The notes under the pieces were generated by a model. The model was not told the DNA's origin, made no database searches, and saw only the letters and a list, made by a program, of their open reading frames with translations. 64,000 bases of DNA from Malacoraja senta (Eukaryota): assembly GCA_038087875.1 (NCBI GenBank), contig CM075988.1, positions 26,972,001 through 27,036,000 on the forward strand, read 5' to 3'. Positions 1-64,000 of the stretch are shown here, one piece after another; the first letter of the stretch is position 1, and every line of letters starts with the position of its first letter. A program made the position numbers and the translations under genes.

Positions 1-642
1 TTCCAGACTTTATTCTGTAGCCAATAACTGTGGTATTCTTTACCCAGTAGATGGTACCAGACAGAAAGGTCAGCATTTCATTCATATCCAGTCTTTCAAA
101 CAAATAACAGTGCTTGTAGCCTATAGAAATCACTTTTTATTACCATAATACTGTCACAAATGTCCAGGTATCAAATGTAATTTTTGAGTGAACCATGGAG
201 ACATTGTCGAGATTTTTTAATAAATTTCATTTCAGGAAAAGAAAACAATGTCCTATTTGTTTGTGAAGATGTTGGGTAATGGTAGATACAAATCTCAGTG
301 CAATGAATGAGAAACTACATGGAAAGGAAATATTGAGAAGATCAGGCAACCTCTGCAGAGAGAAGGATACGTACGTATAATTAGTGAGAGGAGCAAGATA
401 TCTTTGTATGTAGCGTACACACTCATACTCACCTTCAATGACTCATCCAATGCTCAGTGTATGGAAGCGTGGAAGCCAATTAGTAGTGAAAACTATTCTC
501 AACTTCAGAATCAATGCTTCAGAACTGTTACAACTAAACATATTATTTACCACAATTATGATAATTTTCCCTCTAAATAGGCCACAAAATCCATGTGTGT
601 TTTGTTTGGGAAAGGCAAAGGGTTGAGAGCAGCAAGTGTCGG

Positions 643-690
643 CCCTAACCCTAACCCTAACCCTAACCCTAACCCTAACCCTAACCCTAA
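643..690. repeat. Interstitial telomeric repeat (CCCTAA)8
   Basis: Eight perfect CCCTAA units; explains the PNPNPN and VRVRVR ORFs. Confidence 0.97.
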
Positions 691-730
691 TATTGCTGAC
701 GGTGTCTGCTCCAGGCCACGACAACTCCCC

Positions 731-975
731 TTGGGTAGCTTACACCCAACAGTGTCAACATTGCATTCTCCAATTTTAGGTAACCCCTAACAACCCCACC
801 TCCCCTTTCTCCCCCCACCCCCCACCTTCCCCTCCCGTACCCCACTTGGACTTGCCCCTTTCCCCCCCCCCTCCTCTTAGATTCCTTCCTCTGGCTTCAC
901 AGTTTGCAACTCTTCAGTCTGTCTGTCTGCTTTAATCTATGGCTTTTGATCCAACATCTGCCTATCCAACATGTC
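731..975 (+). mobile_element. Penelope-like element fragment (end of GIY-YIG ORF plus pyrimidine-rich 3' region)
   Basis: 731-783 reads LGSLHPNSVNIAFSNFR*, matching the ORF end of the PLE at 2897-2948 (LGSLHPSGTNIDFSNFK). Confidence 0.75.
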
Positions 976-1093
976 CCAAATATGTGTAGGATGTGCAGGA
1001 TAGTGTTAATGTGCGGGGATCGCTGGTCAGCACGGGCACGGTGGGTTGAAGGGCCTGTTTCTGTGCTGTATCTCTAAACTAAACTAAACTAAA
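973..1093 (+). mobile_element. HE1-type SINE, 3' half with (TAAAC)n tail
   Basis: ...gaagggcctgtttctgtgctgtatctctaaactaaactaaactaaa, same as the 3' ends of the SINEs at 24666 and 33086. Confidence 0.8.
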
Positions 1094-1157
1094 CACACAT
1101 AGATCTCTGACCTCTGCAACAGAATCTTAGCTGATACGCCCAATGCAATGCCTAGGG

Positions 1158-1674
1158 AACTGGGAGGACAAGCGCACCAACATCAGCATTTTGGAGGAAG
1201 CCAACATGACCAGCATCACCACCACAATAATGTAGCACCAACTTCGATGGACTAGCCATGTCATCCGCATGTCCAACACACGTCTCCCTAAACAAATCCT
1301 GTACTCTCAATTGAAGGAAGGTTGGCGAGCCCCCGGCGGGACAAAGAAACGCTTCAAGGACAACATCAAGAACAGTCTGAAGAAATTCCACATCACATCA
1401 AGCAACTGGGAGCACATTGCACCGGACAGGCGCTCCCGTGCAGGAAGGAGCTGCACGTCACGAAACGGAACCACGCCGTGTCACAGAGACAAAGCGACAG
1501 CACCATAAGGAGAGAGAGACTACCAACCACCGCCAGTCTCCACTGCCCACGTTGCACCAAGGTGTGTGGATCGCAGATCGGCCTCTACAGACATCTGCAG
1601 ACCCACAAGTAGACGACGCTATGGAGTGGAGAGGACAGTCATACTCGTTTCGAGTGACCGCCGATGATGATGAT
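1158..1674 (+). mobile_element. RTE-clade LINE, 5'-truncated, frameshifted 3' end
   Basis: Encodes WEDKRTNISILEEA, then RLPKQILYSQLKEG..GG.KKRFKDNIK, then a terminal C2H2-like CPRC...GLYRHLQTH; ends in a (GAT)4 tail. Confidence 0.85.
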
Positions 1675-1954
1675 TACAGCAGGGGTGCCATCTTCTGGAT
1701 GAGATGGTAATACAGCATCTTATCTCACTGCAGGTGGATATCCGGCAGATAAACCCAGTCCAGAGTCCGGCCAGTATAGCTGCCTTACATGTGTTGCCAG
1801 GATGTAATGGGATCTTGCGGTGTCCACTTGGCAATTGCTGCATCACAACTGTGAATTGCCTCAACAAAGTTAATCCTTCCTTCCTTCCTTGGGTTTTTCC
1901 TTTCCTGTTGATTGAACATCGAACAAACCCTGTTCTAGGCATGCCCTGGCCCTA

Positions 1955-3152
1955 TCCCCGAACTCTACCTCTGCTACATTGATGACTGCATTGGTGCTAC
2001 CTCCTGCACCCACTGACTTCATCAACTTCAACACCAATTCCCATTATGCACTCAAATTCATTTGGACATCTCCCTACCATTTCTTGATCTCACCGTCTTC
2101 ATCATTGGAAACAGACTATCGACTGACATCGACTACAAACCTACTGACACCCATAGCTATCTAGCCTATACATCTTCCCACCCTGCTTCCTGTAAAGACT
2201 ATCCCCTACTCTCAATTCCTCTGTCTACGCCGCATCTGCGCCCAGGATGAGGTGTTCCATACTAGGACATCGGAGATATCCTCATTCTTTAGGAAACGGG
2301 GGTTCCCCTCTTCCATTATAGATGAAGCTCTCACCAGGGTCTCCTCGATATCCTGCAGCTCCGCTCTTTCTCCCCCCCATTCATAACAAGGACAGAGTCC
2401 CCCTTGTCCTCACCTTCCACCCCATCAGCCATTGTATACAGCATGCAAACCTCCAACATTTTTGCCACCTCCAACTTGATCCCACTACTGGCCACATCTT
2501 CACCCCTTTCTGCCTTCCACAGAGATCGTTCCCTTCGAAACTCCCTGGTCAATTCGTCCCTTCCCACCCAAACCACCCCCTCCCCAGTACTTTCACCTGC
2601 AACCGCAGAAGAAGTCTTTCCAGGTGAGGCAGAGGTTCACTTGCACCTCCTCCAACCTCATCTATTGCATCTGATGTTCCAGGTGTCAACTGCTCTACCT
2701 CGGCGAGACCAAGCGCAGGCTCGCCAATCATTTCACTGCACACCTCCGCTCTGTCTGTCCTAACCAACCTGATCTCCCGGTGGCCCAGCACTTCAACTTC
2801 CCCTCCCATTCCCAATCTGACCTTTCTGTCCTGGGCCTCCTCCATTGTCAGAGTGAGGCCCAGAGCAAATTGGAGGAACAGCACCTCATATTTCACTTGG
2901 GCAGCTTACACCCCAGCGGTACGAACATTGACTTCTCTAACTTCAAATGGCACTTGCTTTTCCTCTCTCTCCATCCCCTCCCCCTTCCTAGTTCTTCCAC
3001 CAGCTTACTGTCTCCGATTACATTCTATCTCTGTCCCGCCCACTCCCCTGACATCAGTCTGAAGAAGGGTCTCGACCTGAAACGTCACCCATTCCTTCTC
3101 TCCAGAGATGCTGCCTGTCCCACTGAGTTACTCCAGCATTTTGTGTCTACCT
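1955..3152 (+). mobile_element. Penelope-like retroelement, degraded (RT C-terminus, GIY-YIG endonuclease, terminal repeat)
   Basis: YIDD motif at 1975-1986; FLDL...YKPTDTHSYL..TSSHP; YLGETKRRL; EEQHLIFHLGSLHPSG; terminal repeat with hammerhead core at 3057-3088. Multiple stops and frameshifts. Confidence 0.9.
3057..3088 (+). ncRNA. Candidate minimal type I hammerhead ribozyme in PLE terminal repeat
   Basis: GU-CUGAAGA-A-GGGUCUCGACCU-GAAAC-GUC-AC: intact core nucleotides, stem II, GUC triplet. Confidence 0.65.
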
Positions 3153-3282
3153 GAAAAATTATAATGCATGCAAACAATATCATGTAATTTTACAAAGTAA
3201 CACTCGTTAATTGAAGTCTGATTTTGCCAGCTGGTGAGATATGACAATTAGCACATTGGATTCATGGTCCTATTTATTATTA

Positions 3283-3435
3283 GAAACATAGAAATATAGA
3301 AAAATAGGTGCAGGAGCAGGCCATTCACCCCTTCGAGCCAGCACCGCCATTCAATATGATCATGGCTGATCATCTAAAATCAGTACCCTGTTCCTGCTTT
3401 TTTTTCTCCATATCCTTTGATTCCTTTTGCCCTAT
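3283..3435 (-). mobile_element. CR1/HER1 LINE 3' end fragment
   Basis: Reverse complement of the CR1 3' UTR seen at 60790-60889. Confidence 0.8.
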
Positions 3436-3439
3436 GAGT

Positions 3440-3565
3440 GGTGGGGGAGGGGGGGGGGGCAATTGGTGGAAGAAGGGATGGAAGAGGGTTTTGTAGTTAC
3501 CGACAATTGGAGAATTCAATGTTCATACCGTTGGGTCGTGAGGTTCCCAAGTGGAATATGAGGTA
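3440..3565 (-). mobile_element. Penelope-like fragment
   Basis: Reverse complement of the LIFHLG...NIEFSN region. Confidence 0.65.
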
Positions 3566-4243
3566 CGTAAGGCAAATAAGATTATGCATATTATGAAGCT
3601 TTGCCAATGTAACAGAAGTTCTTTGTTAGCATGATGTTACATTCACTGGTTGGTGATAGCTGATTGCCATACAACAGAATCGCACATTTCTAACCAAACG
3701 CTGAATACACCTGTGGTCTAATTATTGAAGTGATGGGCAATCATGTCAAGGACGGACGGTGCAGGAGGCATTAATTTCCGTACAACATTATTGGAAGCAT
3801 ATGTTCATTCATGCGAGACGCTACGGTGAGTTATTACATCAATAGAAGATTAACAATCAGACCAGAATCTGCAAAAAGGATTGAATTTAAATTATATTAG
3901 GTGCTGGGGGACTTAATATTTAAATACTTGCAAGCCTCACAGAAAAGAAAAGAATGTTAATCTTATTCTGTCAGTTACAGCAACCTGCCTAGGAATGACA
4001 GAAAGTTTAATGTGGGCCATTTATGGAGAATTTTTAAATGCTCGCTAGCTCAAATCTCATCACCTGTGTGTTCTAACAATGCAAAAAAACTTGCAATGTT
4101 CCAACATTAATCTGGGGAGAAATTTTAATCAAACACAATAATTAGATGCAATGCTGTTTTACAGCAGCTTCAAGTAAGAGTGGAGAGACAGGAAAGGTAG
4201 ACAACACAAGGGGAATATCTCTGTTAGGGTGAAGTGAGGATTA

Positions 4244-4795
4244 AGGGGCTGTCCCACAGCGGCGACCTAATCCACGAGTTCTGGCGAGTTTGCCCTCGAC
4301 TCATACTCGCAGCATGGTCGACACGAGGTCGTAGGAGGTCTTCGTAACTCTCCTTCATGCTCGAGTGTGGTCTCCATGTACTCGAGGCCTCAGCTAGGTC
4401 GCTGCATTTTTTTCAATATGTTAAAAAAAATGCCCGCGAATAAAAAAGGTCGCCATGGAAAAAAATCGATAATTTTTTTACTCGTAGGTTTAGTCGTAGT
4501 AGGTCGTAGTCGGTCGGCATGTTAATCGTAGGTAATCGAAGGTAGTCGAAGGTAGTCGAAGGTAGTCGTAGATTGTCTTCCTCATAGTCGAAGGGAGGTC
4601 GAAGGAGATCGATGGAGGTCGTCTTCACTCTCCACTATTCGGTGTCCAATTTTCCAGAAGCTAGTCATAGCTAGTCGTAGCTAGTTGAAGCTGGTCTTCA
4701 ACATAGTCGAAGGAGGTCGAAGGAGGTCTTCAACATGTCATTTTTTCAAACTCTTCTAAACTCGCCAATTAGGTCGCCCAAGTGGGACAGCCCCT
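4244..4795. mobile_element. Non-autonomous PIF/Harbinger-type MITE (family A)
   Basis: TIRs AGGGGCTGTCCCAC...GGCGACCTAAT / ATTAGGTCGCC...GTGGGACAGCCCCT; TTA on both flanks (4241-4243, 4796-4798); internal GGTAGTCGAA repeats. Confidence 0.9.
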
Positions 4796-5155
4796 TTAAA
4801 TATATTTTACATTCAATTGAAAATGCAGTCAAGGCCTTGTTTAAACTCAGAACTAAAAAGTCATAAATTTGGCAGATTAATTTCAACCATTAAGTACTTA
4901 CGTACACATTACTTGGAAGATGAGAATCTCACTGGCCTGCTGAATCCGATGGAATAAACTGCCAGTAAATAACTGCCAGATATAATACGGAAATTAAGAA
5001 AGAACACTTCAAACCCTAGTGTTTGTTTCTGTAAACATAACATTGACAACTACACGATGCTCCTCTGAGTTCCCACTACATATAAATACGTCCATTGGTG
5101 GCCAAGTAGAGATGATATTCCAAAATTCATGTTGTATTTTGGTAGACCACATTTG

Positions 5156-5293
5156 GTAGGAAGGAACTGCAGACGCTGGTTTAAACTGAAGATAGACATA
5201 AAATGCTGGAGTAACTCAGTGGGTCAGGTGGCATCTCTGGATCTCTGCATCTCCTGCCTGTCCCGCTGAGTTACACCAGCATTTGTGTCTATC
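5156..5293. mobile_element. Inverted pair of PLE-terminal fragments
   Basis: Minus copy (gaaggaactgcaga...gcatctctgg) directly followed by plus copy (gcctgtcccgctgagtta...gtgtctatc). Confidence 0.75.
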
Positions 5294-5508
5294 TTGTATT
5301 GTATACTCCTCTTGTATCTGAGGGAGAATGCTGACAAGTTTGGGTATGGCTGTGGTCAGGCAAAACAAACAAGGGAACTTCAAATAACTAAATGAGTCTG
5401 AGATTCAACTAAAATGGACCTGACCAGAATCACTCTCTCCTTTATCATTCTCACTTTGTTCCTTAGACTGTGCCATCCTCAATCCTGACATACAACCACT
5501 ACCTCATT

Positions 5509-5642
5509 CTGTGTAGAAGGGAACTGCAGATGCTGGTTTATACCAATGATAAGCACAAAGTGCTGGAGTAACTCAGCAGGACAGGCAGCATTTCTGGAGA
5601 ATAAGGATGGGTGATGTTTCGAGTGGGAACCCTTCTTCAGAC
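5509..5642 (-). mobile_element. Solo PLE-terminal unit flanked by an 11-bp direct repeat
   Basis: ACTACCTCATT at 5498-5508 and 5641-5651. Confidence 0.8.
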
Positions 5643-5832
5643 TACCTCATTTTGATCCCTTCCCAGTGTTTGACCCTATTGCTTGTTTACATGGGTCATC
5701 ACTTAGTTAATTACATGTTGACTGAAAGAGCATTGGATTCATTTAAGGACTAGTTGAATCTATTGATCGTATTTCAATCAACTGGAAGCTAAGAGGTGTG
5801 GTTGTCAATGTTTGGCATATATGGATAAATAG

Positions 5833-6020
5833 ATAGACACAAAAAGCTGGAGTAACTCAGCCAGGCAGGCAGCATCTCAGGGACCAGTCTGAAAAAGGGT
5901 CTCGATCGGAAATGTCATCCATTCCTTCTCTCCAGAGATGCTGCCTGTCCCGCTGAGTTACTCCAGCTTTTTGTGTCTACCTTCGATTTAAACCAGCATC
6001 TGCAGTTCCATCCTACACAG
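5833..6020. mobile_element. PLE-terminal unit (short minus part plus full plus part) flanked by a 10-bp direct repeat
   Basis: GGATAAATAG at 5823-5832 and 6021-6030; degenerate hammerhead core near 5887-5918. Confidence 0.8.
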
Positions 6021-6608
6021 GGATAAATAGGTTCCATTTGCTGATGATCAATATTTATTCCGACAGTAGAGATTCCTGGACTTGTTCCACTTCAAGCAGT
6101 TACTATAAATATCCAAAGGGATCTTTCCTCCTTCTTTATGAAGTGGGACACTGATGCTGCAGATTGGTTTTATTTTTACGCATTTGATATTATGAAATTA
6201 TGAAGTCGCAGATTGTTTATGAGAAAAATGGTAATGAGAGAGTGATTGATGGTTAGATACGACGTGAGGTGGTTTATAAAATATTGTTCCAAACATAGTC
6301 TATATGATTGAAGAATTCAATCTGTTTTGATGAAAAATCTCATCTGAAAAATTAATGTCCCTTTCTCTGTCAGCTGTTATATATTAGCTACATCTTTGAT
6401 GTTATTTTGGATTGTAAAAGCACGTTGTCTTTATACACATTATTACACATCACTCCTTTCATTAAAAAACACACAAAATGCTGGAGTAATTTACCAGGTC
6501 AGGCATCATGGCTGGAGAACATCGATAAGTAACTTTTAACATGTGTGCGTGTATGCGTTTGTGAGTAGCTAATTAACTGTAAATGGTTAATTAAAATTAC
6601 AATGACTT

Positions 6609-7177
6609 CAGCGACTCTACTTCCTGAGAAGATTACGGAGATTCGGCATGTCGAAGAGGATTCTCCTAAACTTCTACAGGTGCACGGTAGAGAGCATTCT
6701 GACTGGTTGCATCGTGGCCTGGTTCGGCAACTTGAACGTCCAGGAGCGAAAAAGACTACAAAAAGTTGTGACCACTGCCCAGTCCATCACCGGCTCTGAC
6801 CTCCCCACCGTCGAAGGGATCTATCGTAGTCGCTGCCTCAAAAAGGACCCACACCATCCTGGCCACACACTCATCTCTCCGCTGCCATCAGGAAGAATGT
6901 ACAAGAGCCTGAAAACTGTAACGTCCAGGTTCAGGAACAGCTACTACCCCACAGCCATCAGGCTATTAAACACAACGAATAAGCTCTGAGCTCTGAACTA
7001 CAAAAGACTATATTATTATTTGTTATTTGCATTATATTTGTTATTTATTGAACGTTTTATTTTTTTTCCCGTTAAGTACAATGTTTAAATATTCACATAT
7101 TCTGTTGTGCTGCAGCAAGTAAGAATTTCATTGTCCCGTCCGGGACATATGACAATAAAACACTCTTGAATCTTGAA
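6609..7177 (+). mobile_element. Rex1/Babar-type LINE 3' fragment
   Basis: QRLYFLRRLRRFGMSKRILLNFYRCTVESILTGCIVAWFG...LPSGR...RFRNSYYPTAIRLLN; AT-rich 3' UTR with AATAAA and (TCTTGAA) tail. Confidence 0.85.
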
Positions 7178-7234
7178 GCTTTTCATTGTAACTCGGTACA
7201 CATGACAATAAACTGAACTGATAAACTGAACTAT

Positions 7235-7414
7235 TTGTTTAAGAAGGAACTGCAGATGCTGGAAAATCGAAGGTAGACAAAAATGCTGGAGAAACTCAGC
7301 GGGTGAGGCAGCATCTATGGAGCGAAGGAAATAGGCAACGTTTCGGGCCGAAAAAAGTTTTGGCTCGAACATTGCCTATTTCCTTCGCTCCATAGATGCT
7401 GCCTCACCCGCTGA
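7235..7414. mobile_element. Head-to-head PLE-terminal pair flanked by a 17-bp direct repeat
   Basis: CTGATAAACTGAACTAT at 7218-7234 and 7411-7427; ~55-bp near-perfect inverted arms. Confidence 0.85.
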
Positions 7415-7953
7415 TAAACTGAACTATCTCACTTCAGATCTGTGGCATGGTGGCACAATTCCATGTAACCTGTGATTTTCCATTCAAGTTAAAAACTGTG
7501 GATGTTAAAATTAAAATATTGTTCTTTTGTGGGCTGAGGTAAGCATAGGATTAAAGGGAGAAATCTACAGAATGTAAGCACCAACCTGCTGCCATGCAGC
7601 AGCATCTGACAGCACCAGATTGGATCGCTCTCACAGACTTACTTTGCAGTGAAAATATAACTTCCTGAGTAAAGTGTGAATGTATCTCGGAATTTATCCA
7701 TGTTTCTATTTATTTAATTATAATTAGACTGAAATTTCAACCTATGTGTTACAACCCTCAGCTAGTCTTATTTTAGCTGGGTACGTTGGTACTCGTCTTA
7801 CACTGTCTATTTCAGGAGTTAATAATAGGAGACATGATGAGGTACCGAAGGTAATGACACTTCACGGGCTTGTGATTTAAAGATGAAGGTAAGAAGATTG
7901 CAGAGCTAATGAAACATCTTCATCTCACTTGTTCTCACACGGCACGATTGTAA

Positions 7954-8281
7954 TGGGCCTGTCCCACTTACGCGACTTTTTCGGCGACTGCAGGTAGTTG
8001 CAGGTCGGCGAAAATTTTCAACATGTCGAAAATTTAGCGGCTACCATAAAGACGCTACGACTCTTTGTGCGAATGAGGAGACTACTCACAACCATACAGG
8101 TGACATCCTGGCGACATGTCGCGGGGTGAAGCCTGGATGGTCGTGAGTAGTTGCCCAAAGAGTCGTACCTTGTTCTAGCCGCCGCTGGATTTTCAACATG
8201 TTGAACATTTTCAGCGACCTGTAACAACCTAAGATGGATGCCGGCAGTCGCCGAAAAAGTCACGTAAGTGGGACAGGCCCA
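7954..8281. mobile_element. Non-autonomous PIF/Harbinger-type MITE (family B)
   Basis: 38-bp TIR TGGGCCTGTCCCACTTACG(C/T)GACTTTTTCGGCGACTGC (37/38 match); TAA on both flanks (7951-7953, 8282-8284). Confidence 0.92.
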
Positions 8282-8850
8282 TAAATCGTGTAACTCTACC
8301 AGCTGCAGGGTAGAGGTCAACATATAGTTTAGGTTAACCAGCATCTGCAGTTTCTAGCATCAGTGGAAGGAATGGACAGATGACATTTCGAGTCAGGTTG
8401 AAAAACGTTCCCGGACTGTTTCAAGTTGCTGCTGATGCCACTGAATTGGGAAAATGAGCAGCAAATGTTTTCTTTCTGAAATACATCTGGGGACATTAAT
8501 TTCATGGACAAATGATCTGTCCTGTTTTAGAAAGCGGAGAATTGATTTTCTGTTTCAGCAGAGTTTGGATGGATTGAGCATTTGTAGTTGCTGACGACTG
8601 CACAGCCCCTGTGCTGCTGAGAACACCACTCCACTCAGGTCCAAACTCACCCTCACCGACCTCTCTGACACTATTGATTCCTCCAGCTCTGTACAAACTC
8701 AAAGCTCCTCTACTTCAGCCTCTCTGCATCGGTGAATGTAACCATCCAGTTATCTGTCCACATGCGCCCATGGACCAGTGTCTGAAGCTCTGCACTTTGC
8801 TCCAGAGTTGTCTTTCATTTTCTCATTCTCTCTCACACATTCTCACTCTC

Positions 8851-10164
<1,314 letters not shown>

Positions 10165-11139
10165 GGCTATTTCCTGCATTACCATGAATGTGTTTTTGTT
10201 TTAATTATGTTTTTTTACTAATACCATATTTTGTGCCAAGTCTTGTCTTTCATTAATGTTATGTCTAATTCATGTATAATGTGTGTCTTTGTGTGTTTTG
10301 GTCTATTGCCTGTGATAATGCTACAAGCAGGATTTACATTATCCCTGTACCTCTCATACATATGACAATAAACTCAACTTGAACTTGTGATTTTTCTTTC
10401 TCACGTCACATACAAGCATAGATTGCTTTATTGGCTGAGGAACTGCAGATGGAACGCATCTTGTGACATTGTTGATGGCTACATCCTATAAAGTGAGGTC
10501 ACGGATGAAGTAGCTGAAAAGTGTTGGATGTCGGTCTCTGCCCTGAGAAACTCCTGCAGCAACCTCCTCAAGCTGGGATGATGATCTCTGAGCACCACAT
10601 TCATCATCCTTTATGCAAGTTACTACTTCAGCCATTAGAGTGTATTCTCCTTGATGCCCATTGACCAGCTTTACTAGAGCTCCTTAATGGCACACTCGTT
10701 TATCCAATGCATTAACTCTTCACCTGAACTCTGCTATTCAGCTCCTTGCTCTATGAGAGTTCTCATTGGAGATCTTCAAACTATCTTTAATTGGACTTTA
10801 TTGGGCTTTACCTTGCTATAAACATTATACCTTTTATCCTGTATCAGAGAGCATCTTTTTCCACTTGTATTGGATCCACGGTCAAGGGCGGAAAGATTGT
10901 GTAGAACTGAGAGCCGAGCCTTCCATGAGTCTTTAGGAAGCATAGTCTTTGTGGAGGATGGTTGCAACTTGGAATTATCTCTTGCAAATGGTAATTCATT
11001 GCGAGTTGTTAAGGGGAGAGGATTGATGAGTAACCAAATGTGCTCAAGGTACTAAAACATCCACTTCTACTTCTACATTGTGAAACCGCATCTGCTTCCA
11101 CACTTTGGCTAAAATATTTCTCTTAACTATCATATTTTT

Positions 11140-11210
11140 TGTTTTAGTTTAGTTAAGAGATACAGCATGGAAACAGGCCCTTCAGCTCACCGAGTCCGTG
11201 CTGACCAGCT
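11140..11210 (-). mobile_element. HE1-type SINE 3' end
   Basis: tttagtttag...gatacagcatggaaacaggcccttc is the reverse complement of the HE1 tail. Confidence 0.7.
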
Positions 11211-11248
11211 CAGTGGATGATGCTTACTCCTTAGCTAATTTCTGTGCT

Positions 11249-11408
11249 GTCTGAAGAAGAGTCTCGACCTGAAATGTCACCCATTCCTTCTCTCCAAAGA
11301 TGCTGCCTGTCCCGCTGAGTTACTCCAGCATTCTGTGAAACATCACCCATTCCTTCTCTCCAAAGATCCTGCCTGTCCTGCTGAGTTACTCCAGCACTTT
11401 GTGTCTAT
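11249..11408 (+). mobile_element. Tandem partial dimer of PLE-terminal unit
   Basis: GAAA(T/C)RTCACCCATTCCTTCTCTCCAAAGAT...GAGTTACTCCAGCA occurs twice in tandem. Confidence 0.8.
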
Positions 11409-12523
11409 TTTCTGCATACGTTTACTGAATCACCTCTAGAGATGTATGTTCACAGCTATTTATCAATGCAGTTTATTACAAGCCATTAATTGGAGGACAG
11501 CAGTTTTATTTGCTATATGGCAAGAGGATTATGTAATTAGCAATTCAGAGAATTGGACTAATGATCTGGAGAATATTTCCAATCCCACTATGACAAAAAG
11601 GCAGTGTAAATACGGTTAATTAAATGAAAAAGTTTTAAAAAAGAATGGATATTTTCTAGTGTCCTTTCTTAGTTTTTTAATTAAATATATAATAATTCTA
11701 ACTAAGCCTAAATCAATAACCTTGATTCTTCAGGACTGCTCCATAAACATGTAGTGTTGGGCCACTGCTCCGGCTGGCTTGGGTTGCGATAGATGTAAGT
11801 GCAGATAGGGTCTCCCAAGAGACTTGGAAATTGTATTTTTTAATCTTTGGCACTTTATTGTAACTTGAGGATAAAGGTTGATGATCTGGTTAATCTATGG
11901 GCAATGCTGTCAATGGTGTTCTAGCTAACATCCAGCCCTTCCATCTCATAGTCTTCCAGTAACTAAACCATTTACACCATTTGGATGTGTAAGTCTGGAG
12001 CATTTGAGGCATGTCAGTGCTTTACAATTTAAATATATTTATAAAAAATATCATTTGAATGAGTATTCGCTCTTTTGTGTTGCTCAGATATCAGTTACGA
12101 CCAAAGTAACTCTTCCTCTATAACTAAGACAGGACAAGTAACTTGGCAGCAACATCCCTTTTTCCCTACACGCTTGTGCGGGAGGAGATGAATGTGACTA
12201 ATGGGTTCTTTGTAATTCAATTTTAAAATTATATGCCTTGAGAACCCTTTCCACTCCATCCCACTCTATCACATTCTTCATTAATAGTGTTTTGCGACAT
12301 TTCTAAATTAATAATTCCAAATCGTCTTATTTAGAATTATATTTCCAATGGCATTAAAAATCGAAATAAAGTGGGTCACAACTCAATGTCACATTTCAAA
12401 TGTTTTTCTACCCAAATAATTACTTTTAATCCAGCAATTGATATGCAAGGTTTAACCTGTCTGAGGTGAATGAGCATCAGAGATTGAGTGTCATATCAAA
12501 CAATTATTCTTTGCACCCACATT

Positions 12524-13382
12524 TAGTCATAGAGGAATACAGTGTGGAAACAGGCCCTTTGGCCCAACGCCCACACCAGTCAACAATGTCCCAGCTACCC
12601 TAGTCCCACTTGCCTGCGCTTGGTCCATAACCCTCCACACCTGTCCTATCCATGTACCTGTCCAACAGTTTCTTAAACGATGGGATAGTCCCAGCCTCAA
12701 CTACCTCCTCTGGCAGCTTATTCCATACACCCACCACCCTTTGTGTGAAAAAGTTACCCCTTAGATTCCTATTAAATCTTTTCCCCTTCACCTTGAGCCT
12801 ATGTCCTCTGGTCCTCGATTCCCCTACTCTGGGTAAAAGACAGTGCATCTACCCGATCGATTCCTCTCATGATCTTATACACCTCTCTAAGAACCCCCCT
12901 TATCCTCCTGCGCTCCATGGATTAGAGACCCAGCCTACTCAACCTCTCCCTATAGCTCACACCCTCTAGTCCTGGCAACATCCTCGTAAATCTTTTCTGA
13001 ACCCTTTCAAGCTTGACAATATCTTTCCTGTAACATGGTGCCCAGAACTGAACACAATATTCTAAATGCGGTCTCACCAACTTCTTATACAACTGCAACA
13101 TGACCTCCCAACTTCTATACTCAATACTCTGACTGATGAAGGCCAAAGTGCCAAAAGCCTTTTTGACCACCTTATCTACCTGCGACTCGACCTTCATGGA
13201 ACCATGCATTTGTATTCCACGATCCCTCTGTTCTACAACACTACCCAGAGGCCTACCATTTACTGTGTAGGTCCTGCCTTTGTTCGATGTCCCAAAATGC
13301 AACATCTCACACTTCTCTGTATTAAATTCCATCAACCATTCCTTCGCCCACCTGGCCAATCGATCTTGATCCTGCTGCAATC
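12524..13382 (-). mobile_element. CR1 LINE, 5'-truncated
   Basis: ORFs 12922-13380 (LVRPHLEYCVQFWAP...LERVQKRFTRM) and 12600-12848 (SRTRGH...FFTQRVV). Confidence 0.92.
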
Positions 13383-13396
13383 GTTAATAACCATCT

Positions 13397-13608
13397 TACA
13401 GCAGGTAGTGAAGCAAGCGAATGACCTGTTGGCCTTCATAACAAGAGCAGTTGAGTATACGAGCAAAGAGGTCCTCCTGCAGTTGTACAGGGCCCTAGTG
13501 AGACCATACCTGGAGTATAGTGTGCATTCTTGATCCCCAAATTTGTGGAAGGACATTCTTGCTATTGAGGGAGTGCAGCGTAGGTTCACCAGGTTAATTC
13601 CCGGGATG
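13397..13608 (+). mobile_element. CR1 ORF2 internal fragment (different subfamily, opposite strand)
   Basis: QQVVKQANDLLAFITRAVEY...LVRPYLEY; similar to 60210-60420. Confidence 0.85.
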
Positions 13609-14026
13609 GTGTAGCTATCTGTACAAACATGGAAAGTTCATGAAGATGCCAATTCTGGAGACAATCACAGGCTTTCATCCTCCGACCTGGTCGTTTTATT
13701 CCTGCATCGCTCCAAATGAATTCCTGAACCATCATAACTCAAACAGGCAACAATATTTTAGCAACTCCCATGGACATTCAGTGATCTTATTTATGTAGCT
13801 GTGCAATAGAGAAACGTTGGGTATTCTAACCAAGTCCAAGGCAGCATTCACCTGAAACCTCATAAGGCTATTAGAATTTACAACATTGCATTTTGATGAT
13901 TAAAACTTTTACCGCAAGGATAAAGAGGTGTGGTGTCGTGACTCACCATGGTGGGATTATAAATCACATCGTCATCAGCTGTTATAATCTGTAATATGAC
14001 ATGGAGGATGATAATGGGAAAGCAGG

Positions 14027-14645
14027 GGTGTGTGCCTGTGTGTCTGTGTGTCTGTGTGTCTGTGTGTGTGTGTCTGTGTGTGTGTGTGTGTCTGTGTGTG
14101 TGTCTGTGTGCCTGTGTGTGTGTGTGTGTGTGCCTGTGTGTCTGTGTGTCTGTGTGTCTGTGTGTTTGTGTGTCTGTGTCTGTGCCTGTGTGTCTGTGTG
14201 TCTGTGTGATTGTGTGTCTGTGTCTGTGCCTGTGTGTCTGTGTCTGTGTCTGTGTGTCTGTGTGTTTGTGTATCTGTGTGTGTGTCTGTGTGCCTGTGTG
14301 TGTGTGTGTGCGTTTGTGTGTCTGTGTGTCTGTGCGTCTGTGTGTCTGTGTGCCTGTGTGTGTGTGTGCCTGTGTGTCTGTGTCTGTGTGTCTGTGTGTC
14401 TGTGTGCCTGTGTGTGTGTGTGTGTGTGTCTGTGTGTCTGTGTGTGTGTGTGTGTCTGTGTGTGTGTGTCTGTGTGTCTGTGTGCCTGTGTGTGTGTGTG
14501 TGTGTGCCTGTGTGTCTGTGTCTGTGTGTCTGTGTGTCTGTGTGTGTGTGCCTGTGTGTCTGTGTGTGTGTGTGTGTGTGTGTGTCTGTGTGTCTGTGTG
14601 TCTGTGTGTCTGTGTGTCTGTGTGTCTGTGTGTCTGTGCCTGTGT
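14027..14645. repeat. Compound (GT)n/(CTGTGTGT)n microsatellite
   Basis: Direct inspection. Confidence 0.97.
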
Positions 14646-15660
14646 TTTTTGAGCAGGTTTTTCATTGCTCTTGTACCTCACTGTATGTGCTTATGGCAAT
14701 AACCTTGAAGTTGGTGAATCAGCTGGGTTGATGGTGGAGATGAGTGACGGTGTGATGGATGAGGTCAGCTTGGACAGGGGGACACACAAATATACTCAGG
14801 AAGAGAATTTCATTTTGCAAGTCCATGATTGGTGAAAACTGGTGAAGAACAGATGGGGGAAGTGGAAGAGACCACATTGGAGGCTGTGGAAGAAATGAAG
14901 CAAGAGATAGGTGTTTGAGAAATGAACAGAGACATTGGAAATGTGGGCAACCAAGCTGCAGACAGATCACCATCACTGCTCCCTACTATTTCATCCCTAA
15001 ATTAACTTCAGATTTCATTGGTGAGCAATGCCGTTGTTAACAAAGAACAGGTAGGTAGCCATGAAACCAACTCAGGATGAAACATCCTTGAAGTTTCCCA
15101 CTGTGGCATCATCTGCTACACACTGTGCTAAGGTGACACTGACTACAAATGTGAACAAGTGCATGAGTGAGCATGGAGACTCAACGTGTGATCTTTTATC
15201 TTGCTTCTCCATAACCAAACAGATTGAAGCATGTTGAAACTTTAAATCAGAGCATCAACAGGATTTATGTGCTTGAACAACTAATGAACTTTGGTGACTT
15301 TGTTAATTTTGTACCCTATTTCAATCGCTTTGTAATAATCGTTTTTTTTTAATGAATTTCTTTGTTTTGATTGTTTTATTGTTAAAGGCCCAACCTATGC
15401 ATGCCGTCCAAGTTGGCAATCTGGGCTAGTTCCTTCGGTTTGCTTACATTCGGCCCTCATCCCTCTAAACCCTTCCTCTGCAAATATACATACATCTGTC
15501 CAAATGCTTTTGAAATCTTTCATGACCGTCTTTGCCATCTCTAACTTCATTACGTTTTGTGCCATCAGCAAATGTGCTCATTAGACCACAGACGTAAATC
15601 ATAAACAACCCTTGTAATATGGGAGCTTTAAAGGAACAGTTATTTCCACAGACATATTAC

Positions 15661-15790
15661 TTAGAAACATGGAAACATAGACAATAAATGCAGGAGTAGG
15701 CCATTCAGCCCTTCGAGCTAGCACCACCATTCAATATGATCACGGCTGATCATCCAGAATCAGGACCCTGTTCCTGCTTTCTCCCCATCT
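15661..15790 (-). mobile_element. CR1/HER1 3' end fragment
   Basis: caggagtaggccattcagcccttcgag...ttcaatatgatc matches the CR1 3' UTR. Confidence 0.8.
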
Positions 15791-16016
15791 TCTCACTTAG
15801 ATTGCAATATCTCTTTTGGCACTTCTCTGCATATCTTTTTCATATTTATCACCATTCTTCAAAATCTCCGGGTCACGTGTTTTATCCATGGCAGCGGCTC
15901 ACTCTCCCACCAGCTGCCTCCTCTCACTCCATCTGTCTGCTTCTTCTCTGCTCAACCTACCTCAATCCTTCACGCCATCTTGCCCACAACCCCACTGCCT
16001 TTCTCAATGTGCCTCT

Positions 16017-16262
16017 CACTTGGTGTACCTGCACACAGCGTGACCACTTGGTATACCTGCACACAGCGTGACCACTTGGTATACCTGCCACAGCGTGATC
16101 ACTTGGTATACCTGCACACAGCGTGACCACTTGGTATACCTGCACACAGAGTGATCACGGTATACCTGCCACAGCGTGACCACTTGGTGTACCTGCACAC
16201 AGCGTGACCACTTGGTATACCTGCACACAGAGTGATCACGGTATACCTGCCACAGCGTGATC
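16017..16262. repeat. 28-bp minisatellite, 9 units
   Basis: Consensus CACTTGGTATACCTGCACACAGCGTGAC; units of 25-28 bp with no unique spacers. Confidence 0.95.
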
Positions 16263-16419
16263 TAATTGTGTAGCAGAGGCGTGTCCTGATTGGTGACCTG
16301 TCAAGGGACTGTGCAGATTAAACCGTGTTTATCGGCTTCAGTCGGACTGGATTTCCAGGCTCTATTTAAGATAATTTGTATCCGCAGCCAATTGTGTATA
16401 AAGTCAGGAGGGCAACAGA

Positions 16420-16715
16420 ATACTCAGAGTCTTTTACCCAGAGTAGCACAGAACCAGAGAGCACAGCTTTATGGTGAGAGGGGAAAGATTTAATAGGAAC
16501 CTGAGGGCAACTTTTCACTCGGACGTTGGTGGGTGTATGGAACAAGCTGCCAGAAGAGGTAGTTGAGGCAGATGCTATAACACTATTTTAAAGACACTTG
16601 GACAGGTACAGGGATAGGAAAGTTTGAGAGAGATATGTACTGTGCATGCACATGGGGTTAGCTTAAATGGGGCATCTTTGTTGGTGTGGATGTGTCGGGC
16701 TGAAGGACGCTATGT
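16420..16715 (+). mobile_element. CR1 3' fragment, degraded
   Basis: agatttaataggaacctgagggcaactttt...ggaacaagctgccagaagaggtagttgaggc. Confidence 0.8.
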
Positions 16716-17229
16716 AGCTAACTAACTGTGACCTCCATGTCCAGTACATGCTTACGTTACATAAATGAAACGGCCAAGTGTGTGTCTTGTATTGGATCCA
16801 CGGTCAAGGGAGGAATGATACACACAAATTATCAAGTCAAGTCTTGGGCCGATGAGATTGAGATTGCTGGGTTCTCCATCACGCCATCCCACACACAAGC
16901 CAGAGATATTCCTTCCCAGTCAATAGCGCAACGTCCCTTATATATTCTCCACAATATGTGGAATTCTCAACTGGTACTGTTCCTTAAGATGCGACCTTAT
17001 ATCACACAATCTGATAGTGTTTCACTTTTGCTCCATTACTAACTGTCTCCTTATTATCGTGAAGGTCGGGACTGTCGGGACTGCCAATCCAGTGCAGTGA
17101 TTGGAAACACGTCCTGCCTTACATGAGTCTCCACCTGGTTCCTCAGTTGGGAGCAAAGATTCCATCTCGTTCAAGCAGAGCTGGAGTATTCGCCTCAGTG
17201 TCCCCTCGTTCAACCCCTCAATAAATATT

Positions 17230-17390
17230 ATGATCATGTCATCAATGTTGTTTGCAGGATTTTGCTGTGCCTAACTTGGTTGTTGAATTAACCACGTTAT
17301 ATCAGAGACTACATTTCAAACAGAATTAATTGGTAGCAAAGTACATCATTCTGACACTCAGAAAATGGTGTATAAGTACGTATTTCTTTT
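17230..17390 (+). mobile_element. Old Deu-domain (SacSINE1/AmnSINE-like) SINE relic
   Basis: tgtttgcaggattttgctgtgcc...gactacatttcaaa resembles the 3' part of the Deu domain as I recall it; similar to 31290-31352. Confidence 0.5.
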
Positions 17391-18116
17391 AATTGCTTTC
17401 TTTCAACTTGATAAGTACCAGATTCAGCACAAGATGAAATTGAAGTGCTTGTGTGAGAATATGTTTTGGATATTGCAGCAACTGATGGGTCCAGGGTTAG
17501 TGCTGGGCAATATCCTGCAGTTGTGAGCATATATAGTGGCAGGGAAGTGTAAAGAGCTGAATGGTCTGTCCCTGACACTATTTCTTACAGTACCTGCAGC
17601 CTTCTCCATTTCCCCTCCCTGTGCTCCATTGAAACTCTCAGAGGAAATGGTGCAGTTACGTCGGGACATAACCAGTGTCACTGCCATTGACGGAGGAATG
17701 TGTCCCAATAATCTTCAACATTTTCTGCCAACTTCCATGTCTGGACTGACAGCCAGTGAGGCTGGCAATCCCGTGTCTGGACTGATCACTTGGTGTACCT
17801 GTCACAATGTGATCACTTGGTCAGTGAGGCTGGCAGCATGGTGTGGGGCATGGCTGACAGGGGTGGCAGTGCAAAGCCAAGGTGACAGCTGAGCAAATAA
17901 CTTCTGCAATGTTCAGTCACTAACTTCCTATTAATTCCTTTCCAAGTCACTGCTCTGGCATTTTCTACTTTCCTGTAAGGAGCTCAGTCACTTACCATCC
18001 ACAATCTCATCAATAATATTTTGCCTTTCGTCTCCATGGACTTCATTATTTTGGGAAGGCTCCAAAATAACTCGTGCAAGTTTTTGTTAATGGTTTCTGC
18101 TTCTTGAGATTTGTGG

Positions 18117-18597
<481 letters not shown>

Positions 18598-19393
18598 GTA
18601 AAGGAGATGTCAGATACATGAAGGGAGAATCTGCATTAATATATAGCAAGTGAAATTTCACAGGGATATGTTTCCATTTTAGTTCATCCATCCATTTATT
18701 CTGCTTTTAATAGACTTTTGAAGCAACTAGTGGAAATATTGCATAGCACCAAAATATCACGTGAAATATTGATACCTAAATTGTGCAAATATTCAAATAC
18801 ATGCCATGGTTGATACGATATCAGCCCAAAACATATCAAAAATTAGAGAACATTTGAATTTTATCAATCTCCTAACGTACAAAAATAATTTAAAAATAAG
18901 CTTAGACATAGCTGACAAATTCTTCTGAATAATTTACCTTCCCTTTGCAGTGTAGAATTAAAAGACAATATCAATTATGTAGTGACTTATCACATTTTTA
19001 GACATCTCAAAGCTGTTCACATGCAAATAATTACTTCTGATGTACAGTCACCATGGTTATGACAGTACTTTTGGACATTGTATATTCTCAAAAGGATGCA
19101 GAGAAGGACAGCCATTTAACTTCAAGTTGAAGACTTCGGCTGAAGTTGGTGTGTAAGTGAGAATACAAGACTCCACTTTGTAAAGAGTTTTACAAGATCT
19201 TTTATATCCACCACAGGCCAACTTGCTGGTTTAATATTGTAACTACTCATAGCTGATTCCCAATTTAAACTCTCAACCAAGAATGTTTATTTGCATCCTT
19301 TGATGATTTAACTCAATGCCGATTTAAAAATAGAAACATTTTAATATATTTATAAAGAAACAGACAAATACCAACACTGTCCAACCAAGTCTT

Positions 19394-19527
19394 AATCAGT
19401 CTGAAGAAGGGTCTCGACCCGAAACATCACCCATTCCTTCGCTCCATAGATGCTGCCTCACCCGCTGAGTTTCTCCAACTTTTTGTCTAACCTTCAATTT
19501 TTCCAGTGTCTGCAGTTCTTCCTTAAA
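19394..19527 (+). mobile_element. Solo PLE-terminal unit flanked by an 8-bp direct repeat
   Basis: CAAGTCTT at 19386-19393 and 19528-19535; core GTCTGAAGAAGGGTCTCGACCCGAAACATCAC. Confidence 0.8.
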
Positions 19528-19844
19528 CAAGTCTTGTTGTCCACTCTCTGTGAATGCTGAACATTCAAGAACACTCATTAATCTCTCAGTCCACGTTAAT
19601 CCCTCGGACACGTTAGATGGTTCTCATCTTCCTGGTGAAACGCTGTGTTCTGATTTCAAGTCATCAAATCAAATTTATTATCATATCCACAAGTACGATG
19701 AGATGCAGTCAGAATGAAAATCTTGCTTGCAGCAGCATTACAGATACATAAACTCTGAAGTGATGCACGACTTCTGGATTTCCTGAGAATCAAGAATCCT
19801 TAATTTTATGTGAACCATTGCAGAGTAATGACAGAGATTTAATA

Positions 19845-19963
19845 GTCTCGACCCAGAACGTCACACATTCCTTCTCTCCAGAGATGCTGCCTGACCCGCT
19901 GAGTTACTCCAGCTTTTTGTGTTTATCTTCGGTTTAAACCAGCAACTGCAGTTCCTTCCCACA
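19845..19963 (+). mobile_element. PLE-terminal unit, 5'-truncated within the hammerhead
   Basis: gtctcgacccagaacgtcacacattcc...gcagttccttcc. Confidence 0.75.
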
Positions 19964-20328
19964 CGTTAAAAATGTAGTGAATCTAGAATGAGGGGCCTCA
20001 GAATAAATGTTGACAATTTACAGCTGAGATGAAGAGAATTTTTAAAATGTAAAACCCAGGGGGATTGCAGATGGGTTTTTTAGGTTTACTGTACATTCAA
20101 GGCTTGTTTGCCAGGATTTTGGAGCTAAAGGAAATGGATATTGAATGGAATAGTGGGAGATCAGTGATCAGCCATGACCTTGTTGAGTGGCAGATCAGGT
20201 TTGAGAAGCCCTTTCCTACTTCTACTTCATATTTTCTTGCATTTACTTCACATTACTCTGAGTGGGAAGGTGCATTGAAGGGAAGCACAAGTCAGAGAGT
20301 TAACAGTGTTACAGACTTTCTCCCTGAC

Positions 20329-20433
20329 ATCTTCTTCAGTCTGAAGAAGGGTTTCGGCCCGAAACGTTGCCTATTTCCTTCGCTCCATAGATGCTGCTGC
20401 ACCCGCTGAGTTTCTCCAGTATTTTTGTGTAAC
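20329..20433 (+). mobile_element. Solo PLE-terminal unit with intact hammerhead core, flanked by an 11-bp direct repeat
   Basis: TTCTCCCTGAC at 20318-20328 and 20434-20444. Confidence 0.82.
20339..20370 (+). ncRNA. Candidate minimal hammerhead ribozyme (second subfamily)
   Basis: GU-CUGAAGA-A-GGGU(UUCG)GCCC-GAAAC-GUU-GC; stem II capped by a UUCG tetraloop; palindromic AACGUU. Confidence 0.65.
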
Positions 20434-21327
20434 TTCTCCCTGACTTCTCTCGTTTCATGCTGACTGAACAGTGCACTCATTTCGTCAATTGATTAATTAC
20501 TGGAGAAATCTCAATGGACCATTTGAAGTAAATGCCTGCAAGTTACACGCTATAGAAACAGAAGTCACGATATCAAAGAATGTGTTTTTAATCAGCTCAC
20601 TTTGAAACAAATCTTATGGAAGAGATTAGGAACAGAATGTTCTGTTTAACTACTGAGTTTAAGTAGGTCAAGGCAACATACTGTATCCATCACATCTACT
20701 GTGCAGGTTCCATTGACGACTCTTTCCAAATTTGTTGGTACTTCATAGAATTGAACAAAAAGAACTTTCATTTATATAGAACTAGCATGGCAAACCATGA
20801 TTTAAATGAGGTACAATAAAATAAACTGCATATGTTGGCAAACAGAACATAAAAACTGAAAAAGCTGTAAAAACTCAAAATGGTCGGGCAGCTTCTGCGG
20901 AAAGAGAAGCAGAGTTAACATTGAAAACCTTTCGACAGAATTGGAAATGCTTTATGTTATATCTGATATCGCACTTCATAAGGAGATGACAGGTTAAATG
21001 ACCAAATACTTTGTCAGGGAGGTAGGAGTGTCTTGAAGGTGGAAGCTAGCTAGAGGGGCAGAGGGATTTACACAATGACCTCCAAAGCTTTAGATTCAGC
21101 AGCTGGAACCACTATCACTAATGCTGGAACAATTAAGTTGAAGAATGATCAGGAATCCAGCATTGGGAAGTGTGTATTCTTTGACAGGATTTAAGGCTGG
21201 AGGAAATGATGGAGAAAAGGTGGTGCAGGGAGGAAGGAAGTGCAGACCAATGGGGGAACTGGTCACAAACGGGGCAGAATATTTGAGACTTTTTTTTTAT
21301 CAGAAGCAAACAAGCTAAGGCAGACAA

Positions 21328-21930
21328 TAGACACACACAAAATACTGGAGTAACTCAGTGGGTCACGCAGCATCTCTGGAGAAAAAGGATAGGTGACGTT
21401 TTGGGTTGGGACACCTCTTCAGACTGAATGCAGGGTTGGGAGGGGAAACTGTAAACAAGAAAAAAAACAGGTCAAATCAGGGCTGGCAAGAGATGATCTC
21501 AGGCTTGGAGATTCCCTGATAGGCTGATTGTTGACTCGAGATGGTATGATGCCAAGATGGATAAATTGTTGCAAACTGCGGAGCTGTTTAACTGACTTTT
21601 AGTGGAGGAAGAGGGGAAGGGCAGAAAAGGGAGAGGGAGAGAGAGGGGAGAGAGTGGTGTGGGTGGAGGGGAGTGTTTGTGGAAGTTACCTAAGATTAGA
21701 GAATTCAATGTTCATACTGCTGGGGTGTAAGTTACCCAAGCAAAATATGAGGTGCTGTTCCTCCAATTTGAATGTGGCCTCACTCTGGCAATGGAGGTGG
21801 CCCAGGGGAGAAAGGTCAGTGTGGGAATGGGAATGGGAATTAAAGTGATTGGCAACCAGGACATCACGTAGGCCTTGACGGACCGAACATAAGTGTTCAG
21901 CGAAATAGTTGCCGAATCTACGCTTTGTAA
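21328..21930 (-). mobile_element. Penelope-like element 3' fragment (GIY-YIG plus terminal repeat)
   Basis: ORF 21686-22000: TKRRFGNYFAEHL...VANHFNS...KLEEQHLIFCLGNLHPSSMNIEFSNLR. Confidence 0.85.
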
Positions 21931-22217
21931 GGTAGACTATGATATGGATATGGAAATAATGGTGGGAACAACGTGATCCAAAAAGTATTCTCGTGCCCAA
22001 ATGTGACAGAAGTTTTGTTTCAGATTCGATTGCCGAGGAGACAAATGTAAGTGGATATTATGGAGCAGTGTTGGGGTTACATGTTGAAGATATCAGCTTA
22101 TCCTCCCAGTATTTAGATGGAGAAAATGTCCTCTGATCGAGGGCTGCCTGTCAGATGAGTTGTTGGATAAAGAGAGGCAGTGGAAGGATGGTGGGGTAGG
22201 CCGAGACACACACAGAG

Positions 22218-22365
22218 ACATAAGGAACTGCAGATGCTGGAATCTTGAGCAAAACACAATGTGCTGGAGTAACTCAGTGGGTCAGGCAGTATTTGTGTAG
22301 GGACTCAGATTCAGTCTGAAGACGGGTCCCTCCCAACCTCCATAGATGCTGCCTGACCTGCTGAG
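22218..22365. mobile_element. Inverted PLE-terminal fragments
   Basis: Minus part aggaactgcagatgctgg..., then plus part cagtctgaagacgggtc...gatgctgcctgacctgctgag. Confidence 0.7.
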
Positions 22366-22374
22366 GAAACTTGT

Positions 22375-23270
22375 GCCGGGACCACTGTTGTCCATCAATG
22401 ATTTGATGTGAATGCAGAATGTAACAAGCTTAGTAAGTTTGTGGATGACACTAAAATTGGCAGTTTAGTAGACAGCTAAGAAGATTATCTGAGATTACAA
22501 TGGCATCTTGATCAACAAGGCCAATTGGCTGAAGAATGGCAAATGAAGTTTAATTCTGATAAATATAATGTCTTGCATATCAGGAAGACAACCCAGAGCA
22601 GGACTTGCACAATAAACGATAGGGCCCTGGGGAGTTGTGTAGAACAGAGAGACTTTGGGTTCCATGAAGGTGATGACACGGTAGTAAAGAACGCATTTGG
22701 CACAATTGCCCTCATCGGCTAGGATACTGAGTACAGGAGTTGGGATATCATGTACCCTAACCCTAACCACATTTGCAGTACTGTGCACAGTTCTGGTCAC
22801 CTGCTATAGGAAGGATGTCTTTAAACTGGAAAAGGTGCAAAAAAATCTTTACGAGGATGTTACCTGGAAATTTGAGTTATAAGGTCAGGCTGGATACCCT
22901 GGATCTTGATTGTCTTGAATGTAGAAGGCTGAGGGAAACCTTATGGAGATGTATAAAATCATGAGGACATAAATAAGATGAATAGCTACAGTCTATTCCC
23001 ATGGTGGTGGAGTCTAAAACTAGGGCATAAGGCTTAGAGTGGGAGGGAAAGATTAAAAAATGACTTGAAAGGGCAACCTTTTCATACAGTAGGTGGTTAT
23101 ACTAGAATGCACTACCAGAGGATGTGGTAGACACTGGTACAAATATGACATTTAGAAGACATTTGGAGAGGAAATGTTTGGAGGAATATGGGTCAGGACA
23201 GGCAAGTGGTTGAGCTGATCAACTTGGTCAGCAAAGACAAGTTGGCTGAAGAGTTGGTTTCCATGTTTTA
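22375..23270 (+). mobile_element. CR1 LINE, old and degraded
   Basis: SKFVDDTKIG, WAEEWQMKFN and QYCAQFWSP remnants. Confidence 0.85.
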
Positions 23271-24665
23271 AGGGGTCGATTAATCTATAAACAATGAGGG
23301 AATAGTAGCCATGCTCTCTATGAGACAATCTTGCCCCATTTTAGTCTTGTTCTTTAAGGTAGGAAGTCTGGACAGCGGATAAAATGTTAATCTATTCCTT
23401 CAGAAAAATATAGCTAATTAGGAAATACCAATATGGGCACCTGCTCATGATCACTGCCTTTGACCACCTCCCCATCATTGCTACAAAGTACAGCTGTTTA
23501 GACCCTGGAACAGAGGTTGTGGGTAAGGTTCGTATATTTACACCATTACTCCTATTGAAGTTAGGTAATTGAAGGCTGGAAGTCTATGACAACACCTCTT
23601 GAAATATCCAGAAATGAACTAGCACTGGTTATCCAAAAGTCAGAAATTTGATCTGGAAATGTGTCTATTGCTTTTATGCCTTTGGGAGATGAGTTCTATC
23701 TATAGAACCTCAAACAGCAGCAGAGAGAGAATAAACGAGATAAGAAATGTGTGTACAGTATAGTGGTTGACAGGTTTCCCACATCACAGTTCTAATCTCA
23801 CTTTAAGTGTCAAAAGTGTTTAATTATCATCTGTACCAGAACTCGAACAGTGCAATTCCTACTTGCTTTACAGACATATAATGCACAACACAACAAATAA
23901 ATATACAATAAACAACAATACAATGTATTATCTGTCATACAAGGTGACCAGCACATATTAGTGCAAGTTGAAATTTATGGTGTAACTTGCACAAAGTCAA
24001 ACTCTCCAATGCTGTAATTAATATGTTTTTTTTTACATTCTAGATCTGAATTGTTTTGAGTTTCCTGAGCTGCCGTAAAGGGACTTGAACTCAAACCCAG
24101 GCAGTGATGCATCGTCTGTGCTTCCATTTAGACGTTGTAGTTTTGCATGGTTAGTGGACACAAAAACTCTAGCTTGATCTTACATATGGAGTACAAAGGG
24201 AAGTCAGTGGAGATTTAAACAAAATGTACAAAAAAATTACAATATACAGGACTTCAAAGAAATCTGTTGGGCTCCAAGAACTAACATGATTACAATTTAT
24301 CAAAGGATCATTCCCAAAGAGCAGGGCCGCTGGCTGAAACATTTTGGCTCTTTAGGAGATCAAATGTTAGCTTATTCCTTTTTTTCTGACAATTATAAGC
24401 TCAAGCTTTCTGTAATGTTCTATAAGCTCACAGCGAACGAATGCTGAGATCCATCAATCCTGTAAAGCCCCAGCAAGACACCAAGACAGCCTGTAGCATT
24501 CCTGCTCCAGATAGCTGCTGTCAGCTCCTGCCGACAATCGCACTGTCAGCAGATTGGAAATCTAAACCCCCCACTCTGGAGTTAGTGATCGTGCTGCCGA
24601 CCTGGAGCAGGGAGGGGTGTTCTGCACTCTGTAGCTGCACGGAGAAAAAGATGGGAATAAATGCA

Positions 24666-24953
24666 TGGTGGTGCCGCCGTGGAGTTGGTGCCTCACAGCG
24701 CCGAAGACCCAGGTTCAATCCTGACTATGGGTCCTGTCTGTATGGAATTTGCACGTCATCCCTGTGACCGCGTGGGTTTTCGGATGCTCCAGTTTCCTCC
24801 CACATTCCAAAGACATGCAGGTTTTTAGACTAATTGGCTTCTGTAAATTGTCCCAAATGTGTAGGATAGAGCTAATGTAGGGCGATCGTGGGTCGGCATG
24901 GACTCAGTAGGGCCGAAGGGCCTGTTTCCACGCTGCACCTTTAAACTAAACTA
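24666..24953 (+). mobile_element. HE1-type tRNA-derived V-SINE, near full length
   Basis: tRNA-like head with B-box-like GGTTCAATCC, central tggaatttgcacgt...ctccagtttcctcccacattccaaagac, CR1-like tail. Confidence 0.88.
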
Positions 24954-25010
24954 GAAAAAATAGAAATTGGAGCTGTAAGAAGTCAATTGACATCAGTCTA
25001 GCCGGGACAA

Positions 25011-25554
25011 TGAATGAATGAATGAATAAGTTTATTGACCAAGTATATTCACATACAAGGAATTTGCCTTGGTGCTCCGCCCACAAGTGACAACATGACA
25101 TACAGTGACAGTTAGGATTGACACATACAACATTAAACATTAATAATTAAACATTATCGATTAAACATGTGAATTAAATAATATACCAGAGCAAAAGGAG
25201 GCTACAGATTTTTGGTTATTGAGTAGAGCTACTACTCGTGGAAAAAAAGCTGTTTTTATGTCTGGCTGTGGCAGCTTTGACAGTCCGGAGTTGCCTTCCA
25301 GAGGGAAGTGCTTCAAAGAGTTTGTGGCCAGGGTGAGAGGGGTCAGAGATGATCTTACCCGCTCGCTTCCTGGCCCTTGCAGTGTACAGTTCGTCAAAGG
25401 AGGGAAGGTTGCAGCCAATAACATTCTCAGCTGATCGGACGATTCGCTGCAGCCTCCGGATGTCGTGTTTGGTGGCTGAGCCAAACCAGACCATGATAGA
25501 GAAGGTGAGTACAGACTCTACGATGGCCGTATAGAATTGGACCATCATTGCCTG
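25011..25554 (-). mobile_element. Rex1/Babar-type LINE 3' fragment
   Basis: MMVQFYTAIVESVLTFSIMVWFG...LPSGR...; (ATTC)n tail. Confidence 0.85.
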
Positions 25555-25893
25555 TGACCGATTGTGGCAAATTGTGGAACGACCAACATTTCCTCACCTA
25601 AAGACCACTTTAAGAATTTGTGAAGGTATAAGCCCTAGTTTATCAGCTGCTCGTCGAGAGCCTGTTCTCAATTACTTGTGTTCAATGGTTCAATGTCACG
25701 TGTACAATGAAATTATTTTTTGCATACAGTTGAGTAACAAAATGAAGTACAATCATACGTAAGTCCATGGGGCTCCCCACGGAACCTGTACTGGAGAGTG
25801 TTGAGTTTTATTTAGATTATCTGGATAAATTAAAAATTATAAATTATCAACGTTTATTCCGTATTTTCATTGGGAAACCTACTCAAGAAAGTC

Positions 25894-25974
25894 TAGATAG
25901 ACACAAAATGCTGGAGTAACTCCACGGGACAGGCAGCAATTGGTGACGTTTCGGGACGAGACCCTTCTTCAGAC
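25894..25974 (-). mobile_element. PLE-terminal unit with hammerhead core
   Basis: Reverse complement reads GTCTGAAGAAGGGTCTCGTCCCGAAACGTCACC. Confidence 0.75.
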
Positions 25975-27215
25975 AGGAAACGTTACTGAGTTAGGCTGGT
26001 GCTGGAACAGCGTTTTAAATGTGTTCTTAATTATTTTTAAGTGTTTACAAATTATATAATATTCATGTTCAGTAGTTAAGATACACTTCTGATGGTATTG
26101 TGGGCAACTTGTAACACATTTGCTGACACTGCTGCAGTTATTATGTTAATTATTTTGTTTAAGTATTCACAGAGGAATCTCTGAAGTATTTGTCTACTAA
26201 CAGCATGAACAGTCATCACTCGGTTCTTCGTTGTCTAATTAATATGTAGATTTGAATGTGAGTTAAATCTATGTCTATCTTCTTTTGTATATTATATTGC
26301 CAGGTAATTCCAAGATCAATATGTAATAATGTCTTGGGAATGTGTTATCCTGCAGAATAAATCTGTGTACATATTTTAGCATGGAGAGAAAGCTTAAGAT
26401 AAATAGAGAAGAGAACATCTTTTCTCCCTAATCTCTTTATTCACATTATTTTTTCTATTAAATCCAGCTCCAAGTTAAAATGCATGATCCTGAATCATCA
26501 GTCCATGCAAGGGCTTAGCATCAAACCTTCCAAGGGTGTACATATACTGCAGAGACATTGACAAAATAATATCTGCCATGATGCTCATTATGGCTTTAAT
26601 TTTGGACCAACTATTTTTTTTATGAGCTAAAGATTTTTTTATTTTGCCAATGTTATGAACACATCACGTGGAAAATTAACACAAAATAAAGTTTCCAGGA
26701 AAGTATTAGAATTAAAATGTCATGTCATCCTGAAGATAGGAATGAAACTATTCAACCAATTGTTTATCACTTTGGCTGCGAGGAGTTACAACCCCTTTTA
26801 GTTTGGGTTCTCGAACACAATGATGGACAATCAAACTGTCACTCTTTTATAATACTGAAAGTCTTTCAGCTGTGCCCTCTTCAAATAGATGGTTTATTGA
26901 TCACGTCTCTACAAAATATTGCTTTTGCTGTAATAGCTGTGGCTTAAATGTCAACCAACATGTTCTGTTGATTTGCACGTCAATACATACACATTGTTTC
27001 TCCTGTCTCCTCTTGACTACTCCAGGGATTTTAGAGCAATCGTTGCCCCAGTAGATATTGCGTATGATTGATTTTATTTCCATCTCATTTCAATCGTCAG
27101 TAGCATCAGCCAGTTTTCTTTAACGTAGTCAAACCAAAATCCCAAGATTCTCCATAGAAGAATTATCTCCTTATTGTAAATGGAGATGAGAGTGGGGACA
27201 ATGTGGCAAGGGCTA

Positions 27216-27309
27216 GTCTGAAGAAGGGTCTCGACTTGAAGCGTCACCCATACCTCTCCAGAGAAGCTGCCTGTCCAGCTAAATTACTCCAGCACTTTAT
27301 GTGTATCTT
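27216..27309 (+). mobile_element. Solo PLE-terminal unit flanked by a 13-bp direct repeat
   Basis: TGGCAAG(G/A)GCTAG at 27204-27216 and 27310-27322. Confidence 0.78.
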
Positions 27310-27699
27310 TGGCAAGAGCTAGGACAGGTTGGGTTAACATTTCTAAAATTTCCATAACTCAAGCTAAACCAACCCAATTATGGAGTTGAAAACCAAGCAT
27401 CCATTAATGATTTTGTTTCAGTTATTTCTCTCTCTATTGGCATAGCCTGGTCTACTAGTGTTGGTTCAAAGGGCCTACAGTTAGGAACACCTCATGATTA
27501 AGGATCCTCTTCTTTTCGTGTCCATCTTGTTACAAATGTTGACCTCGCTGTCATCATCCGTCCTGAAAAAGACGCAAGCTTCCGGCGACAATCAGTGGAA
27601 GCCATCACTTGTCACAATAGATGATGGTGGAAGCAGAATTAGCTCAGGTTACTTGTAATTTCTTACCCCGCGACATGGACGCTTCTGCTATGGCGCCAT

Positions 27700-27793
27700 G
27701 ATTGTGGATGATCAGCCATGATCACATTGAATGGCGGTGCTAGCTCGAAGGGCCGAATGGCCTACTCCTGTACCTATTATTTATGTATCTATG
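27700..27793 (+). mobile_element. CR1 3' terminal fragment
   Basis: ggatgatcagccatgatcacattgaatggcgg...cctactcctg. Confidence 0.8.
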
Positions 27794-28287
27794 AAGATAA
27801 TGATACATCATGTGCTTCTTAATGTAACATGAACTCATTCGGTCTTGCCCTATCAGAGATATTCACTTTGTTCTACCCATTCCTCCCCTCACATTCTCCA
27901 ATAATGAAAACAAACTTGTTATTATCCCTTCCCCAATTCAGAGGAAGGATCCCGACATGAAACATTGCATATCCATGTCCTCCAGAGATGCTACCGCCTC
28001 TGTGTTTGCTCATCCTCCCCTTGATCCCCGCTGCCCATTGAATTTTCTATCCATGGGTTATGTTTTAGAGTTTCCATTGAGTTTTCTTACCTTACACATC
28101 TTAAATATATAATCCCATTGGCTATTGCAAATCACTTTGTAACAGAGGCAAGTGCGGAAGAATCAAAGCTGAGATGGATGTGATGATGAAAACAGGGTTA
28201 CAGGCAAATAAGAAGAGGAAAATGTAACTGATGGGATTGCTCTGTTGGGAGCTAAACTAGATCAGATGGGTCAAATGGCCTCTGCTA

Positions 28288-28455
28288 TACATTTAGCATG
28301 GAGATGAGGAATTTCTTTAACAAGAGGACGGTGAATAGGTAGACGGTGAGAAGGCAGGAGAATGCAGTTGAGAGGGAAAGATGGATCAGCCATGATTGAA
28401 TGACAAGTAGACTTGATGGGCCGAATGGCCTAATTCTGTTCCTTTGTCTTATGAT
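28288..28455 (+). mobile_element. CR1 3' fragment
   Basis: gagatgaggaatttcttt...gatcagccatgattgaatg...ggccgaatggccta. Confidence 0.7.
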
Positions 28456-29261
28456 CAAATGATATCTGCTGGAAAAAAATACACTCAAGGTCGTCATTAT
28501 TAAAATAAAATGGTGATGTTTTGCAGTGCAGTACATTAGTGTCATAGGATTTGATGGCAATGTCTTGGTGATACAGGAAGTATTTTTGTAAAGAAATACC
28601 TTCCCTACCTGTGGCCCTTTAAGACAAATACTGCTTAGTTCTCAATGCATTGACTTTCCATTGAACTGAGAGCAATGTTTAGAAAAAGGATGAATAATTG
28701 ATAAACAAAGAATAGATTGAATATGTTTGTATGTGTCCCTGTAATATTAATAGCTGCACTGGCAATTTATATGCAAATTGAGTTTTTTAATTCCATTTCA
28801 AAGTTACAATTTATTTGTGTGACTCTTCATGTGAGGCAGCAGCGATCTTCCCAGTATAATCGATAAGCTCAGCAGCTGGCTGATGGTGAGAAATATTAAA
28901 CAGACGAGATCTTCCTACATCTCGCGAGATATAATTAGTTTGGAAAGGGACTGCTAGTCAGAGTCAAACAGAATGAGACACAGGCCCTTTGGCCCATCAC
29001 GTCTCTGCTGACCAGTGGACACCCATCCACTATCCTCTACACTGTTCAGCCAATTGATTAGATTGTGGAAAATGACCACTTCAATGTAATTTACTTTCTT
29101 TTTTCTCCTTATTACTGAAGAGTGGGAGTATTAAACAGTTTTGAAAGTTTCAACTGTCCTAGAAGGTATAACTTTAGGGGGAAAGTTCTGGCTATACACC
29201 ACCCACTGTGTCATTGTTTTATTTCTATGTGACCTTGTTCTAATATTAATATTACATTAGC

Positions 29262-29610
29262 CATCTCCCCGACAGGCTGCCTGCACCAACCTCATTGAGT
29301 TGGCGGCTTTTCCTGGAGACCGACCCGGCGCTCCAAGCCGCGGGAGTCTGCGGGACTTTAACATCACGGAGCTTGCGATCCTTTTGCCGGGGATCCAAGC
29401 TCTGACCGCGGGGCCTGTGAACTTTAACATCATGAAGCCCGTGGTCTCTGGTAAGAAGAGGCCGATTCTGGAGCTCCATGCTGTGGAAAGAGTTTCAACC
29501 ACCCCGACGCGGGAGTTTCGATCACCCCGACGGATACTTCGACTGGTGGCTGCGGGGGCATTGATCGCCCCGACTGCAGATGGTTCGACTGCCCCGACTG
29601 CGGGAGAACA
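29262..29610. repeat. Unclassified CpG-rich segment, probably an interspersed-repeat fragment
   Basis: Abrupt GC/CpG-rich island with internal duplications (actttaacatca x2, gccccgactgc x2), abutting an (AATTG)n retroposon-like tail. Confidence 0.5.
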
Positions 29611-31079
29611 AATTGAATTGAATTGAATTGAATAAATGTTATTAGCCAGATATGTAGCCCTCTTCTGTGGGCTGATGTGAAGAGCAAAGCTTTCCTGGAA
29701 ATGCCTCTAATAACACATAGTAGTGAGAGACAGCTACGATGTCCATTAGTATCAATTACACCTCCAAACAGAAAGGGAAGGGAAGAAATTACTTTTGTTT
29801 CAATAGCATTCTGATACATTTAACTTGACTCCGATCCTTAAAATGAATAGACACGAATCATTAATTGTTGATGGGTCCACTGGTGTAAAGGAAATCATAA
29901 AGACATCATTCTACCAAAGGTCTGTGTCCAAGACTGTAGCCTCCTCTCCCACCCATTGGTAACGTTGATTATTGGTGCTTTGGTTGTTGAAGGTATTTCT
30001 CCACAGCTACATTGCTGTGACCCACATTTCCAATGTATCCACAGTGCCAGGCATATCACAGACTTGTTATTACTGTGCTTACTCCAGGCATTTATCGTCT
30101 AGACGTTGATCGAGAGGAGGTGACAAGACTTATCAAGGTTTGTAAAATGATAATAATAATAATAATAATAATATGGTGCAGTTTTGCAATCACGCAATTA
30201 AGGTCTCAATAGTTTGAGGGGATTTGATTTTCACAACCTACCTATTACTGTGCTCTATCCACACACTCTGCTTTGTCTGCTCAGCTTTATTTTGATCTAA
30301 CATTGCGCAGGTCAGTACATATGATGTTAACCAGACGGGCATCACCAGACCACATCTCACTGCAGATTGGTGTCCAGTTTTCTTGCCACAATGCTGCTCC
30401 GTCTAAGCAATCAGCCTTCAGCCAACCCTCAGGAAAAATATCAGTAACTGTTCAACCGCTTTTGATCATCGGCAACTAAAGCTTGATGTTAAATGCCTGC
30501 AGGTTCTGTCACCAGGAGCAAGGCTGTATTATGTTTAGGTTAATCAGAAACGTGTACTTCTGAATTGCTGCAGATCTGCCCATTATCAATATTCAGCCAT
30601 CACAGGGGCGTGAGCCAACACTGCCAGCCCACTATATTTATTCAAAGGATTATCTTCAATTGAATATTTTCAATTTTTGTATTCCATCCCCATACAGCAC
30701 AGAATCAGAACAACTGCGTCTATGCAAGGTCATTCATTGCTTACTTATTTAAAATAGATTGCAACTCCTTCCATTTGTCTTATACGTTATGAATTATATT
30801 TACATTCTGTGATTGTACCGATTTCCATAATTATTTGTAATAATTATATCACACCATATATTGCACAAAGTATTACATTTACAATGCGCTCTGCTCCATA
30901 CATTTGGTAGACTGCTTTGGTTCATATTATCGACCTTGACAAATGTTATTCTTAGTGGGACAAGAATCTTCCTCACTACCCCATGTGGCATACGACAAAG
31001 TTCCTTTCATGCACAGAGTTGCAGGTTTCACCCTACGTCACAACATTACATTGATGTTATTTTACAAGAGATCTTTGAT

Positions 31080-31352
31080 TCACAAGCTTGAACAATAAAT
31101 CCAGACTGGTACTCAATGTAGTATTGAAGGGGCACTGTGCTGTCAGGGGTATCATTCACTGAAATCCTAAACCAAGATCTTTTCTGATGGGCATCAAAAG
31201 AATCCTTTGACAGTAGGTGCCCTGCGCAGGATTTATCCACCAATCAATATTCATGCAAGAGATCACTTGATCATTTTGAGGTTTCTTTTCATAGGATCTT
31301 GCTGTGAACAAGTTATGGCACATTTGGATTCCTATATTACTACAGTGACTAC
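31080..31352 (+). mobile_element. Deu-domain SINE relic (SacSINE1/AmnSINE-like)
   Basis: gtagtattgaaggggcactgtgctgtcagggg...atttatccac...ggatcttgctgtg...cctatattactacagtgactac follows the Deu consensus order as I recall it. Confidence 0.65.
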
Positions 31353-31817
31353 GATTTCATTCAATTTTATTATCTCCAAATCATCCCCCTTTCATTATTC
31401 TTTCCCTCCCTGCTTTCCTCCATCTGCTTCCCTTCCTCCATCATCCCATTCCTACCCATTGTTTCTTCTCTCCCCCATTCCTTTTACCCCGTCACTATTT
31501 CCACCACTGTGCTATTACACCCCATAAGAGAGTGTGCATCACTTCTGCCATGATGCCTTTTGCTGAAACTGACAATGACTTCATGGAAACACACTCTACT
31601 CCAACCACTGACCATTCCGCCAAAATTATTCAGATTGTTTCGTCAGCTCCTCTCCTCATTTTGTTTTATTCTTTATCATAGATTTTCTTTTGGTTTGAAT
31701 AACAGACTCGAAGAATGAAACCTTTCAGATTTGCGTGTTTCTTCTATTGACTAAACATCAGATGTGATGCCTACACTGTAGAAGAGCCCTCCTTCATTTA
31801 CCACACAGCACAGATGC

Positions 31818-32147
31818 ACAGACACACACAAACATGCACATACAAAACCATACAGTTGCAACACACACGCGCGCACACACATGCACACGCACACACACAC
31901 ACACGCACACACACGCGCACACGCACACACACACACACTCACACACACACACTAAAGCACATGCACACACACGCACACACACATGCACACACATGCACAC
32001 ACACACACATACACGCACACACACACGCAACACACACGCACACACACACACACACGCGCACACACGCATACACATGCACACGCACACACACACGCACACA
32101 CACACACACGCACACATGTGCACATGATCATGCAGACACATACATAC
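31818..32147. repeat. Imperfect (CA)n microsatellite
   Basis: Direct inspection. Confidence 0.95.
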
Positions 32148-33085
32148 AAAAATTCAGATACAACCTGTTAAGTTTCAAAGTGAAGTACTTGAATGTTGAA
32201 AACTTTTGGAAAGTTTGGCATTCAATTGACTTTTGTGTTCTGTATTTCCTTCAGTATAACAGATGTAGCATTGTTTGTTACTTGAGGCCAACCTCAGGCT
32301 GTGAAAGGTGGCTCCTCTGCAGTTCTTTCCTTTTCCAATTTACTCCTCGCTGGAAAGACTTGAAATTCTGCAAAATCCTTGGTACGGTTCTTATATTTAT
32401 TTTGAAAATCTGGCAGGTTAAGGTGGAACATCTTAAAATCCTTTTGTCTGACTGGAGTATTGTTGCATGAAGGCAGTAGGGTGCCTTCTGTGTGCATTTA
32501 TTTACAGAGACAGTTCCCTTTTGTGGGAAGATAGAAACTAATTATGAAAGCAATGTAGCATTTGTGTGCAAGTCATTGGCTTGGAATCACTGGATAGATG
32601 CAATACATTGATTAATGGCTTCATAGCTTCAGCATTTATGAGTTGGTGATATTTTTATATGATTCTGCTTCACAATGCAGTGGCATAATCAACCATGCTG
32701 CTCATCAACTACCAGAGTGATTAATAAAGTAATTAGCTCTTCTTCAGAGCATATGACTGCAACCAATAATATTGAGAGCTTCAGCGAAATACAATGAACC
32801 AGTTGAAACTAGTGATCTAAAACTGTTACATTACAATTTACAAGTTTTTCAGTGAACAGACTAGTTTTCAAATCGGCAATTTAACTTAATTTTCAGCTAC
32901 TTTTTTTCTCTTGTATATCTGTCTAAAATTCCACATTTTAGTTTTCCCCCAAACATTTCTCTTCCTGTGACTCCTATTATGCTCCTGCACCAGGTAACAA
33001 TTGCTGAGAGATTTATTTTAAGAGAGCCACAACAGACCACTGATGCTGCAATCTCATCACGTCACAAAGTTGTGGAGGAACTTAA

Positions 33086-33368
33086 GGGCGGCAAAGTTGC
33101 TGCTTTACAGCGCCAAAGACCCGGGTTCGATCCTGACTATGGGTGCTGTCTGTGTGGAGTTTCCATGTGCTCCCTGTGACCGTGTGGGTTTTCTCTGGGT
33201 GCTCCAGTTTCCATACTGTAAATACGTGTGGGTTTGTAGGTCTATTCACTTCTGTAAATTGTCCCTAGTGTGTAGGATAGAACAAGCATACGGGTGATCG
33301 CTGGTCAGCGTGGACACGGTCGGTCAAAGGGCCTGTTTCTGTGCTGTATCTCTAATCTAATCTAAACT
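33086..33368 (+). mobile_element. HE1-type SINE
   Basis: gacccgggttcgatcctgact...tggagtttccatg...gggcctgtttctgtgctgtatctctaatctaa. Confidence 0.85.
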
Positions 33369-33929
33369 CAATGAGTCAGGCAGCATCTGGAAAGGGACAG
33401 GTGATGTTTCGGATCGGGACTCCAGACTAATAGGAATAATGGGTAGAAAGCTGGAAAAGAGAGGTGGGGGCAGGATAAAGCTTGATTGAATGTTACTTCT
33501 TCCTTGTTTTATGCCATGACTTTTACATTAATATATCGACTAATCTTCAAGGTAATCCAAAACTAAAACAATACTGAGATCTGGCGTAGAAAGTGACGGA
33601 GATAGTTCATCAAAACAGGGCCAATATTTCAAGTCAATGATCCTTTGCCTAGAAAAGTGTTGAAACAAGAATGCTTTAAGCTGCCAAGGAGGGATGGATG
33701 GAGAGAACAAGGATAATGTCTGTGATAAGATGCACATCAAGGTTATCATCCTTAATACCATTTATGAGATGGGCTTGAATGGCAGCTGATTGTAACTGAT
33801 TGTGAGGAATGTAAAATGGGGAAGATGAATGCGGGCAGTTAGAGAGACATAAAACCGTGCTGGAATGATGATCTGCAGAAGGCTGCCATTGCTGCAAATC
33901 TGAACCAAAGGAGAATGCTGGAAATATTC

Positions 33930-34220
33930 AGCACATCAGCTGACCTTCCATTTGCACCTCTTCCAATGTTCACTGCACACATTTCGATCCTTCCTCCCCT
34001 CCTCCCTCTGTCTTCACAATCCTTCAGTCTCACACCTCATGCTTTAATACTGGCCTTTGTTCCAACCCTCGCCTGTGTCCCCCTCTTGTCACACTTTGTC
34101 TACTGTTTCTCTCTCCCCTACAATCAGTCTGAAGGAGGGTCTCAACCCAAAACGTCACCTATCCATGTTCTCCAGAGATGCTGCCTGACCTGCTGAGTTA
34201 CTCCAGCATTTGTGTCCTTC
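33930..34220 (+). mobile_element. PLE 3' region and terminal repeat
   Basis: Pyrimidine-rich region, then cagtctgaaggagggtctcaacccaaaacgtcacc...gagttactccagc. Confidence 0.7.
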
Positions 34221-35044
34221 ACTGCATACATTGTTCATTACATCATCTCTGCTAAACTAAATGCAGTTTTGGTGATCAATGAAAAATTGATGCATTTGAT
34301 TAAGTCTCGTGATCCTGGTTTAACTCATCATGCAAAACATTGCAATCTGTGCTTAATGGGCCCTGTAGCAGAAGTGGCAGGACATTGGTATTCCACAATC
34401 CATCTGTATGTGTCCAGCTCCCACCCAGATGAGGAGAGCAGCTCGCTGGGCTTGGTGGACCCTATGAAGCTGCCTGTCCCGCTGAGTTACTCCAGCATAT
34501 TGTGTCTACCTTCGAGGAAAGCCCACTCGCGGTGTCAGTCAGAGCTACGGTACACAACTGGCGACCAAGGCAACGAGCAGAAACAAACCCTCATAAACAC
34601 CAACAGGCCACGTTATTGAAAAGCTGTAAGGTCCAGATATCAGTGAGTATCTGTGCATCTTGACTAACTTGTTGGCACATTCACTGCATCCTACTTTGAG
34701 AGACAGCTTGCAACTGTAATGTATCCGGAGTGGGTTTCTGAGCAGTTGTGATCAAGGGGAGAAAACATTGTGTAGACTGCAGCAGATGGACAGTTGGCCT
34801 TCCCGAGCTGGTGGAAGAATCCAAATTGTCTGCCATACTGCTGGATTCAACCTGAATAATATCAATCTCAGTTCAACGCACTGTGCTAGATTTAGTTAAT
34901 CATCCTGAACTTGTCATCATTGTGAAAGATGGCTGTTCTACGGTGTAGGCATCACATCTGATCCTGACCTCACCATCACTCTCACTCTCTGTTTTTAACT
35001 ATCATCTCCTGACACAGAAAAGGCCTTGAATAATTTAGGACTTG

Positions 35045-35275
35045 ATTTGGTAATGACGGCCACAAAGCTACTAAATTGTCATAAAAAACCCACCTGGTTC
35101 ACTAATATTCTCCAGAAGAGGACATTTGCCATCATTATCTGGTCTAGCGTATATGTGACTCCAACCTTACTAATGTTGGCGAATCTTAAAGAACTTGACA
35201 ATTGTTCATTTCAAGAACAATTAGGGATGGGCAATAAATGTGACTCTCAGAGCAATAACTGGATGAATGAATGAA
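35045..35275 (+). mobile_element. Old chondrichthyan SINE relic, 3' half
   Basis: aaaaacccacctggttcactaat...atgtgactcca...caattagggatgggcaataaatg; related inverted copy at 44880-45230. Confidence 0.6.
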
Positions 35276-35303
35276 TTAATTAATTAATTAATGAATAGAT
35301 GAA

Positions 35304-35820
35304 GACACACATACATACATACACACATACACACACATACACACATACACACACATACATACATACATACACACACATACATACATACACACACACATAC
35401 ATACATACATACACACATACACACACATACATACATACACACACATACATACATACACTCACATACACACATACACACACATACATACATACACATACAT
35501 ACATACACACACATACATACATGCATACATACATACACACATACACACACATACATACATACATACATACATACACACATACATACATACATACACACAT
35601 ACATACATACATGCATACATACATACACACATACACACACATACATACATACATACATACACACATACATACATGCATACATACACACATACACACACAT
35701 ACATACACACACATACATGCATACATACACACACATACACATACATACATACATACATACACATACATACATACATACATACATACATACATACATACAT
35801 ACATACATACATACATACAT
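35304..35820. repeat. (CATA)n/(CA)n compound microsatellite
   Basis: Direct inspection. Confidence 0.97.
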
Positions 35821-36145
35821 AAGAATGAGACTCAGGAAGTTGATTGTGTGTTTGGAAGAGCAGGCAGTGTATCGAATATGACAGATTAATAATTTTGTAG
35901 CTTTCATAATGATGAAGTTGAGGATTATTAACTAAATTTAAATTCTACAGCTGTCATGATGGGATTTGAAATAACACTGTCCAAACATTTCTCTGAGATT
36001 AACAAATTCATTGTAAACTAGATATTAAACTTTAAATCTTCTTGCCCGGTATAATGCAGCACCACAAATCTCTCACCATTCTTTTCTTTTCAAAGATATT
36101 GAAAAATGGACAATATTTAATCATTACACAACCCTCCGTTCAGGA

Positions 36146-36250
36146 ACCAGAGTTAGGGTTAGGGTTAGAGTCTGAAGAAGGGTCTTTGAAACGTCTCCAG
36201 AGATGATGCATTACCCACTGAGTTACTCCAGCTTTTTGTGTCTATCCTTG
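36146..36250 (+). mobile_element. PLE-terminal unit preceded by a short (TTAGGG) tract, flanked by an 8-bp direct repeat
   Basis: GTTCAGGA at 36138-36145 and 36251-36258; GTTAGGGTTAGGGTTAG at 36152-36168. Confidence 0.72.
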
Positions 36251-36298
36251 GTTCAGGAGTCTGCCTTGTCTCTCCTGAAAGGGTGGTAAAGATGTCTT

Positions 36299-36526
36299 TT
36301 TGTTTAAGAAGGAACTGCAGATGCTGGAAAATCCCAGGTACACAAAAATGCTGGAGAAACTCAGCGGGTGCAGCAGCATCTATGGAGCGAAGGAAATAGG
36401 CAACGTTTCGGGCCGAAACCGTTCTTCAGACTGAAGAAGAAGGGTTTCAGCCCGAAACGTTGCCTATTTCCTTCGGTCCATGGATGCTGCTGCACCCCCT
36501 GAGTTTCTCCAGCATTTTTGTGTACC
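36299..36526. mobile_element. Head-to-head PLE-terminal pair with two hammerhead cores, flanked by a 15-bp direct repeat
   Basis: TGGTAAAGATGTCTT at 36284-36298 and 36527-36541; ~95-bp inverted arms centred near 36430. Confidence 0.88.
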
Positions 36527-37224
36527 TGGTAAAGATGTCTTGTTAAGATACCCCTTGCTTTCCTTGCAAGTTAAACATTTCATTGACAAAAATATACAGG
36601 AAGGAGTTAAGTGTTGCTCTGTGCAAAGCTTACTTTGTATGTGTAAGAACTCCCTGACATTCCGTGCACCAATAACACAGATTTTATTCGACAATTTATC
36701 AAATGTCCAATAATTCAAATCACCTAAAAGCTCACAGAAATTTCTACTGAACACCATTAACTATTATCTTATTTCATTTGTGTGATTAATGTTCAGACCT
36801 ATTCATATTGATTTCAATGGTATGTATATGAAACATATCTGCCTCTGCTAAATGGGTTTTGATAACAAGGAAGAGATTGTGATTTGCATTTTAATACAAT
36901 CAATAATTATAATCTTCTCAATGTAGACATGAATTTATTACTGTTTGAGGAGTCTAAACCAGACATCCTACTGGTAGTCACTTTGTGATAAGGGGCACCT
37001 CTCCATGACAAATCTCCAGGAATTAAGTGTTCATCCTAACACTGCAAGACCTTTGACAAAGGACTTGTTTTGTGTAGTGAATGCATCATCTGGTGATGTG
37101 GTCCATATTCAGGGATTCAGCAGCCAACCTAAATGAGTTTTGGTTGTGTGGCTGTATGGTGAACACACATTTCACTGTGCGAACTGGCACACGTGACAAA
37201 TAAATGTATCTTGCATCTTGAGTA

Positions 37225-37806
37225 GGCCACTGCCATGACTGACTTCATCAGCAAGTGCATGGAATATTATCAGCAAGTGATACACTATCCTTATACAATA
37301 TACACCCACGACCATTAAGCCAAACTCAACTTACAAATGCGCAGACAACACCACCATGGTGGGTCGGATATCAAATAATGATGAGACGGAGTACAGGAAG
37401 GAGATTGAGAACCTCATAACCTGGTGTTGAGACAACAACCTTTCACTCAATGACAGCAAGACAAAGGAGAAGGTGGTCGACTTCAAGAAGTGAAGCGGTC
37501 CACATTCCCCGGTTTGCATTGAAGCCTTCAAGTTCTTAGGTGTAAATATCACCAGCAATTTGTATTGGACCACCCATACCGAAGCAATGACCAAGAAAGC
37601 ACACCAACGCCTCTACTTCCTTAGAAGGCTTAGGAAGTTCGGCATGTCCCCAAGAACTCTTGACAACTTCTACAGATGCAGAGTAGAAAGTATTTTATTG
37701 GGATGCATCACAGTGTGGTTTGGCAACAACTCCATCCAACACCGCATAAAATTGCAGCAAACTGTGGATGTAGCCCAGACCATCACGCAAACCAACCTCC
37801 CTTCCA
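37225..37806 (+). mobile_element. Rex1/Babar LINE fragment, interrupted by CR1
   Basis: ADNTTMVG...KTKE.VVDF...KKAHQRLYFLRRLRKFGMSPRTLDNFYRC; appears to resume at 38961. Confidence 0.85.
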
Positions 37807-37813
37807 ATGTGAT

Positions 37814-38881
37814 CATAGATACATAGATACATAGAAAATAGGTGCTGGAGTAGGCCATTCGGCCCTTCGAGCCTGCACTGCCATTCAATATGATCATGGC
37901 TGATCATCCAACTCAGTATCCCGTACCTGCCTTCTCTCCATACCCCCTGATCCCTTTAGCCACAAGGGCCACATCTAACTCCCTCTTAAATATAGCCAAT
38001 GAACTGGCCTCAACTACCCTCTGTGGCAGAGAGTTCCAGAGATTCACCACTCTCTGTTTGAAAAAGTTTTTCCTCATCTCGGTCTTAAAGGATTTCCCCC
38101 TTATCCTTAAGCTGTGACCCCTTGTCCTGGACTTCCCCAACATCGGGAACAATCTTCCTGTATCTAGCCTGTCCAACCCCATAAGAATTTTGTACGTTTC
38201 TATAAGATCCCCTCTCAATCTCCTAAATTCTAGCGAGTATAAGCCAAGTCTATCCAGTCTTTCTTCATATGAAAGTCCTGACATCCCAGGAATCAGTCTG
38301 GTGAACTTTCTCTGCACTCCCTCTATGGCTATAATGTCCTTCCTCAGATTTGGAGACCAAAACTGTACGCAATACTCCAGGTGTGGTCTCACCAAGACCC
38401 TGTACAACTGCAGTAGAACCTCCCTGCTCCTATACTCAAATCCTCTTGCTATGAAGGCCAACATACCATTCGCTTTCTTCACTGCCTGCTGCACCTGCAT
38501 GCCTACTTTCAATGACTGGTGTACCATGACACCTAGGTCTCGCTGCATCTCCCCATTTCCTAATCGGCCACCATTTAGATAATAGTCTGCCTTCCCGTTT
38601 TTGCCACCAAAGTGGATAACCTCACATTTATCCACATTATACTGCATCTGCCAAACATTTGCCCACTCACCCAGCCTATCCAAGTCACCTTGCAGTCTCC
38701 TAGCATCCTCCTCACAGCTAACACTGCCCCCCAGCTTAGTGTCATCCGCAAACTTGGAGATGTTGCTTTCAATTCCCTCGTCCAGATCATTAATATAAAT
38801 TGTAAATAGCTGGGGTCCCAGCACTGAGCCTTGTGGTACCCCACTAGTCACTGCCTGCCATTGTGAAAAGGACCCGTTTAC
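37814..38881 (-). mobile_element. Young CR1/HER1 LINE, 5'-truncated, open ORF2 C-terminus
   Basis: ORF 37913-38896: SGVPQGSVLGP, FADD, LVRPHLEYCVQFWSP, TRGH; (TATGTATC)n tail. Confidence 0.97.
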
Positions 38882-38882
38882 T

Positions 38883-38960
38883 TCAGCCATGATCACATTG
38901 AATGGCGGTGCTGGCTCGAAGGGCGAATGGCCTACTCCTGCACCTATTGTCTATTATCTA
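38883..38960 (+). mobile_element. CR1 3' terminal fragment, inverted relative to its neighbour
   Basis: tcagccatgatcacattgaatggcgg...cctactcctgcacctattgtctatt. Confidence 0.85.
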
Positions 38961-39852
38961 TTGACACCATCTAGACTTCCAGTGTCAATGACTAGGTGCA
39001 CCCTAGTGGACTAGTTTCAGATCAAACTAAATCTCTTCCAGTTTCCATCTGCCATTCTATCAGTCATTTCTAAAGGTCTCTTAGTTACCAAGTTATTAAT
39101 TAACCTTTCCTCAACGCACATAAATACTTAATAAACAATGCAACATTGATCAGCATCATTTTAGCAAAGAATGTAACTAGTTTACAATGCAAAGAAATTC
39201 CATACAACCTGATTAGTACCTCTTAAAAGGCCAACTTACACCCATAAAAAAACCTCTGTAATATTTAATTAACTTTTAATTGATTTTTTGAATTATTAAA
39301 ACTGATACAATACTAAAACCTAATTAAATATCACATTTGTAAGTGTTTTATTACAGTATTTTCAGAAACTCTGTGCTCTATGAGAGATAAGTTGTTCATA
39401 TTCAGATTGGAACTCATTGCACTTCAAACACTCAAAGTTGTAATGCTGAGTTGTTCTATAATTTAAAGCCCTATTCTGCAAGGTCCATCCTTCAGATAAT
39501 GCTTTTTATTGCACGTCTGATTTTTGTTCCACTTCCTGCACCAACATTCTCTGCCCGCTTGAATACAATGATCATTAGTGGTGTGGGGACATGTCATTTT
39601 GGAGCTGGGGTCTGATCATCGAACCCTTGCCCTGGAGCTGCTTCCGTACAGAGAGGATAATTCTGCATGTGTTTGAAATTTGAAGCACACATTAAAAATA
39701 TCCTGTGGATCAAACTAAACTAAACACAGATGCTACCTCATCTCCTGAGTTTTTCAACATCTTGCATTTTGATGCAAAGAGATTTTTATCTCTATCAGTG
39801 AGGCTGAATTACAAGCTCATTACATCAATGAAAGACTAATGGGCAAAAACAA

Positions 39853-40021
39853 TGGGGACCCGGCGTGGAGGGTCGGTGGGAGAACAAAGGGGGACCAGGC
39901 GTGGTGAAGGGGGGGCCCGGCGTGGGGGAGGGGGGACCCTACGTGGGGGAGGGGGGCCCTGCGTGGGGGAGGGGGGTCCCAGCGTGGGGGAGGGGGTCCC
40001 AGCGTGGGGGAGGGGGGGGGT
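39853..40021 (+). repeat. G-rich ~20-bp minisatellite
   Basis: Repeated (G)CGTGGGGGAGGGGG(G)NCCC units. Confidence 0.85.
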
Positions 40022-40324
40022 CACTCTACTTTAGAATCCTCTGCCCAGGGAATAAATCTGTGTTGTTCATTAGTTCCGGTGAAGGCGATGTGCACACGGC
40101 AGCCAGACAACAGTCCCTTGTCTTTTTCTTTTTGTTTTCACTTTTAATTTCAAGTTTCTGTGTACCTTGTGTGTTGTGACTGTCGGCAGACCAGTTTCCC
40201 CTCCGGTGATGAATAAAGTTTTATCTTATCTTATAAGCTTAAGTTTTGAAACTCCTAGCAGGCGAGGGAAGGGTGAGTGGTAAAATATTTGGATTTTAAC
40301 CCAAACCCATTCCTGCCGCATGGA

Positions 40325-40483
40325 GGATTGAACTTGGGGTGGGAGATTGCAACCTTCACGTGGTCCGCCCTGTTTCGATAAATGCAATCAACCTGGTGTG
40401 CACAATGAAATAAGATCAAATAGAACAAGTTGTCCAACAACTTTAGGCTGTGCACGCCATACGCAAGAAGAAGAAGAAGAAGA
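40325..40483 (+). mobile_element. (AAG)n-tailed retroposon 3' end, unclassified
   Basis: Ends ...gtgcacgccatacgc(aag)6; second copy inverted at 49976-50113. Confidence 0.75.
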
Positions 40484-41311
40484 GGAGTACTGAACTTGAC
40501 TGTACTTTTCTAATGGGTTAGCACAGATTTGGTGAGTTGAAGGATCTCATTATAACTCTATGTCTTTACTGATAACTCCCATCTCAAGCTGAAAATTGGG
40601 CTTGGTCTCAGATACCTACATAAGATTGCCTGGCAGGGGTTTACATCAGCCTTGATATGAATCTAACCATTTATTTGATGAATCTATTTCCTAAACGCAA
40701 AGATAAAGTGATTCTCACAGATAATGGTTGACGCTTCAATCTTGTGATACTATCGAATGAAATGGTTTGTCTCTTCTGTAGAGCACAGAAGAACAGAAAT
40801 ACATCAGGAAGTCTCCAGACAGCTCATTATTTCACTCGTTTTCTCTCCAAATCTCTAATAAACTTGCTGATCAAATGCTGAAGATATACAAGTGCCAGAG
40901 GGGTGCGCTGTGGTGGAGATCTCTCCTTATTAATTTCAGTGGCGATGTGTAAATTTGCCCTAAAAGCCCTAGACTGATGGTGTCGAATTAGGACAGTGGA
41001 GAACAAGATCCCCTTCATTAATACAAACAGCAATTTTTCCATCTGAAATCAGCGCCAATTATATTCCAATTAAAAATTTCAGAAAACATAACACAAGCAT
41101 AAACTGTATACATGTGTTGCTGTTCAGCTTCAAGGCATCTCAGCCATTTTAAAACTGACACAATAATTTTAAATAAATATTGATTGATTGATACTTTATT
41201 CTCAGGGGTACTTGAAACAGTGAGATTCTTCGTTAACATACAGTACAAGCCAACTCTGTAAGTTTCCATAAACAACAGTGGAATATGATTGACCAAACAG
41301 TTATGAACTGG

Positions 41312-41440
41312 TGGTACACAAAAATGCTGGAGAAACTCAGCGGGTGCAGCAGCATCTTCAGACTGATAGGGGGTGGGGGGAAGAAAGGAAAAAAGGAAAA
41401 AGGTGGAGGAGGAGCCCGAGGGCTGGGGGAGGGGAGGGGT
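41312..41440 (-). mobile_element. PLE-terminal fragment with internal deletion
   Basis: cacaaaaatgctggagaaactcagcgggtgcagcagcatcttcagactga. Confidence 0.7.
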
Positions 41441-41605
41441 CCAATTATCCAGAACTGGTGACCAGTTATCCGTTTATTGTGGCCCAGATTTAGGTGAACA
41501 ACCTTCCCCGGACAAGGGTAGAATTGACCTTACTTGAATCATGTCACAAACCTGCTACCCAACCCGATCCTCGTGCAGACATGTTTGCACACAGATCCTA
41601 TCTGG

Positions 41606-42053
41606 TCATAGAGACATACTGCATGAAAACAGGCCCTTCAGCCCAACTTGCCCAAGATGCACCATCTACACAAGTCGCACCTGTCCACATTTGGCTCATA
41701 TCCCTCTAAATCTTTCCTATGCATGTACCTGTTCAAATGTCCTTTAAATATTGTGATAGTACCTGCCTCGACAACCTCCTCTGGCAGCTCATTCTATATA
41801 CACACCACACTCTGTGTGAAAAAAGTTGCTCCTCAGGGTCTTTTCCCTCTCAACTTAAACCCAAGTTCCCCGGTTCTTGATTCACCTACCTGGGGTAAAA
41901 GACTGTGTGTTCACCCTATCTATTCCTCTCGTGATATTATACAGACAAAAGATCACGCCTCAGCCTCTTGTGCTCCAAGGAATAAATTCCTAGCCTGCGC
42001 AACCTCTCCCTGAAGCTCAGGACCTCGAGTCCTGACAACATCCTCATAAATCT
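41606..42053 (-). mobile_element. CR1 3' fragment
   Basis: Similar to 12524-12990. Confidence 0.85.
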
Positions 42054-42589
42054 GGGATGGAATAGTGCAAAACAAATCCTCTTCCTGAAACAGTGAAGAG
42101 AATTTTGACTGAAGGCTAAAATGCTCCCTAGGATTAGAAGTCAATAACTGTAACGGTTTCCAAAATATTCTGTCATTCAGTATAATTCAATTACATTTCA
42201 AAACTAATAAAACTTAAGCAATTTATTATAACTGAAATAACTATTCAAATATCTGAAATAGGAATCCTAAGCCATTTAAAAATGTTGTTTTAATAGATTC
42301 TCCAGCAGATGTTCTGGGTACTGTCTCAGACTCATACTTCACTGCGACACTCCAGCACAAAATAGAGTTAAGATTCAGATTAACCAGCCTTTTGATCCAA
42401 CAGCAGAATAACCTCGATGGGCTGAATGGCTTCCTCTTGTTCCCACCCATTATCAAGGCTCAACATCGCTCTCTGTCATTGGCCATGCCACTTCCCATTG
42501 GAGAGCTGATCCTTCAATGAGGAAACCTTATACAAAGCATGTGGTAAAGGAGGTGATTTTTATGATTGGTTTCACAAAAGCACATTATG

Positions 42590-43030
42590 CTCAAGTCAAG
42601 TTTATTATTCTATACACAAGTGTGGTGAGGTACAGGTATAGTGAAATGTTTGCTCACTACTGCACCAAAGGCATGCATGCAACACACAGGACATAACTTA
42701 TACATAAATGACACAAGATAGGAGAAATAAAAAGATTGTGCACAACAAGACATTAGTACAACAACACACTAAGAAACAAGTCCATGATAGTGCAAGAGGT
42801 GGTCCATGGTGTTCCACTGTTGAGGTGGAATTAGGATTGTGCAGATTGGTTGAAGAAACTTATGGATGTAGATAAGTAGCTGTTTCTGAGCAGTGTTGTG
42901 GGACTTCAGGCTGCGGCACCTCCTCGATGGTGACAGCGAGATGAGGGCCTGGTCTAGTGGGTGGGGATCTGTGATGATGGACACTGCCTTCTTGAGGCAG
43001 TGCCTCATGTAGATGCTTTAGATGGGATCG
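42590..43030 (-). mobile_element. Rex1/Babar 3' fragment, degraded
   Basis: RHCLKKAVSIITDPHP...LSPSRR. Confidence 0.7.
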
Positions 43031-43599
43031 TGGTCTCATGGAGCATACCCATGATTTCTACCCATTAAAAGTTAAAGATTGGGAGAAGAACCAACAATAT
43101 TCTCCTCACCACACAAAATCATACCTCAAATCTCTAATATGTCCAATTAGACTTAACCTTCAATCAATGTGGAGCAAATCTTTTCACTGCCAATTCAAAC
43201 CTACTCGGATAGGCACCAAAGATTCAGCAACAGCTGGTACAAATGGAAGTCCAGCCACGAGTAGACTGGTCACTGGTTTACTGGTTCAACTCTCTAGAAT
43301 TAAACCATGACACATGCAGTTCAGCACACACTGTGAATCCTCCCTCACGTATCGGCATGGGGAGTAATTGGAACTTGATAAATGCATGTAATGTTATACT
43401 CATTAATGGTAAATAATAGACTGAAGCTCAACAATTTATCTGTATTTCTGTTGGCAAGCATTCAGCGCTGCATTTGTTACTGCCAAGGGCTGAAATGCAG
43501 AGAGAGAGGATTAACAGTGTGATACCTACATCATTATGTAGTTACTTAGAAGGAAGAGGGGGTACAAGGAGAACTGTTCCTGAATCTTACAAATGGAAG

Positions 43600-43900
43600 A
43601 GCAATTTGTAGTTTACAACCACGAGCTAATAATTCACAGTCAATGGTGTATGTTTTGAGGAATGAGGAAATGCAGAACCAGTTATACACAGCAAGCTCCC
43701 ACAAGCAGGAATGGATGACATCCTATGAATCCCATTGATGATGGTCAGGACACGGGAGCGAGCTCTACTCTCACTTTATTCAATGGAGTTTCTCCCACCC
43801 ATCAAAATCCAGCACTTGTGACCATGCAACACTTCCCTGGCACTGAATTGGGAAAACCAACCTGGATGACAAGGCTACGTAGGAACCACCTCAACCCCAA
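43600..43900 (-). mobile_element. Deu-domain SINE relic
   Basis: acacagcaagctcccacaagcagga and ggtcaggacacgggag correspond to the reverse complement of the Deu core. Confidence 0.55.
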
Positions 43901-44879
43901 AGCCTCATAACATCAGGAAAAAAACACTGAAAAAACGTTGATGAATTAATAAACATCATTCATTTTTATTACTCTCTTTAATTACATTGATCAAATCCAT
44001 TAGTATCAGTGGCCACATGAAGTGTGACTGTTCTTCAAAGTGTTAACTTCATTAGAGCATAGCATTTTGATTGACTGCTATTAAAAATTCAAAGGAACCT
44101 ATCGATAGAAATCTATGATATTAATGCCTTTTGGTTTGAGCCGGACATCATTTTTGATCCTCCAATGTCTGTCAGCCAGGTAAATGGCATTCGAAGTTGT
44201 AAATATAATTTTATCTCCTCTCAAGTTTTCAAATTGTGCACCGTGTAGTAAATAAATGTCACAGCAACAAATAATTGATGGATAGCCTGTCTTACCTAGT
44301 TTGCACTCTATAACATTTTGATTTATATTATTTGCAGCATCCAAAACAATGGCACTCTGCTCATCAACAAGCTGATAAAATTCAATAAAGCACTGGAATT
44401 GAAATGAATAGAAGTCTCATTATTTGATGCTCCTGTGCGCAGTGTGCAATTTGCAGCACATAATGAACTCTGAACAAGCCGGATACTATCATGGTCTTTC
44501 AGTTGAAGGAAGACTTGCCCACTCGCTGACAGCTTGATGGGCTGGAATTACCTGCCTCTATCAGTCCCATGGTACAAAATGTATTACGGAAAAGTGAAAA
44601 ATGAACTCCAAGAGAATGGGGAATTAAATTACAAGGAGCTGTTTAAATTGGACGTGTTTGAGTTGGGTTTGGGAATTTTCTCGTATCCCAAACCATTATT
44701 CTTCATAAGGAGCTCGGAGATGAGACGTTAAATGGATTAGTTTGAACTTTAACAACTAAAACTAATCCAGGGCCATTTATAAGAAAAAGGAAATAGATGA
44801 AGAGCAGAGGGAAGGAGGGTTCGGACAGGAGGGGATCATGATAGATCCCATTAAAGACAGTGCAATCTTGAAAAAACAA

Positions 44880-45230
44880 TCGTGTTTCAGCATCACGGAA
44901 ATGATTCGGCATTGATTGACCATCGTTAATTGTCCTGGGGAAGCTGCTGACCCTAGAGTAGCTCATTGGGCCAAATGTCAAACACATGGCTGGGCCTGGA
45001 ATCACATGCAGGCCAGAGCAGACAAGAAAAGTCAATTGTCCAAAGGCCACTAATGAACCAGATCAGTTTCATTCAACAGCTCCATCGGTTTTTCAACGGT
45101 CATGAAAATTAAGTTGGTTGTTGTTCCAAACTCCAAATTATTAACTGAACATACGTTCCACGCTGGCATTTCCACTCAGGGCTGCAGATTAATTACAAGC
45201 CTAGCACTTTTACCACCGCAGCTAACCATT
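44880..45230 (-). mobile_element. Old chondrichthyan SINE relic
   Basis: ggaatcacatgcaggccaga...taatgaaccagat; reverse-complement similarity to 35045-35275. Confidence 0.55.
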
Positions 45231-45814
45231 GAAGGCGGAGAGACAAATTCTAGATGACAACTTTATTAAGATTTACCTCACAATAATGTGCCTTGCCATA
45301 TAATATATCAGTGGATGTCAACCTCAATGTGATATTTGTAGTCATTGCCGATGTCTTCTCATACCAGAAACTGTAATGTAGTTAAAATGGAGAAAATGGT
45401 GGATCACAGAAAAAGGCTCAGCCTTGTTTTAATCCCAATCCCAAATCCCATTACCATAATACTATAAAGGTTCCAAGTCTTCTACAATCTCATTATCAGT
45501 GGAACTGCTTTTAATAACCAAGGGAAATGCTTTCAGCAAATTATGTGGATAACATCTTCTCAGGTGCAGAGAGGTTGGGGCTTGTAATCAGAAGTCCTGC
45601 CAGCAGATGCATATTTAAAATTCAACCTTGCTCATATTGTCTCTACAATATTTACATTGTGATTACTATAGAAGGTTATTAAGATCATGTTCAGTGTTTG
45701 AAGATCAGGGGGACGGTGAACAGATGGGCAAGTATCTGAGTACCTGCGGCACTCTCCCTCCACAGTTCAGTGATACAGCCTGCAGGACTGAACTCTCACT
45801 GCACACTGACCTGA

Positions 45815-46120
45815 TCTTCCTTCCCCTTTCCTATTTTTCTCTCTTTTGATCACATTTTCTATTCCCCCCTTCTCCCCCCTTTCTCTCCCTCTCCCTTGCT
45901 CTTCTCCCCTCCTCTGCTCCTCCCCCTTCTCTCTCTCTATCACCACCCTCTCTTCCTACTGTCTCCTCTCCTTTATCTGTAGGCTTCCTGTCTACACCTC
46001 TCTCTTTCTATCTTTCTCTCTGTTCCTTTTCCCTTTCTCTGTTCCTCTCATTCCATCCTTTGTTTCTCCTCCCCCTTCTCTACCACCCTGTTCCCTTTCT
46101 CCCTCACTTCTTTGTCTCCT
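45815..46120. repeat. Polypyrimidine low-complexity tract
   Basis: ~300 bp almost entirely C/T. Confidence 0.9.
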
Positions 46121-46699
46121 ATGTGGTTATTCATTTGCCTGATTTGCCTGAAACTATTTTCTGCTACTTGCTGTTTCTCAGAACAAGATACTTTTGCTTT
46201 AATGATAACAACTCACAACCTATCCTTTAAGGAAGCAAATTATGAAGGAAAATGAAGCTTCAGAAGTTTAATACAATATTCACCTTGTGCTATTTGAAAT
46301 AAAAGGGTTTAAAAAGGACACTGTCATTGGAAAGTATTCACCTTTCTTATCGGTTCTGCAGTATAACACATTCCCACAGCCCAGGTCTGTTAGCTGCTGC
46401 TGAGAATAGGCTTTCCAAGTAACAGCGAGAGATAACCTTTAAAGAGAATTCATAATCTGCTCCCTCAAGACAATGGTCTCCTCACATTGAATGGACGGGG
46501 GCCCCAGTTATAGTGGGTGCTGAACAATGTTGAAGGGCAAAATCAAAATATTGCAGATGCTAAAAATGTGAAGTGCAAATGGAAAGTACTGAAATCTTAA
46601 GGCACCTTGGTTGCCATGGACAAATTGGGAGGGGGTGGGGTTTGGCCTGTTTCCATGCTGTACGACTCCATGTCTCTAATTAAATTATAAATACGTCCC

Positions 46700-47200
46700 A
46701 ACACAGGAAGGATGTGGAGGCTTTGGCGAAGGTGCAGAGGAGGTTGACCAGAACGCTGCCTGGATCAGTGGATATTAGCTGCAGGGAGAGTTAGGCTCAA
46801 CGTATGTTTTCTCTGTAACGCCAAAAGTTGCGGGAAGACCTGATTGAAGAATATAGAATTATGAGAGGCATAGATAGCGGAGAGAGTTGGAATCTTTTTC
46901 TCAGAATGGAAAGATCAAATACGAGAGGGCATTGCTTTAGAGTGAGAGGGGTAAAGTTTAAAAGAGCAAATTGTTTAAATACAGGGTAGTAAGTGCCTGG
47001 AACGTGCTGCCATGGGGTGGTGGTTGAGGCAGGTTTGATCGTGGCATTTAAAAGGCTTTTGGATAGGCATATGGGTATATAGGGAATGGAGGGATATGGG
47101 TTATGTGCAGGCAGATAACAATTGGTCCTGGCATCATGTTCTGCACAGACATTGTGGGCTGAAGGGCCTGTTCTTGTGCTGTACTGTTCTATGTTCCATG
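46700..47200 (+). mobile_element. CR1 3' fragment
   Basis: RKDVEALAKVQRRLTRTLPG remnant through the CR1 tail. Confidence 0.82.
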
Positions 47201-47373
47201 TAATACTCTGGCAGGGACATGGTCTTACGTGCAAAATCCAGCATTTGGGCAGTTCCACATGTAATTCCATGGGCAAGATGGACTCCCTCGGGTAGAATGA
47301 GATGTGAGATGTGTTCTTTGGTCATCTGGATTTGTCAATGAGAAACCCTAGATAGTGGAACCCCAAGCAATCA

Positions 47374-47500
47374 CATAGAACATAGAACAATACAGCACAG
47401 GAACAGGCCCTTCGGCCCACAATGTTTGTGCCAAACATGTTGCCAACATGAACTTATCTCATCTCCCTACTCCTCCATTTTTTGCATATCCGTGCCTAGA
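47374..47500 (-). mobile_element. CR1 3' terminal fragment
   Basis: catagaacatagaacaatacagcacaggaacaggcccttcggccc. Confidence 0.75.
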
Positions 47501-48827
47501 GCAGGGGTTGCTATCCATGCCTTGCTAGGGAAACGCAACAGGTTGTGTCACTCATTACCTCTGAGGCTGCACAGTGGAAGCAGTTAGTGTTGGTTGTCTG
47601 TGTGGAGTTTGCACGCTGTTCCTGTGACCACAAGAGTTTCCTAGGGAAATCCCACATCTCAAAAACTTGTTGCTGTCTTAATTAGCAACCATAAATAGCC
47701 CCAAGTAGACTTGGGGGGGAGATAGGTAGGGTGGGGTTTGTGATGTCCATGAATGGGATGTGAGAGAGACGAGATTACAGGAAACTTCGTGGAAAATGGG
47801 ACTGATAGAAAAGCTTTCTGCACCAACATAAACTCAATGGGCTGAATGGCCTCACTGCACATTGTGCAGAAGTGCTGGGTCCAATTTCCAGTGTGGCTCA
47901 GAGTGCACGATCAGGCACTTCCCTTCAGCCTAGTACTGGAAAATACCAGCACAATACATCGGAAGTGTTTTGTTCAACCAGGAAGTCACAGATAGAGGAT
48001 GGTCACAAACATAAATTAAATAGAAAATTAGGAGATGCTTCTTTAGCCAGGAACTGGTTAAAAAGTGGAGCAGCTGAAATAAACTGCACTGGTGGATTTA
48101 CAAGGAATTTGAAAATAGATTATGTTGATGGGATTTATAAAGGAAAGTGAGGAAACCTTGGGGAAAAGAATGATATTGTAATCCTGATTGCCTGACCTAA
48201 TTGCCTGATTCAGCTGTGTAAATTGCTGGAGTAACTCAACAAGTCAGGCAGCATCTGTGGAGACAATGGATAGGTGACATGTTGGGTCATCAGATAACAC
48301 AAAAGTTATTTTTTGTTAAAACCTTGCAACTTGATATCTCTGGGGTCTATGTTGCACTTTAATAACATTTGAACTGTCTTGTTCTGCAGAGTAAAAGTGT
48401 TCACATAATGGCTCGCTTTATCAATTTAATGAGCAAATGCACAGATACTTCCAATTAAAACTAACTGCCATTGAATGAAATGCTGGATCATCGCAATAAC
48501 ATTGGTTGGAGCAGTTCCTAAAACATCATGGGAACACTGAAGGTGCAAAAATATCTCTATAAATTAGCACACTGCCCCTATGTATTAATTAAAATTTAAT
48601 TTTAAACCCACACTGCAAATATTTTGATCCTTTTAAAATGTTACTTGCAATAAATCTCATGAAGTGATAGTGGAGCTTATAGAACCATAATTACAAAGAA
48701 ATTGTAGTGCATAATTTGGGACAATGAATAATCCATGTTTCCTTACAGCATGGGAGGCCAAATGGGCCAACTAAATCTATACCACCTCACAAAACAATGC
48801 CACCTCCACTAATGTTCATTGGGACAA

Positions 48828-48925
48828 TCAGTCTGAAGAAGGTTCCTGAGCTGAAACTTTGCCTGTCCGTTGTCTCCACAGACACTGCCTGACACACTGA
48901 GTTCCTCCAGCACTTTGTGTTTTGC
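48828..48925 (+). mobile_element. Degenerate PLE-terminal unit
   Basis: tcagtctgaagaaggttcc...gaaac...ctgagttcctccagcactttgtg. Confidence 0.7.
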
Positions 48926-49504
48926 ACAGATGTAGACTTGCTGGTCGGTGTGGATAGTGGGCTGAAAGGACTTGTTTTGCTGCATGTCTATAATTAGCCA
49001 AATATTAGCTTTAGGTTTATGGTTCGTGTTGTCACCGGTACTGAGCAACAGTGAAAAGCTTTGTTTTGCACAGTATCCAATCAAATCAGATAATACTATA
49101 CATAAATACAATGAAACTTATGTACAAGTAGATAGAGCAAAGGGAAAGATGCAGAGTTAGAACATAGTTGTCAGCATTGCAGCACATCAGTTCCAGAGAT
49201 GAACATACCATTGGGGGAAAAGGTGCTGTTTATTCAAAGCAATGGCAAATTGATCCATGTGCTTAGAGATTTGCATCTCATGAAGTTCTCCTTACTCCCC
49301 TGAGGTTGTCCGACAGGTTCTGTATTCATTACAGCACTGCATCATTACAAAGCATCATTTTTTTCAGGAAATACATATCAACGTGTCTCATGATTTATTT
49401 TCTGTTTCAGTTAAGGAAGATGCATTATCCAGTTATAATTGATGGATGATGGCAGCGGACTTGAAATGTCATAGAGTCATGGTCAAAGAGCATGGGTCAT
49501 GCCA

Positions 49505-49770
49505 TGTCAATAGAGTCATACAGGTCCTTCAGCCCAACTTGCCCTTGTTGACCAACATGCCTCATCTACACCAGTCCAACCTGCCTGCTTTTGGCTCATA
49601 TCCTTCAATGCCTGTCCTATCCATGTACTTGTCTAACTGTTTCTTAAACATTGCGATAGTCCCAGCCTCAACTACCTCCTCTGACAGCTTGTTCCATACA
49701 CCCACCACCCTTTGTGTAAAAGTTACCCCTAAGGTTCCCATTTAGTCTTTTCCCCCCTATGTCTTCTATT
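49505..49770 (-). mobile_element. CR1 3' fragment
   Basis: Similar to 12560-12790. Confidence 0.82.
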
Positions 49771-49975
49771 TCTGAATCCAGACTGTTTAGGTCTGTTTGC
49801 CCCACTTCTACCAACCTATCCCTCCTCACCTGCACCCACCTACATTCACAACCACACTGTATCATTGAGACAATCTTCCCATATTCAATTCCTTTATGAA
49901 CTAACTGACTTTAGTTAAATATTTTTCAGTGTTTTTATTGGTTCTTCACTATATAAATATAAATCAACATTTTAC

Positions 49976-50113
49976 TTCTTCTTCTTGTGTATGACGTGCA
50001 CAGCCTAAAGTTGTAAGACAACTTGTTCTGTTTGATCTTCTGTTTGTGCACGCCAGGTTGATTGCATTCGTTGAAACAGGGTGGACCGCGTCAAGGTTGC
50101 AATCTCCTACCCC
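49976..50113 (-). mobile_element. (AAG)n-tailed retroposon, second copy
   Basis: Reverse complement of 40337-40475. Confidence 0.75.
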
Positions 50114-50491
50114 TCCATTTTACTGACAGAAGGAACGTTCCGGAGATTGATCATGATCTGGACTTACATAAATCAATGCACATTGATCATTGTGTGTCTG
50201 GCTAGGGTGCCTTTCCCATACACGGGTGAAGTGATTAGCATCCTGTCAGTTGCTGTACCTAAAGTTAATGTTTGGTTATATTAAGTGTTTAAGATTAAGG
50301 TCATGTTGGTAAGATATGAACAATGTGTAGAATTTTCATTACACTAGATCACATCAGGTTGGTGACAAGCTGAAAATTATCTCTGCAATCCTTTGGAACA
50401 CCTGTATTCATCGCATATCAATGAAGGTAGATGCGGTGTGGAGAATACTATGTACAAATATTACCCTATGAAAACTCAACATTGGCAAGTT

Positions 50492-51024
50492 GGGGCAATG
50501 GTAGAGTTGCTGCCTAGAGCTGTTGCCTCGAGTTGCTGCCTCGAGCTGCTGCCTCACAGCTCCAGAGACCCGGGTTCGATCCTGTTTACAGGAGCTGTCT
50601 GTACGTAGTTTGCACAATCTCCCTGTGACCACGGGTTTCATCCGGGTGCTCCAGTTTCCTCCCACATTCCAAAGAAGTGCAGGTTTGTTGGTCATCGGTG
50701 CCGGCTCTGATTTATTTTGAACCTTATGATACCTCCAGCTTCTCTCTCCCCTGACACTCAGTCTAAAGAAGGGTCTGGACCTGAAATGTCACCTATTCCT
50801 TCACTCCAGAGATGCTGCCTGTCCCACTGAGTTTTGCATTTTGTGTCTGTCTTCGGTGTAAACCAGCATCTGCAGTTCCTTCCTGCACAGGTTGATTGTA
50901 GGTTAATTGGCTTCTATAAACTATCCCTAGTGTGTATGATTGAACTAGGTGTGTGGGTAATAGCTGGTCAGCATGGACTCGGTGGGCCGAAGGGCCTGTT
51001 TCCACGCTGTATCTCCAAACTAAA
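50492..51024 (+). mobile_element. HE1-type SINE interrupted by a PLE-terminal insertion (~50695-50888)
   Basis: SINE head with GGTTCGATCC; PLE unit cagtctaaagaagggtctggacctgaaatgtcac; SINE resumes at caggttgattgtaggttaattggc. Confidence 0.85.
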
Positions 51025-51949
51025 GGTCGGGACTATTTGTAGGGAAGGAAACAGCACAATTTCAGTCAATAATCATCTGCAGATATTTAATTTTTAGAAA
51101 ATCCCATCGTTTGTGCATTTTTAATTTTAGCCTGGTCTCTGTAAGTTCTGTCGCAGCATTATAAATCTACAATTGGCATCGATCCTCAAATTAAATATAA
51201 GGCGGGTTCAACACATCTAGTTGATGTGGAGTTGGAACATTTGGATGAGGAGGCAGGGAAGCAGGGAGAGTTTGAGATGGAACTTCAACAAGGCATCCCT
51301 TCACTTGAAGCAGCAATCAGGCAAGAGGGCAACAGACACAGTCATCTGTGCCGCACAAACCAATACTTCTGCACTGCTGTTGGTAATCATTTTAATTTAA
51401 CATAGAAATAAAATGTCCAAGGGTGACAGAAGGTTGCCTCTGAATGTCTGCTTAAGGACTGATTGCAAATAATCTTCACATTGTCTCTTCACTGCTGCAT
51501 CTGAGCTGACTGTCATTGATGACAGTTGTGGGTCAACAAGGGATTGAGTATTTGTTACTTTATGCTGATGCCCAGCAAGTCTCTCTCTAGGCATAGGTTC
51601 TGTGTTTGACAGTATTGTTAATGAAAAGTAGCAAAGACTGGTTGAGTAAAAGACCAGATGCAGTATCTTTCCTGCTCAGACATCCCTCAATGAAGATGTA
51701 ATTGTCCCACGGTGGTTTGGTTGCCAGTTTGGTTCCCACTACTACACTTAAACATCTGCCACAGAAATTCAGCGAGTTCCTCCAATACATTGTTCCACCA
51801 CAAATGCTGCTTGACCCACTGAGTTTCTCTAGAAGTTAACTTCTAAAAGTTTTGTATCTGAAGTGCATTCCTGTGTTGCCTGGAAGTCCCACTGAGTTTT
51901 ACAACATCGAATGATTGATCTACCCCTCCTCCCCCTCCAGCCTAATTCA

Positions 51950-52657
51950 TCCTTGCTGACCAAGCCTGCACAGCCTCTGTCCCCCAAACCTTTCCTGTCC
52001 ATGTTCCAGTCCAGTGTCTTTTAAATGTTGTAATTAGACTCACCTCTACCACTTTCTCTGGCAGCTTGTTCCAAATACCCACCACAGACTGGAGAAAACT
52101 TTGTTCCTCAGTTCTGCGTAAATCTTTCCTCTCTCACCTTAAACCTGTGCCTTTTAATTTTAGACTCACTTACCCTGGAGACCTGATATATAAAATAGAT
52201 AAGGTACCTTCTATGTCAGAACCTTCTTCCCTGAGTGGAAATGTTAAAGACGAGAGGGCGTACCTTTAAGTCAGAGGGGACAAGTTTAAATGAGATGATC
52301 TGTGTGTGTGTGGGTAGATGTTACTCAGATACTGGTGGGTGCTTGGAATGAGCTGACAACAATTCTGGTGTAAGGAGGTACGATAGAGACATTTAATAAA
52401 GATAGGCACGTGGATATGCAGGGGTCCCGTGCAAGCCAGGGAGATTAGTTGAACTTGACATCATGTTTGGTGCAAACATTGTGGGCCAGAGGACCCGATC
52501 CTGCGTGTACAGTTCTACGTATTACATTCTACCCTGGGGTCTGTGACTATTCACTTTATGTATGTCCCTGGTGATTTTATAAACCTCTGTAAAGTCAGCC
52601 CCAAGCCTCCTGAGTTCCAGGGATAAAAGTCCTTGCCTATCCAACCTCACCTTATAC
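51950..52657 (-). mobile_element. Old CR1 (minus) containing a nested CR1 (plus, ~52180-52530)
   Basis: Orientation switches minus/plus/minus; TACCCTGG at 52171-52178 and 52530-52537. Confidence 0.7.
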
Positions 52658-53659
52658 ACAGTTTGTTACAGAGATCCAATGTTTAGTTTCATTGTGCTGA
52701 CTGATGATGGCATTGAGTGGCAGTCCTCCCAATCCACTAGGATATTCCTGGATGCAGTAGCTTGGACATTGAGTCCTTCTAACCATCCCGCTGGGCATCA
52801 GGAGATGGTGAGAGGATGATGAGGGACGAGAGGCAGCATGAGAAGGTTCCCCAGGGTTGCTCCGAAAACCTCAAGGGCCCTGGGCTAGATTGTAGCTTTG
52901 GAAAAGATGAGTACAGAGAGGTGGGGAGTCAGCAACCAGGGAACTGCGCTGAAGAGAACATTAGGGAGGGATTGCTGGAAGGTCCCTTTCTCTCTATGGA
53001 ATACAAACATCTGACAGCAGGAGTATGGGCGCCATTACCCAGACCCACAGCCCCTCCACTAATGCCACTTGACCTATTGAGTCTTTGCATAATTTTCTGT
53101 TATATTTTTTATTTTTGATTCTTTAGAGACACAGCGTAAAAACAAACCCTTTGGCCCACTGGGTCCACACCGACCAACAATCACACATAAACAAGGTTTA
53201 TTCTACATACGAGGGATAATTTACAAAGCCAATTAACCTAAAAATATCCACGTCTTTGGAATGTGGAGGAAACCGGAGTACCTGGAGAAAACTACCAAGT
53301 CACAAGGAGAATGTACAAACTCCATACAGACAGCATCCATAAAGCCCTGTCTCACTGTGCGAGTTGACCCACGAGTGACCCCGAGTGAAAGACTCGTGGT
53401 TGCGTACGAGACTCCAAGTTTATGATCCAGAGTTTAACCGAGTTCCCACGGGTATGTCTAAGTTTGCCGTTTACGTCTCATTTCTGCGATGTTCCAAGTT
53501 CGTCTCCCGAGTGTACCAAGTTCCTCTCCCGTTAATCTTGAGGCAACAATGTATATCGACGTGTTAAAAAATCATCACATGTTAAAAAAATGATGTCATG
53601 CTTTTTTTTTACATACTTTAAAAAGCCTCCCTTGTTTAAATTGGCTCATTTGGAGAAAA

Positions 53660-54030
53660 TGTCTGCAAGAAGGCTATTGGAGTCCAGGATGGTGATGTTT
53701 TTTGTTCGAGTGCTGTATGCTGCAGCCCTTAATGTGATGCAAGGACGCTTGTGTAATGAAGGCAGAAGAGAGAGAGTAAAGAGGAAAATTAAGAAGAGGT
53801 CTCAGTGGGCGAAGCCCCTGTTTCAAAGGAGATCTCTCTTTGGACAGTATGAAAAGCTGCTTAATGTGCTGTGCGAAGAGGATAAATCTGCATTTAAAAA
53901 TTTCATCAGAATTTCACCTGAGCTCTTTAATGAGCTGAAGAATAACTTGGGACATCTGCTGATGAAACATGACATGGTATTGAGAAAGGCACTGGAACTG
54001 CACTTTGGGTTCTTATTTGCCATCGGGTAA
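53660..54030 (+). pseudogene. Truncated Harbinger (HARBI1-like) transposase N-terminus
   Basis: WAKPLFQRRSLFGQYEKLLNVLCEEDKSAFKNFIRISPELFNELKNNLGHLLMKHDMVLRKALE resembles the F.NF.R.S...F..L region that precedes the HTH of Harbinger transposases; no DDE domain visible. Confidence 0.75.
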
Positions 54031-54442
54031 AAGATTGTGATTATGGTCATGTTAAGAATTAAAAGTCATAAAATCAATGTGTGAAATGTGATTCTTATTT
54101 TTCAAAGTCTCTCATAGGAAACAATGAGCGTATAGAGCCCAGGCAGAGGGGGAGAAAGAGACGTACACTCACAGAGGCAGAGTCTCTCAGCCTGTGTGAG
54201 AGGGAGGGAGGGAGAGAGAGACACACACACAAGGTGGATGTGAAATCTCACCTGCCTGTTTCAGTGACCGGCACCCGCAGCCAGTGAAGGAAGACACCCC
54301 CATCTGTCTCCCCCTCCTCTCCCTCCACTCTCCACCCTCTCTCCTCCACCCCCCCCCCCCCTCACCCCCCCCCCCAATTTGGAAATGTCATCCCATCACC
54401 CATTCCTTCTCTCCAGAGATGCTGCCTGCCCGCTGAGTTAAA

Positions 54443-54820
54443 GAGTTCCCACTTGCAGCAGCATAACAGGCCAGTAAACACAATACTGTATATATATACT
54501 GCGCTCTAGGGCAAACTCATACTCATAGATAATATACTAAACAAAGATAATATATATTAAAAAATCCCGTATTATTGCAAAAATCCCAAAGTCCTTAGTG
54601 CAACCAAGGCAGTTTGTAGTTCATAGTTTAGTTAGCATTTGTAGCGTTCAAGAGCCCAATGGTTGTTGGGAAGAAGCTGTTCTTGAACCTGGAGGTCATG
54701 GTTTTCAGATTCTTATACCTTCTGCTTAGCAGGAATGAAATGAGAGCATGGCCAGGGTAGTGTGGGTCCATGACAATGCTGGCTGCCTTTTTGAGGCAGC
54801 ACCTCCTATAGAACCCTTTG
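54443..54820 (-). mobile_element. Rex1/Babar 3' fragment nested in the Harbinger element
   Basis: Reverse complement of RCCLKKAASIV.DPH.PGHAL...TSRFKNSFFPTTI.LLN plus 3' UTR. Confidence 0.75.
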
Positions 54821-55857
54821 ATTCAGTAAAGTTCAGTAAAGAGATCGGGAATCTGGCATCATGGCTTGAGAATAAAACCCAGCCTTTAACATCCGCATAA
54901 TGAAAGAGTTGGTGTTGTCCTACGGAACAGGGGTGCAGAAGAGGTGAACACAACCCTGTCTTCTTCAACAGCACTGGTAGAGATGGCTTCTGGACGTGAC
55001 TGGCAAACCTCAGATTAGGCTGCCATGAAGTGTCATAAAATGTTCTCACGCTGTTCCTCAATACTGGTTTGTCTTAAGGTTGTGAGCTCAGTCCCAAATA
55101 CACAAAATCAATATATAAACTTCAAGCAATTTTTTCTTTTCAACCCACTCTGTCACCTTATCAATAACTTGCTAAACATTGTTAAGCAGAATTTGTCTTT
55201 AAAAAGTCTATGTTGGTGTTCCTTAACTGATCCATACTTACCCAAATAACTGATATTTCTGTCCCTGATTATTGTTTCTAAAAAGAGTTCCCACGGTAGA
55301 CTCACGAGTCACAAAGTTAAACGCACGGGCCACTACGTTCTTACAACGAGTTTAAATGTTTCAAATTTTAACCTCAAGAGTACATTTTACTCGTGGAAAA
55401 GTTTATACATGTTTGAACTTTTTCAAGAGTTAACAAGTTTCACGGGTACCTGCCGTTAGCGCCACGAGTCGCTAAGTTGCGTCCACGAGTTCCGACATTC
55501 CCGCTACGTTAATTGTACGTGATTACCACGAGTTAAATTTGTTTTAAACTCGGGGTACCTCGTGGGTCAGCTCGCACAGTGAGACAGGGGTTTTAGTCGG
55601 GATCGAACCAGGGTCTCTGACACTGTAAGGCAGCAAGTCTACTGCTGTGCCACTGTGCCACCCCCATTATGGCCATTTAATCACAGTGTTAATCACATTA
55701 TACCTTAAGGACCTTCCTGCTTGAAGCAGATCATTGACAATTCTTGCCAGTTACATGTGAAAACTAGCACAACCACAATCTCTCATTTCCTTGTTCCTTT
55801 TCCCGAAACAGATTCCCTGCACATAATAGGTTGCAGTGATTCCAAGCATTTTCCAGT

Positions 55858-55990
55858 GTCTCTCACTCTCTCTCCCTCTGGCTCTCTCTCACGCTCTCCC
55901 TCTCTCTCGCTCGCTCACTCTCTCTCTCTCTTGCTCTCTCTCCACCTTTCTCTCTCTCCCTCCCCCTCTCTTTCTCACTCCCCTGTCTCA
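55858..55990. repeat. (CT)n-rich microsatellite
   Basis: Direct inspection. Confidence 0.9.
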
Positions 55991-56845
55991 CTTGCACACT
56001 CTCTGTGATAGGGTAATTAATGCTCAATATTCTGCACAATGACAAGCAAGGTGCATAAGTTCAGTAAACAATTCCCTACTTGCAAATGCAATGGAGATTG
56101 ACATCTATTATTGGTCACTTCTTAGTGAAAATAAATTGCCATTACGTTTAATTAACCATAATTATTTCCCCAGTGAGTAAATCAGGTTACTTTGCTTTTA
56201 ATATTTTGTGCCATCTTTTTCCTCATTTCTGTAATAGAACATGACAGTTTTCAAATGCAGTATCAACTGAAGATAATCGTACATGAGCAGTCGACAGCAA
56301 TCAACAGCTTTGATCAAACATTATTTTTAATAGGTTGAATGGGGAGACAGAGAGGAGGAAGCATGGTTTTGTGAAAGATTAAACCCTTAAATCACGCAGG
56401 GCTGATTGAAAGGCCAAAGATAACAGCAACAGAAATAGAGAATGTGACACAGGATACACTTGCTGAGTGCTGAGATTTTTAGTCCTCGGGCTACCAGAGA
56501 TGGAGATGGGTGTGGAGATATTCGGAGTGATAATTTCTAAGTCAAGGCATTGTTGAGAAGGTAGTGGTGATGATTTATGGATTGTATCTGCTTGGCTCAG
56601 GATTCAGAGAATTTGATTTGTAAAAAGAATAAACTAATTATTCACTTCAGCTAACCTGCAGCAGAGGATTAGTACGTAATTGCTTCTTCCAAGTATGTAT
56701 TTCCTCCTTCTGTATGACACTGGCTTGCTGGAGAACAAAACCAGTGACAAAAACAGAGTAGACAGGGAACCTTCAGTAGGTCAGGCAGCCTCTGTGGGAA
56801 GAGAGACCAAGTTAATGTAGGAGTCCATCAGAATTGGGACTGTAA

Positions 56846-57343
56846 AGGGCCCTTGACTCATACTCGCAGCATGGTCGACATGAGGTCGTAGGAGGTCTTC
56901 GTAACTCTCCTTCATGCTCGAGAGTGGTCTCCGTGTATTCGAGGCCACAGCGAGGTCGCGGCGTTTTTTTCAATATGTTAAAAAAATGCCCGCAAATAAA
57001 AAAAGGTCGCCATGGAAAAAAATCTATATATTTTTTACTCGTAGGTTTAGTCATAGTAGGTCGTAGTCGGTCGGCATGTTAGTCGTAGGTAATCGAGGGT
57101 AGTCGAAGGTAGTCGAAGGTAGTCGAAGGTAGTCGTAGATAGTCTTCATCATAGTCAAAGGGAGGTCGAAGGGAGGTCGAAGGAGGTTGGCTTCACTCTC
57201 CACTATTCGGTGTCCAATTTTCTCGAAGTTAGTCGCAGCTAGGCGTAGCTAGTCTTCAACATAGTCGAAGGAGGTCTTCAACATGACATTTTTTCAAACT
57301 CTCCTAAACTCGCCAATTAAGTCGCCCAAGTGGGACAGCCCCT
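56846..57343. mobile_element. Harbinger MITE family A, second copy with left TIR largely deleted
   Basis: Collinear and highly similar to 4293-4795; right TIR GTCGCCCAAGTGGGACAGCCCCT intact. Confidence 0.9.
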
Positions 57344-58715
57344 TCAGAAAACAAGTCAGTATTTCATTGCAGGGGGTGGGGGGGGGGGGACAACGACACT
57401 CACACACTGTCCACACACTCACACGCAGTGTCCACACTCACACGCAGTGTCCACACTCACACACTCACACACTGATACCAAGTACTTGAACACATTCTAG
57501 GCAAACACAACTATTACTAAATAAGTGACAAAGTGGTGGAGTAACTCAGCAGGTCATACATGTCATATTATATTCTCATCACTATGATATTATCACTATG
57601 ATAATGAAGCTGTCCTGAATTATAAAGAAGCTGCAATATTATTTCACAATGCCAGTGATCCTTTAAATTCATGTTATTATTTGATTTCAGGGAAGATTTC
57701 AGCAAAGGCTAATAAAGACATCATGGCTATTTCAAAGGGCCAGCATAGCCATGAGCATCGAATGGTCTCCTTCCAAGCTGCACCTTTATATGATTCTACA
57801 ATATTGACATTTTCCTCCTTGTTAACTTGGAGTTTCACGGTGCAGATTCCCAGATGTTCTTCATTAACAATATCCCTTTTGCAATTAGGTTTTGTTGTTT
57901 TACCATGATTTTATCCCATTATCTAGTCCAAAATCACTGCAATTTGTTGAATCATTTTGTGTGTGTTGTTCTTCCTTGTCCAAATCAACCAATTTTCATC
58001 CCACGGCATAATTCATCGTAACTCTGAAGCAGTACTTATTGATAGATTGAATCATTATTATAGCCTGTATATTTATCTATGATTTAATTTTCTGTGTGTT
58101 TAGAATTGCTCTTTCATGCATCATCAATATCAGCTTTTGCCAGGTCAAGGACACTCCACAATTGATGTTACCTGCGTTCAGTACATTGGCTCTTGGTAAC
58201 GTCAATTTAATGATTGTCTTAAAAAAACCCAGTAAATTAACAATAAAGTTAATACTGTAAGATAATTAAAAATGACAAGAATGGCAATAAATAAACATTA
58301 AAAAAAGATAATTAAGCACGAATTACAACCGTCAGAAAGGTCAATTGTGCCGATACATTGGCTAGCTTCAGATTGAGTTCTGAGTTTGACTGTAGTTTAA
58401 CTTACTTTTTCCTCTTTCTCTTCCTTCAGAATCATTTTTTTTTAAAATTAATTTGAATGTTCTATTTATAATATAAGCTATTTTGGTCCTTAGAACATTT
58501 TAAACCCAATGAAAAGACTTTCATTGAAATGAGTTAATTGAACTCATCAATCTTGCATCCTGGGCTGACAATAGGAGAACATAATTATTTTTCAAAGGAT
58601 ACAGCCATTGTTTGCTTATTATATAGTCTGTGACAGGATAGATGACCAACTCATCATTGTCTCCAACAAGGTGTGCTTGGCAAGGGGAAATTGTATTTCC
58701 CCTTGCCAATTCCCC

Positions 58716-60889
58716 TGGCAATTAGTTCTAAAAGGGTTGACGGTGGATATGCAATGGAAGGCATTTAAAGACTGCATGGATGAACTACAAAAATTGTTCA
58801 TCCCAGTTTGGCAAAAGAATAAATCAGGGAAGGTAGTGCATCCGTGGATAACAAGGGAAATCAGGGATAGTATCAAAGCAAAAGTTGAAGCGTACAAATT
58901 AGCCAGAAAAAGCAGCCGACCAGAGGACTGGGAGAAATTCAGAGACCAGCAGAGGAGGACAAAGGGCTTAATTAGGAAAGGGAAAATAGATTATGAAAGA
59001 AAACTGGCAGGGAACATAAAAACTGACTGCAAAAGTTTTTATAGATATGTGAAGAGAAAGAGATTAGTTAAAACAAATGTAGGTCCCTTGCAGTCAGAAA
59101 CAGGTGAATTGATCATGGGGAACAAGGATATGGCGGACCAATTGAATAACTACTTTGGTTCCGTCTTCACTAAGGAAGACATAAATAATCTGCCGGAAAT
59201 AGCAGGGGGCCGCGGGTCAAAGGAGATGGAGGAACTGAGTGAAATCCAGGTTAGTCGGGAAGTGGTGTTGGGTAAATTGAATGGATTAAAGGCCGATAAA
59301 TCACCAGGGCCAGAAAGGCTGCATCCCAGAGTACTTAAGGAAGTAGCTCCAGAAACAGTGGATGCATTAGTGATAATTTTTCAAAACTCTTTAGATTCTG
59401 GAGTAGTTCCTGAGGATTGGAGGGTAGCAAACGTAACCCCACTTTTTAAGACGGGAGGGAGAGAGAAAACGGGGAATTACAGACCAGTTAGTCTAACATC
59501 GGTAGTGGGGAAACTGCTAGAGTCAGTTATTAAAGATGGGATAGCAGCACATTTGGAAAGTGGTGAAATCATTGGACAAAGTCAGCATGGATTTACGAAA
59601 GGTAAATCGTGTCTGACGAATCTTATAGAATTTTTCGAGGATGTAACTAGTAGAGTGGATAGGGGAGAACCAGTGGATGTGTTGTATCTTGACTTTCAGA
59701 AGGCTTTCGACAAGGTACCACATAAGAGATTAGGATACAAACTTAAATCACACGGTATTGGGGGTTCAGTATTGATGTGGATAGAGAACTGGCTGGCAAA
59801 CAGGAAGCAAAGAGTAGGAGTAAAAGGGTCCTTTTCACAATGGCAGGCAGTGACTAGTGGGGTACCGCAAGGCTCAGTGCTGGGACCCCAGCTATTTACA
59901 ATTTATATTAATGATCTGGACGAGGGAATTGAAAGCAACATCTCCAAGTTTGCGGATGACACTAAGCTGGGGGGCAGTGTTAGCTGTGAGGAGGATGCTA
60001 GGAGACTGCAAGGTGACTTGGATAGGCTGGGTGAGTGGGCAAATGTTTGGCAGATGCAGTATAATGTGGATAAATGTGAGGTTATCCACTTTGGTGGCAA
60101 AAACGGGAAGGCAGACTATTATCTAAATGGTGGCCGATTAGGAAATGGGGAGATGCAGCGAGACCTGGGTGTTATGGTACACCAGTCATTGAAAGTAGGC
60201 ATGCAGGTGCAGCAGGCAGTGAAGAAAGCGAATGGTATGTTGGCCTTCATAGCAAGATGATTTGAGTATAGGAGCAGGGAGGTTCTACTGCAGTTGTACA
60301 GGGTCTTGGTGAGACCACACCTGGAGTATTGCGTACAGTTTTGGTCTCCAAATCTGAGGAAGGACATTATAGCCATAGAGGGAGTGCAGAGAAGGTTCAC
60401 CAGACTGATTCCTGGGATGTCAGGACTTTCATATGAAGAAAGACTGGATAGACTTGGCTTATAGTCGCTAGAATTTAGGAGATTGAGAGGGGATCTTATA
60501 GAAACGTACAAAATTCTTATGGGGTTGGACAGGCTAGATGCAGGAAGATTGTTCCCGATGTTGGGGAAGTCCAGGACAAGGGGTCACAGCTTAAGGATAA
60601 GGGGGAAATCCTTTAAGACCGAGATGAGGAAAATCTTTTTCACACAGAGAGTGGTGAATCTGTGGAACTCTCTGCCACAGAGGGTAGTTGAGGCCAGTTC
60701 ATTGGCTATATTTAAGAGGGAGTTAGATGTGGCCCTTGTGGCTAAAGGGATCAGGGGGTATGGAGAGAAGGCAGGTATGGGATACTGAGTTGGATGATCA
60801 GCCATGATCATATTGAATGGCGGTGCAGGCTCGAAGGGCCGAATGGCCTACTCCTGCACCTATTTTCTATGTATCTATGTATCTATGTA
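58716..60889 (+). mobile_element. Young CR1/HER1 LINE, 5'-truncated, complete RT domain, two nonsense mutations
   Basis: KSPGP, NYRPVSLTS, QHGF, YLDFQKAFDKV, GVPQGSVLGP, FADD; TGA at 60258-60260 and TAG at 60462-60464; (TATGTATC)n tail. Confidence 0.98.
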
Positions 60890-61486
60890 ACTCAGTCATC
60901 TCGAAAGTAAACTAAACTAAAGTAAAACAAATCCTCAAGAAGAGAGTTTATCCTCATGTCCGTTGGATGTAAATTGCATTTATGTGCGTTTAGTACATAA
61001 CATACATACATAAAAATTAGCTGGAGTCGACCATTTGGCCCTTCGAGGCTGCTAATTGTGGCTAATCTTCTATCTTAGTGATTTTCCCTGAACTATTGAT
61101 GTTTCTGAATGCCCGGAAGCTTGTCTTTCTATGTTCTCAATCGACAGCCTATTGGGATAAAGATTCGCAATGAACAAATGTCACCTCATCTGAGACTGAA
61201 ATGCCTTCTCCTTATTTAGAGATTGTGAATAAGACTCTCAATTTCACCATCTCAATATTTTAAAAGTTCAAATTTGAATAGCTTTTTATATATCACCGTT
61301 AGAGAGTGTTTGTGTACAACTTAGTCTCCTCTATAGTACTGTGTCCAACACAGATTGGTTCATTGCTCATGAGTAGCTCAGGTCTGTCAGCAAGCTTGAC
61401 CCTTGAGCACCCAATTGCTGGTCATTTCAATTCTCTGTCCCTCTAACCCTCAGCCTGATGTCGTTTCTGTGCCCCTGAACCTCAAG

Positions 61487-63257
61487 CATAGATACATAGA
61501 AAATAGGTGCAGGAGTAGGCCATTCGGCCCTTCGAGCCTGCACCGCCATTCAATATGATCATGGCTGATCATCCAACTCAGTATCCCGTACCTGCCTTCT
61601 CTCCATACCCCCTGATCCCTTTAGCCACAAGGGCCACATCTAACTCCCTCTTAAATATAGCCAATGAACTGGCCTCAACTAACCTCTGTGGCAGAGAGTT
61701 CCAGAGATTCACCACTCTCTGTGTGAAAAAGTTTTTTCTCATCTCGGTCTTAAAGGATTTCCCCCTTATCCTTAAGCTGTGACCCCTTGTCCTGGACTTC
61801 CCCAACATCGGGAACAATCTTCCTGCATCTAGCCTGTCCAACCCCATAAGAATTTTGTACGTTTCTATAAGATCCCCTCTCAATCTCCTAAATTCTAGCG
61901 AGTATAAGCCAAGTCTATCCAGTCTTTCTTAATATGAAAGTCCTGACATCCCAGGAATCAGTCTGGTGAACCTTCTCTGCATTCCCTCTATGGCTATAAT
62001 GTCCTTCCTCAGATTTGGAGACCAAAACTGTACGCAATACTCCAGGTGTGGTCTCACCAAGACCCTGTACAACTGCAGTAGAACCTCCCTCCTCCTATAC
62101 TCAAATCCTTTTGCTATGAAAGCTAACATACCATTCGCTTTCTTCACTGCCTGCTGCACCTGCATGCCTACTTTCAATGACTGGTGTACCATGACACCCA
62201 GGTCTCGCTGCATCTCCCCTTTTCCTAATCGGCCACCATTTAGATAATAGTCTGCTTTCCTGTTTTTGCCACCAAAGTGGATAACCTCACATTTATCCAC
62301 ATTATACTGCATCTGCCAAACATTTGCCCACTCACCCAGCCTATCCAAGTCACCTTGCAGTCTCCTAGCATCCTCCTCACAGCTAACACTGCCCCCCAGC
62401 TTAGTGTCATCCGCAAACTTGGAGATGTTGCCTTCAATTCCCTCATCCAGGTCATTAATATAAATTGTAAATAGCTGGGGTCCCAGCACTGAGCCTTGCG
62501 GTACCCCACTAGTCACTGCCTGCCATTGTGAAAAGGACCCGTTTACTCCTACTCTTTGCTTCCTGTTTGCCAGCCAGTTCTCTATCCACATCAATACTGA
62601 ACCCCAAATACCGTGTGCTTTAAGTTTGTATACTAATCTCTTATGTGGGACATTGTCAAAAGCCTTCTGAAAGTCCAGATACAACACATCCACTGGTTCT
62701 CCCCTATCCACTCTACTAGTTACATCCTCGAAAAATTCTATAAGATTCGTCAGACACGATTTACCTTTCGTAAATCCATGCTGACTTTGTCCAATGATTT
62801 CACCACTTTCCAAATGTGCTGCTATCCCATCTTTAATAAGTGACTCTAGCAGTTTCCCCACTACCGATGTTAGACTAACTGGTCTGTAATTCCCCGTTTT
62901 CTCTCTCCCTCCCTTCTTAAAAAGTGGGGTTATGTTTGCTACCCTCCAATCCTCAGGAACTACTCCAGAATCTAAAGAGTTTTGAAAAATTATCACTAAT
63001 GCATCCACTATTTCTGGAGCTACTTCCTTAAGTACTCTGGGATGCAGCCTATCTGGCCCTGGTGATTTATCGGCCTTTAATCCATTCAATTTACCCAACA
63101 CCACTTCCCGACTAACCTGGATTTCACTCAGTTCCTCCATCTCCTTTGACCCGCGGTCCCCTGCTATTTCCGACAGATTATTTATGTCTTCCTTAGTGAA
63201 GACGGAACCAAAGTAGTTATTCAATTGGTCCGCCATATCCTTGTTCCCCATGATCAA
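61487..63257 (-). mobile_element. Young CR1/HER1 LINE, 5'-truncated, one nonsense mutation
   Basis: ORFs 61929-63416 and 61578-61883 near-identical to the plus copy; TAA at 61929-61931. Confidence 0.98.
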
Positions 63258-63419
63258 GGTTTGGGCATTGATTGGGTTTCCTCCAGGTGCATCTGCTTCC
63301 TCCCATATTCCAAAGACAAGCTGGGGGGTGAACTGGCTGCAGTAAATGACTCCTTTGTGTGGGTACGTAACATAGAGAAGATGATGAGTATCTGCAAGAG
63401 AGCAAGTTACAAGCAATAG

Positions 63420-63703
63420 GGGACAAGGATTTGTTTCCAGCTGTTATCAGGCAACTGAACCATCCTACCACAACTAGAGAGCAGTGCTGCTGAACTACGA
63501 TCCACCTCATCGGGGACCCTCACACTATCTTTGATCAGACTTTACTGGCTTTACCTTGCACTAAATGTTACTTTCTTAACGTACAGTGTATACTGTAAAT
63601 ACTCAGTATTAATCATGTATTGTCTTTCCACTGGCTGGGTAGCACATAACAAAAGCTTTTTACTGTACCTCGGTAATCGTGACAATAAACTAAACTGAAC
63701 TGA
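63420..63703 (+). mobile_element. Rex1/Babar-type 3' end
   Basis: tttccagctgttatcaggcaactgaac...aaaagctttttactgtacctcggta...gacaataaactaaactgaactgaa. Confidence 0.7.
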
Positions 63704-64000
63704 AGGAAGGGTGAATGGTGCTGATGGGAAAGACTTGCTTGGCACATGAAGCCAATCAGATGAACACTTCCTTCTGTTTCATAATACATTGACACTTTCC
63801 AATATTTAATGTAACAAATTCATGCCTTGACATTGGTGCCAGATTTGTGGGTGGGGTACCAGTAATGCTGCAGCTTTTGCCATTCACAGCTTGTTTCTTT
63901 TGTTTGACATCTCTCTTTGCATCACCATTTTATAGGCTGTATCTTTTAATCGATCACCTGCCCTCCCTTTGCTTCCTCACCCATCCTTATTCCACTAGTT

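What the first reader, a model, noticed from the sequence alone, without database searches (positions are those of the whole stretch)
20339..20370. Dispersed family of minimal hammerhead-ribozyme cores in Penelope-derived terminal units
Seen: the motif GU-CUGAAGA-A-[stem II]-GAAAC-GUH recurs throughout the window. Best copies are 3057-3088, 19399-19430, 20339-20370, 25943-25974(-), 27216-27247 and 36400-36464 (both strands); degenerate copies lie near 5610, 5887, 11249, 21393, 34127, 36170, 48831 and 50761. Two subfamilies change sequence but keep pairing: stem II is GGGU-CUCG-ACCC or GGGU-UUCG-GCCC, and the first helix I pair is U-A (GUC|AC) or U-G (GUU|GC). Helix III is only the loop-less palindrome ACGU, which cannot fold in a monomer. 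Established: PLE terminal repeats carry minimal type I hammerheads, short-helix-III variants cleave as dimers, and an extra A after A9 occurs in a natural viroid hammerhead. Inference: these are dimer-dependent self-cleaving RNAs at high density. Helix I looks only 2 bp long, so activity is uncertain.
Basis: partly seen in the sequence, partly recalled or inferred. Interest (0 to 1): 0.75.

Follow-up and report, generated by a model that had tools for sequence, protein, structure and literature searches.

The report
Penelope retroelement minimal hammerhead relics
The repeated 32-base motif matches the known minimal hammerhead ribozyme carried in the end piece of Penelope-like jumping genes, and it sits here in many short, mostly broken inserted copies that are likely inert, so the catch is correct but the kind is already described.

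Summary
The motif is real: 3 strict matches, none in 100 shuffles. It fits the published minimal hammerhead of Penelope-like elements letter for letter, including the extra base after A9, loop-less ACGU helix III and 2-bp helix I. Two copies follow a Penelope endonuclease remnant, one of them with reverse-transcriptase remnants too. About 35 pieces lie in the window, and 275,593 contigs of one run that holds this DNA lay on one copy. Pairing shows no covariation above shuffles, CpG positions decay, and no two intact copies lie close on one strand, so 'active ribozymes at high density' is not supported. Many copies are 95- or 135-base solo insertions with target duplications that start 0-12 bases before the core and keep the cut site whole, so their RNA template was likely uncut. 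An initiator-like TCAGTC at that edge suggests, untested, that transcription starts 3 bases before the core. The scan found this kind before on other DNA. Verdict: new member of a known kind.

The parts
20339..20370 (+). Focal minimal hammerhead motif, subfamily B; all consensus features kept; predicted cut after 20368
20329..20432 (+). Solo terminal unit (short form) holding the focal motif; 5' end 8-12 bases before C3
20318..20328 (+). Left target-site duplication of the focal unit (11 bases exact; right copy at 20434-20444)
   Evidence: 7 of 2000 random pairs reach 11 exact
20330..20350 (+). Self-complementary 5' flank plus core; predicted 9-bp hairpin that covers the catalytic core
1855..2947 (+). 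Broken Penelope-like ORF remnant: RT end (YIDD), thumb, partly deleted linker, GIY-YIG endonuclease
2948..3056 (+). Pyrimidine-rich 3' untranslated part of the terminal repeat, ending in the initiator-like or acceptor-like TCAG
   Evidence: sequence; role inferred
3057..3153 (+). Hammerhead motif (3057-3088, subfamily A, G10.1-U11.1 wobble) and short tail directly behind the ORF remnant
21689..21988 (-). Second GIY-YIG remnant
21331..21431 (-). Terminal unit about 265 bases behind that remnant; motif broken at G12
19394..19524 (+). Solo unit, long form with tail; helix III palindrome broken; 11-base target duplication with one mismatch
5512..5643 (-). Solo unit, long form; 14-base target duplication (one mismatch) that ends directly at C3; helix III palindrome broken
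27215..27309 (+). Solo unit, short form; 13-base target duplication (one mismatch) ending 1 base before C3; A15.1 changed
25894..25974 (-). Solo unit with intact core, 3-bp stem II and an internal deletion downstream
36286..36529 (.). Head-to-head inverted pair of subfamily B units; both motifs flawed
5828..6025 (.). Head-to-head pair: truncated inverted unit plus a long unit with G8 changed
7231..7414 (.). Head-to-head pair, both units starting inside stem II
11249..11412 (+). Partial head-to-tail tandem; first motif decayed, second unit starts at about G12
34081..34220 (+). Unit of a further subfamily with upstream pyrimidine-rich repeat; core broken
48826..48925 (+). Unit of a further subfamily; helix III broken
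50741..50892 (+). Long unit with upstream repeat; G5 changed
20851..20947 (-). Older, strongly decayed relative of the unit (a second at 56749-56840, minus strand)

Best explanation
These are inserted, mostly broken copies of the terminal unit of a Penelope-like retroelement, each starting with the element's minimal hammerhead motif, which likely cuts RNA only in the parent element's transcript and only with a second copy or the element's protein as helper. Shown: the motif follows RT and GIY-YIG remnants; solo copies carry target duplications; 3' ends fall in two groups about 35-40 bases apart; 5' ends crowd at the edge of the core; the cut site is kept whole. Inferred: reverse transcription starts at one of two internal sites about 60-75 or 95-110 bases behind the cut site (the Penelope 'tail'), copies an uncut RNA, and often ends just 5' of the core, giving 95- or 135-base solo units. 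After insertion the copies decay, fastest at CpG, with no sign of selection on the ribozyme. Inferred, weaker: that 5' edge is the RNA's start.
For: Linkage: full-length relatives of the 2675-2941 protein carry Pfam RVT_1 plus GIY-YIG (5 of 6 scanned) and align in order over 1855-2947; a second GIY-YIG remnant precedes the 21422 copy. Motif: it fits the published consensus CUGANGAH G..C GAAAN palindrome NUH, and 2-bp helix I occurs in the Culex, Oikopleura and Drosophila virilis rows (PMC4209133 supplement). Ends: of 33 pieces, 18 end 57-77 and 9 end 93-109 bases behind the cut site, 6 earlier; 10 start 0-12 bases before C3, 7 further upstream, 8 inside the motif, 6 beyond it, 2 near the cut site. 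Target duplications in 4 of 16 copies examined, at lengths reached by 6-27 of 2000 random pairs. In run X1 summed depth rises from 1.4 to 26.6 million between bins 3032-3044 and 3058-3070, and the best-supported loose 5' ends are at 3054, 3056, 3057 and 3099. Decay: core CpG columns 56 of 76 match the majority, other core columns 155 of 162; G12 and G16.2 to A are among the listed variants in all four runs. Precedent: the anole Poseidon hammerhead cut only with protein present, uncut RNA was the main template, and RT started internally at the tail (PMC11167929).
Against: No full-length element with two terminal repeats was seen, since no genome was held. No cleavage or RNA-end data: all runs laid were contigs. 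Non-CpG core columns are slightly better kept than downstream non-CpG columns (155 of 162 against 516 of 573, p=0.026), which could mean some selection, although the downstream set holds subfamily differences and copies were partly found through the core. The depth jump is inflated because other subfamilies differ upstream (loose ends at 3054 look like repeat sequence), and depth is no copy number. Two of 33 pieces start within 2 bases of the cut site by script; one is an artefact of an internal deletion (41365) and one an old loosely aligned piece (51775). 1643 loose-end rows and 714 joint rows were not shown.
Confidence: 0.85

Rival explanations
1. The dispersed copies are working dimer-dependent ribozymes that cut host transcripts at high density.
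For: Three copies keep all features; the family is huge, so thousands of intact copies are likely; head-to-tail joints of about 92-96 bases exist in 13-35 contigs per listed row in X1; published dimers and trimers of a minimal hammerhead cut weakly.
Against: 11 of 14 copies are broken; no two intact copies lie close on one strand; the active dimer has only 8 intermolecular pairs and is predicted 6-20 kcal/mol less stable than two free monomers for the three intact copies (the model ignores core tertiary contacts and had no known-active control); CpG decay runs through G12 and G16.2.
Confidence: 0.07
2. The solo units are monomer offspring of non-autonomous tandem retrozymes (circular RNA replicators) rather than short cDNAs of the Penelope RNA.
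For: Head-to-tail joints from 3147-3149 back to 3054-3059 in three DNA-type runs; one partial tandem at 11249-11412; animal retrozymes are reported as derivatives of Penelope terminal repeats, with one cartilaginous fish among the positives (bioRxiv 10.64898/2026.07.22.740005).
Against: Units begin at the core's 5' edge, not at the cut site as a cleaved unit would, and are not circularly permuted; listed tandem joints sum to about 200 of 275,593 contigs in X1; no tandem with two complete motifs is in the window.
Confidence: 0.08
3. The sharp 5' edge is not an RNA start: reverse transcriptase stops at a protein-bound splice acceptor (pyrimidine tract plus CAG) just before the core, as the Drosophila Penelope intron ends at helix I.
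For: A 100-base pyrimidine-rich tract ends in CAG at 3055-3057; the D. virilis intron end maps to the 5' end of helix I; the published consensus has a U-rich stretch upstream.
Against: No joint skipping the tract is among the rows shown, also not in the run guessed to be RNA; two older relatives have CCAATT without AG before the core.
Confidence: 0.25
4. The hammerhead likeness is chance; the stretch is only a conserved protein-binding or promoter part of the element.
For: No Rfam hammerhead hit; no covariation above shuffles; RNAalifold finds no consensus structure; downstream blocks are about as conserved.
Against: All catalytic positions, the extra base, G10.1-C11.1 and the palindrome match the published Penelope consensus at the expected place behind the endonuclease; loop II differs between subfamilies while the core does not.
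Confidence: 0.03

Closest known systems
Minimal hammerheads (min-HHR) in terminal repeats of animal Penelope-like elements (Cervera and De la Pena 2014, PMC4209133)
   Same: CUGANGA core, one extra base before stem II, G10.1-C11.1, loop-less palindromic helix III, position behind the endonuclease, thousands of mostly single copies per genome. The Culex row has the same 2-bp helix I with C-G helix III.
   Different: Stem II is only 4 bp (many published rows have 5-8). No cartilaginous fish is named in Table S1 or the 56 rows of Figure S3 that I read.
Anolis Poseidon element PAc (Frangieh et al. 2024, PMC11167929)
   Same: Hammerhead in the terminal repeat, internal RT starts that define a 30-40 base tail, uncut RNA as main template.
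   Different: In PAc the ORF starts in stem II; here there is no ATG in the motif. Relatives of this endonuclease carry a CX4CxxC linker, a mark of Neptune/Nematis rather than Poseidon. Protein dependence is untested here.
Animal non-LTR retrozymes (bioRxiv 10.64898/2026.07.22.740005; PMC7229834 seen as a listing only)
   Same: Non-coding, hammerhead-bearing units related to Penelope terminal repeats; monomers spread over the genome.
   Different: Defined by tandem units with complete motifs; here tandems are rare and none in the window has two complete motifs.
Penelope insertions in Adineta vaga (Arkhipova et al. 2013, PMC3846280)
   Same: Solo terminal repeats, head-to-head inverted pairs with palindromic junctions, 8-10 base target duplications, optional 31-base tail, microhomology deletions, an initiator-like motif noted in the repeat.
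   Different: There solo repeats are few and of about 200 bases; here they dominate and start at the ribozyme core.

Membership tests
Penelope minimal hammerhead (min-HHR) | Core CUGANGA ... GAAA ... UH | tested here: met
   Focal copy and majority letters
Penelope minimal hammerhead (min-HHR) | One extra base between A9 and 10.1, and G10.1-C11.1 | tested here: met
   Extra A in 14 of 15 rows; G-C or its CpG-decayed G-U form in 13 of 15
Penelope minimal hammerhead (min-HHR) | Palindromic, loop-less helix III | tested here: met
   ACGU in 10 of 19 rows, others mostly CpG decay
Penelope minimal hammerhead (min-HHR) | Short helix I closing the motif (2-5 bp in published rows) | tested here: met
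   2 bp in the 13 correctly registered copies; third pair not formed; 2-bp cases published
Penelope minimal hammerhead (min-HHR) | Compensatory changes in the stems | tested here: inconclusive
   Only one-sided wobble changes; not above shuffles in 19 rows. A both-sided helix I change in two old copies depends on a manual register that MAFFT does not reproduce
Penelope minimal hammerhead (min-HHR) | Location in the terminal repeat of a Penelope-like element | tested here: met
   Two copies behind GIY-YIG remnants
Penelope minimal hammerhead (min-HHR) | Self-cleavage as a dimer or with protein help | not testable with these tools
   Only energy estimates
Endonuclease-bearing Penelope-like element | One ORF with RT followed by C-terminal GIY-YIG | tested here: met
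   Co-linear remnants 1855-2947 against 609-891 aa relatives with both Pfam domains; the window fragments alone gave no Pfam hit for either domain
Endonuclease-bearing Penelope-like element | Optional 30-40 base tail, inverted 5' copies, variable target duplications | tested here: met
   Two 3' end groups; inverted pairs; 11-14 base duplications
Neptune clade | CX2-5CxxC linker before the endonuclease | tested here: inconclusive
   Present in all 6 long relatives and in the skate hit P0002; the window copy has lost most of it; the linker is shared with Nematis; no tree was built
Non-LTR retrozyme | Tandem units with two or more complete hammerheads | tested here: not met
   Not in this window; rare head-to-tail joints exist elsewhere in the genome
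Non-LTR retrozyme | Circular RNA of unit length | not testable with these tools
   Only contigs were available
Rfam hammerhead families | Score at the gathering threshold | tested here: not met
   No hammerhead match at E<=1 in the window or E<=10 around the focal copy

The most novel reading that the evidence does not exclude
The element's promoter starts transcription at the A of TCAGTC, three bases before the catalytic core. The solo units are then complete 'strong-stop'-like cDNAs of the RNA's capped 5' end, made from the internal tail start sites and inserted by the hundred thousand without any separate SINE master. This would explain at once the sharp 5' edge, the 2-bp helix I (only three bases exist upstream to pair) and the uncut site, and would make the 5' hammerhead a switch that can remove a capped 31-base leader.
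Probability: 0.3. Interest if true: 0.5.

Novelty: new member of a known kind. Interest (0 to 1): 0.22.

Why it matters
As a ribozyme find it adds one more fish family to a class described in 2014. The useful point is anatomical: a very large set of solo units with mapped ends shows that uncut hammerhead RNA is the usual template, which agrees with the one in vitro study, and the sharp 5' edge offers a direct test of where Penelope RNA starts and what the ribozyme is for, a question the papers read here leave open.

Tried and rejected
No genome was held, so no genome-wide alignment was made. Rfam gave no hammerhead hit. A pattern for the downstream part found nothing in viral contigs and three loci in metagenome contigs that match over only 20-27 bases, show no protein match and were dropped as chance. 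Pfam on window fragments and solved structures gave nothing useful. RNAalifold gave no consensus structure; single-strand folding z-scores were -0.1 to 1.1 for four unit stretches. A longer helix I was looked for and not found. No RNA holder was listed for the stretch searched; run X18 is only guessed to be RNA and comes from another organism, so its 4,581 contigs are not used as evidence of expression. A coding role for the unit, as in PAc, was rejected: no ATG lies in the motif and subfamilies differ by single-base indels. Spliced forms were not among the joints shown. Literature: no paper held both 'hammerhead ribozyme' and 'elasmobranch'; none held all of 'Penelope-like', 'hammerhead', 'transcription start site', 'initiator'; one held 'solo pLTR'. 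Lunse et al. on dimer cleavage is not held and is known here only through a review. The preprint's supplements, which may list its cartilaginous-fish families, could not be seen. Earlier scan notes by sequence, by place and by two further word sets returned nothing.

Full report
Observation. The motif is at the stated place: GU CUGAAGA A GGGU UUCG GCCC GAAA CG U U GC at 20339-20370. A strict pattern finds 3 copies against none in 100 shuffles. A model built from 19 window copies lists 35 pieces at E<=0.1, 36 with filters off, about one per 1.8 kb. Scored feature by feature, 3 of 14 core-bearing copies keep everything: 20339, 3057 with a G-U at 10.1-11.1, and 25974 with a 3-bp stem II (the 27938 row was mis-registered and is decayed anyway).

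What the unit is. The 3057 copy lies 110 bases behind a broken ORF. Full-length relatives found without a word index carry Pfam RVT_1 and GIY-YIG (5 of 6 scanned have both) and align in order across 1855-2947. A second GIY-YIG remnant lies before the 21422 copy. The best named protein hits are skate sequences at 73-75% identity, so the window is likely from a skate or ray. The relatives carry a CX4CxxC linker, which the literature assigns to Neptune and Nematis, not Poseidon; the window copy has lost most of the linker and no tree was built, so the clade is a lead only.

Anatomy of the copies. Of 33 pieces aligned to other copies, 18 end 57-77 and 9 end 93-109 bases behind the cut site, and 6 end earlier. 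The gap between the two groups matches the optional 30-40 base tail of Penelope elements. At the 5' side 10 start 0-12 bases before C3, 7 further upstream, 8 inside the motif, 6 beyond it and 2 near the cut site, both doubtful (the script counts 20339 as upstream because its flank resembles the repeat, while its target duplication puts the start 8-12 bases before C3). Four of 16 copies examined have 11-14 base target duplications (the 3' ends were set by eye), lengths reached by 6-27 of 2000 random pairs. In two of them the duplication reaches to 0 or 1 base before C3, so the helix I 5' strand there may come from the target by microhomology. Several head-to-head pairs occur, as described for Penelope.

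Beyond the window. One run holding 79% of the sampled words (X1; it may be the source sample) gave 275,593 contigs on the 361-base stretch around 3057, and two runs of other organisms gave 310,257 and 345,520. Summed depth rises about 18-fold from the bin before the motif to the core bin; against the endonuclease bins (up to 11.7 million) the unit is 2-7 times deeper. Depth is no copy number and upstream divergence of subfamilies inflates the jump. The top loose 5' ends are at 3054 (repeat-like flanks), 3056 and 3057 (AT-rich flanks with low agreement, as expected of insertion junctions) and 3099. None at the cut site is among the rows shown, with 1643 rows hidden. Head-to-tail joints of 91-96 bases exist but are few among those listed.

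Is the ribozyme under selection? Within the window, no. Core CpG columns match the majority in 56 of 76 cells, other core columns in 155 of 162. G12 to A (about 10-13%) and G16.2 to A (7-18%) appear in all four runs. Pairing is 90% kept against 27-54% when slid, but the covariation score is reached by 205 of 500 shuffles and only 1 of 17 pairs changes on both sides. Against my reading: non-CpG core columns are a little better kept than downstream ones (p=0.026), though that set includes subfamily-diagnostic columns. Between subfamilies loop II changes while the core stays, as expected if selection acts on the parent elements.

Could it cut? Helix III needs a second molecule; the dimer has 8 intermolecular pairs. 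For the three intact copies the active dimer is predicted 6-20 kcal/mol above two free monomers, and the 5' arm of stem II prefers the bases behind the cut site in 3057 and 20339. In 20339 the 5' flank pairs with the core over 9 bp. These models omit tertiary contacts and had no active control, so they only say that help would be needed. Published minimal hammerheads were inactive as monomers and weak as dimers, and the anole one cut only with its protein.

Mechanism. Shown: linkage, ends, duplications, decay. Inferred: internal RT start at the tail sites, copying of uncut RNA, insertion. The reason for the sharp 5' edge is open. TCAGTC is the initiator consensus TCAGTY (PMC1779564), and 10 of 14 copies fit YYANWYY there, with its A at 3056, where loose ends crowd. 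The motif is short and partly forced by the core's own CU, and one copy pair extends to 8-12 bases upstream, so I give this 0.3. The rival is an RT stop at a splice acceptor, with the Drosophila intron as precedent.

Comparison and novelty. The motif meets every sequence feature of the published Penelope minimal hammerhead, including 2-bp helix I in three taxa. It works like, and is filed as, a member of that kind; cleavage is untested. I found no cartilaginous fish in the 2014 tables read and no paper under the searches, but one such species was positive in a 2026 preprint whose supplements I could not see. Forty earlier scan notes hold the same words, several with the same verdict on other genomes; they are not independent support.

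Papers seen. PMC4209133: main text parts 1-2 of 4, supplement parts 1-2 of 3. PMC11167929: parts 1-2 of 4. bioRxiv 10.64898/2026.07.22.740005: part 1 of 5 and passages. PMC8557442, PMC6765202, PMC2377424, PMC3846280, PMC1779564: passages. Lunse et al.: not held, title seen in a reference list. Hammerhead numbering, CpG decay and the cap-derived extra G are from my own knowledge.

Verdict. Real, correctly named, already known as a kind; mostly relics. Interest 0.22.

Noticed in passing
window 27632-27709 (-): Single weak match to the CPEB3 HDV-like ribozyme (24.5 bits, gathering 35; E 0.038 in the whole window). P2, P3 and the 3' strand look right but P1 is broken; a LINE-like end lies just upstream. 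No second copy in the window, and no CPEB-like exon recognised by eye in minus-strand frames of 42 aa or more below 36000.
   Followed up: partly
window 20851-20947 (-) and 56749-56840 (-): Older relatives with CCAATT before the core and TTAACT downstream; in a manual register the second helix I pair would be U-A instead of G-C, but MAFFT aligns them otherwise.
   Followed up: partly
window 20349-20372 and 3067-3090: The 5' arm of stem II can pair with the bases behind the cut site in both subfamilies, which changed A to G at 11.4 and 1.1 in parallel; a possible off-state fold.
   Followed up: partly
window 36150-36172 and 643-784: A unit starts directly behind a few TTAGGG repeats; another endonuclease end fragment lies 40 bases from a (CCCTAA)8 run.
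   Followed up: no
window 3090-3110 and equivalents: Pyrimidine tract plus NAG followed by ATG is kept in all subfamilies about 20 bases behind the cut site; acceptor-like. Inverted junctions also crowd at 3099-3100.
   Followed up: no
window 730-960 (+) and 3440-3564 (-): Further Penelope endonuclease end fragments without a hammerhead unit recognised behind them.
   Followed up: no
window 58575-63443 and 37814-38950: Young CR1/L2-type LINE copies (98% alike), two of them as an inverted pair.
   Followed up: no
window 4292-4796 and 56849-57344: A 500-base repeat with internal 10-base tandem units, 88% alike, unclassified.
   Followed up: no
window 53542-54030 (+): 162-aa frame that by recall resembles the start of a Harbinger-type transposase; not searched.
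   Followed up: no
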